Under the pieces are notes generated by a model. That model searched no databases. It was not told the DNA's origin and saw nothing but the letters and a program-made list of their open reading frames with translations. The translations under genes and the position numbers were made by a program. Of a stretch of 64,000 bases of DNA, positions 1 to 64,000 are shown one piece after another. Within the stretch, counting starts at the first letter, position 1. Every line of letters starts with the position of its first letter. Origin of the DNA: Eledone cirrhosa (Eukaryota); assembly GCA_964016885.1 (NCBI GenBank), contig OZ024763.1:23064001-23128000 (forward strand), read 5' to 3'.

Positions 1-191
1 TTCCTTATGAAAATTAACGGCTGAGCAGCCTAATTTGCATATCGAGTGAGTTAAATCGGTCAGGCGCACCGAAAACGATGAGTTGTAATAAAATGAAAAC
101 GAAATTTCATTTCTCACTCTTAGTACGGCACTTACTTAAATGTAAGTATGTATGTATACGTACATATATGTATGTGTACCTGTATGTATAT

Positions 192-1360
192 ATCATCATC
201 ATCATCATCATCAACGTTTAACGTCCGTGTTCCACGCTTGCATGGGTTTGGACGGGGGTAGTCCCACTTGAGGCAAGAGTGATTTTCTTGCTCGCATAGG
301 ACTGTCTGGCAGGTTTTCTACAGTTGGATGCCCTTCCTAACACCAACCACATTTACAGTGTGGGTCTGGGAGGTTTTTACCGTGTTGCCTACACGGCCAC
401 ATTACAGCGTGGACTGTGTGTTTTTTTGTCGTGACACCTACACGATCTCATTTGTTTCGGCCTGGATGGCGCGGCACCAACATAACTTTACATAGAACGG
501 GGTGGTGTGGATGGGGTGGCGGGTGGTGGTGGTGGGACGGGGTGTATTTTGTTAGAGATGCCTACTGGCAAGGCGGGTCTTCTCTATTACTGAGTACCGC
601 CAAAGGTCTCGGTCCAGTGACATTGTCTTGGTGAGGTGTAAGTGTGTGAGGTCAGAGTTTATCAGCTCGTCCCAGGTTTTTCTGGGTCTGCCTATTCCGT
701 GGCTACCGTCTATCTTTATTGCCCTGCACTTTGTTAAACAGCTATCATCCTTCATGCGCATCACGTGACCATACCAACGTAGCCTTCTCTCTAGTAAACA
801 ACATCTGATCCCTCTTATTTCTAATTTTTTCCTTAGTTCGTTTATGCTTTGTCGTTCACGTATATTACTATTACACATCCAGCGGAGCATGCAAGCTTCG
901 TTTCTCTCTAGTCTGCGTATATCCTCTGCACACAATGCCCAGGTCTCACTGCCATGCAACATTGCTGTTCGTATGCAGGCATCGTACAGCCTGCCTTTCA
1001 TTTTTAGGGAGAACCCTTTAGCGGCTAATAGTGGTATAAGCTCTCTGAACTTTTTCCACCCAGTTCTGACTCTAGCTACTGTACTTTCAGAGCACCCTCC
1101 CCCACTGCTGATTTTGTCACCCAGGTAACGGAAGCTGTCCACTATTTCTATAGAACCCTCTGCGCAGTTGAAAGAGCTAGTATTTTGTGGGCACTTGCTG
1201 CTACTTATATCCCCAGAACACCGGCCACATGTAAAATCTATGTTCTTAGTTAGCTTACCTGTGATCCCACTACATCTTTTATGCACCCAAACTTTGCATT
1301 TGGGACACAAAATGGAATTTCTACCTACGCCTTTCCTACACTCTGCGCATGGCCACTTCC

Positions 1361-1363
<3 letters not shown>
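192..1363 (-). mobile_element. RTE-clade LINE, family A, 5'-truncated copy (ORF2 C-terminus, about 340-bp 3' UTR, (GAT)n tail)
   Basis: ORF 552-1310 encodes CPKCKVWVHKRC...IEIVDSFRYLGD...RRLRWYGHVMRM...GRPRKTW, typical of RTE post-RT sequence. The (ATC)n at 192-212 is the minus-strand tail. The 5' end breaks directly into (TA)n at 1363. Confidence 0.92.
552..1362 (-). pseudogene. RTE ORF2 C-terminal fragment (PHD-like finger plus post-RT region)
   Basis: Open frame from [23 protein letters not shown] to the stop at 552. No true start; 5'-truncated. Confidence 0.88.

Positions 1364-1420
<57 letters not shown>
1364..1420. repeat. (TA)n microsatellite, representative of many (TA)n/(CA)n tracts in 1-18,700
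   Basis: Seen directly. Similar tracts at about 1535, 3422, 3700, 4930-5027, 5224, 5659, 6167, 12836 and 16270. Confidence 0.98.
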
Positions 1421-1424
<4 letters not shown>

Positions 1425-1530
1425 TGCTACTGTACGTCTGTATACATATATGTATGTACGTATACATACTTACATTTAAGTAAGTGCCATACTAAGAGTG
1501 AGAAATGAAATTTCGTTTTCATTTTCTTAC

Positions 1531-1576
<46 letters not shown>

Positions 1577-1984
1577 TCATACATACAGACACACACACAT
1601 ATATATACATATCTGACTCTGTATATGAAAGATTGACTCAGTGAATTATTTGCTAACAGATTACATTGAGTTCTAACTACGGTATAGACCCTACCACGAA
1701 AGGTAGACCACATTGTATATATATATATATGTCTATATATTACACATGGTTAAAAAGCTGTACATATTTCAAAGCTGCTCAGGAGCAACGACTCACCCCA
1801 CCCCCTACGGCAAGCTTAACGTTTGTGAAAGAATATAGGAGCTGGGGCCCTATGAGGGTGGAAAGTGGTTGCCAAGGTTTGTAAAACAGGCGTTCATCCA
1901 GAGTTACCTCCCCTGTACTGTGTTGTCAGTCAATAAATGTTTTCTTATATATATAATAATCATTTCTTTATTAATAAAAAAAAT

Positions 1985-2303
1985 AATAATGAAAATTATT
2001 GTGTACAGCGCTCAGATGCACTACAGCTCATCAAAGGTGCATGTATAGTAGATAGAATAATGTACAAATGTCAGGAAAATGAACAGTGTATGAGTCATGA
2101 TATACACACAGATACATGTGTATAGGAAAATAGTCAGGACCCTGACAGCTGAGCTCTGGCTGTTTCGACAGCTAGATCCGAACAGTGTGTATATATAATA
2201 AAAATTATTGTGTACAGTGCTCAGATGCACTACAACTCATCAAAGGTGTATATATATAGTACATAGAATAATGTAGAAATGTCAGGAAAGTAAACAGTGT
2301 ATG
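1985..2303 (-). mobile_element. Two tandem short 3'-end copies of the CR1-like LINE (about 1985-2140 and 2200-2303)
   Basis: Reverse complement of 4690-4836 (aatgaaaattattgtgtacagcgctcagatgcactacagctcatcaaaggtgcatgtata...). Further stubs at about 2470-2508, 14128-14190 (+) and 18908-18985. Confidence 0.85.
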
Positions 2304-2465
2304 GTTTCTGATTTTAGGCATAAGGGCAACAATTTTCGGCAGGGGAGAGGAAAGTAGATTAAATCGATGACAGTACATTACTGGTACTTTATTTTATCAA
2401 CACCGTGAAGATGAAAGGGAAAGCTAACCTCGACAGGATTTGAACTCAGAACGTAAAAAGACGTA
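2303..2465 (-). mobile_element. tRNA-derived SINE with Nin/Deu-like core, partial
   Basis: actggtactttattttatcaac...gatgaaagggaaagctaacctcgacaggatttgaactcagaac; B box (GAGTTCAAATC) on the minus strand. Homologous to 3072-3232, 16749-16902 and 18640-18862. Confidence 0.75.
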
Positions 2466-2780
2466 TAATAATGAATATTATTGTGTACAGTGGTGAGGTG
2501 CACTACAACACTTCTTTTCCCATAACTCCTGATGTAGTTGTAGGGGCTGCATTGACATACAGCGTTTCTAGGGCATTTAAAAACCTATTGGCACCCATCT
2601 CTCTCCAGGCCTGAGTAAAGGAGATTTCTTCCAGAGAAAGATAGAAAGTGAGAGAGAAAAAATGAGAATCTACCCCAGTACTAGATTGGTTCATTTATAT
2701 ATATATGGAGGGATAGAGAGGAAATGAGAAAGAGATATAGAGGAAGAATCGACCCCAGTACTAGACTGGTACTATATATA

Positions 2781-3020
2781 TCACCACCATCATCATTTTA
2801 CGTCCGCTTTTCCCTGCTCGCAAGGGTGGGACGGGTCCTATTCAGCACAGTATCTCTCCACTTGTCACGGTCCTTCGTCATCTCCTCTGTGAGCTTCAGC
2901 GATCTGAGGTCTGCTCTCACCACCTCCGCCCATATTTTTCATGGTCTTCCTCTACTGTGTCTTCCTTCTACTGGGATTTCTTGGCACTTTTTTACCCAAC
3001 GGTCATCCTCCATGCGCATA
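2781..3020 (-). mobile_element. RTE family B 3' fragment
   Basis: Closely similar to 7245-7472; ends in GCGGACGTAAAA(TGA)n. Confidence 0.9.
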
Positions 3021-3071
3021 ATTTATATGGAGAGATAGAGAGAGGAAATGAGAAAGAGATATAGAGGAAGA

Positions 3072-3232
3072 AGCGACCCCAGTACTAGACTGGTACTTTT
3101 TTTTATCAACCATGAATGGATGAAAAGCAAAGTTGACCTTGAGCAAGATTCGAACTCTAACATCAGAGACCCAGAACTAAAACCCACAAAGCCTTCTATC
3201 TGATGCTCTAACGACTCAGTTAATTCTCTGCC
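3072..3232 (-). mobile_element. tRNA-derived SINE with Nin/Deu-like core
   Basis: cgaccccagtactagactggtact...ggatgaaaagcaaagttgacct...gattcgaactc...ctaacgactc; same family as 18640-18862. Confidence 0.75.
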
Positions 3233-3409
3233 TCTATACATACTTATATAAAACACATGCTTTCCTTCTGTGAAAAAAAATATATTTTTTCCTTTTCTTT
3301 CTTCCCGCTAGTTTATCTTTTTATTTCTTCTTCTCTCACAGTCTTTCTTCCAATGAAAGACTGACATCTGAACTGTTGACACTCCTTTCTACTATATCAA
3401 GCGCTAAAT

Positions 3410-3461
<52 letters not shown>

Positions 3462-3466
<5 letters not shown>

Positions 3467-3519
3467 TCATCATCATTTTACGTCCACTTTTCCCTGCTTG
3501 CAAGGGTGGGACGGGTCTT
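3462..3519 (-). mobile_element. RTE family B extreme 3' stub within (TA)n
   Basis: atcatcatcattttacgtccacttttccctgcttgcaagggtgggacgggtctta. Similar stubs at 4893-4930 (+) and 7028-7108 (+). Confidence 0.88.
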
Positions 3520-3614
3520 ATATATATATATATATATAGGAGGCGGATGCATTTGTGTGTGTATGCATATATATATACATACATATACACACACACACAT
3601 ATATATATATATAT

Positions 3615-3680
3615 ATGTAAATGAAAATTCCTCGTTTTCTATTATATATATATTATGGAAAAACGAGGAAGTTTCATATA
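3615..3680. repeat. Small palindromic (hairpin/MITE-like) element; second copy in opposite orientation at about 10875-10940
   Basis: aattcctcgttttctat-(TA)n-atggaaaaacgaggaagtt; both copies lie next to (TA)n. Confidence 0.75.
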
Positions 3681-3692
3681 TATATGTATATA

Positions 3693-3747
<55 letters not shown>

Positions 3748-3896
3748 TGTAGCGCTTGATATAGTAGAAAGGAGTGTCAACAGTTCAGATGTCAGTCTTT
3801 CATTGGAAGAAAGACTGTGAGAGAAGAAGAAATAAAAAGATAAACTAGCAGGAAGAAAGAAAAGGAAAAAATATATGTATATATATATGTGTGTAT

Positions 3897-4836
3897 GTGT
3901 TCTTGGCCTCCTTTTGTTTGTGGCATATATTAATGACACAGATGCCAACTTAATATCAAGAAGTCTTCTTGTGAACGTGACCTGGGCATTACGGTCTGCA
4001 GCGATTTGCGTTGGACGAAGCACGTCTCTAAAATTGTCAAGAGGGCCGAGGGTGTCTTAGCATCACTCAGCAAGACCTTTGTCAGCCGCTCTCCAGATAT
4101 CTATTTAAGGCTGTATACAGGTATGGTGCGGCCACACTTAGAATTTGCATCACCAGTCTGGAACCCCTATTATTGGAACATTGACCACTTGGAAACTGTT
4201 CAGAGACGTGCAACCAAGCGAATACCCTTCATCAGGCATCTACCATACTCTGAATGCCTTGCTTCCCTGGGCATGGATTCATTGAAGCTCCGACGCCTGG
4301 CAACTGACTTGGTAAACACCCACAAAATTGTTAACCATCTTGCCAATAACAACCCTGAGTACCTTTTTGATTTCCATGTGTCTAACACACGTGGACATGC
4401 CCACAAAGTCAGAAAACAGCACAGTTCCCATGACTTTCGGAAACAATTTTTCACGCTCAGAATTGCTGAAGCATGGAACAAACTACCTGCATCAGTTGTT
4501 AGCTGTCGAGACACTGCATCCTTTAAAACCTCCATGGAACAAATTACCTGCATCAGTTGTTAGCTGTCGAGACACTGCATCCTTTAAAACCTCCATGGAA
4601 CAAATTACCTGCATCAGTTGTTAACTGTCGAGACACTGCATCCTTTAAAACCTCCATGGTTCCCGAGATTCGCCAACACTACACCTAATGTTCCCCCTCC
4701 ATACACATACACACATGTATATCCTGACTCATACACTATTCACTTCCCTGACATTTGTATATTATTCTATGTACTATACATGCACCTTTGACGAGTTGTA
4801 GTGCACCTGAGCACGGTACACAATAATTTCATTATT
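3897..4836 (+). mobile_element. CR1/L2-group LINE 3' fragment with internal deletion, plus 3' UTR
   Basis: VLGLLLFVAYIND (RT motif) is joined across a deletion to ERDLGITV, then LYTGMVRPHLEFASPVWNP...LETVQRRATK...TRGH...RKQFFTLRIAEAWNKLP. The 3' end (caataatttcattatt) is shared with several short copies in the window. Confidence 0.9.
4472..4659 (+). repeat. Three-copy 61-bp tandem repeat within the CR1-like ORF end
   Basis: CATGG recurs at 4472, 4533, 4594 and 4655; the units are near-identical. Confidence 0.95.
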
Positions 4837-4924
4837 TATTTCTTTATATATATATATATGTGTATATAAGTATATACACACACACATATATATGCAAGCA
4901 AAGAAAAGCGGACGTAAAATGATG

Positions 4925-5029
<105 letters not shown>

Positions 5030-5221
5030 GTATTTAAGAAAGCCACAACAATGCAAAGGGAAATCTCGAGGTAGGAAGTGAAATATAGATAGGAAAAACA
5101 GGTGAAAGTGAAAATTGAGAGAGACAAAGATGAAAACAAAACTTTTCGGGCTCACGCCCATCAACGGGGGGAAAACAGGCCAAGCGGAGAAAGTTGTGAT
5201 GTCGTTAAGACAGGAATGCCG

Positions 5222-5273
<52 letters not shown>

Positions 5274-5325
5274 ATATATATATGTATATATGTATATATA
5301 TATATGTATATATGTATATATACAT

Positions 5326-5491
5326 ATCATCATCATTTTACGTCCACTTTTCCCTGCTTGCAAGGGTGGGACGGGAACTGATTCTGGCTTGATTTCTACA
5401 GCTGGATGCCCTTCCTAACACCAACCTCATTTACAGTGAGTGCTGGGTGCTTTTTTGCCGTGGCACCTCCACGACCACTTTGCAGTGGAAT
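5326..5491 (-). mobile_element. Chimeric RTE end: family A-type UTR module joined to a family B 3' terminus
   Basis: 5377-5491 matches 6217-6378 and the UTR in 53120-53528; 5326-5375 matches 7240-7288. Confidence 0.8.
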
Positions 5492-5656
5492 CATAGGGAC
5501 CCCTGTCCCTATCATCTCATTTCTACAGCTGAGTAAACTGGAGCAATGTGAAATAAAGTGTCTTGCTCAAGGAAACAACACATCACCCAGTCTGAGAATT
5601 GAACTCACAACCTTTCGATTGCAAGGCCAATGCTCTAACCACTAAGCCATGTGCCT

Positions 5657-5658
<2 letters not shown>
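5492..5658 (-). mobile_element. tRNA-derived SINE 5' part (A box, B box, CORE-like segment)
   Basis: Minus strand reads GGAGGCACATGGCTTAGTGGTTAGAGC...GAGTTCAATTC...TCCTTGAGCAAGACACTTTATTTCAC. Related fragment at about 12700-12750. Confidence 0.8.
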
Positions 5659-5695
<37 letters not shown>

Positions 5696-6162
5696 TGTAT
5701 ATATATACATATATATATATATATATTTATAATTGGTGTTGGATGCTTAAAGCATCCGTATGTGGTAGGCCGTATGAGCACTCAATGCTCTCATAGAGCA
5801 GAGTATGATATCACAGAAAATCAGCTTTGTAGAATCGAGACGTATCAAGGGACCGCGCGATTTCAGAGTCAGGTTTGATCACCACATCGATCGTGCCTCG
5901 AGCTGGTTGCCCGAGAAACAATTGTAATACGTCCAATAAATTCCTTTCGTCGCAACACTGATTCTCTTTTTTCTGTAATATATATATATCTATATACACA
6001 CACACACATATATATATATGTATCTATACATATATATATATAATGGAAAAATTTGAACAGGAACAAAACAGAGAGGCCGTACAACGAATGTTTATTAATT
6101 TCACGCTCTGGAGAGTGGGGTGTTGGTGGGGAACGACGTTTCGGGCATAAGCCCTTCCTCAG

Positions 6163-6199
<37 letters not shown>

Positions 6200-6216
6200 C
6201 TATACATATAGATATA

Positions 6217-6463
6217 TTCCCACTGCAAAGTGGTCGTGGAGGTGCCATGGCAAAAAAGCACCCAGCCCACACTGTAAAGTGGACATGTAGGCGCCACGGA
6301 AAAAAACACCCAGCACTCACTGTAAATGAGGTTGGTGTTAGGAAGGGCATCCAGCTGTAGAAATCAAGCCAGAATCAGCTGACGGTACACTGCCCACAAC
6401 AGCACAACCCGTCTAACCCATGCTAGTGTGGAAGAATGGACGTAAAACGGTGATGATGATGAT
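6217..6463 (+). mobile_element. RTE family A-type 3' UTR fragment with (GAT)n tail; an inverted tail stub follows at 6472-6514
   Basis: Near-identical to 53256-53528; ends ggacgtaaaacggtgatgatgat. Confidence 0.87.
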
Positions 6464-6471
6464 ATATATAT

Positions 6472-6502
<31 letters not shown>

Positions 6503-6685
6503 CCGTTTTACGTCATATATACATATATACATATATTCAACAAATATTTGTTGAATTACCAACAAATTAAATATCCCTTTTGCTTATATACATATATATA
6601 TATATATATTATATTTAGAGTTATAAACTCAAACAGTCTTTTACAATTAATTAGCTCAAAGAAAGAAGCATTTCTGAGCCGTGAA

Positions 6686-6977
6686 ATACAAGTTAATATA
6701 AATTAATATATGATAAACACTGATGTAAACATATAAGCGTTTGTATTGTAAACGACCAAGTTAGCTAGATTGAAAAATACTAATTAGATTAATACAGTTT
6801 GTCTGCCTCGATTTAAAATAATAAATCAATAACAACAAACCCATATTGGCAATAGCCGTGATACTTGGACAAATTTAAATTTCAAAATCCAAACCTGTTC
6901 CGCAGACAAATTTACAATACAAACGCTTATATGTTTACATTGGTGTTTATCATATATTAATTTATATTAACTTGTAT
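6686..6977. repeat. Inverted repeat pair with 67-bp arms (6686-6752 and 6911-6977), MITE/foldback-like
   Basis: atacaagttaatataaattaatatatgataaacac...ttgtattgtaaa is reverse-complemented with about 2 mismatches. Confidence 0.88.
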
Positions 6978-7108
6978 ATATATATATATATATATACACA
7001 TACACACATATATATATACATATATATGTGGAGAGATGCTGTGCTGAATAAGACCGATCCCTCCCTTGCAAGCAGGGAAGAGCGGACGTAAAATGATGAT
7101 GATGATGA

Positions 7109-7140
<32 letters not shown>

Positions 7141-7227
7141 CATTTACATATATTTATATATATATATATATATATATGTAAATGTATATTGGCAACATAA
7201 CCCTCCCAAAGTATAACAATATATATA

Positions 7228-10200
7228 TCATCATCATCATCATCATCATTTTACGTCCGCTTTTCCCTGCTTGCAAGGGTGGGACGGGTCTTATTCAGCA
7301 CAGCATCTCTCCACTTGTCACGGTCCATCGTCATCTCCACCGTGAGGTTCAATGATCTGAGGTCTGTTCTCACCACCTCCGCCCATGTTTTTCGTGGTCT
7401 ACCTCTACCAGGTCTTCCTTCAACTGGCAATTCCTGGCACTTCTTCACCCATCGGTCATCCTCCATGCGCATCACATGTCCATACCACCTCAGTCTCCTC
7501 TCCCGTACACTACATTCTATCCCTCTCAGACACAGTTTCTCTCTCAACACATTTATGCTGGGTCGTTTACGCACATTGACATTGCACATCCAACGGAGCA
7601 TGCTTGCCTCATTTCTCTCCAGCCGTCGCATATCCTCTGCAGTTGCTGCCCATGTCTCACTACCATGCAGCATCGCGCTCCTCACACAGGCATCATACAA
7701 CCGGCCTTTCGTACGCAGGGGGAAACCCTTCTTCGTCAACAGAGGAAGCAGCTCCCTAAACTTCTTCCAACCCGTCCTTATTCTAGATACTATGGCCTCG
7801 GAACACCCTCCTCCCATGCTAATCTGATCTCCTAGGTACCGGAAGCTATCCACCACTTCTATAGCGCCCTCCTGCATTTGAAAAATGTGTCTATCAATGC
7901 GACTTCTACTGTCTAATTTCCCTGTACATCTACTGCATACATATTTCTCCCTACCTGTTAGTTTGCCTGCTATCCCGCTACATCTCTTGTGTACCCAGGA
8001 TCTGCATTGTGTGCATTTTATAGAATTTATGCCAGTTCCTTTTCTGCATATCGAACATGGCCATTTCCCTGACGGAATCAGAGTTTTGTCCTCTTTTCTA
8101 CTCAACACTTTTGTCTTAGCTAGATTCACTCTGTCCTCTTGCTTCCAACTGCTGTTTCTATAGCCAGAATTTATTCTCTAGCTCCTCTACTGATTCTGCT
8201 ATAAGAACCAGATCGTCAGCGTAGAGAAGTTCCCATGGACAGCCAGTCTTAAACTCCTCTGTTATGGCTTGGAGGACTATAATGAACAAGAGCGGGCTGA
8301 GGACCGAACCCTGATGTACTCCTACTTGTATCTGGAATTCCTCACTAAACTCCATTCCTACCCTGACTTTACTGAGAGTACCTCTGTACAAAGTTTGCAC
8401 TGTCCTCACAAGCCATTCCTCAACACCTAGCTTCCTTAGGGACCACCAGATGACAGATCGGGGTACCCTATCAAAGGCCTTCTCTAGGTCAACAAAGGCT
8501 AAGTATAGTGGCTTATTCTTCTCTAAGAACCTCTCTTGCAATTGTCTCACCAAGAAGAGGGCATCTGTTGTACTCTTCCCAGGCACAAAACCAAACTGCA
8601 TCTCATCTAGTTTGACCCTTTCTCTAATTAGTTGTGCTAAAATCCTTTCTGCCACTTTCATAACCTGATCTATCAGTTTATACCCCTATAATTGCTCCTC
8701 TCCAAAGCATCCCCTTTACCTTTGTAGCAATTTATGAGAATACTGCTGCACCAGTCTTTGGGTATGACACCACCATATATAGCCTGATTGATGATGCGTG
8801 CAACCAGTTTAGTGCCTACGTCCCCTGATGCCTTCAGCATCTCAGCAACTATTCCCGATGGTCCGGCAGCCTTACCATTTTTCATTTCCCTAATCACCTC
8901 TTGGACCCTATATTCGTCAATCTCAATAGCTGGTCCCTCTGTCGGATCCACCAAGGGTAATTTCTCTCTCTCCCATTCGTTCTCCACATTCATCAGTCTC
9001 TCATAATGACATTTCCAGGCCTCCTTTTTCTGATCATTCGTGACACTAAGTACACCGGCATCATCCCGGACACATTTATCTCCAACAACATCCTGATTTG
9101 CATTGACACACTGCCTTGCAATGTGGAACACCGCACGCCTCTGATCTTCCCGTCGCAGAACATTGGCAAACCTCCTACTCTCTGCCTCCCTGCGTGCTAA
9201 GTACACCTGACGTCTAGCTTCTCTCTTAGTGGCTGTATATTCTTCCCTACTCCCACCCTTTTTCCAAGCCTTCCATGCTAGTCTTTTGTCTCTAATAGCC
9301 TTATCTACTGTGCTGTTCCACCACCAGGTCACTCTCTGTCTGGTTGGAGCTCTGCTCCAGCCACAAGTTTCATCAGTAGCCTGCAGCAAGTTGTCACGTA
9401 AGAAATTCCAGTTATTATCTATGTCATATGTCTCTAAATCGTCTTCTTTTTCGTCATATACATCTTGAAGGGCTTTCCTAAATTTGTATTTTAGTGAAAG
9501 GTCTTTTAGCTTCCAGACCTTTCTTCTCCACACCTTCCTATATGTCTCATTCCATCTCTTGCTTACTGAGATATCACTAACAACTAACCTATGCTGTGGG
9601 GTACATTCTTCCCCAGGGTATGCCTTGGTATTAGACACTATCTGCCTGTCCCGCTGCCTCACTAGCAGGAAGTCAATCTGGCTTATGTGCTCACCAGATT
9701 TGTAGGTTATTAGGTGATTGGCAGGTTTCTGGAAGTTTGTGTTGCAAATAGTCAATGTACCCGCATCACAAAATTCAAGAAGTCTCACTCCTTCTTCATT
9801 TCTTGAACCGTAACCGTGCCCACCATGTACCCCAGTGTAACCATCCTGGAGCTGTCCAACATGACCATTGAAGTCTCCTGCTAGCATAACAATGTCTCCG
9901 TCCTCTGTCATTGCGGTTGTTTGCAAAAGTTGCTCATAAAAGCAGTCTTTCTCATCTTTGCCTAGGCCTGCTTGGGGAGCATAGGCCGAGATGATTGTCA
10001 GTAGTCTCCTACCTACAACTAATCTAAGCTTAATTATTCGATTACTAACTCGAACTACCTCTATTGTCTTATTGATCCATTTCTCAGCCAGGAAAATGCC
10101 TACTCCCCCTAATCCATCATCCTTACCTACCCAGAATAGCTTATAGCTAAGATGTTTGCCTACGACTAGTCTCGCAGAGGCACCTCTCCATCACACCTCT

Positions 10201-10520
10201 TGCACGCAGCACACATCCACCTGCCTTCTCTCCAGCATCTCCGCTATTTCAGCAGATCTACTTCTGAGAGTGCCAACATTAAGTGTTGCAACTCTGAGAT
10301 GCGACGTCTTCATATTTTGTTGTTGTTCCTATTTGTTGCTATGCTGATAAGAGTTTTGGCATTGATGCACTGGTTGGATGCACTTCCTAACACCAGCGCC
10401 ACCTTACAGCATAGACTGGGTGCTTTTATTTGTGCCACCAGCACTAGAGAGGATGTCTTACTAGACTCAAGGGCCCTCTCTATCCCTCCATTTTACAGCA
10501 TGGTTGTAAAAAAAATAAAT
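7228..10520 (-). mobile_element. Near full-length RTE-clade LINE, family B; single ORF, disrupted; 5' boundary approximate
   Basis: APE endonuclease motifs (ATLNVGTL, CCVQEV, AGDFNGHVG, SQIDFLL, QHRLV) and RT motifs (QFGFVPG, FVDLEKAFDRV, GVHQGSVLSPLLF, LLYADDL, FRYLG). The (GAT)n tail follows the stop codon almost immediately. Confidence 0.96.
7251..10313 (-). pseudogene. RTE ORF2 (APE endonuclease, reverse transcriptase, PHD-like finger), about 1,020 codons, disrupted
   Basis: ATG at 10313 (MKTSHLRVATLNVG). In-frame TGA at 10191-10193 (likely CGA>TGA), frameshift near 8676 (NYRGI/KLIDQVMK), TAG at 8158-8160 (likely TGG>TAG) and frameshift near 8133 before RVNLAKTKVL. Confidence 0.93.
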
Positions 10521-11070
10521 AAATAAAAAAAATAAAAAACTTAAAGACACGACGCACACACAAGCACTCATGCATACAAACCACAACCACACACACGCCA
10601 CTCACATACCAACACTCATTCATGCATACAATCACACACACCACTCACAAACACACATATATATACATATATTACCGACAGTACTGATACAAATACAAAA
10701 TCAAAATCAAAATCATCAAAATCAAAATCAATATTATGTCAACTGTTGACCTTTCCCAGTCCAGTTCAGCTTGTATATAATAACAATATTAATAATAATT
10801 GTTTGCTTTACGCTGGTAATGGCGTTGATATATATATAGATAGATATATATACATATATACATTTACATATATATATGAAACTTCCTCATTTTTCCATTA
10901 TATATATATAATAGAAAACGAGGAAGTTCCATTTACATATAAAAAATATTTATTGCGTATCGACCAGTTACGCACATTTCATGTATTTACACTCTGCCTG
11001 TGCATAGAGTGCTTGATTTGGTACTAACACCAGTATTTCATGATACTACCTACAATATATATATATATAT

Positions 11071-11183
11071 ATAGAAATGACTTCTACAGGACTAGAACTG
11101 TTTCATCCAGGAGAAATCATTGGGGCTTTCCTGATGATTTCTCCCGAATGAAACACTTCTAGTCCTGTAGAAGCCATTTCTAT
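11071..11183. repeat. Imperfect 113-bp palindrome containing CTGATGA...GAAAC
   Basis: atagaaatgacttctacaggactagaa...ttctagtcctgtagaagccatttctat. Confidence 0.85.
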
Positions 11184-11284
11184 ATTAAATATTTATACTA
11201 TGCTATGTATTGAGTACCTTACTTACTGTGGTTACCCCTGATTGAACCCGGGATAAACTTATATATATATATATGTATATATAT

Positions 11285-11338
11285 GCCCCAGCATGGCCTC
11301 AGCCAGATGGCTGAAACAGGTAAAAGAGTAAAAGAGTA
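11285..11338 (+). mobile_element. Probable SINE/retroposon 3' tail fragment
   Basis: gccccagcatggcctcagccagatggctgaaacaggtaaaagagtaaaaga: a small hairpin and short repeated tail, embedded in (TA)n. Confidence 0.5.
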
Positions 11339-11404
11339 TATATATATATATATATATATATCATTATACCAACAGCTTATTTTTTATAAGCAGACAGTAT
11401 TATT

Positions 11405-12620
11405 GATTTAGGTGTTGCAGAAACCCAATTTCGGAGTATTCCATCTTCCCCGAGGGTCCGGGTAAATATTTCAATCATATCTCATTTTGTTTGACCCGTT
11501 TAGCTTGTTCGCTTTTTTTGCTTTGGTGGTTAATGGCTTCTTAACCATCGTCTCAGCGTGTATGACCATTTTAACTTATGTTTATAGCTCTGGTATCTTC
11601 TTCATATCCATGGAGCACTTGTCTGCACAATATGGAAGTTGCGTTTCGCTAATTTCTACCCGCCGAAATGGGATTCTCGCTAAATATATTTATATATATG
11701 TATACACACACACACACACACAAATATATATATATATATATAATAAAATGTTGTAGTTTGTTCGAAGCATTGTATATAATATAAAACATTAAAAGAGATA
11801 GATGGCTAAACACTGCAAAATGGACTGTAAGATGAGGTAACGAAATATATATATTATATATTACTTGCCAACTTATAGAAGTCATGTCTGAGAAAATCAC
11901 AGACCTGCACCATACCACCTCTAGCCGAAGCTCAAAGATTCTAAGGAGTAAATCCGAGCATTTATTAAAAATTAAAGATCAGTTGACGTATATATAAAAA
12001 AAAACATATCAAGTATTGACAGGGGATAATTTATATATACATATATAGAAGTCTTATATATTTTTATGTGGGCTGATAGTGAACGGATTAAGGAATTGCA
12101 GAAACCCAAGAAGCTAGATTTAACACCCTTCTAGCGGGTCCGGGTAAGTTTTTTACATTCATTTAAATTATTGATTTATTGATATTTTATTTGAGTGACC
12201 CGAATCTTCCTGGTCGTTCTTTTTTCGGCTGTGCGGGTGATTTTAGGCATAATCTCTATGTGTTGGTAATTTAACGATAGTTATAGCTCTGATTTATCCA
12301 AATTATTGAGCCCTCTGCCACTCATATCGGATGTTGTTTATCGTTAATTCGTGAGCTGATTTTCCGATACTCGATTATTCTATTACATATATATATATAT
12401 ATTCCTTTTATTAAGGCTAAATAGTGAGTCTTGTTACTGTGGAGTTTCACCTGTTTATTGCTGGGTTCATCAGACATCAACCATATACGGATATATATAT
12501 ATCAGAGTGTTGTAGTTTGCTTGAAGCATTGTTGAATAGGAAATATAAATTAAATAATTTTGAAAACCATACAATGCATTAGAAAATTAAAGGTGCTAAG
12601 ATAACAATAGAATCTTACCT
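11405..12620. repeat. Two diverged copies of an unidentified composite repeat (about 11405-11850 and 12085-12620)
   Basis: Shared blocks in the same order: ttgcagaaacccaa, gggtccgggtaa, tgacccg, ttatagctctg, tgttgtagtttg..gaagcattgt. Confidence 0.7.
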
Positions 12621-12832
12621 TAGCAAATATAATACCCATTATCAATGGGTGTATCCTTGTGAGGGTCTTAAAGGATCATTCGGAGATGAATTGTTAGGGC
12701 GATGTGTTATGTCCTTGGGCAAGACACTTTATTTCACGTTGTTCCGTCTAACTGGGGTTGCGACTATTAGAAGGCATTAGCTATTGGAAAGACCAACAGA
12801 AACATTGTTTCTTGGTCTGATTTGATGAAAGT

Positions 12833-12876
<44 letters not shown>

Positions 12877-13735
12877 ATATATATCATCCTCGTTTAAGGT
12901 TCATATTCCTACGCTAACATGGGTTAGACCAGTTGCCCTGTTGGGAGACAAGTCAGGTGTCTGATGCTCTACCGATACTGCCAATCCATCGCCCTCATAA
13001 CAACACATGTTTTAAGGGCATTCTGAGACCAATCAACCCCAAAACTGCATTTGTTCCTATTTAAAAAAACAAAAAAAAAACAGTTTAACGGGTTCCTATT
13101 GAAATTGAAACTTTTAAAAATAATTTTATTCAAAAACATTTAATGTTTCAAATAGCATCTAAAGAGTTTTAATATTAACCTGGTTTTATGAAACAAAACC
13201 ACCCATTTAAAAAAAGTTCTCAAAAATAATTTATTATGAGAATATTTTGATAAATTATTGGCTAAATCCTACACTATATGGAATTTTTTTGTGATAGTGT
13301 TATACGGCTGGCTGCTTTTCCTGGCGCCAACCCTGTTAGTCATCCATTCTCCACCATATACACCGAACAGATCATGTTTGTAAGAAGTAGAAAGCATTAT
13401 TAGACAGAGATATTTACACAATATTCCTATCAATACATTTTTTCTACAATACATATATGTCTATTCATATTATGAAATATTTGTCCAACCGTTATGTATT
13501 GGGAAGTTTATATGTCTTTTGTGAGATGACTTCCTCAGAGACTGTGAACTGAGGAAAAGTTGGGGGAAAAATGCTAAAGATAAGAAAATATAGATAAATA
13601 AAAGACACAGTTATGGCTGTGTAATTAATTATGTATTGTAACCAAGGTGCCACAGAGAGGGACAGAACCCAGAGCTATGTGGTTACGATATAAATACCTT
13701 AACCAACACACCTGCACGTATACGGAAACATAGCA

Positions 13736-14030
13736 ATCATCATCACCACCACCATCATCACTGTTTAACGTCTATTTTCCATGACACATCTGTTAGACAG
13801 GCTGTCACGTACTGAGGCTAGACAAGTTAGGTGACTATAAACCACAGAGTGTACAGGGAGCATTTTTACAGGGAGACTATACAGAGTGTACAGGGAGAAT
13901 TTTTATCTTGACTTCAGGGCTGCCCCCGTATGGAGTAGACTGGGTGCTTTTTGTTGTGGCATCAACACCACCACCTTACAGAGTGGACTGGGTACTTTTA
14001 ATCATGGCATCAGCACTACATACAGGGGTG
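13736..14030 (-). mobile_element. Old degraded RTE family A-like 3' end; a similar stub lies at 12881-12930
   Basis: catcatcactgtttaacgtctattttccatg...gttagac, and the repeated gactgggtgctttttgttgtggcatc module. Confidence 0.6.
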
Positions 14031-14493
14031 CTTGGTATGTCCATGATCTGGCTTGGAAGGCACTGACAGGCATAAAGAAATGAAAAGGGTGCAGTCTATA
14101 TGTTGTTTGCTAGGAGTGGGGATGGGAGACATGCACCTTTAATGAGTTGTAGTGCACCTGAGCACTGTACATAATAATTTTCATTATTATACCATTTTCT
14201 ATCCATTAACTCCTTAAAACCCCTAAAACATAGCTGTTTACTTTTAAATGTTTTACCTTTATATGAAAACATACCATCATCATTTTCTGTAAGAACCTTT
14301 GTTAAGTTATGCTCCAAACACTGACTGCTTACAATTTTCGAATAATTCTGAAAATAATCAAGAATTTGAATGAATTTAGTAATATAGCTAACTTTCACAT
14401 TATCAAGCTAGTGTTTGGAACATAACTTAACAAAGGTTCTTACATAAAATTATGGTAGAAGGTTTTTTTTTTAGATAAATATAAACACTTTAA

Positions 14494-15043
14494 CCCTTTA
14501 GCATTTACTAAGAGAGAAACTGTATAGAATGGAGTGATAGAATGTAGTGTACGGGAGAGGAGACTGAGGTGGTATGGACATGTGATGCGCATGGAGGATG
14601 ACCGATGGGTGAAGAAGTGCCAGGAATTGCCAGTTGAAGGAAGACGTGGTAGAGGTAGACCACGAAATACATGGGCGGAGGTGGTGAGAACAGACCTCAG
14701 ATCATTGAACCTCACGGTGGAGATGACGAAGGACCGTGACAAGTGGAGAGATGCTGTGCTGAATAAGACCCGTCCCACCCTTGCAAGCAGGGAAAAGCGG
14801 ACGTAAAATGATGATGATGATGATGATGATGATTACTCTATATATACTATTGTGTTTTTACGGTAAACACTTTATTTTCGGTAAACACTTTATCTCGCAT
14901 AATATTGAATCTATAATAGTTTGATATTATTTATTTTGAGAACAATACCTTAACATCAGTATAAGTGGCTGGTTACAGCCAGTTTGAACTAAAAGCAGGT
15001 GAAAGAATTCTGGCTGGATATGGCTGGTTTAAATGCTAAAGGG
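14494..15043. mobile_element. piggyBac-like MITE (14-bp TIR CCCTTTAGCATTTA, TTAA target duplication)
   Basis: TTAA(14490-93)-CCCTTTAGCATTTA ... TAAATGCTAAAGGG-TTAA(15044-47). Neighbouring tandem units show the empty site aaacactTTAAaataaataa. Confidence 0.9.
14510..14832 (+). mobile_element. RTE family B 3' fragment nested in the MITE
   Basis: ORF 14534-14806 is nearly identical to the C-terminus of 7251-8129; (GAT)n tail. Confidence 0.93.
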
Positions 15044-16140
15044 TTAAAATAAATAACTTAGTATCATAGAACCAGAAATAGTTTCAAGCAGTTTGGTATA
15101 AAAATAGTTAAGCTGGTGATTGGAACATAACTTAACGAAGGTTCTTACATAAAATTGTGGTGGAAGGTTCTTTTGAGATACATATATAAACACTTTAAAA
15201 TAAATAATTTAAAGCAGTTTGGTATGAAAATAGTTAAGCTGGTGATTGGAACATAACTTAACAAAGGTTCTTACATAAAATTGTGGTAGAAGTTTAAAAA
15301 AATAAATAAATATAAACACTTTAGAATAAATAATTTAAAGCAGTTTTGTACAAAATAGTTAAGTTGGCGATTGGAACATAACTTAACAACGGTTCTTACA
15401 TAAAATTATGGTGGATTTTTTTTTTTTCTTTAGATAAATATAAACACTTTAAAATAAATAACTTAGTATCATAGAACGAAAAGTAGTTTCAAGCAGTTTG
15501 GTATGAAAATAGTTAACTTGGTGATTGGGACATAACTTAACAAAGGTTCTTACATAAAATTATGGTGGAAGTTTTTTTTTTTTTAGATAAATATAAACAC
15601 TTTAAAATAAATAACTTAGTATCATAGAACCAAAAGTAGTTTCGAGCAGTTTCATATCGAAATAGTTAAGCTGGTAATTGGGACATAACTAAACAAAGGT
15701 TCTTACATAAAATTGTGATGAAAGGGTTGTTTTTTTCTGAGAAATATATCAACATTTTCAAAAGAAAAGCTTCAAATAATAGTAGTTTGGTATCAAAGGG
15801 TTAAAGAATTATTTCTTACAACACAATATACAGAGCAATAAATCTTGAATTTTTATCTCTGGTCCCTATTAAACTAGAAAGCAGAATATTCATAAACCTA
15901 ATTTCTCACACTCATAAATAGTCAGTTTTATACTGGTTTTAGGTGAAGGCCAAAACAGAACACATCATCTCACACCATCAAAGTGTGAACCAAAAATACA
16001 CTGAGTTGTCTATACCAGTTTAACAGAACACCACGCATTACGAAACACACACATATATACATATATATAGACACACATATATGTATATATATATATATAT
16101 ATATAATATAAGATCAAAAGATGGTTAAAGGAGTTCCATG

Positions 16141-16211
16141 TATTTTATTATGCGCATTTCAAAAACAAACATCATCATGCAATAATATTTGTGTTTTCAT
16201 CAGATAAAACA
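16141..16211 (-). ncRNA. Type I hammerhead ribozyme candidate
   Basis: Minus strand: TGTTTTAT-CTGATGA-[16-bp stem II with one mismatch]-GAAA-TGCGCA-TA-ATAAAATA. Stem I closes, stem III is palindromic (ATGCGCAT), and the cleavage triplet is AUA. Confidence 0.75.
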
Positions 16212-16264
16212 GGAGAACATGATATGAAGGCTAAAAAACACTTGTGGATAGTGCAGTTTTAAAT

Positions 16265-16298
<34 letters not shown>

Positions 16299-16482
16299 AA
16301 AGTATGTGCTCCTACATGTAAATAATACACATAAAGATACAAGTATAGTCCAACCGTATGCAACTGTGGTTCAATGGCAAGTTAATAAATTAACAAGCCA
16401 GAGCATATAAAATCAAGGGAAAGCAAATAAAGAAAAATTTTTAAAAATAAATTTAAAAAAATTCACTGTACTTACTATACGT

Positions 16483-16564
16483 GCCTTTACTGCGGTTTCA
16501 GATCCCAAAACAAATAGATAATCCAGGCGGATTTCCATTGAGAAAGAAATCCTCGTCAGAAGGC
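16483..16564 (-). ncRNA. Type I hammerhead ribozyme candidate (inverted partner of 17110-17180)
   Basis: Minus strand: GCCTT-CTGACGA-GGAT...GATCT-GAAA-CCGCAG-TA-AAGGC. Confidence 0.72.
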
Positions 16565-16748
16565 TTTTCTCTCTCACAGAATATAAGATTCTCAAGTTCA
16601 AAATACAAACTGACGCCATACAAAACTGCCCCAACAAATGAATGATGAAACAATTTTGCACCGTGTACAAAGACAGTCGGACTATACTTGTATCCCTATG
16701 TGTATTATTTACATGTAGGAACATATACTTTTATTATTATTCTCCCCA

Positions 16749-16902
16749 GGGCGGTGGATTGGCAGTATCAGTAGAGGGTCGGACGCCATGCTTTGACGCA
16801 AAGAGTTACGTCCCTTTACGATCTGAGTTCAAATCCCGCTGAGGTTAAAAGTACCAGTAATGTACTGGGTAATTGCTGGCCTTGTGCCAAAAGTAGAAAC
16901 AA
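16749..16902 (+). mobile_element. Internally deleted tRNA-derived SINE with 16-bp target-site duplication
   Basis: A-box-like TGGCAGTATCAG, B box GAGTTCAAATCC, 3' end ggccttgtgccaaa. ATTATTATTCTCCCCA flanks it at 16733-16748 and 16902-16917. Confidence 0.85.
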
Positions 16903-17109
16903 TTATTATTCTCCCCAACGGTAGAGAAACCTTTGGTCATTTGACCGGCTGCTGTTTTTAGTAGCGAGAGATTGACCTCTCCACCTTGCTTTCAGTCTTT
17001 GTACACGGTACTAGACAAAATTGTTTCATTATTCATTTGTTGGGGCAGTTTTGTATGGCGCCAGTTTGTATTTTGAACTCGGGAATCTTATATTCTCCGA
17101 GAGAGAAAA

Positions 17110-17180
17110 GCCTTCTGACGAGGATCTCTTTCTCGCCTGGATTATCTATTTGTTTTGGGATCTGAAACCGCGGTAAAGGC
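17110..17180 (+). ncRNA. Type I hammerhead ribozyme candidate
   Basis: GCCTT-CTGACGA-GGATCTC...GGGATCT-GAAA-CCGCGG-TA-AAGGC: 5-bp stem I, 7-bp stem II with G.U pairs, palindromic ACCGCGGT stem III, GUA cleavage triplet at 17173-17175. Confidence 0.8.
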
Positions 17181-17302
17181 ACATATAGTAAGTACAGTGA
17201 ATTTCTTGAAATTTATTTTAAAATTTTTTCTTTATTTGCTTTCCCTTGATTTTATATATATATATATATATGTGTGTATATATATATATACATATATATA
17301 TA

Positions 17303-18330
17303 TATGTGTGGCCGGTGCTCAGGTGCAATAAGTAGTAGCAAGTGCCTACAGGATACTAGCTTCTTCCATTGTCCAGATGGTTCTATAGAAATAGTGGACA
17401 CCTTCCGTTACCTGGGTGACAAAATCAGCAGTGGTGGAGGGTGCTCTGAAAGTACAGTAGCTAGAGTCAGAACGGGATGGAAAAAGTTCAGAGAGCTTAT
17501 ACCACTATTGGCCACTAAAGGTTTCTCCCTAAAAATAAAAGGCAGACTGTATGAACAGCAATGTTACATGGCAGTGAGACTTGGGCATTGTGTGCAGAGG
17601 ATCTATGCAGACTGGAGAGGAACGAAGCTTGCATGCTCTGTTGGATGTGTAATAGTAATATACGTGAATGGCAAAGCATAAATGAACTAAGTGAGAAATT
17701 AGGAATAAGAGGGATCAGATGCTGTTTACTCGAGAGAAGACTACGTTGGTATGGTCACGTGATGCGCATGAAAGATGACAGCTGTATAAAAAAATGCAGG
17801 GCGATCAAAATAGATGGAAGTTACGGAGTAGGCAGACCCAGAAAAACCTGGGACGATTTGATAAATTCAGACCTTACACACTTACACCTCTCCAAGACAA
17901 TGTCACTGGACCGAGATCTTTGGTGCTATGCAGTAATACAGAAGACCCGCCTTACCTAAGTACAAAGCGAAACCTAGTCAGCAGGCACCTCTTAACCAAA
18001 AATACACACCTACCCCCACCCCCATCTACACCACCCCTTTCTCTGTAAAGTTATGTTGGTGCTACAACATCCAGTCCTAAATAAATGAGATCGTGTAGGT
18101 GTCACGACAAAAAAACACACAGTCCACGCTGTAATGTGGCCGTGTAGGTAACACGGTAAAAGCCTCCCAGTCTGTAAACGTGGTTAGTGTTAGGAAGGGC
18201 ATCCAGCCGTAGTAAACCTGCCAGACAGTCCTATATGAGCAAGACAACCAATCCTGCCTCACGTGGGACAATTCCCGTCTAAACCCATGCTAGCGTGGAA
18301 GATAGACGTTAAACGATGATGATGATGATG
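17303..18330 (+). mobile_element. RTE family A 5'-truncated copy, frameshifted near 17553
   Basis: ORFs 17274-17681 and 17561-17959 align to 552-1310; 3' UTR and (GAT)n tail present; starts out of (TA)n. Confidence 0.92.
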
Positions 18331-18344
18331 TGTGTATATATATA

Positions 18345-18622
18345 TATGAGATAATTAAATCGAGATCTTGTAGGTGTCACGACGAAAAAACACACAGTCC
18401 ACGCTGTGATGTGGCCGTGTAGGTAACACGGTAAAAAGTTCCCAGTTCCACACTGTAAATGTGGTTGGTGTTAGGAAGGGCATCCAGCCATAGAAAACCT
18501 GCCAGATAGTCCTATATGAGCGAGACATGGTCACCTGACCAACCTTGCCTCAAGTGGGACAACTCCTGTCTAACCCATGCTAGCGTGGAAGATGGACGTT
18601 AAACGAAGATGATGATGATGAT
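18345..18622 (+). mobile_element. Second RTE family A 3' UTR fragment in tandem
   Basis: Diverged copy of 18080-18330 with its own (GAT)n tail. Confidence 0.88.
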
Positions 18623-18639
18623 ACATATATATATATAAT

Positions 18640-18862
18640 GGTTTCTTATATAGGCACAAGGCCAACAATTTTGGGGGAGGGGAAAGTCGATTAAATCGAC
18701 TCCAGTGCGTGACTGGTACTTTATTTTATCAACCCCGTAAGGATGAAAAGCAAAGTTAACCTCAGTAGGATTTGAACTCAGAACCTAAAAGGCAGAGCAT
18801 CAGACAACTTGCCACAAAGCATGTTGTCTGATGCTCTAGCAATTCTACTGCCAATCCACATC
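18640..18862 (-). mobile_element. Near full-length tRNA-derived SINE with Nin/Deu-like core
   Basis: ggcacaaggccaacaattttggg...gtcgattaaatcgactccagtg...ctggtactttattttatc...ggatgaaaagcaaagt...gatttgaactcagaac...attctactgccaatcc. Confidence 0.8.
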
Positions 18863-21800
18863 ACTAATATTAGGTTAATAATGAAAAAGTTAGTTATATA
18901 TCTAAATAATAATAATGAAATTATTGTGTACAGTGCTCAGGTGCACTACAACTCATCAGAGGTGCATGTATAGTACATAGAATAACAAAGGTTCTTACAT
19001 AAAATTTTGAAGGAAGTTTATTTCAAATAGCTTTCAAGAATTTGGAGGGATTTAGTAAAATAAATAACATTATTAAGCTGGTGTTTGGAACATGGTAACA
19101 GACAGAAGCCTGACCTGACCAGACAAGCTCTGGTTCTATGAAATATAACACACATAACCCTATCAGTGAAATTATAACACACATAACCCTATCAGTGAAG
19201 CCCTTTAGTATAGGTCAACTGGGAAATTATAACACACATAACCCTATCAGTGAAGCCCTTTAGTATAGATCAACTGGGAAATTATAACACACATAACCCT
19301 ATCAGTGAAATTATAACACACATAACCCTATCAGTGAAGCCCTTTAGTATAGATCAACTGGGAAATTATAACACACATAACCCTATCAGTGAAGCCCTTT
19401 AGTATAGGTCAACTGGGAAATTACAACACACATAAGCCTATCAGTGAAGTCCTTTAGGATAGGTCAACTGGGAAATTACAACACACATAACCCTATCAGT
19501 GAAGCCCTTTAGTATAGGTCAACTGGGAAATTATAACACACATAACCCCATCAATGACGCCCTTTAGTATAGGTCAACTGGGAAATTATAACATACATAA
19601 CCCTATCAGTGAAGCCCTTTAGTATAGATGAACTGGGAAATTATAACACACATAACCCTATCAGTGGAGCCTTTAGTATAGGTCAACTGGGAAATTATAA
19701 CACACATAACCCTATCAGTGAAGTCCTTTAGTATAGGTCAACTGGGAAATTATAACACACATAACCCTATCAGTGAAGCCCTTTAGTATAGGTCAACTGG
19801 GAAATTATAACACACATAACCCTATCAGTGAAGCCGTTTAGTATAGGTCAACTGGGAAATTATAACACACATAACCCTATCAGTGAAGCCCTTTAGTATA
19901 GGTCAACTGGGAAATTATAACACACATAACCCTATCAGTGAAGCCCTTTAGTATAGGTCAACAGGGAAATTATAACACACATAACCCTATCAGTGAAGCC
20001 CTTTAATATAGGTCAACTGGGAAATTATAACACACATAACCCTATCAGAAAAGCCCTTTAGTATAGGTCAAATGGGAAATTATAACACATAACCCTATCA
20101 GTGAAGCCCTTTAGTATAGGTCAACTGGGAAATTATAACACACATAACCCTATCAGTGAAGCCCTTTAGTATAGGTCAACTGGGAAATTATAACATACAT
20201 AACCCTATCAGTAAAGCCCTTTAGTATAGGTCAACTGGGAAATTATAACACATAACCCTATCAGTAAAGCCCTTTAGTATAGGTCAACTAGGAAATTATA
20301 ACACACATAACCCCATCAGTGAAGCCCTTCAGTATAGGTCAACTGGGAAATTATAACACACATAACCCCATCAGTGAAGCCCTTTAGTATAGGTGAACTG
20401 GAAAATTATAACACACATAACCCCATCAGTGAAGCCCTTTAGTATAGGTCAACTGGGAAATTATAACATACATAACCCCATCAGTGAAGCCCTTTAGTAT
20501 AGGTCAACTGGGAAATTATAACATACATAACCCCATCATTGAAGCCCTTTAGTATAGGTCAACTGGGAAATTATAATATACATAACCCCATCAGTGAAGC
20601 CCTTTAGTATAGGTCAACTGGGAAATTCTAACACATATAACCCCATCAGTGAAGCCCTTTAGTATAGGTCCACTGGGAAATTATAACACACATGACCCTA
20701 TCAGTGAAGCCCTTTAGTATAGGTCAACTGGGAAATTATAACACACATAACCCCATCAGTGAAGCCCTTTAGTATAGGTCAACTGGGAAATTATAACACA
20801 CAACCCTATCAGTAAAGCCCTTTAGTATAGGTCAACTGGGAAATTATAACACACATAACCCTATCAGTGAAGCCCTTTAGTATAGGTCAACTGGGAAATT
20901 ATAACATACATAAACCCATCAGTGAAGCCCTTTAGGATAGGTCAACTGGGAAATTATAACATACATAACCCTATCAGTAAAGCCCTTTAGTATAGGTCAA
21001 CTGGGAAATTATAACATACATAACCCCATCAGTGAAGCCCTTTAGTATAGGTCAACTGGGAAATTATAACATACATAACCCTATCAGTGAAGCCCTTTAG
21101 TATAGGTCAACTGGGAAATTATAACACACAACCCTATCAGTAAAGCCCTTTAGTATAGGTCAACTGGGAAATTATAACACACATAACCCTATCAGTGAAG
21201 CCCTTTAGTATAGGTCAACTGGGAAATTATAACACACATAACCCCATCAGTGAAGCCCTTTAGTATAGGTCAACTGGGAAATTATAACATACATAACCCT
21301 ATCAGTGAAGCCCTTTAGTATAGGTCAACTGGGAAATTACAACATACATAACCCCATCAGTGAAGCCCTTTAGTATAGGTCAACTGGGAAATTATAACAC
21401 ACATAACCCCATCAGTGAAGCCCTTTAGTATAGGTCAACTGGGAAATTATAACACACATAACCCCATCAGTGAAGCCCTTTAGTATAGGTCAACTGGGAA
21501 ATTATAACACACATAACCCCATCAGTGAAGCCCTTTAGTATAGGTCAACTGGGAAATTATAACACACATAACCCCATCAGTGAAGCACTTTAGTATAGGT
21601 CAACTGGGAAATTATAACATACATAACCCTATCAGTAAAGCCCTTTAGTATAGGTCAACTGGGAAATTATAACATACATAACCCTATCAGTGAAGCCCTT
21701 TAATATAGGTCAACTGGGAAATTATAACACACATAACCCTATCAGAAAAGCCCTTTAGTATAGGTCAACTGGGAAATTATAACACATAACCCTATCAGTG

Positions 21801-24800
21801 AAGCCCTTTAGTATAAGTCAACTGAGAAATTATAACACACATAACCCTATCAGAAAAGCCCTTCAGTATAGGTCAACTGGGAAATTATAACACACATAAC
21901 CCTATCAGTGAAGCCCTTTAGTATAGGTCAACTGGGAAATTATAACATACATAACCCTATCAGTAAAGCCCTTTAGTATAGGTCAACTGGGAAATTATAA
22001 CACATAACCCTATCAGTAAAGCCCTTTAGTATAGGTCAACTAGGAAATTATAACACACATAACCCCATCAGTGAAGCCCTTCAGTATAGGTCAACTGGGA
22101 AATTATAACACACATAACCCCATCAGTGAAGCCCTTTAGTATAGGTGAACTGGAAAATTATAACACACATAACCCCATCAGTGAAGCCCTTTAGTATAGG
22201 TCAACTGGGAAATTATAACATACATAACCCCATCAGTGAAGCCCTTTAGTATAGGTCAACTGGGAAATTATAACATACATAACCCCATCATTGAAGCCCT
22301 TTAGTATAGGTCAACTGGGAAATTATAATATACATAACCCCATCAGTGAAGCCCTTTAGTATAGGTCAACTGGGAAATTCTAACACATATAACCCCATCA
22401 GTGAAGCCCTTTAGTATAGGTCCACTGGGAAATTATAACACACATGACCCTATCAGTGAAGCCCTTTAGTATAGGTCAACTGGGAAATTATAACACACAT
22501 AACCCCATCAGTGAAGCCCTTTAGTATAGGTCAACTGGGAAATTATAACACACAACCCTATCAGTAAAGCCCTTTAGTATAGGTCAACTGGGAAATTATA
22601 ACACACATAACCCTATCAGTGAAGCCCTTTAGTATAGGTCAACTGGGAAATTATAACATACATAAACCCATCAGTGAAGCCCTTTAGGATAGGTCAACTG
22701 GGAAATTATAACATACATAACCCTATCAGTAAAGCCCTTTAGTATAGGTCAACTGGGAAATTATAACATACATAACCCCATCAGTGAAGCCCTTTAGTAT
22801 AGGTCAACTGGGAAATTATAACATACATAACCCTATCAGTGAAGCCCTTTAGTATAGGTCAACTGGGAAATTATAACACACAACCCTATCAGTAAAGCCC
22901 TTTAGTATAGGTCAACTGGGAAATTATAACACACATAACCCTATCAGTGAAGCCCTTTAGTATAGGTCAACTGGGAAATTATAACACACATAACCCCATC
23001 AGTGAAGCCCTTTAGTATAGGTCAATTGGGAAATTATAACATACATAACCCTATCAGTGAAGCCCTTTAGTATAGGTCAACTGGGAAATTACAACATACA
23101 TAACCCCATCAGTGAAGCCCTTTAGTATAGGTCAACTGGGAAATTATAACACACATAACCCCATCAGTGAAGCCCTTTAGTATAGGTCAACTGGGAAATT
23201 ATAACACACATAACCCCATCAGTGAAGCCCTTTAGTATAGGTCAACTGGGAAATTATAACACACATAACCCCATCAGTGAAGCCCTTTAGTATAGGTCAA
23301 CTGGGAAATTATAACACACATAACCCCATCAGTGAAGCACTTTAGTATAGGTCAACTGGGAAATTATAACATACATAACCCTATCAGTAAAGCCCTTTAG
23401 TATAGGTCAACTGGGAAATTATAACATACATAACCCTATCAGTGAAGCCCTTTAATATAGGTCAACTGGGAAATTATAACACACATAACCCTATCAGAAA
23501 AGCCCTTTAGTATAGGTCAACTGGGAAATTATAACACATAACCCTATCAGTGAAGCCCTTTAGTATAAGTCAACTGAGAAATTATAACACACATAACCCT
23601 ATCAGAAAAGCCCTTCAGTATAGGTCAACTGGGAAATTATAACACACATAACCCTATCAGTGAAGCCCTTTAGTATAGGTCAACTGGGAAATTATAACAT
23701 ACATAACCCTATCAGTAAAGCCTTTTAGTCTAGGTCAACTGGGAAATTATAACATATAACCCTATCAGTGAAGCCCTTTAGTATAGGTCAACTGGGAAAT
23801 TATAACGCACATAACCCTATCAGTAAAGCCCTTTAGTATAGGTCAACTAGGAAATTATAACACACATAACCCCATCAGTGAAGCCCTTCAGTATAGGTCA
23901 ACTGGGAAATTATAACACACATAACCCCATCATCGAAGCCCTTTAGTATAGGTGAACTGGAAAATTATAACACACATAACCCCATCAGTGAAGCCCTTTA
24001 GTATAGGTCAACTGGGAAATTATAACATACATAACCCCATCATTGAAGCCCTTTAGTATAGGTCAACTGGGAAATTATAATATACATAACCCCATCAGTG
24101 AAGCCCTTTAGTATAGGTCAACTGGGAAATTATAACACATATAACCCCATCAGTGAAGCCCTTTAGTATAGGTCAACTGGGAAATTATAACACACATGAC
24201 CCTATCAGTGAAGCCCTTTAGTATAGGTGAACTGGGAAATTATAACACACATAACCCCGTCAGTGAAGCCCTTTAGTATAGGTCAACTGGGAAATTATAA
24301 CATACATAACCCCATCAGTGAAGCCCTTTAGTATAGATCAACTGGGAAATTATAACATACATAACCCCATCATTGAAGCCCTTTAGTATAGGTCAACTGG
24401 GAAATTATAACACACATAACCCTATCAGTGAAGCCCTTTAGTATAGGTCAACTGGGAAATTATAACACACAACCCTATCAGTAAAGCCCTTTAGTATAGG
24501 TCAACTGGGAAATTATAACACACATAACCCTATCAGTGAAGCCCTTTAGTATAGGTCAACTGGGAAATTATAACACACATAACCCCATCAGTGAAGCCCT
24601 TTAGTATAGGTCAACTGGGAAATTATAACATACATAACCCCATCAGTGAAGCCCTTTAGTATAGGTGAACTGGGAAATTATAACATACATAACCCCATCA
24701 GTGAAGCCCTTTAGTATAGGTCAACTGGGAAATTAGAACACACATAACCCCATCAATGACGCCCTTTAGTATAGGTCAACTGGGAAATTATAACATACAT

Positions 24801-27800
24801 AACCCCATCAGTGAAGCCCTTTAGTATAGGTCAACTGGGAAATTATAACATACATAAACCCATCAGTGAAGCCCTTTAGGATAGGTCAACTGGGAAATTA
24901 TAACATACATAACCCCATCAGTGAAGCCCTTTAGTATAGGTCAACTGGGAAATTATAACATACATAACCCTATCAGTGAAGCCCTTTAGTATAGGTCAAC
25001 TGGGAAATTATAACACACAACCCTATCAGTAAAGCCCTTTAGTATAGGTCAACTGGAAAATTATAACACACATAACCCTATCAGTGAAGCCCTTTAGTAT
25101 AGGTCAACTGGGAAATTATAACACACATAACCCCATCAGTGAAGCCCTTTAGTATAGGTCAACTGGGAAATTATAACATACATAACCCTATCAGTGAAGC
25201 CCTTTAGTATAGGTCAACTGGGAAATTACAACATACATAACCCCATCAGTGAAGCCCTTTAGTATAGGTCAACTGGGAAATTATAACACACATAACCCCA
25301 TCAGTGAAGCACTTTAGTATAGGTCAACTGGGAAATTATAACATACATAACCCTATCAGTAAAGCCCTTTAGTATAGGTCAACTGGGAAATTATAACATA
25401 CATAACCCTATCAGTGAAGCCCTTTAATATAGGTCAACTGGGAAATTATAACACACATAACCCTATCAGAAAAGCCCTTTAGTATAGGTCAACTGGGAAA
25501 TTATAACACATAACCCTATCAGTGAAGCCCTTTAGTATAAGTCAACTGAGAAATTATAACACACATAACCCTATCAGAAAAGCCCTTCAGTATAGGTCAA
25601 CTGGGAAATTATAACACACATAACCCTATCAGTGAAGCCCTTTAGTATAGGTCAACTGGTAAATTATAACATACATAACCCTATCAGTAAAGCCTTTTAG
25701 TCTAGGTCAACTGGGAAATTATAACATATAACCCTATCAGTGAAGCCCTTTAATATAGGTCAACTGGGAAATTATAACACACATAACCCTATCAGAAAAG
25801 CCCTTTAGTATAGGTCAACTGGGAAATTATAACATACATAACCCCATCAGTGAAGCCCTTTAGTATAGGTGAACTGGGAAATTATAACATACATAACCCC
25901 ATCAGTGAAGCCCTTTAGTATAGATCAACTGGGAAATTATAACACACATAACCCCATCAATGACGCCCTTTAGTATAGGTCAACTGGGAAATTATAACAT
26001 ACATAACCCCATCAGTGAAGCCCTTTAGTATAGGTCAAGTGGGAAATTATAACATACATAACCCTATCAGTAAAGCCCTTTAGTATAGGTGAACTGGGAA
26101 ATTATAACACACATAACCCCATCAGTGAAGCCCTTTAGTATAGGAGAACTGGGAAATTATAACACACATAACCCCATCAGTGAAGCCCTTTAGTATAGGT
26201 CAACTGGGAAATTATAACATACATAACCCCATCAGTGAAGCCCTTTAGTATACGTCAACTGGGAAATTATAACACATAACCCCATCAGTGAAGCCCTTTA
26301 GTGTAGGTCAACTGGGAAATTATAACATACATAACCCCATCAGTGAAGCCCTTTAGTATAGGTCAACTGGGAAATTATAACACACATAACCCCATCAGTG
26401 AAGCCCTTTAGTATAGGTCAACTGGGAAATTATAACATACATAACCCTATCAGTGAAGCCCTTTAGTATAGGTCAACTGGGAAATTACAACACACATAAC
26501 CCCATCAGTGAAGCCCTTTAGTATAGGTGAACTGGGAAATTATAACACACATAACCCCATCAGTGAAGCCCTTTAGTATAGGTCAACTGGGAAATTATAA
26601 CACACATGACCCTATCAGTGAAGCCCTTTAGTATAGGTGAACTGGGAAATTATAACACACATAACCCCGTCAGTGAAGCCCTTTAGTATAGGTCAACTGG
26701 GAAATTATAACATACATAACCCCATCAGTGAAGCCCTTTAGTATAGATCAACTGGGAAATTATAACATACATAACCCCATCAGTGAAGCCCTTTAGTATA
26801 GGTCAACTGGGAAATTATAACACACATAACCCTATCAGTGAAGCCCTTTAGTATAGGTCAACTGGGAAATTATAACACACAACCCTATCAGTAAAGCCCT
26901 TTAGTATAGGTCAACTGGGAAATTATAACACACATAACCCTATCAGTGAAGCCCTTTAGTATAGGTCAACTGGGAAATTATAACACACATAACCCCATCA
27001 GTGAAGCCCTTTAGTATAGGTCAACTGGGAAATTATAACATACATAACCCCATCAGTGAAGCCCTTTAGTATAGGTGAACTGGGAAATTATAACATACAT
27101 AACCCCATCAGTGAAGCCCTTTAGTATAGGTCAACTGGGAAATTAGAACACACATAACCCCATCAATGACGCCCTTTAGTATAGGTCAACTGGGAAATTA
27201 TAACATACATAACCCCATCAGTGAAGCCCTTTAGTATAGGTCAACTGGGAAATTATAACATACATAACCCCATCAGTGAAGCCCTTTAGTATAGATCAAC
27301 TGGGAAATTATAACATACATAACCCCATCATTGAAGCCCTTTAGTATAGGTCAACTGGGAAATTATAACACACATAACCCTATCAGTGAAGCCCTTTAGT
27401 ATAGGTCAACTGGGAAATTATAACACACAACCCTATCAGTAAAGCCCTTTAGTATAGGTCAACTGGGAAATTATAACACACATAACCCTATCAGTGAAGC
27501 CCTTTAGTATAGGTCAACTGGGAAATTATAACACACATAACCCCATCAGTGAAGCCCTTTAGTATAGGTCAACTGGGAAATTATAACATACATAACCCCA
27601 TCAGTGAAGCCCTTTAGTATAGGTGAACTGGGAAATTATAACATACATAACCCCATCAGTGAAGCCCTTTAGTATAGGTCAACTGGGAAATTAGAACACA
27701 CATAACCCCATCAATGACGCCCTTTAGTATAGGTCAACTGGGAAATTATAACATACATAACCCCATCAGTGAAGCCCTTTAGTATAGGTCAACTGGGAAA

Positions 27801-30800
27801 TTATAACATACATAAACCCATCAGTGAAGCCCTTTAGGATAGGTCAACTGGGAAATTATAACATACATAACCCCATCAGTGAAGCCCTTTAGTATAGGTC
27901 AACTGGGAAATTATAACATACATAACCCTATCAGTGAAGCCCTTTAGTATAGGTCAACTGGGAAATTATAACACACAACCCTATCAGTAAAGCCCTTTAG
28001 TATAGGTCAACTGGAAAATTATAACACACATAACCCCATCAGTGAAGCCCTTTAGTATAGGTCAACTGGGAAATTATAACATACATAACCCCATCATTGA
28101 AGCCCTTTAGTATAGGTCAACTGGGAAATTATAATATACATAACCCCATCAGTGAAGCCCTTTAGTATAGGTCAACTGGGAAATTATAACACATATAACC
28201 CCATCAGTGAAGCCCTTTAGTATAGGTCAACTGGGAAATTATAACACACATGACCCTATCAGTGAAGCCCTTTAGTATAGGTGAACTGGGAAATTATAAC
28301 ACACATAACCCCGTCAGTGAAGCCCTTTAGTATAGGTCAACTGGGAAATTATAACATACATAACCCCATCAGTGAAGCCCTTTAGTATAGATCAACTGGG
28401 AAATTATAACATACATAACCCCATCATTGAAGCCCTTTAGTATAGGTCAACTGGGAAATTATAACACACATAACCCCATCAGTGAAGCCCTTTAGTATAG
28501 GTCAACTGGGAAATTATAACATACATAACCCCATCATTGAAGCCCTTTAGTATAGGTCAACTGGGAAATTATAATATACATAACCCCATCAGTGAAGCCC
28601 TTTAGTATAGGTCAACTGGGAAATTATAACACATATAACCCCATCAGTGAAGCCCTTTAGTATAGGTCAACTGGGAAATTATAACACACATGACCCTATC
28701 AGTGAAGCCCTTTAGTATAGGTGAACTGGGAAATTATAACACACATAACCCCGTCAGTGAAGCCCTTTAGTATAGGTCAACTGGGAAATTATAACATACA
28801 TAACCCCATCAGTGAAGCCCTTTAGTATAGATCAACTGGGAAATTATAACATACATAACCCCATCATTGAAGCCCTTTAGTATAGGTCAACTGGGAAATT
28901 ATAACACACATAACCCTATCAGTGAAGCCCTTTAGTATAGGTCAACTGGGAAATTATAACACACAACCCTATCAGTAAAGCCCTTTAGTATAGGTCAACT
29001 GGGAAATTATAACACACATAACCCTATCAGTGAAGCCCTTTAGTATAGGTCAACTGGGAAATTATAACACACATAACCCCATCAGTGAAGCCCTTTAGTA
29101 TAGGTCAACTGGGAAATTATAACATACATAACCCCATCAGTGAAGCCCTTTAGTATAGGTGAACTGGGAAATTATAACATACATAACCCCATCAGTGAAG
29201 CCCTTTAGTATAGGTCAACTGGGAAATTAGAACACACATAACCCCATCAATGACGCCCTTTAGTATAGGTCAACTGGGAAATTATAACATACATAACCCC
29301 ATCAGTGAAGCCCTTTAGTATAGGTCAACTGGGAAATTATAACATACATAAACCCATCAGTGAAGCCCTTTAGGATAGGTCAACTGGGAAATTATAACAT
29401 ACATAACCCCATCAGTGAAGCCCTTTAGTATAGGTCAACTGGGAAATTATAACATACATAACCCTATCAGTGAAGCCCTTTAGTATAGGTCAACTGGGAA
29501 ATTATAACACACAACCCTATCAGTAAAGCCCTTTAGTATAGGTCAACTGGAAAATTATAACACACATAACCCTATCAGTGAAGCCCTTTAGTATAGGTCA
29601 ACTGGGAAATTATAACACACATAACCCCATCAGTGAAGCCCTTTAGTATAGGTCAACTGGGAAATTATAACATACATAACCCTATCAGTGAAGCCCTTTA
29701 GTATAGGTCAACTGGGAAATTACAACATACATAACCCCATCAGTGAAGCCCTTTAGTATAGGTCAACTGGGAAATTATAACACACATAACCCCATCAGTG
29801 AAGCACTTTAGTATAGGTCAACTGGGAAATTATAACATACATAACCCTATCAGTAAAGCCCTTTAGTATAGGTCAACTGGGAAATTATAACATACATAAC
29901 CCTATCAGTGAAGCCCTTTAATATAGGTCAACTGGGAAATTATAACACACATAACCCTATCAGAAAAGCCCTTTAGTATAGGTCAACTGGGAAATTATAA
30001 CACATAACCCTATCAGTGAAGCCCTTTAGTATAAGTCAACTGAGAAATTATAACACACATAACCCTATCAGAAAAGCCCTTCAGTATAGGTCAACTGGGA
30101 AATTATAACACACATAACCCTATCAGTGAAGCCCTTTAGTATAGGTCAACTGGTAAATTATAACATACATAACCCTATCAGTAAAGCCTTTTAGTCTAGG
30201 TCAACTGGGAAATTATAACATATAACCCTATCAGTGAAGCCCTTTAATATAGGTCAACTGGGAAATTATAACACACATAACCCTATCAGAAAAGCCCTTT
30301 AGTATAGGTCAACTGGGAAATTATAACATACATAACCCCATCAGTGAAGCCCTTTAGTATAGGTGAACTGGGAAATTATAACATACATAACCCCATCAGT
30401 GAAGCCCTTTAGTATAGATCAACTGGGAAATTATAACACACATAACCCCATCAATGACGCCCTTTAGTATAGGTCAACTGGGAAATTATAACATACATAA
30501 CCCCATCAGTGAAGCCCTTTAGTATAGGTCAAGTGGGAAATTATAACATACATAACCCTATCAGTAAAGCCCTTTAGTATAGGTGAACTGGGAAATTATA
30601 ACACACATAACCCCATCAGTGAAGCCCTTTAGTATAGGAGAACTGGGAAATTATAACACACATAACCCCATCAGTGAAGCCCTTTAGTATAGGTCAACTG
30701 GGAAATTATAACATACATAACCCCATCAGTGAAGCCCTTTAGTATACGTCAACTGGGAAATTATAACACATAACCCCATCAGTGAAGCCCTTTAGTGTAG

Positions 30801-33800
30801 GTCAACTGGGAAATTATAACATACATAACCCCATCAGTGAAGCCCTTTAGTATAGGTCAACTGGGAAATTATAACACACATAACCCCATCAGTGAAGCCC
30901 TTTAGTATAGGTCAACTGGGAAATTATAACATACATAACCCTATCAGTGAAGCCCTTTAGTATAGGTCAACTGGGAAATTACAACACACATAACCCCATC
31001 AGTGAAGCCCTTTAGTATAGGTGAACTGGGAAATTATAACACACATAACCCCATCAGTGAAGCCCTTTAGTATAGGTCAACTGGGAAATTATAACACACA
31101 TGACCCTATCAGTGAAGCCCTTTAGTATAGGTGAACTGGGAAATTATAACACACATAACCCCGTCAGTGAAGCCCTTTAGTATAGGTCAACTGGGAAATT
31201 ATAACATACATAACCCCATCAGTGAAGCCCTTTAGTATAGATCAACTGGGAAATTATAACATACATAACCCCATCAGTGAAGCCCTTTAGTATAGGTCAA
31301 CTGGGAAATTATAACACACATAACCCTATCAGTGAAGCCCTTTAGTATAGGTCAACTGGGAAATTATAACACACAACCCTATCAGTAAAGCCCTTTAGTA
31401 TAGGTCAACTGGGAAATTATAACACACATAACCCTATCAGTGAAGCCCTTTAGTATAGGTCAACTGGGAAATTATAACACACATAACCCCATCAGTGAAG
31501 CCCTTTAGTATAGGTCAACTGGGAAATTATAACATACATAACCCCATCAGTGAAGCCCTTTAGTATAGGTGAACTGGGAAATTATAACATACATAACCCC
31601 ATCAGTGAAGCCCTTTAGTATAGGTCAACTGGGAAATTAGAACACACATAACCCCATCAATGACGCCCTTTAGTATAGGTCAACTGGGAAATTATAACAT
31701 ACATAACCCCATCAGTGAAGCCCTTTAGTATAGGTCAACTGGGAAATTATAACATACATAACCCCATCAGTGAAGCCCTTTAGTATAGATCAACTGGGAA
31801 ATTATAACATACATAACCCCATCATTGAAGCCCTTTAGTATAGGTCAACTGGGAAATTATAACACACATAACCCTATCAGTGAAGCCCTTTAGTATAGGT
31901 CAACTGGGAAATTATAACACACAACCCTATCAGTAAAGCCCTTTAGTATAGGTCAACTGGGAAATTATAACACACATAACCCTATCAGTGAAGCCCTTTA
32001 GTATAGGTCAACTGGGAAATTATAACACACATAACCCCATCAGTGAAGCCCTTTAGTATAGGTCAACTGGGAAATTATAACATACATAACCCCATCAGTG
32101 AAGCCCTTTAGTATAGGTGAACTGGGAAATTATAACATACATAACCCCATCAGTGAAGCCCTTTAGTATAGGTCAACTGGGAAATTAGAACACACATAAC
32201 CCCATCAATGACGCCCTTTAGTATAGGTCAACTGGGAAATTATAACATACATAACCCCATCAGTGAAGCCCTTTAGTATAGGTCAACTGGGAAATTATAA
32301 CATACATAAACCCATCAGTGAAGCCCTTTAGGATAGGTCAACTGGGAAATTATAACATACATAACCCCATCAGTGAAGCCCTTTAGTATAGGTCAACTGG
32401 GAAATTATAACATACATAACCCTATCAGTGAAGCCCTTTAGTATAGGTCAACTGGGAAATTATAACACACAACCCTATCAGTAAAGCCCTTTAGTATAGG
32501 TCAACTGGAAAATTATAACACACATAACCCTATCAGTGAAGCCCTTTAGTATAGGTCAACTGGGAAATTATAACACACATAACCCCATCAGTGAAGCCCT
32601 TTAGTATAGGTCAACTGGGAAATTATAACATACATAACCCTATCAGTGAAGCCCTTTAGTATAGGTCAACTGGGAAATTACAACATACATAACCCCATCA
32701 GTGAAGCCCTTTAGTATAGGTCAACTGGGAAATTATAACACACATAACCCCATCAGTGAAGCACTTTAGTATAGGTCAACTGGGAAATTATAACATACAT
32801 AACCCTATCAGTAAAGCCCTTTAGTATAGGTCAACTGGGAAATTATAACATACATAACCCTATCAGTGAAGCCCTTTAATATAGGTCAACTGGGAAATTA
32901 TAACACACATAACCCTATCAGAAAAGCCCTTTAGTATAGGTCAACTGGGAAATTATAACACATAACCCTATCAGTGAAGCCCTTTAGTATAAGTCAACTG
33001 AGAAATTATAACACACATAACCCTATCAGAAAAGCCCTTCAGTATAGGTCAACTGGGAAATTATAACACACATAACCCTATCAGTGAAGCCCTTTAGTAT
33101 AGGTCAACTGGTAAATTATAACATACATAACCCTATCAGTAAAGCCTTTTAGTCTAGGTCAACTGGGAAATTATAACATATAACCCTATCAGTGAAGCCC
33201 TTTAATATAGGTCAACTGGGAAATTATAACACACATAACCCTATCAGAAAAGCCCTTTAGTATAGGTCAACTGGGAAATTATAACATACATAACCCCATC
33301 AGTGAAGCCCTTTAGTATAGGTGAACTGGGAAATTATAACATACATAACCCCATCAGTGAAGCCCTTTAGTATAGATCAACTGGGAAATTATAACACACA
33401 TAACCCCATCAATGACGCCCTTTAGTATAGGTCAACTGGGAAATTATAACATACATAACCCCATCAGTGAAGCCCTTTAGTATAGGTCAAGTGGGAAATT
33501 ATAACATACATAACCCTATCAGTAAAGCCCTTTAGTATAGGTGAACTGGGAAATTATAACACACATAACCCCATCAGTGAAGCCCTTTAGTATAGGAGAA
33601 CTGGGAAATTATAACACACATAACCCCATCAGTGAAGCCCTTTAGTATAGGTCAACTGGGAAATTATAACATACATAACCCCATCAGTGAAGCCCTTTAG
33701 TATACGTCAACTGGGAAATTATAACACATAACCCCATCAGTGAAGCCCTTTAGTGTAGGTCAACTGGGAAATTATAACATACATAACCCCATCAGTGAAG

Positions 33801-36800
33801 CCCTTTAGTATAGGTCAACTGGGAAATTATAACACACATAACCCCATCAGTGAAGCCCTTTAGTATAGGTCAACTGGGAAATTATAACATACATAACCCT
33901 ATCAGTGAAGCCCTTTAGTATAGGTCAACTGGGAAATTACAACACACATAACCCCATCAGTGAAGCCCTTTAGTATAGGTGAACTGGGAAATTATAACAC
34001 ACATAACCCCATCAGTGAAGCCCTTTAGTATAGGTCAACTGGGAAATTATAACACACATGACCCTATCAGTGAAGCCCTTTAGTATAGGTGAACTGGGAA
34101 ATTATAACACACATAACCCCGTCAGTGAAGCCCTTTAGTATAGGTCAACTGGGAAATTATAACATACATAACCCCATCAGTGAAGCCCTTTAGTATAGAT
34201 CAACTGGGAAATTATAACATACATAACCCCATCAGTGAAGCCCTTTAGTATAGGTCAACTGGGAAATTATAACACACATAACCCTATCAGTGAAGCCCTT
34301 TAGTATAGGTCAACTGGGAAATTATAACACACAACCCTATCAGTAAAGCCCTTTAGTATAGGTCAACTGGGAAATTATAACACACATAACCCTATCAGTG
34401 AAGCCCTTTAGTATAGGTCAACTGGGAAATTATAACACACATAACCCCATCAGTGAAGCCCTTTAGTATAGGTCAACTGGGAAATTATAACATACATAAC
34501 CCCATCAGTGAAGCCCTTTAGTATAGGTGAACTGGGAAATTATAACATACATAACCCCATCAGTGAAGCCCTTTAATATAGGTCAACTGGGAAATTAGAA
34601 CACACATAACCCCATCAATGACGCCCTTTAGTATAGGTCAACTGGGAAATTATAACATACATAACCCCATCAGTGAAGCCCTTTAGTATAGGTCAACTGG
34701 GAAATTATAACATACATAAACCCATCAGTGAAGCCCTTTAGGATAGGTCAACTGGGAAATTATAACATACATAACCCCATCAGTGAAGCCCTTTAGTATA
34801 GGTCAACTGGGAAATTATAACATACATAACCCTATCAGTGAAGCCCTTTAGTATAGGTCAACTGGGAAATTATAACACACAACCCTATCAGTAAAGCCCT
34901 TTAGTATAGGTCAACTGGAAAATTATAACACACATAACCCTATCAGTGAAGCCCTTTAGTATAGGTCAACTGGGAAATTATAACACACATAACCCCATCA
35001 GTGAAGCCCTTTAGTATAGGTCAACTGGGAAATTATAACATACATAACCCTATCAGTGAAGCCCTTTAGTATAGGTCAACTGGGAAATTACAACATACAT
35101 AACCCCATCAGTGAAGCCCTTTAGTATAGGTCAACTGGGAAATTATAACACACATAACCCCATCAGTGAAGCCCTTTAGTATAGGTCAACTGGGAAATTA
35201 TAACACACATAACCCCATCAGTGAAGCCCTTTAGTATAGGTCAACTGGGAAATTATAACACACATAACCCTATCAGAAAAGCCCTTCAGTATAGGTCAAC
35301 TGGGAAATTATAACACACATAACCCTATCAGTGAAGCCCTTTAGTATAGGTCAACTGGTAAATTATAACATACATAACCCTATCAGTGAAGCCCTTTAAT
35401 ATAGGTCAACTGGGAAATTATAACACACATAACCCTATCAGAAAAGCCCTTTAGTATAGGTCAACTGGGAAATTATAACACATAACCCTATCAGTGAAGC
35501 CCTTTAGTATAAGTCAACTGAGAAATTATAACACACATAACCCTATCAGAAAAGCCCTTCAGTATAGGTCAACTGGGAAATTATAACACACATAACCCTA
35601 TCAGTGAAGCCCTTTAGTATAGGTCAACTGGTAAATTATAACATACATAACCCTATCAGTAAAGCCTTTTAGTCTAGGTCAACTGGGAAATTATAACATA
35701 TAACCCTATCAGTGAAGCCCTTTAATATAGGTCAACTGGGAAATTATAACACACATAACCCTATCAGAAAAGCCCTTTAGTCTAGGTCAACTGGGAAATT
35801 ATAACATACATAACCCCATCAGTGAAGCCCTTTAGTATAGGTGAACTGGGAAATTATAACATACATAACCCCATCAGTGAAGCCCTTTAGTATAGATCAA
35901 CTGGGAAATTATAACACACATAACCCCATCAATGACGCCCTTTAGTATAGGTCAACTGGGAAATTATAACATACATAACCCCATCAGTGAAGCCCTTTAG
36001 TATAGGTCAAGTGGGAAATTATAACATACATAACCCTATCAGTAAAGCCCTTTAGTATAGGTGAACTGGGAAATTATAACACACATAACCCCATCAGTGA
36101 AGCCCTTTAGTATAGGTGAACTGGGAAATTATAACACACATAACCCCATCAGTGAAGCCCTTTAGTATAGGTCAACTGGGAAATTATAACATACATAACC
36201 CCATCAGTGAAGCCCTTTAGTATACGTCAACTGGGAAATTATAACACATAACCCCATCAGTGAAGCCCTTTAGTATAGGTCAACTGGGAAATTATAACAT
36301 ACATAACCCCATCAGTGAAGCCCTTTAGTATAGGTCAACTGGGAAATTATAACACACATAACCCCATCAGTGAAGCCCTTTAGTATAGGTCAACTGGGAA
36401 ATTATAACATACATAACCCTATCAGTGAAGCCCTTTAGTATAGGTCAACTGGGAAATTACAACACACATAACCCCATCAGTGAAGCCCTTTAGTATAGGT
36501 GAACTGGGAAATTATAACACACATAACCCCATCAGTGAAGCCCTTTAGTATAGGTCAACTGGGAAATTATAACACACATAACCCCATCAGTGAAGCCCTT
36601 TAGTATAGGTCAACTGGGAAATTATAACACACATAACCCCATCAGTGAAGCCCTTTAGTATAGGTCAACTGGGAAATTATAACATACATAACCCCATCAG
36701 TGAAGCCCTTTAGTATAGGTCAACTGGGAAATTATAACACACATAACCCCATCAGTGAAGCCTTTTAGTATAGGTCAACTGGGAAATTATAAAACACATA

Positions 36801-39800
36801 ACCCCATCAGTGAAGCCCTTTAGTATAGGTCAACTGGGAAATTATAACATACATAACCCCATCAGTAAATCCCTTTAGTATAGGTCAACTGGGAAATTAT
36901 AACATACATAACCCCATCAGTGAAGCCCTTTAGTATAGGTCAACTGGGAAATTATAACACACATAACCCCATCAGTGAAGCCCTTTAGTATAGGTCAACT
37001 GGGAAAGTATAACATACATAACCCCATCAGTGAAGCCCTTTAGTATAGGTCAACTGGGAAATTATAACACACATAAACCCATCAGTGAAGCCCTTCAGTA
37101 TAGGTCAACTGGGAAATTATAACACACAACCCTATCAGTAAAGCCCTTTAGTATAGGTCAACTGGGAAATTATAACACACATAACCCTATCAGTGAAGCC
37201 CTTTAGTATAGGTCAACTGGGAAATTACAACACACATAACCCCATCAGTGAAGCCCTTTAGTATAGGTCAACTGGGAAATTATAACACACATAACCCCAT
37301 CAATGACGCCCTTTAGTATAGGTCAACTGGGAAATTATAACATACATAACCCCATCAGTGAAGCCCTTTAGTATAGGTCAAGTGGGAAATTATAACATAC
37401 ATAACCCTATCAGTAAAGCCCTTTAGTATAGGCGAACTAGGAAATTATAACACACATAACCCCATCAGTGAAGCCCTTTAGTATAGGTGAACTGGGAAAT
37501 TATAACACACATAACCCTATCAGTGAAGCCCTTTAGTATAGGTGAACTGGGAAATTATAACACACATAACCCCATCAGTGAAGCCCTTTAGTATAGGTCA
37601 ACTGGGAAATTATAACACACATAACCCTATCAGTGAAGCCCTTTAGTATAGGTGAACTGGGAAATTATAACACACATAACCCCATCAGTGAAGCCTTTTA
37701 GTATAGGTCAACTGGGAAATTATAAAACACATAACCCCATCAGTGAAGCCCTTTAGTATAGGTCAACTGGGAAATTATAACATACATAACCCCATCAGTA
37801 AATCCCTTTAGTATAGGTCAACTGGGAAATTATAACATACATAACCCCATCAGTGAAGCCCTTTAGTATAGGTCAACTGGGAAATTATAACACACATAAC
37901 CCCATCAGTGAAGCCCTTTAGTATAGGTCAACTGGGAAAGTATAACATACATAACCCCATCAGTGAAGCCCTTTAGTATAGGTCAACTGGGAAATTATAA
38001 CACACATAAACCCATCAGTGAAGCCCTTCAGTATAGGTCAACTGGGAAATTATAACACACAACCCTATCAGTAAAGCCCTTTAGTATAGGTCGACTGGGA
38101 AATTATAACACACATAACCCTATCAGTGAAGCCCTTTAGTATAGGTCAACTGGGAAATTACAACACACATAACCCCATCAGTGAAGCCCTTTAGTATAGG
38201 TCAACTGGGAAATTATAACACACATAACCCCATCAATGACGCCCTTTAGTATAGGTCAACTGGGAAATTATAACATACATAACCCCATCAGTGAAGCCCT
38301 TTAGTATAGGTCAAGTGGGAAATTATAACATACATAACCCTATCAGTAAAGCCCTTTAGTATAGGTGAACTAGGAAATTATAACACACATAACCCCATCA
38401 GTGAAGCCCTTTAGTATAGGTGAACTGGGAAATTATAACACACATAACCCTATCAGTGAAGCCCTTTAGTATAGGTGAACTGGGAAATTATAACACACAT
38501 AACCCCATCAGTGAAGCCCTTTAGTATAGGTCAACTGGGAAATTATAACACACATAACCCTATCAGTGAAGCCCTTTAGTATAGGTGAACTGGGAAATTA
38601 TAACACACATAACCCCATCAGTGAAGCCCTTTAGTATAGGTCAACTGGGAAATCATAACACACATAACCCTATCGGTGAAGCCCTTTAGTATAGGTGAAC
38701 TGGGAAATTATAACACACATAACCCCATCAGTGAAGCCCTTTAGTATAGGTCAACTGGGAAATTATAACATTCATAACCCTATCAGTGAAGCCCTTTAGT
38801 ATAGGTGAACTGGGAAATTATAACACACATAACCCCATCAGTGAAGCCCTTTAGTATAGGTCAACTGGGAAATTATAACATACATAACCCCATCAGTGAA
38901 GCCCTTTAGTATAGGTCAACTGGGAAATTATAACACATAACCCCATCAGTGAAGCCCTTTAGTATAGGTCAACTGGGAAATTATAACATACATAACCCCA
39001 TCAGTGAAGCCCTTTAGTATAGGTCAACTGGGAAATTATAACACACATAACCCCATCAGTGAAGCCCTTTAGTATAGGTCAACTGGGAAATTATAAAATA
39101 CATAACCCTATCAGTGAAGCCCTTTAGTATAGGTCAACTGGGAAATTACAACACACATAACCCCATCAGTGAAGCCCTTTAGTATAGGTGAACTGGGAAA
39201 TTATAACACACATAACCCCATCAGTGAAGCCCTTTAGTATAGGTCAACTGGGAAATTATAACACACATAACCCCATCAGTGAAGCCCTTTAGTATAGGTG
39301 AACTGGGAAATTATAACACACATAACCCCATCAGTGAAGCCCTTTAGTATAGGTCAACTGGGAAATTATAACATACATAACCCCATCAGTGAAGCCCTTT
39401 AGTATAGGTCAACTGGGAAATTATAACATACATAACCCTATCAGTGAAGCCCTTTAGTATAGGTCAACTGGGAAATTATAACACACATAACCCTATCAGT
39501 AAAGCCCTTTAGTATAGGTCAACTGGTAAATGATAACAGATGACCCTATCAGTGAAGCCCTTTAGTATAGGTCAACTGGGAAATTATAACACACATAACC
39601 CTATCAGTAAAGCCCTTTAGTATAGGTCAACTAGGAAATTATAACACACATAACCCCATCAGTGAAGCCCTTCAGTATAGGTCAACTGGGAAATTATAAC
39701 ACACATAACCCCATCAGTGAAGCCCTTTAGTATAGGTCAACTGGAAAATTATAACACACATAACCCCATCAGTGAAGCCCTTTAGTATAGGTCAACTGGG

Positions 39801-42800
39801 AAATTATAACATACATAACCCCATCAGTGAAGCCCTTTAGTATAGGTCAACTGGGAAATTATAAAACACATAACCCCATCAGTGAAGCCCTTTAGTATAG
39901 GTCAACTGGGAAATTATAACATACATAACCCCATCAGTGTAGCCCTTTAGTATAGGTCAACTGGGAAATTATAACACACATAACCCCATCAGTGAAGCCC
40001 TTTAGTATAGGTCAACTGGGAAATTACAACACACATAACCCCATCAGTAAAGCCCTTTAGTATAGGTCAACTGGGAAATTATAACACATAACCCTATCAG
40101 TGAAGCCCTTTAGTATAGGTCAACTGGGAAATTATAACACACATAACCCTATCAGTAAAGCCCTTTTGTATAGGTCAACTAGGAAATTATAACACACATA
40201 ACCCCATCAGTGAAGCCCTTCAGTATAGGTCAACTGGGAAATTATAACACACATAACCCCATCAGTGAAGCCCTTTAGTATAGGTCAACTGGGAAATTAT
40301 AACACACATAACCCCATCAGTGAAGCCCTTTAGTATAGGTCAACTGGGAAATTATAACACACATAACCCCATCAGTGAAGCCCTTTAGTATAGGTCAACT
40401 GGGAAATTATAACACACATAACCCCATCAGTGAAGCCCTTTAGTATAGGTCAACTGGGAAATTATAACATACATAACCCTATCAGTAAAGCCCTTTAGTA
40501 TAGGTCAACTGGGAAATTATAACATACATAACCCTATCAGTGAAGCCCTTTAGTATAAGTCAACTGGGAAATTATAACACACATAACCCTATCAGTGAAG
40601 CCCTTTAGTATAGGTCAACTGGGAAATTATAACACATATAACCCTATCAGTGAAGCCCTTCAGTATAGGTCAACTGGGAAATTATAACACACATAACCCT
40701 ATCAGTGAAGCCCTTTAATATAGGTCAACTGGGAAATTATAACACACATAACCCTATCAGTGAAGCCCTTTAATATAGGTCAACTGCGAAATTATAACAC
40801 ACATAACCCTATCAGAAAAGCCCTTTAGTATAGGTCAACTGGGAAATTATAACACATAACCCTATCAGTGAAGCCCTTTAGTATAGGTCAACTGGGAAAT
40901 AATAACACACATAACCCTATCAGTGAAGCCCTTTAGTATAGGTCAACTGGGAAATTATAACATACATAACACTATCAGTAAAGCCCTTTAGTATAGGTCA
41001 ACTGGGAAATTATAACACATAACCCTATCAGTGAAGCCCTTTAGTATAGGTCAACTAGGAAATTATAACACACATAACCCCATCAGTGAAGCCCTTCAGT
41101 ATAGGTCAACTGGGAATTTATAACACACATAACCCCATCAGTGAAGCCCTTTAGTATAGGTGAACTGGGAAATTATAACATACATAACCCTATCAGTGAA
41201 GCCCTTTAGTATAGGTTAACTTGGAAATTATAACACACATAACCCTATCAGTGAAGCTCTTTAGTATAGGTCAAATGGGAAATTATAACACACATAACCC
41301 CGTCAGTGAAGCCCTTTAGTATAGGTCAACTGCGAAATTATAACACACATAACCCTATCAGTGAAGCCCTTTAGTATAGGTGAACTGGGAAATTATAACA
41401 TACTAACCCCATCAGTGAAGCCCTTTAGTATATGTCAACTGGGAAATTATAACGTACATAACCGTATCAGTAAAGCCCTTTAGTATAGGTCAACTGGGAA
41501 ATTATAACACATAACCCCATCAGTGAAGCCCTTTAGTATAGGTCAACTGGGAAATTATAACATACATAACCCTATCAGTAAAGCCCTTTAGTATAGGTCA
41601 ACTGGGAAATTATAACATACATAACCCTATCAGTGAAGCCCTTTAGTATAGGTTAACTTGGAAATTATAACACACATAACCCTATCAGTGAAGCCCTTTA
41701 GTATAGGTCAACTGGGAAATTATGACATACATAACCCTATCAGTGAAGCTCTTTAGTATAGGTCAAATGGGAAATTATAACACACATAACCCCGTCAGTG
41801 AAGCCCTTTAGTATAGGTCAACTGCGAAATTATAACACACATAACCCTATCAGTGAAGCCCTTTAGTATAGGTGAACTGGGAAATTATAACATACTAACC
41901 CCATCAGTGAAGCCCTTTAGTATATGTCAACTGGGAAATTATAACGTACATAACCGTATCAGTAAAGCCCTTTAGTATAGGTCAACTGGGAAATTATAAC
42001 ACATAACCCCATCAGTGAAGCCCTTTAGTATAGGTCAACTGGGAAATTATAACATACATAACCCTATCAGTAAAGCCCTTTAGTATAGGTCAACTGGGAA
42101 ATTATAACATACATAACCCTATCAGTGAAGCCCTTTAGTATAGGTTAACTTGGAAATTATAACACACATAACCCTATCAGTGAAGCCCTTTAGTATAGGT
42201 CAACTGGGAAATTATGACATACATAACCCTATCAGTGAAGCCCTTTAGTATAGGTCAACTGGGAAATTATAACACACATAACCCTATCAGTAAAGCCCTT
42301 TAGTATAGGTCAACTGGGAAATTATAACACACATAACCCCATCAGTGAAGCCCTTTAGTATAGGTCAACTGGGAAAATATAACACACATAACCCTATCAG
42401 TGAAGCCCTTTAGTATAGGTCAACTGGGAAATTATAACACACATAACCCCATCAGTGAAGCCCTTTAGTATAGGTCAACTGGGAAATTATAACATACATA
42501 ACACTATCAGTAAAGCCCTTTAGTATAGGTCAACTGGGAAATTATAAAACATAACCCTATCAGTGAAGCCCTTTAGTATAGGTCAACTGGGAAATTATAA
42601 CACACATAACCCTATCAGTAAAGCCCTTTAGTATAGGTCAACTAGGAAATTATAACACACATAACCCCATCAGTGAAGCCCTTCAGTATAGGTCAACTGG
42701 GAAATTATAACATACATAACACTATCAGTAAAGCCCTTTAGTATAGGTCAACTGGGAAATTATAAAACATAACCCTATCAGTGAAGCCCTTTAGTATAGG

Positions 42801-45800
42801 TCAACTGGGAAATTATAACACACATAACCCTATCAGTAAAGCCCTTTAGTATAGGTCAACTGGGAAATGATAACAGATGACCCTATCAGTGAAGCCCTTT
42901 AGTATAGGTCAACTGGGAAATTATAACACACATAACCCTATCAGTAAAGCCCTTTAGTATAGGTCAACTAGGAAATTATAACACACATAACCCCATCAGT
43001 GAAGCCCTTCAGTATAGGTCAACTGGGAAATTATAACACACATAACCCCATCAGTGAAGCCCTTTAGTATAGGTGAACTGGAAAATTATAACACACATAA
43101 CCCCATCAGTGAAGCCCTTTAGTATAGGTCAACTGGGAAATTATAACATACATAACCCCATCAGTGAAGCCCTTTAGTATAGGTCAACTGGGAAATTATA
43201 AAACACATAACCCCATCAGTGAAGCCCTTTAGTATAGGTCAACTGGGAAATTATAACATACATAACCCCATCAGTGAAGCCCTTTAGTATAGGTCAACTG
43301 GGAAATTATAACATACATAACCCTATCAGTAAAGCCCTTTTGTATAGGTCAACTAGGAAATTATAACACACATAACCCCATCAGTGAAGCCCTTCAGTAT
43401 AGGTCAACTGGGAAATTATAACACACATAACCCCATCAGTGAAGCCCTTTAGTATAGGTCAACTGGGAAATTATAACATACATAACCCTATCAGTAAAGC
43501 CCTTTAGTATAGGTCAACTGGGAAATTATAACATACATAACCCTATCAGTGAAGCCCTTTAGTATAAGTCAACTGGGAAATTATAACACACATAACCCTA
43601 TCAGTGAAGCCCTTTAGTATAGGTCAACTGGGAAATTATAACACATATAACCCTATCAGTGAAGCCCTTCAGTATAGGTCAACTGGGAAATTATAACACA
43701 CATAACCCTATCAGTGAAGCCCTTTAATATAGGTCAACTGGGAAATTATAACACACATAACCCTATCAGTGAAGCCCTTTAATATAGGTCAACTGCGAAA
43801 TTATAACACACATAACCCTATCAGAAAAGCCCTTTAGTATAGGTCAACTGGGAAATTATAACACATAACCCTATCAGTGAAGCCCTTTAGTATAGGTCAA
43901 CTGGGAAATTATAACACACATAACCCTATCAGTGAAGCCCTTTAGTATAGGTCAACTGGGAAATTATAACATACATAACACTATCAGTAAAGCCCTTTAG
44001 TATAGGTCAACTGGGAAATTATAACACATAACCCTATCAGTGAAGCCCTTTAGTATAGGTCAACTAGGAAATTATAACACACATAACCCCATCAGTGAAG
44101 CCCTTCAGTATAGGTCAACTGGGAATTTATAACACACATAACCCCATCAGTGAAGCCCTTTAGTATAGGTGAACTGGGAAATTATAACATACATAACCCT
44201 ATCAGTGAAGCCCTTTAGTATAGGTTAACTTGGAAATTATAACACACATAACCCTATCAGTGAAGCTCTTTAGTATAGGTCAAATGGGAAATTATAACAC
44301 ACATAACCCCGTCAGTGAAGCCCTTTAGTATAGGTCAACTGCGAAATTATAACACACATAACCCTATCAGTGAAGCCCTTTAGTATAGGTGAACTGGGAA
44401 ATTATAACATACTAACCCCATCAGTGAAGCCCTTTAGTATAGGTCAACTGGGAAATTATAACATACATAACCCTATCAGTAAAGCCCTTTAGTATATGTC
44501 AACTGGGAAATTATAACGTACATAACCGTATCAGTAAAGCCCTTTAGTATAGGTCAACTGGGAAATTATAACACATAACCCCATCAGTGAAGCCCTTTAG
44601 TATAGGTCAACTGGGAAATTATAACATACATAACCCTATCAGTAAAGCCCTTTAGTATAGGTCAACTGGGAAATTATAACATACATAACCCTATCAGTGA
44701 AGCCCTTTAGTATAGGTTAACTTGGAAATTATAACACACATAACCCTATCAGTGAAGCCCTTTAGTATAGGTCAACTGGGAAATTATGACATACATAACC
44801 CTATCAGTGAAGCCCTTTAGTATAGGTCAACTGGGAAATTATAACACACATAACCCTATCAGTAAAGCCCTTTAGTATAGGTCAACTGGGAAATTATAAC
44901 ACACATAACCCCATCAGTGAAGCCCTTTAGTATAGGTCAACTGGGAAAATATAACACACATAACCCTATCAGTGAAGCCCTTTAGTATAGGTCAACTGGG
45001 AAATTATAACACACATAACCCCATCAGTGAAGCCCTTTAGTATAGGTCAACTGGGAAATTATAACATACATAACACTATCAGTAAAGCCCTTTAGTATAG
45101 GTCAACTGGGAAATTATAAAACATAACCCTATCAGTGAAGCCCTTTAGTATAGGTCAACTGGGAAATTATAACACACATAACCCTATCAGTAAAGCCCTT
45201 TAGTATAGGTCAACTAGGAAATTATAACACACATAACCCCATCAGTGAAGCCCTTCAGTATAGGTCAACTGGGAAATTATAACATACATAACACTATCAG
45301 TAAAGCCCTTTAGTATAGGTCAACTGGGAAATTATAAAACATAACCCTATCAGTGAAGCCCTTTAGTATAGGTCAACTGGGAAATTATAACACACATAAC
45401 CCTATCAGTAAAGCCCTTTAGTATAGGTCAACTGGGAAATGATAACAGATGACCCTATCAGTGAAGCCCTTTAGTATAGGTCAACTGGGAAATTATAACA
45501 CACATAACCCTATCAGTAAAGCCCTTTAGTATAGGTCAACTAGGAAATTATAACACACATAACCCCATCAGTGAAGCCCTTCAGTATAGGTCAACTGGGA
45601 AATTATAACATACATAACACTATCAGTAAAGCCCTTTAGTATAGGTCAACTGGGAAATTATAAAACATAACCCCATCAGTGAAGCCCTTCAGTATAGGTC
45701 AACTGGGAAATTATAACACACATAACCCCATCAGTGAAGCCCTTTAGTATAGGTGAACTGGAAAATTATAACACACATAACCCCATCAGTGAAGCCCTTT

Positions 45801-48800
45801 AGTATAGGTCAACTGGGAAATTATAACATACATAACCCCATCAGTGAAGCCCTTTAGTATAGGTCAACTGGGAAATTATAAAACACATAACCCCATCAGT
45901 GAAGCCCTTTAGTATAGGTCAACTGGGAAATTATAACATACATAACCCCATCAGTGAAGCCCTTTAGTATAGGTCAACTGGGAAATTATAACATACATAA
46001 CCCTATCAGTGTAGCCCTTTAGTATAGGTCAACTGGGAAATTATAACACACAAAACCCCATCAGTGAAGCCCTTTAGTATAGGTCAACTGGGAAAGTATA
46101 ACATACATAACCCCATCAGTGAAGCCCTTTAGTATAGGTCAACTGGGAAATTATAACACACATAACCCTATCAGTGAAGCCCTTTAGTATAGGTTAACTT
46201 GGAAATTATAACACACATAACCCTATCAGTGAAGCCCTTTAGCATAGGTCAACTGGGAAATTATAACACACATAACCCCATCAGTGAAGCCCTTTAGTAT
46301 AGGTCAACTGCGAAATTATAACACACATAACCCTATCAGTGAAGCCCTTTAGTATAGGTGAACTGGGAAATTATAACATACTAACCCCATCAGTGAAGCC
46401 CTTTAGTATAGGTCAACTGGGAAATTATAACATACTTAACCCTATCAGTAAAGCCCTTTAGTATATGTCATCTGGGAAATTATAACGTACATAACCGTAT
46501 CAGTAAAGCCCTTTAGTATAGGTCAACTGGGAAATTATAACACATAACCCTATCAGTGAAGCCCTTTAGTATAGGTCAACTGGGAAATTATAACACACAT
46601 AACCCTATCAGTAAAGCCCTTTTGTATAGGTCAACTAGGAAATTATAACACACATAACCCCATCAGTGAAGCCCTTCAGTATAGGTCAACTGGGAAATTA
46701 TAACACACATAACCCCATCAGTGAAGCCCTTTAGTATAGGTCAACAGGGAAATTATAACACACATAACCCCATCAGTGAAGCCCTTTAGTATAGGTCAAC
46801 TGGGAAATTATAACACACATAACCCCATCAGTGAAGCCCTTTAGTATAGGTCAACTGGGAAATTATAACACACATAACCCCATCAGTGAAGCCCTTTAGT
46901 ATAGGTCAACTGGGAAATTATAACATACATAACCCTATCAGTAAAGCCCTTTAGTATAGGTCAACTGGGAAATTATAACATACATAACCCTATCAGTGAA
47001 GCCCTTTAGTATAAGTCAACTGGGAAATTATAACACACATAACCCTATCAGTGAAGCCCTTTAGTATAGGTCAACTGGGAAATTATAACACATATAACCC
47101 TATCAGTGAAGCCCTTCAGTATAGCTCAACTGGGAAATTATAACACACATAACCCTATCAGTGAAGCCCTTTAATATAGGTCAACTGGGAAATTATAACA
47201 CACATAACCCTATCAGTGAAGCCCTTTAATATAGGTCAACTGCGAAATTATAACACACATAACCCTATCAGAAAAGCCCTTTAGTATAGGTCAACTGGGA
47301 AATTATAACACATAACCCTATCAGTGAAGCCCTTTAGTATAGGTCAACTGGGAAATTATAACACACATAACCCTATCAGTGAAGCCCTTTAGTATAGGTC
47401 AACTGGGAAATTATAACATACATAACCCTATCAGTGAAGCCCTTTAGTATAGGTTAACTTGGAAATTATAACACACATAACCCTATCAGTGAAGCTCTTT
47501 AGTATAGGTCAAATGGGAAATTATAACACACATAACCCCGTCAGTGAAGCCCTTTAGTATAGGTCAACTGCGAAATCATAACACACATAACCCTATCAGT
47601 GAAGCCCTTTAGTATAGGTGAACTGGGAAATTATAACATACTAACCCCATCAGTGAAGCCCTTTAGTATAGGTCAACTGGGAAATTATAACATACATAAC
47701 CCTATCAGTAAAGCCCTTTAGTATATGTCAACTGGGAAATTATAACGTACATAACCGTATCAGTAAAGCCCTTTAGTATAGGTCAACTGGGAAATTATAA
47801 CACATAACCCTATCAGTGAAGCCCTTTAGTATAGGTCAACTGGGAAATTATAACATACATAACCCTATCAGTAAAGCCCTTTAGTATAGGTCAACTGGGA
47901 AATTATAACATACATAACCCTATCAGTGAAGCCCTTTAGTATAGGTTAACTTGGAAATTATAACACACATAACCCTATCAGTGAAGCCCTTTAGTATAGG
48001 TCAACTGGGAAATTATGACATACATAACCCTATCAGTGAAGCCCTTTAGTATAGGTCAACTGGGAAATTATAACACACATAACCCTATCAGTAAAGCCCT
48101 TTAGTATAGGTCAACTGGGAAATTATAACACACATAACCCCATCAGTGAAGCCCTTTAGTATAGGTCAACTGGGAAATTATAACACACATAACCCTATCA
48201 GTGAAGCCCTTTAGTATAGGTCAACTGGGAAATTATAACACACATAACCCCATCAGTGAAGCCCTTTAGTATAGGTCAACTGGGAAATTATAACATACAT
48301 AACACTATCAGTAAAGCCCTTTAGTATAGGTCAACTGGGAAATTATAAAACATAACCCTATCAGTGAAGCCCTTTAGTATAGGTCAACTGGGAAATTATA
48401 ACACACATAACCCTATCAGTAAAGCCCTTTAGTATAGGTCAACTATGAAATTATAACACACATAACCCCATCAGTGAAGCCCTTCAGTATAGGTCAACTG
48501 GGAATTTATAACACACATAACCCCATCAGTGAAGCCCTTTAGTATAGGTGAACTGGGAAATTATAACATACATAACCCTATCAGTGAAGCCCTTTAGTAT
48601 AGGTTAACTTGGAAATTATAACACACATAACCCCGTCAGTGAAGCCCTTTAGTATAGGTCAACTGCGAAATTATAACACACATAACCCTATCAGTGAAGC
48701 CCTTTAGTATAGGTGAACTGGGAAATTATAACATACTAACCCCATCAGTGAAGCCCTTTAGTATAGGTCAACTGGGAAATTATAACATACATAACCCTAT

Positions 48801-51800
48801 CAGTAAAGCCCTTTAGTATATGTCAACTGGGAAATTATAACGTACATAACCGTATCAGTAAAGCCCTTTAGTATAGGTCAACTGGGAAATTATAACACAT
48901 AACCCCATCAGTGAAGCCCTTTAGTATAGGTCAACTGGGAAATTATAACATACATAACCCTATCAGTAAAGCCCTTTAGTATAGGTCAACTGGGAAATTA
49001 TAACACATGACCCTATCAGTGAAGCCCTTTAGTATAGGTCAACTGGGAAATTATAACACACATAACCCTATCAGTAAAGCCCTTTAGTATAGGTCAACTA
49101 GGAAATTATAACACACATAACCCCATCAGTGAAGCCTTTCAGTATAGGTCAACTGGGAAATTATAACACACATAACCCCTTCAGTGAAGCCCTTTAGTAT
49201 AGGTCAACTGGAAATTATGACATACATAACCCTATCAGTGAAGCCCTTTAGTATAGGTCAACTGGGAAATTATAACACACATAACCCTATCAGTGAAGCC
49301 CTTTAGTATAGGTCAACTGGGAAATTATAACACACATAACCCTATCAGTGAATCCCTTTAGTATAGGTCAACTGGGAAATTATGACATACATAACCCTAT
49401 CAGTGAAGCCCTTTAGTATAGGTCAACTGGGAAATTATAACACACGTAACCCAATCAGTGAAGCCCTTTAGTATAGGTCAACTGGGAAATTATAACACAC
49501 ATAACCCCATCAGTGAAGCCCTTTAGTATAGGTCAACTGGGAAATTATAACACACATAACCCCATCAGTGAAGCCCTTTAGTATAGGTCAACTGGGAAAT
49601 TATAACACACATAACCCCATCAGTGAAGCCCTTTAGTATAGGTCAACTGGGAAATTATAACACACATAACCCCATCAGTGAAGCCCTTTAGTATAGGTCA
49701 ACTGGGAAATTATAACATACATAACCCCATCAGTGAAGCCCTTTAGTATAGGTCAACTGGGAAATTATAACACATAACCCCATCAGTGAAGCCCTTTAGT
49801 ATAGGTCAACTGGGAAATTATAACATACATAACCCCATCAGTGAAGCCCTTTAGTATAGGTCAACTGGGAAATTATAACACACATAACCCTATCAGTGAA
49901 GCCCTTTAGTATAGGTGAACTGGGAAATTATAACATACCAACCCCATCAGTGAAGCCCTTTAGTATAGGTGAACTGGGAAATTATAACATACGTAACCCT
50001 ATCAGTGAAGCCCTTTAGTATAGGTGAACTGGGAAATTATAACACACATAACCCCATCAGTGAAGCCCTTTAGTATAGGTCAACTGGGAAATTATAACAC
50101 ACATAACCCCATCAGTGAAGCCCTTTAGTATAGGTGAACTGGGAAATTATAACACACATAACCCCATCAGTGAAGCCCTTTAGTATAGGTCAACTGGGAA
50201 ATTATAACATACATAACCCCATCAGTGAAGCCCTTTAGTATAGGTCAACTGGGAAATTATAAAACACATAACCCCATCAGTGAAGCCCTTTAGTATAGGT
50301 CAACTGGGAAATTATAACATACATAACCCCATCAGTGAAGCCCTTTAGTATAGGTCAACTGGGAAATTATAACATACATAACCCCATCAGTGAAGCCCTT
50401 TAGTATAGGTCAACTGGGAAATTATAACACACATAACCCCATCAGTGAAGCCCTTTAGTATAGGTCAACTGGGAAAGTATAACATACATAACCCCATCAG
50501 TGAAGCCCTTTAGTATAGGTCAACTGGGAAATTTTAACATACTAACCCCATCAGTGAAGCCCTTTAGTATAGGTCAACTGGGAAATTATGACATACATAA
50601 CCCTATCAGTGAAGCCCTTTAGTATAGGTCAACTGGGAAATTATAACACACATAACCCTATCAGTAAAGCCCTTTAGTATAGGTCAACTGGGAAATTATA
50701 ACACACATAACCCCATCAGTGAAGCCCTTTAGTATAGGTCAACTGGGAAATTATAACACACATAACCCTATCAGTGAAGCCCTTTAGTATAGGTCAACTG
50801 GGAAATTATAACACACATAACCCCATCAGTGAAGCCCTTTAGTATAGGTCAACTGGGAAATTATAACATACATAACACTATCAGTAAAGCCCTTTAGTAT
50901 AGGTCAACTGGGAAATTATAAAACATAACCCTATCAGTGAAGCCCTTTAGTATAGGTCAACTGGGAAATTATAACACACATAACCCTATCAGTAAAGCCC
51001 TTTAGTATAGGTCAACTGGGAATTTATAACACACATAACCCCATCAGTGAAGCCCTTTAGTATAGGTGAACTGGGAAATTATAACATACATAACCCTATC
51101 AGTGAAGCCCTTTAGTATAGGTTAACTTGGAAATTATAACACACATAACCCCGTCAGTGAAGCCCTTTAGTATAGGTCAACTGCGAAATTATAACACACA
51201 TAACCCTATCAGTGAAGGCCTTTAGTATAGGTGAACTGGGAAATTATAACATACTAACCCCATCAGTGAAGCCATTTAGTATAGGTCAACAGGGAAATTA
51301 TAACATACGTAACCCTATCAGTAAAGCCCTTTAGTATATGTCAACTGGGAAATTATAACGTACATAACCGTATCAGTAAAGCCCTTTAGTATAGGTCAAC
51401 TGGGAAATTATAACACATAACCCCATCAGTGAAGCCCTTTAGTATAGGTCAACTGGGAAATTATAACATACATAACCCTATCAGTAAAGCCCTTTAGTAT
51501 AGGTCAACTGGGAAATTATAACACATGACCCTATCAGTGAAGCCCTTTAGTATAGGTCAACTGGGAAATTATAACACACATAACCCTATCAGTAAAGCCC
51601 TTTAGTATAGGTCAACTAGGAAATTATAACACACATAACCCCATCAGTGAAGCCTTTCAGTATAGGTCAACTGGGAAATTATAACACACATAACCCCTTC
51701 AGTGAAGCCCTTTAGTATAGGTCAACTGGAAATTATGACATACATAACCCTATCAGTGAAGCCCTTTAGTATAGGTCAACTGGGAAATTATAACACACAT

Positions 51801-53119
51801 AACCCTATCAGTGAAGCCCTTTAGTATAGGTCAACTGGGAAATTATAACACACATAACCCTATCAGTGAAGCCCTTTAGTATAGGTCAACTGGGAAATTA
51901 TGACATACATAACCCTATCAGTGAAGCCCTTTAGTATAGGTCAACTGGGAAATTATAACACACGTAACCCAATCAGTGAAGCCCTTTAGTATAGGTCAAC
52001 TGGGAAATTATAACACACATAACCCCATCAGTGAAGCCCTTTAGTATAGGTCAACTGGGAAATTATAACACACATAACCCCATCAGTGAAGCCCTTTAGT
52101 ATAGGTCAACTGGGAAATTATAACACACATAACCCCATCAGTGAAGCCCTTTAGTATAGGTCAACTGGGAAATTATAACACACATAACCCCATCAGTGAA
52201 GCCCTTTAGTATAGGTGAACTGGGAAATTATAACACACATAACCCCATCAGTGAAGCCCTTTAGTATAGGTCAACTGGGAAATTATAACATACATAACCC
52301 CATCAGTGAAGCCCTTTAGTATAGGTCAACTGGGAAATTATAACACACATAACCCCATCAGTGAAGCCCTTTAGTATAGGTCAACTGGGAAATTATAACA
52401 CACATAACCCCATCAGTGAAGCCCTTTAGTATAGGTCAACTGGGAAATTATAACATACATAACCCCATCAGTGAAGCCCTTTAGTATAGGTCAACTGGGA
52501 AATTATAACACATAACCCCATCAGTGAAGCCCTTTAGTATAGGTCAACTGGGAAATTATAACATACATAACCCCATCAGTGAAGCCCTTTAGTATAGGTC
52601 AACTGGGAAATTATAACACACATAACCCTATCAGTGAAGCCCTTTAGTATAGGTGAACTGGGAAATTATAACATACCAACCCCATCAGTGAAGCCCTTTA
52701 GTATAGGTGAACTGGGAAATTATAACATACGTAACCCTATCAGTGAAGCCCTTTAGTATAGGTGAACTGGGAAATTATAACACACATAACCCCATCAGTG
52801 AAGCCCTTTAGTATAGGTCAACTGGGAAATTATAACACACATAACCCCATCAGTGAAGCCCTTTAGTATAGGTGAACTGGGAAATTATAACACACATAAC
52901 CCCATCAGTGAAGCCCTTTAGTATAGGTCAACTGGGAAATTATAACATACATAACCCCATCAGTGAAGCCCTTTAGTATAGGTCAACTGGGAAATTATAA
53001 CATACATAACCCTATCAGTGAAGCCCTTTAGTATAGGTCAACTGGGAAATTATAACACACATAACCCTATCAGTAAAGCCCTTTAGTATAGGTCAACTGG
53101 GAAATTATAACACACATAA

Positions 53120-53528
53120 AGCCGACCTTACCCGACTACACCTCTCAAAGTCAATGACACACGACCGTGACTTCTGGCGTCACGCAGTAATACAGGGTAC
53201 CCGACCTCCCATGGGTACATGCTGAAGCATATAAACAATATGCCCCCCCCCCCCCCACCGCAAGGTGGTCGTGGAGGTGCCACGGCAAAAAAGCACCCAG
53301 CCCACACTGTAAAGTGGACGTGTAGGCGCCACGAAAAAGCACCCAGCACTCACTGTAAATGAGGTTGGTGTTAGGAAGGGCATCCAGCTGTAGAAATCAA
53401 GCCAGATCAGTTCCTGTATGAGCAAGGCATGGTCAGCCGACCAGACACTGCCCACAACAGGACAACCCGTCTAACCCATGCTAGCGTGGAAGAACGGACG
53501 TAAAACGGTGATGATGATGATGATGATG
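53120..53528 (+). mobile_element. 5'-truncated RTE (family A-related) insertion in the satellite, TSD ACATAA
   Basis: Frame from 53121 reads ADLTRLHLSKSMTHDRDFWRHAVIQGTRPPMGTC*, homologous to SDLTHLHLSKTMSLDRDLWCYAVIQKTR. 3' UTR and (GAT)n follow. ACATAA at 53114-53119 and 53529-53534. Confidence 0.93.
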
Positions 53529-56500
53529 ACATAACCCTATCAGTAAAGCCCTTTAGTATAGGTCAACTAGGAAATTATAACACACATAACCCCATCAGTG
53601 AAGCCCTTCAGTATAGGTCAACTGGGAAATTATAACACACATAACCCCATCAGTGAAGCCCTTTAGTATAGGTGAACTGGAAAATTATAACACACATAAC
53701 CCCATCAGTGAAGCCCTTTAGTATAGGTCAACTGGGAAATTATAACACACATAACCCCATCAGTGAAGCCCTTTAGTATAGGTCAACTGGGAAATTATAA
53801 AACACATAACCCCATCAGTGAAGCCCTTTAGTATAGGTCAACTGGGAAATTATAACATACATAACCCCATCAGTGAAGCCCTTTAGTATAGGTCAACTGG
53901 GAAATTATAACATACATAACCCCATCAGTGAAGCCCTTTAGTATAGGTCAACTGGGAAATTATAACACACATAACCCCATCAGTGAAGCCCTTTAGTATA
54001 GGTCAACTGGGAAAGTATAACATACATAACCCCATCAGTGAAGCCCTTTAGTATAGGTCAACTGGGAAATTATAACACACATAACCCTATCAGTGAAGCC
54101 CTTTAGTATAGGTCAACTGGGAAATTATAACATACATAACCCTATCAGTGAAGCCCTTTAGTATAGGTTAACTTGGAAATTATAACACACATAACCCCGT
54201 CAGTGAAGCCCTTTAGTATAGGTCAACTGCGAAATTATAACACACATAACCCTATCAGTGAAGCCCTTTAGTATAGGTGAACTGGGAAATTATAACATAC
54301 TAACCCCATCAGTGAAGCCCTTTAGTATAGGTCAACTGGGAAATTATAACATACATAACCCTATCAGTAAACCCCTTTAGTATATGTCAACTGGGAAATT
54401 ATAACGTACATAACCGTATCAGTAAAGCCCTTTAGTATAGGTCAACTGGGAAATTATAACACATAACCCCATCAGTGAAGCCCTTTAGTATAGGTCAACT
54501 GGGAAATTATAACATACATAACCCTATCAGTAAAGCCCTTTAGTATAGGTCAACTGGGAAATTATAACACATGACCCTATCAGTGAAGCCCTTTAGTATA
54601 GGTCAACTGGGAAATTATAACACACATAACCCTATCAGTAAAGCCCTTTAGTATAGGTCAACTAGGAAATTATAACACACATAACCCCATCAGTGAAGCC
54701 TTTCAGTATAGGTCAACTGGGAAATTATAACACACATAACCCCTTCAGTGAAGCCCTTTAGTATAGGTCAACTGGAAATTATGACATACATAACCCTATC
54801 AGTGAAGCCCTTTAGTATAGGTCAACTGGGAAATTATAACACACATAACCCTATCAGTGAAGCCCTTTAGTATAGGTCAACTGGGAAATTATAACACACA
54901 TAACCCTATCAGTGAATCCCTTTAGTATAGGTCAACTGGGAAATTATGACATACATAACCCTATCAGTGAAGCCCTTTAGTATAGGTCAACTGGGAAATT
55001 ATAACACACGTAACCCAATCAGTGAAGCCCTTTAGTATAGGTCAACTGGGAAATTATAACACACATAACCCCATCAGTGAAGCCCTTTAGTATAGGTCAA
55101 CTGGGAAATTATAACACACATAACCCCATCAGTGAAGCCCTTTAGTATAGGTCAACTGGGAAATTATAACACACATAACCCCATCAGTGAAGCCCTTTAG
55201 TATAGGTCAACTGGGAAATTATAACACACATAACCCCATCAGTGAAGCCCTTTAGTATAGGTCAACTGGGAAATTATAACATACATAACCCCATCAGTGA
55301 AGCCCTTTAGTATAGGTCAACTGGGAAATTATAACACATAACCCCATCAGTGAAGCCCTTTAGTATAGGTCAACTGGGAAATTATAAAATACATAACCCC
55401 ATCAGTGAAGCCCTTTAGTATAGGTCAACTGGGAAATTATAACACACATAACCCTATCAGTGAAGCCCTTTAGTATAGGTGAACTGGGAAATTATAACAT
55501 ACCAACCCCATCAGTGAAGCCCTTTAGTATAGGTGAACTGGGAAATTATAACATACGTAACCCTATCAGTGAAGCCCTTTAGTATAGGTGAACTGGGAAA
55601 TTATAACACACATAACCCCATCAGTGAAGCCCTTTAGTATAGGTCAACTGGGAAATTATAACACACATAACCCCATCAGTGAAGCCCTTTAGTATAGGTG
55701 AACTGGGAAATTATAACACACATAACCCCATCAGTGAAGCCCTTTAGTATAGGTCAACTGGGAAATTATAACATACATAACCCCATCAGTGAAGCCCTTT
55801 AGTATAGGTCAACTGGGAAATTATAAAACACATAACCCCATCAGTGAAGCCCTTTAGTATAGGTCAACTGGGAAATTATAACATACATAACCCCATCAGT
55901 GAAGCCCTTTAGTATAGGTCAACTGGGAAATTATAACATACATAACCCCATCAGTGAAGCCCTTTAGTATAGGTCAACTGGGAAATTATAACACACATAA
56001 CCCCATCAGTGAAGCCCTTTAGTATAGGTCAACTGGGAAAGTATAACATACATAACCCCATCAGTGAAGCCCTTTAGTATAGGTCAACTGGGAAATTTTA
56101 ACACACATAACCCTATCAGTGAAGCCCTTTAGTATAGGTCAACTGGGAAATTATAACATACATAACCCTATCAGTGAAGCCCTTTAGTATAGGTTAACTT
56201 GGAAATTATAACACACATAACCCTATCAGTGAATCCCTTTAGTATAGGTCAACTGGGAAATTATAACACACATAACCCCATCAGTGAAGCCCTTTAGTAT
56301 AGGTCAACTGCGAAATTATAAGACACATAACCCTATCAGTGAAGCCCTTTAGTATAGGTGAACTGGGAAATTATAACATACTAACCCCATCAGTGAAGCC
56401 CTTTAGTATAGGTCAACTGGGAAATTATGACATACATAACCCTATCAGTGAAGCCCTTTAGTATAGGTCAACTGGGAAATTATAACACACATAACCCTAT

Positions 56501-58958
56501 CAGTAAAGCCCTTTAGTATAGGTCAACTGGGAAATTATAACACACATAACCCCATCAGTGAAGCCCTTTAGTATAGGTCAACTGGGAAATTATAACACAC
56601 ATAACCCTATCAGTGAAGCCCTTTAGTATAGGTCAACTGGGAAATTATAACACACATAACCCCATCAGTGAAGCCCTTTAGTATAGGTCAACTGGGAAAT
56701 TATAACATACATAACACTATCAGTAAAGCCCTTTAGTATAGGTCAACTGGGAAATTATAAAACATAACCCTATCAGTGAAGCCCTTTAGTATAGGTCAAC
56801 TGGGAAATTATAACACACATAACCCTATCAGTAAAGCCCTTTAGTATAGGTCAACTGGGAATTTATAACACACATAACCCCATCAGTGAAGCCCTTTAGT
56901 ATAGGTGAACTGGGAAATTATAACATACATAACCCTATCAGTGAAGCCCTTTAGTATAGGTTAACTTGGAAATTATAACACACATAACCCCGTCAGTGAA
57001 GCCCTTTAGTATAGGTCAACTGCGAAATTATAACACACATAACCCTATCAGTGAAGGCCTTTAGTATAGGTGAACTGGGAAATTATAACATACTAACCCC
57101 ATCAGTGAAGCCATTTAGTATAGGTCAACAGGGAAATTATAACATACGTAACCCTATCAGTAAAGCCCTTTAGTATATGTCAACTGGGAAATTATAACGT
57201 ACATAACCGTATCAGTAAAGCCCTTTAGTATAGGTCAACTGGGAAATTATAACACATAACCCCATCAGTGAAGCCCTTTAGTATAGGTCAACTGGGAAAT
57301 TATAACATACATAACCCTATCAGTAAAGCCCTTTAGTATAGGTCAACTGGGAAATTATAACACATGACCCTATCAGTGAAGCCCTTTAGTATAGGTCAAC
57401 TGGGAAATTATAACACACATAACCCTATCAGTAAAGCCCTTTAGTATAGGTCAACTAGGAAATTATAACACACATAACCCCATCAGTGAAGCCTTTCAGT
57501 ATAGGTCAACTGGGAAATTATAACACACATAACCCCTTCAGTGAAGCCCTTTAGTATAGGTCAACTGGAAAATATGACATACATAACCCTATCAGTGAAG
57601 CCCTTTAGTATAGGTCAACTGGGAAATTATAACACACATAACCCTATCAGTGAAGCCCTTTAGTATAGGTCAACTGGGAAATTATAACACACATAACCCT
57701 ATCAGTGAAGCCCTTTAGTATAGGTCAACTGGGAAATTATGACATACATAACCCTATCAGTGAAGCCCTTTAGTATAGGTCAACTGGGAAATTATAACAC
57801 ACGTAACCCAATCAGTGAAGCCCTTTAGTATAGGTCAACTGGGAAATTATAACACACATAACCCCATCAGTGAAGCCCTTTAGTATAGGTCAACTGGGAA
57901 ATTATAACACACATAACCCCATCAGTGAAGCCCTTTAGTATAGGTCAACTGGGAAATTATAACACACATAACCCCATCAGTGAAGCCCTTTAGTATAGGT
58001 CAACTGGGAAATTATAACACACATAACCCCATCAGTGAAGCCCTTTAGTATAGGTGAACTGGGAAATTATAACACACATAACCCCATCAGTGAAGCCCTT
58101 TAGTATAGGTCAACTGGGAAATTATAACATACATAACCCCATCAGTGAAGCCCTTTAGTATAGGTCAACTGGGAAATTATAACACACATAACCCCATCAG
58201 TGAAGCCCTTTAGTATAGGTCAACTGGGAAATTATAACACACATAACCCCATCAGTGAAGCCCTTTAGTATAGGTCAACTGGGAAATTATAACATACATA
58301 ACCCCATCAGTGAAGCCCTTTAGTATAGGTCAACTGGGAAATTATAACACATAACCCCATCAGTGAAGCCCTTTAGTATAGGTCAACTGGGAAATTATAA
58401 CATACATAACCCCATCAGTGAAGCCCTTTAGTATAGGTCAACTGGGAAATTATAACACACATAACCCTATCAGTGAAGCCCTTTAGTATAGGTGAACTGG
58501 GAAATTATAACATACCAACCCCATCAGTGAAGCCCTTTAGTATAGGTGAACTGGGAAATTATAACATACGTAACCCTATCAGTGAAGCCCTTTAGTATAG
58601 GTGAACTGGGAAATTATAACACACATAACCCCATCAGTGAAGCCCTTTAGTATAGGTCAACTGGGAAATTATAACACACATAACCCCATCAGTGAAGCCC
58701 TTTAGTATAGGTGAACTGGGAAATTATAACACACATAACCCCATCAGTGAAGCCCTTTAGTATAGGTCAACTGGGAAATTATAACATACATAACCCCATC
58801 AGTGAAGCCCTTTAGTATAGGTCAACTGGGAAATTATAACATACATAACCCTATCAGTGAAGCCCTTTAGTATAGGTCAACTGGGAAATTATAACACACA
58901 TAACCCTATCAGTAAAGCCCTTTAGTATAGGTCAACTGGGAAATTATAACACACATAA

Positions 58959-59365
58959 AGCCGACCTTACCCGACTACACCTCTCAAAGTCAATGACACA
59001 CGACCGTGACTTCTGGCGTCACGCAGTAATACAGGGTACCCGACCTCCCATGGGTACATGCTGAAGCATATAAACAATATGCCCCCCCCCCCCACCGCAA
59101 GGTGGTCGTGGAGGTGCCACGGCAAAAAAGCACCCAGCCCACACTGTAAAGTGGACGTGTAGGCGCCACGAAAAAGCACCCAGCACTCACTGTAAATGAG
59201 GTTGGTGTTAGGAAGGGCATCCAGCTGTAGAAATCAAGCCAGATCAGTTCCTGTATGAGCAAGGCATGGTCAGCCGACCAGACACTGCCCACAACAGGAC
59301 AACCCGTCTAACCCATGCTAGCGTGGAAGAACGGACGTAAAACGGTGATGATGATGATGATGATG
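58959..59365 (+). mobile_element. Duplicate of the same RTE insertion
   Basis: Same junctions and, by eye, the same sequence as 53120-53528 except C12 versus C14; offset 5,839 bp. Confidence 0.93.
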
Positions 59366-62300
59366 ACATAACCCTATCAGTAAAGCCCTTTAGTATAGGT
59401 CAACTAGGAAATTATAACACACATAACCCCATCAGTGAAGCCCTTCAGTATAGGTCAACTGGGAAATTATAACACACATAACCCCATCAGTGAAGCCCTT
59501 TAGTATAGGTGAACTGGAAAATTATAACACACATAACCCCATCAGTGAAGCCCTTTAGTATAGGTCAACTGGGAAATTATAACACACATAACCCCATCAG
59601 TGAAGCCCTTTAGTATAGGTCAACTGGGAAATTATAAAACACATAACCCCATCAGTGAAGCCCTTTAGTATAGGTCAACTGGGAAATTATAACATACATA
59701 ACCCCATCAGTGAAGCCCTTTAGTATAGGTCAACTGGGAAATTATAACATACATAACCCCATCAGTGAAGCCCTTTAGTATAGGTCAACTGGGAAATTAT
59801 AACACACATAACCCCATCAGTGAAGCCCTTTAGTATAGGTCAACTGGGAAAGTATAACATACATAACCCCATCAGTGAAGCCCTTTAGTATAGGTCAACT
59901 GGGAAATTATAACACACATAACCCTATCAGTGAAGCCCTTTAGTATAGGTCAACTGGGAAATTATAACATACATAACCCTATCAGTGAAGCCCTTTAGTA
60001 TAGGTTAACTTGGAAATTATAACACACATAACCCTATCAGTGAATCCCTTTAGTATAGGTCAACTGGGAAATTATAACACACATAACCCCATCAGTGAAG
60101 CCCTTTAGTATAGGTCAACTGCGAAATTATAACACACATAACCCTATCAGTGAAGCCCTTTAGTATAGGTGAACTGGGAAATTATAACATACTAACCCCA
60201 TCAGTGAAGCCCTTTAGTATAGGTCAACTGGGAAATTATGACATACATAACCCTATCAGTGAAGCCCTTTAGTATAGGTCAACTGGGAAATTATAACACA
60301 CATAACCCTATCAGTAAAGCCCTTTAGTATAGGTCAACTGGGAAATTATAACACACATAACCCCATCAGTGAAGCCCTTTAGTATAGGTCAACTGGGAAA
60401 TTATAACACACATAACCCTATCAGTGAAGCCCTTTAGTATAGGTCAACTGGGAAATTATAACACACATAACCCCATCAGTGAAGCCCTTTAGTATAGGTC
60501 AACTGGGAAATTATAACATACATAACACTATCAGTAAAGCCCTTTAGTATAGGTCAACTGGGAAATTATAAAACATAACCCTATCAGTGAAGCCCTTTAG
60601 TATAGGTCAACTGGGAAATTATAACACACATAACCCTATCAGTAAAGCCCTTTAGTATAGGTCAACTAGGAAATTATAACACACATAACCCCATCAGTGA
60701 AGCCCTTCAGTATAGGTCAACTGGGAATTTATAACACACATAACCCCATCAGTGAAGCCCTTTAGTATAGGTGAACTGGGAAATTATAACATACATAACC
60801 CTATCAGTGAAGCCCTTTAGTATAGGTTAACTTGGAAATTATAACACACATAACCCCGTCAGTGAAGCCCTTTAGTATAGGTCAACTGCGAAATTATAAC
60901 ACACATAACCCTATCAGTGAAGGCCTTTAGTATAGGTGAACTGGGAAATTATAACATACTAACCCCATCAGTGAAGCCATTTAGTATAGGTCAACAGGGA
61001 AATTATAACATACATAACCCTATCAGTAAAGCCCTTTAGTATATGTCAACTGGGAAATTATAACGTACATAACCGTATCAGTAAAGCCCTTTAGTATAGG
61101 TCAACTGGGAAATTATAACACATAACCCCATCAGTGAAGCCCTTTAGTATAGGTCAACTGGGAAATTATAACATACATAACCCTATCAGTAAAGCCCTTT
61201 AGTATAGGTCAACTGGGAAATTATAACACATGACCCTATCAGTGAAGCCCTTTAGTATAGGTCAACTGGGAAATTATAACACACATAACCCTATCAGTAA
61301 AGCCCTTTAGTATAGGTCAACTAGGAAATTATAACACACATAACCCCATCAGTGAAGCCTTTCAGTATAGGTCAACTGGGAAATTATAACACACATAACC
61401 CCTTCAGTGAAGCCCTTTAGTATAGGTCAAATGGAAATTATGACATACATAACCCTATCAGTGAAGCCCTTTAGTATAGGTCAACTGGGAAATTATAACA
61501 CACATAACCCTATCAGTGAAGCCCTTTAGTATAGGTCAACTGGGAAATTATAACACACATAACCCTATCAGTGAAGCCCTTTAGTATAGGTCAACTGGGA
61601 AATTATGACATACATAACCCTATCAGTGAAGCCCTTTAGTATAGGTCAACTGGGAAATTATAACACACGTAACCCAATCAGTGAAGCCCTTTAGTATAGG
61701 TCAACTGGGAAATTATAACACACATAACCCCATCAGTGAAGCCCTTTAGTATAGGTCAACTGGGAAATTATAACACACATAACCCCATCAGTGAAGCCCT
61801 TTAGTATAGGTCAACTGGGAAATAATAACACACATAACCCCATCAGTGAAGCCGTTTAGTATAGGTCAACTGGGAAATTATAACACACATAACCCCATCA
61901 GTGAAGCCCTTTAGTATAGGTCAACTGGGAAATTATAACATACATAACCCCATCAGTGAAGCCCTTTAGTATAGGTCAACTGGGAAATTATAACACATAA
62001 CCCCATCAGTGAAGCCCTTTAGTATAGGTCAACTGGGAAATTATAACATACATAACCCCATCAGTGAAGCCCTTTAGTATAGGTCAACTGGGAAATTATA
62101 ACACACATAACCCTATCAGTGAAGCCCTTTAGTATAGGTGAACTGGGAAATTATAACATACCAACCCCATCAGTGAAGCCCTTTAGTATAGGTGAACTGG
62201 GAAATTATAACATACGTAACCCTATCAGTGAAGCCCTTTAGTATAGGTGAACTGGGAAATTATAACACACATAACCCCATCAGTGAAGCCCTTTAGTATA

Positions 62301-64000
62301 GGTCAACTGCGAAATTATAACACACATAACCCCATCAGTGAAGCCCTTTAGTATAGGTGAACTGGGAAATTATAACACACATAACCCCATCAGTGAAGCC
62401 CTTTAGTATAGGTCAACTGGGAAATTATAACATACATAACCCCATCAGTGAAGCCCTTTAGTATAGGTCAACTGGGAAATTATAACATACATAACCCTAT
62501 CAGTGAAGCCCTTTAGTATAGGTCAACTGGGAAATTATAACACACATAACCCTATCAGTAAAGCCCTTTAGTATAGGTCAACTGGGAAATTATAACACAT
62601 GACCCTATCAGTGAAGCCCTTTAGTATAGGTCAACTGGGAAATTATAACACACATAACCCTATCAGTAAAGCCCTTTAGTATAGGTCAACTGGGAAATTA
62701 TAACACACATAACCCCATCAGTGAAGCCCTTCAGTATAGGTCAACTGGGAAATTATAACACACATAACCCCATCAGTGAAGCCCTTTAGTATAGGTCAAC
62801 TGGGAAATTATAACACACAAAACCCCATCAGTGAAGCCCTTTAGTATAGGTCAACTGGGAAAGTATAACATACATAACCCCATCAGTGAAGCCCTTTAGT
62901 ATAGGTCAACTGGGAAATTATAACACACATAACCCTATCAGTGAAGCCCTTTAGTATAGGTCAACTGGGAAATTATAACATACATAACCCTATCAGTGAA
63001 GCCCTTTAGTATAGGTTAACTTGGAAATTATAACACACATAACCCTATCAGTGAAGCCCTTTAGTATAGGTGAACTGGGAAATTATAACATACTAACCCC
63101 ATCAGTGAAGCCCTTTAGTATAGGTCAACTGGGAAATTATAACATACTTAACCCTATCAGTAAAGCCCTTTAGTATATGTCATCTGGGAAATTATAACGT
63201 ACATAACCGTATCAGTAAAGCCCTTTAGTATAGGTCAACTGGGAAATTATAACACATAACCCTATCAGTGAAGCCCTTTAGTATAGGTCAACTGGGAAAT
63301 TATAACACACATAACCCTATCAGTGAAGCCCTTTAGTATAGGTCAACTGGGAAATTATAACACATATAACCCTATCAGTGAAGCCCTTCAGTATAGGTCA
63401 ACTGGGAAATTATAACACACATAACCCTATCAGTGAAGCCCTTTAATATAGGTCAACTGGTAAATTATAACACACATAACCCTATCAGTGAAGCCCTTTA
63501 ATATAGGTCAACTGGGAAATTATAACACACATAACCCTATCAGAAAAGCCCTTTAGTATAGGTCAACTGGGAAATTATAACACATAACCCTATCAGTGAA
63601 GCCCTTTAGTATAGGTCAACTGGGAAATTATAACACACATAACCCTATCAGTGAAGCCCTTTAGTATAGGTCAACTGGGAAATTATAACATACATAACAC
63701 TATCAGTAAAGCCTTTTAGTATAGGTCAACTGGGAAATTATAACACATAACCCTATCAGTGAAACCCTTTAGTATAGGTCAACTGGGAAATTATAACACA
63801 CATAACCCTATCAGTAAAGCCCTTTAGTATAGGTCAACTAGGAAATTATAACACACATAACCCCATCAGTAAAGCCCTTCAGTATAGGTCAACTGGGAAA
63901 TTATAACACACATAACCCCATCAGTGAAGCCCTTTAGTATAGGTGAACTGGGAAATTATAACATACATAACCCTATCAGTGAAGCCCTTTAGTATAGGTT

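What the first reader, a model, noticed from the sequence alone, without database searches (positions are those of the whole stretch)
16293..17258. Divergently oriented twin hammerheads in a 265-bp inverted repeat
Seen: a complete hammerhead on the plus strand (17110-17180, GUA site, ACCGCGGT stem III) and its partner on the minus strand (16483-16564). Stem I and both cores are unchanged, while an indel of about 11 bp falls in the stem II loop. A second inverted pair interlocks with this one, and a SINE with a clean TSD sits in the spacer. With the other candidates, at least five unrelated hammerhead-type sequences occur within about 12 kb with no RT/GIY-YIG ORF. Established: Penelope-like elements carry hammerheads in pseudo-LTRs and often leave inverted partial copies. 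Inference: a diverse population of TA-associated ribozyme elements, in which either strand's transcript carries a ribozyme that competes with a long dsRNA fold.
Basis: partly seen in the sequence, partly recalled or inferred. Interest (0 to 1): 0.75.

Follow-up and report, generated by a model that had tools for sequence, protein, structure and literature searches.

The report
Back-to-back hammerhead retrozyme with Penelope ends
The two mirror-image ribozyme motifs are the two arms of one decayed insertion of a 473-base non-coding repeat, and its many copies end at two fixed sites, one per arm, which suggests that a Penelope-type jumping-gene enzyme likely copied the RNA from both sides of a DNA break.

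Summary
Both hammerheads are real, but they are not a designed twin switch. Window 16293-17257 is one insertion of a 473-nt type I hammerhead repeat (non-LTR retrozyme): two arms joined 5'-to-5', both running out into (TA)n, with a later SINE. The 'second inverted pair' is the same monomer, and the 11-nt indel is a private deletion. Across 99 inverted insertions, 84 have one arm ending at site A and the other at site B, 111 nt further on; A/A and B/B occur once each. A 75%-identical sister family (18 of 21) and an RT/GIY-YIG Penelope-like family in this genome (9 of 10) do the same. This is the published Penelope 'tail' signature. The catalytic core is conserved across copies (2.3% versus 9.1% substitutions). 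Arms of this family pass the cut site without stopping; in the sister family 9 of 63 arms start there (1.3 expected). No linked ORF and no A-to-G excess were found; expression is untested. The scan has reported this system before on other DNA of this genome. New member of a known kind, with useful mechanistic statistics.

The parts
16293..16674 (-). Minus arm, monomer positions 282 to 473 then 1 to 193; 3' end at site B, running into (TA)n at 16270-16292
16483..16564 (-). Type I hammerhead, family-length loop II; private G>A breaks the stem III palindrome; cut predicted after 16488
16673..16674 (.). 5'-to-5' junction of the two arms, 2-nt overlap
16673..16748 (+). Plus arm, first part, monomer 129-204; ends in the left copy of the SINE target duplication (16733-16748)
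16749..16901 (+). SINE, later insertion, 16-bp target duplication, internally deleted relative to other copies; tRNA-type A/B boxes judged from recall (ARAGORN finds no tRNA gene)
16902..17257 (+). Plus arm, second part, monomer 189 to 473 then 1 to 82; 3' end at site A, running into (TA)n from 17258
17110..17180 (+). Type I hammerhead with palindromic stem III (ACCGCGGT), G.U at 10.1-11.1, private 11-nt deletion in loop II after 17133; cut predicted after 17175
16358..16400 (-). Conserved stem-loop just 3' of site A (about monomer 88-118), shared with the sister family; candidate protein-binding signal (inferred)

Best explanation
This is one decaying insertion of a 473-nt non-coding hammerhead repeat (a non-LTR retrozyme) whose two arms are joined 5'-to-5' and end at two fixed sites, likely because a Penelope-like RT/GIY-YIG protein copied the RNA from both sides of a break in a (TA)n tract. 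Shown from sequence: tandem monomer, conserved core and covarying stems, fixed 3' ends A (about 82) and B (about 193) used one per arm, random 5' ends joined mostly by 1-5 nt overlaps, read-through of the cut site. Inferred: a source locus with two or more monomers is transcribed; the ribozyme cuts, probably as a dimer through its palindromic stem III; the template for this family is continuous across the cut site (a ligated circle or an uncut multimer); a protein dimer nicks both strands, one end primes at A and the other at B on the same RNA; the two cDNA ends are joined. The SINE came later. The window copy has one ribozyme per strand and would be a dead end.
For: Monomer of 473 nt from cut site to cut site in a tandem copy. 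178 unique loci of 222 examined: 100 joined 5'-to-5', 76 single, 2 three-part, 0 joined 3'-to-3'. 84 of 99 independent inverted events are A/B, 1 A/A, 1 B/B, 13 with another end; binomial p about 1e-22 on 84 of 86. Sister family, 75% identical: 18 of 21 A/B, none A/A or B/B (counted by eye). RT+GIY-YIG family of L131: 9 of 10 inverted loci with both ends in view have one short and one about 40-nt tailed end. 89 of 120 3' ends run into (TA)3+. Core 23 of 992 substitutions versus 1892 of 20710 elsewhere in 99 loci picked only by 3'-junction patterns, p about 0.001; 0 of 12 core sites versus 76 of 333 others carry a lineage variant. Compensatory pairs: stem II.2 G-C 129 / A-U 25 of 166; stem I.5 and a different palindromic stem III in the sister family. 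Arms of one locus share 44% of non-majority variants versus 9% between loci. Two internal RT start sites, cutting of both strands and a predicted dimer are published for an anole Penelope-like protein (PMC11167929).
Against: No ORF is linked to the monomer: no match in 50 GIY-YIG loci, and 12 of 228 element loci have a Penelope protein hit nearby at inconsistent places, so the driver is unidentified. The A-B distance (111 nt) is well above the published 30-40 nt tail. The 10.1-11.1 pair is G.U (80), U.U (57) or A.G (12) of 166, rarely G-C (4), and the isolated motifs fold no better than shuffles (z 0.2 and -1.4), so cleavage may be weak. Shared variants between arms could reflect subfamily age or gene conversion, not one molecule. 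No target duplication can be read inside (TA)n.
Confidence: 0.85

Rival explanations
1. The monomer is simply the terminal repeat (pLTR) of an autonomous Penelope-like element whose ORF-bearing copies were not sampled; the loci seen are 5'-truncated pieces.
For: The end signature is the same as in an ORF-bearing family here; Xenopus retrozymes match pLTRs (10.64898/2026.07.22.740005).
Against: Arms continue upstream into another monomer, not an ORF: 26 of 183 arms exceed one monomer, up to 933 nt; the sister locus L321 has about ten monomers in one arm; no consistent ORF neighbour in 228 loci.
Confidence: 0.07
2. Same element and enzyme, but each arm is copied from a separate RNA molecule (possibly paired through the palindromic stem III), or from linear, partly cut multimers, not a circle. 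This is a rival only to the template step.
For: Arms overlap freely and 5' ends show no pile-up at the partner's priming site. In the sister family 9 of 63 arms begin within 482-4 of the cut site, 1.3 expected, p about 1e-5, as a cut linear 5' end would give; three of them first cross an earlier junction. One locus joins an arm directly to a Penelope ORF fragment (L028/L341).
Against: Two independent RNAs do not by themselves explain 84 of 86 A/B. In the 473-nt family 113 of 115 arms reaching the cut site pass it, with 4 ends at 470-3 against 3.9 expected. Tandem repeats inside one arm diverge as much as the two arms do (7.6% versus 7.5%), as expected if all were identical at birth. The L341 Penelope piece is degenerate (83% to L131, 3' end replaced).
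Confidence: 0.35
3. The inversion forms by fold-back self-priming, as proposed for rotifer Penelope elements (PMC3846280), or by later recombination between neighbouring copies.
For: Published palindromes at inverted junctions; a few mirror junctions occur here (L175, L049).
Against: Junctions are not mirror-enriched: 11 of 99 within 20 nt against 9.4 by permutation, p 0.35. Recombination between independent copies would give A/A and B/B pairs and 3'-to-3' joins; seen 1, 1 and 0.
Confidence: 0.04
4. One reading: a selected twin-ribozyme device in which either strand's transcript balances self-cleavage against a long dsRNA fold.
For: Both cores intact; the full element is predicted to form the long duplex on either strand (about -500 kcal/mol).
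Against: The layout is the family default; both motifs carry private damage; arms have diverged 5%; no A>G excess in copies (142 versus 240 T>C, rate ratio 0.93, p 0.5); the locus lies among repeats beside a 45-kb satellite.
Confidence: 0.03

Closest known systems
Metazoan non-LTR retrozymes (Cervera and de la Pena 2020, PMC7229834: passages and parts 3-4 of 6 read; Li, Clavereau and Pollet 2026, 10.64898/2026.07.22.740005: parts 1-3 of 5 read)
   Same: Non-coding tandem monomer with one type I hammerhead, short palindromic stem III, low GC, co-occurrence with Penelope-like elements; a U.U at the base of stem II is described for axolotl HHR_Amex2.
   Different: 473 nt (170-400 nt in the 2020 paper; 51-972 bp in the 2026 preprint); long branched loop II; mostly dispersed, two-armed inverted insertions of under two monomers. 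The parts read describe no inverted arms or fixed paired ends. Cleavage and circles are untested here.
EN+ Penelope-like elements (Craig et al. 2021, PMC8557442: passages; Arkhipova et al. 2013, PMC3846280: passages; Frangieh et al. 2024, PMC11167929: parts 1-2 of 4; Cervera and de la Pena 2014, PMC4209133: passages)
   Same: Inverted 5'-truncated copy at the 5' end, a 'tail' at only one end, microsatellite targets, hammerhead near the 3' end, uncut RNA as main substrate in vitro.
   Different: No RT or GIY-YIG ORF; tail of 111 nt, not 30-40; priming sites are U/A-rich with a few bases matching (TA)n, whereas the anole enzyme starts in an AC-rich stem-loop without homology.
LINE-1 twin priming
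   Same: Two target ends prime on the retroelement RNA and leave an inversion joined by microhomology.
   Different: In L1 the second site is variable and the two pieces do not overlap; here both sites are fixed and arms overlap by hundreds of bases.

Membership tests
Type I hammerhead ribozyme | Core CUGANGA, GAAA, NUH with stems I-III | tested here: met
   Both window copies; 128 of 166 complete family copies keep the core. Rfam models give no hit.
Type I hammerhead ribozyme | Core conserved and stems covarying across copies | tested here: met
   2.3% versus 9.1%; compensatory II.2 and I.5 (one search has only 7 hand-picked rows).
Type I hammerhead ribozyme | G10.1-C11.1 pair at base of stem II | tested here: not met
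   G.U 80, U.U 57, A.G 12, G-C 4 of 166. G-C in the sister array L321; a U.U variant with weak activity is published (PMC7229834), so this marks a variant, not exclusion.
Type I hammerhead ribozyme | Self-cleavage | not testable with these tools
   Indirect only: 5' ends pile up at the cut site in the sister family, not in this one.
Non-LTR retrozyme | Tandem non-coding monomer with one hammerhead per unit | tested here: met
   473-nt period; 13 arms carry two complete hammerheads. The window copy itself has one per strand.
Non-LTR retrozyme | No protein-coding ORF of its own | tested here: met
   No frame of 120 aa or more inside 16293-17257; no consistent Penelope protein hit.
Non-LTR retrozyme | Expressed as monomeric circular RNA | not testable with these tools
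   Circular monomers fold better than 40 shuffles (z -3.8 for both families), which is not evidence of expression.
Penelope-mobilised element | Inverted 5'-truncated copy joined at the 5' end | tested here: met
   100 of 178 loci.
Penelope-mobilised element | Two fixed 3' ends, tail at one end only | tested here: met
   84 of 99; 18 of 21; control ORF-bearing family 9 of 10.
Penelope-mobilised element | Homology to the pLTR of an autonomous partner | tested here: inconclusive
   None in 50 GIY-YIG loci or 30 L131-family loci beyond L360, a small sample of 10,596 candidates.
Autonomous Penelope-like element | RT plus GIY-YIG ORF | tested here: not met

The most novel reading that the evidence does not exclude
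A dimeric Penelope-like enzyme grips one small ribozyme RNA circle, primes it at two fixed sites from the two ends of a (TA)n break, and both reverse transcriptases roll round the same template, giving a strict one-A-one-B, 5'-to-5' insertion. The arm starts at the cut site in the sister family would be a genomic fossil of hammerhead cleavage in the germ line, present where the G10.1-C11.1 pair is kept and absent where it is lost.
Probability: 0.45. Interest if true: 0.65.

Novelty: new member of a known kind. Interest (0 to 1): 0.42.

Why it matters
The window locus itself is an ordinary decayed copy. The family matters because it gives numbers for open steps: how Penelope-like elements make their inverted copies and one-ended tails (named as unresolved in PMC8557442), and whether retrozymes are moved by Penelope enzymes from circles (proposed in PMC7229834 and the 2026 preprint). 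The one-A-one-B rule across about 100 events argues for coordinated priming of both target ends and against fold-back self-priming, and it names a short RNA, two priming sites and a target for an in vitro test. I found no paper on cephalopod retrozymes or on this pairing rule in searches; the library lacks most subscription papers and supplements were not read.

Tried and rejected
Rfam scan: no hammerhead family at E<=1. Expression: no RNA holder listed; contigs of three runs of unknown kind from one sample covered the monomer, showed variant hammerheads and deep shared blocks, and cannot show ends or circles. Driver search: monomer against 50 GIY-YIG loci, none; 8 Penelope protein frames against 228 element loci, 12 hits at about the background expected; L028/L341 looked like a retrozyme-Penelope chimera but the Penelope piece is degenerate, so it was left as inconclusive. 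SINE hitch-hiking inside a master copy: about a dozen loci have a SINE at the same site, but with differing 5' junctions and duplication lengths, and the same SINE targets ATTATT-type sites elsewhere, so independent insertions are favoured; L061 and L062 share a junction. Editing scars: none. L1-style collision of the two cDNAs: no pile-up at A or B. Fold-back junctions: not enriched. DNA search with the 16105-16270 element returned nothing although a pattern finds 15,737 hits. One search used a structure string off by one column and was redone. Rows dropped: 44 duplicate loci of 222, one duplicated event (L282), interrupted arms and arms with other ends, L293 and L316 in the sister set, three L131-family inversions whose partner ran off the locus.

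Full report
Observation. Each has a 5-bp stem I, an intact core, a 7-bp stem II with a long loop and a short stem III. A strict scan of window 1-19000 returns these two and one unrelated motif at 16203(-), against 0.04 per simulated sequence. Rfam does not detect them, and the isolated motifs fold no better than shuffles.

What the locus is. A search of the own genome (G000, 3.0 Gb) gave many 89-95% identical copies; an exact 22-mer occurs 92 times. A tandem copy defines a 473-nt monomer, numbered from the predicted cut site. On this map the window holds a minus arm (16674-16293; monomer 282 through 473 to 193) and a plus arm (16673-17257; 129 through 473 to 82) joined 5'-to-5' with a 2-nt overlap, both running into (TA)n. 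A SINE with a 16-bp duplication interrupts the plus arm. Both 'interlocked' inverted pairs are overlaps of these two arms. The 11-nt gap is a deletion in the plus copy that removes one strand of a family hairpin in loop II; the minus copy has lost the stem III palindrome.

Family architecture. Of 222 loci examined, 178 were unique: 100 two-armed 5'-to-5', 76 single, 2 three-part, none 3'-to-3'. 3' ends fall at site A (about 82) or site B (about 193). Of 99 independent inverted events 84 are A/B, 1 A/A, 1 B/B and 13 have another end. Loci were chosen by queries that fix one end at most, so the partner's end is free; the 0.5 null is approximate. Junctions overlap by at least 1 nt in 59 of 99, are blunt in 12 and have inserted or unaligned bases in 28; they are not mirror images (11 of 99 within 20 nt, 9.4 expected). 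Arms of one locus share 44% of their non-majority variants, against 9% for arms of other loci. A conserved block just 3' of site A occurs 1,119 times as an exact pattern and led to a 485-nt sister family, 75% identical, with 18 of 21 inverted loci A/B and none A/A or B/B; one young locus (L321) has about ten monomers in the B arm, eight of the nine complete units identical, and 1.9 in the A arm. As a control, an RT plus GIY-YIG family of this genome (L131) shows one short and one about 40-nt tailed end in 9 of 10 inverted loci with both ends in view.

Ribozyme. In 99 loci first found by 3'-junction patterns that do not touch the motif, the 12 core positions carry 23 of 992 substitutions against 1892 of 20710 elsewhere (p about 0.001), and no core site has a lineage-level variant (0 of 12 versus 76 of 333). 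Stem II.2 covaries (G-C 129, A-U 25 of 166), and the sister family swaps stem I.5 and keeps a palindromic stem III of different length, the form described as working in dimers (PMC4209133, passages). Against full activity: the 10.1-11.1 pair is mostly G.U or U.U. A U.U variant in axolotl cleaves weakly as a monomer and better as a dimer (PMC7229834), and only one of nine Xenopus elements cleaved in vitro (methods, results).

Template. In this family 113 of 115 arms that reach the cut site pass it, with no pile-up (4 ends at 470-3, 3.9 expected; a broad 450-25 window is mildly raised, 38 versus 27.5, p 0.03), and 26 of 183 arms exceed one monomer. Repeats within an arm diverge 7.6%, the two arms 7.5%. 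This fits a circle or an uncut multimer of identical units. In the sister family, which has G10.1-C11.1 in L321, 9 of 63 arms begin at 482-4 (1.3 expected, p about 1e-5). I noticed this before testing it, and the sample is small. It points to cut linear templates, or to a stall at a ligation scar, in at least part of the events. So the circle is likely for some events but not shown.

Mechanism and comparison. An anole Penelope-like protein cuts and extends both strands of AT-rich DNA, is predicted to be a dimer, starts at two internal RNA sites that define the genomic tail, and uses uncut RNA (PMC11167929). Inverted 5' copies, a tail at one end only and (TA)n bias are described for Penelope-like elements (PMC8557442; PMC3846280). 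The data here match these features and add that the two sites are used one per arm almost without exception. They do not fit fold-back self-priming. The driver was not identified. Membership: non-LTR retrozyme by structure, with cleavage and circles untested; not an autonomous element.

Twin ribozymes on opposite strands occur at 29 of 124 loci with a complete motif and follow from arm length. The window element would fold into a long duplex if transcribed, but there is no evidence of function, no A-to-G excess in the family, and each strand has a single motif. The neighbourhood is a repeat dump beside a 55-bp satellite of about 45 kb, with other hammerhead-type repeat ends: 16203(-) belongs to a family with 15,737 exact pattern hits; 6162, 11131 and 12473 are incomplete. 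A broken LINE with RT lies at 7251-10190.

Earlier notes. After I had stated my reading, the scan's index returned reports of the same two-armed, two-site system for 310-, 422-, 467- and 478-nt units in this genome; nothing was listed near this locus or by sequence. They are unchecked and not counted as support. One prompted the editing test and made me look again at cut-site starts.

Verdict. Real feature, new member of a known kind; the locus is ordinary, the family statistics are of specialist interest. Interest 0.42.

Noticed in passing
window 16105-16270 (-): Single arm of another hammerhead family (palindromic stem III ATGCGCAT), 15,737 exact pattern hits; no tandem monomers in 20 loci, many short 5'-to-5' pairs about 240 nt apart with one short and one tailed end, and some pairs kilobases apart.
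   Followed up: partly
window 11061-11250: Small inverted element with CTGATGA...GAAAC core; common repeat (68 BLAST pieces in 391 loci); many copies start at the same base just before the core, leaving no stem I.
   Followed up: partly
window 6040-6165 (-) and 12395-12495 (-): Repeat ends between (TA)n tracts with hammerhead cores and incomplete stem I; the first has a minimal stem III and an extra A before stem II.
   Followed up: partly
window 7251-10190 (-); fragments at 552-1469, 14440-14832, 17310-17960: Broken LINE with AP-endonuclease-like, RT and PHD-like parts, ending in (CAT/GAT)n; RTE-like by recall.
   Followed up: partly
window 19307-63999: 55-bp satellite, about 800 units, with local higher-order variants near its edge; a 126/153-bp tandem repeat at 15076-15748.
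   Followed up: no
window 16733-16917; L062-L072: The same SINE family has hit monomer position 189 (ATTATT tract next to site B) in about a dozen copies, apparently independently.
   Followed up: yes
L321:1028-6849: Very young sister-family insertion with about ten near-identical monomers in one arm and 1.9 in the other; best substrate for bench tests.
   Followed up: partly
L341:2793-6187 and L360:78-2028: Retrozyme sequence joined directly to pieces of the L131 Penelope-like family; possible chimeras, not resolved.
   Followed up: partly
L124, L125, L128 (3' untranslated regions): Penelope-like ORFs with a CxxxxCxxC linker followed by a type I hammerhead with palindromic stem III and U.U at the base of stem II; other ORF families sampled showed no canonical core within 650 nt.
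   Followed up: no
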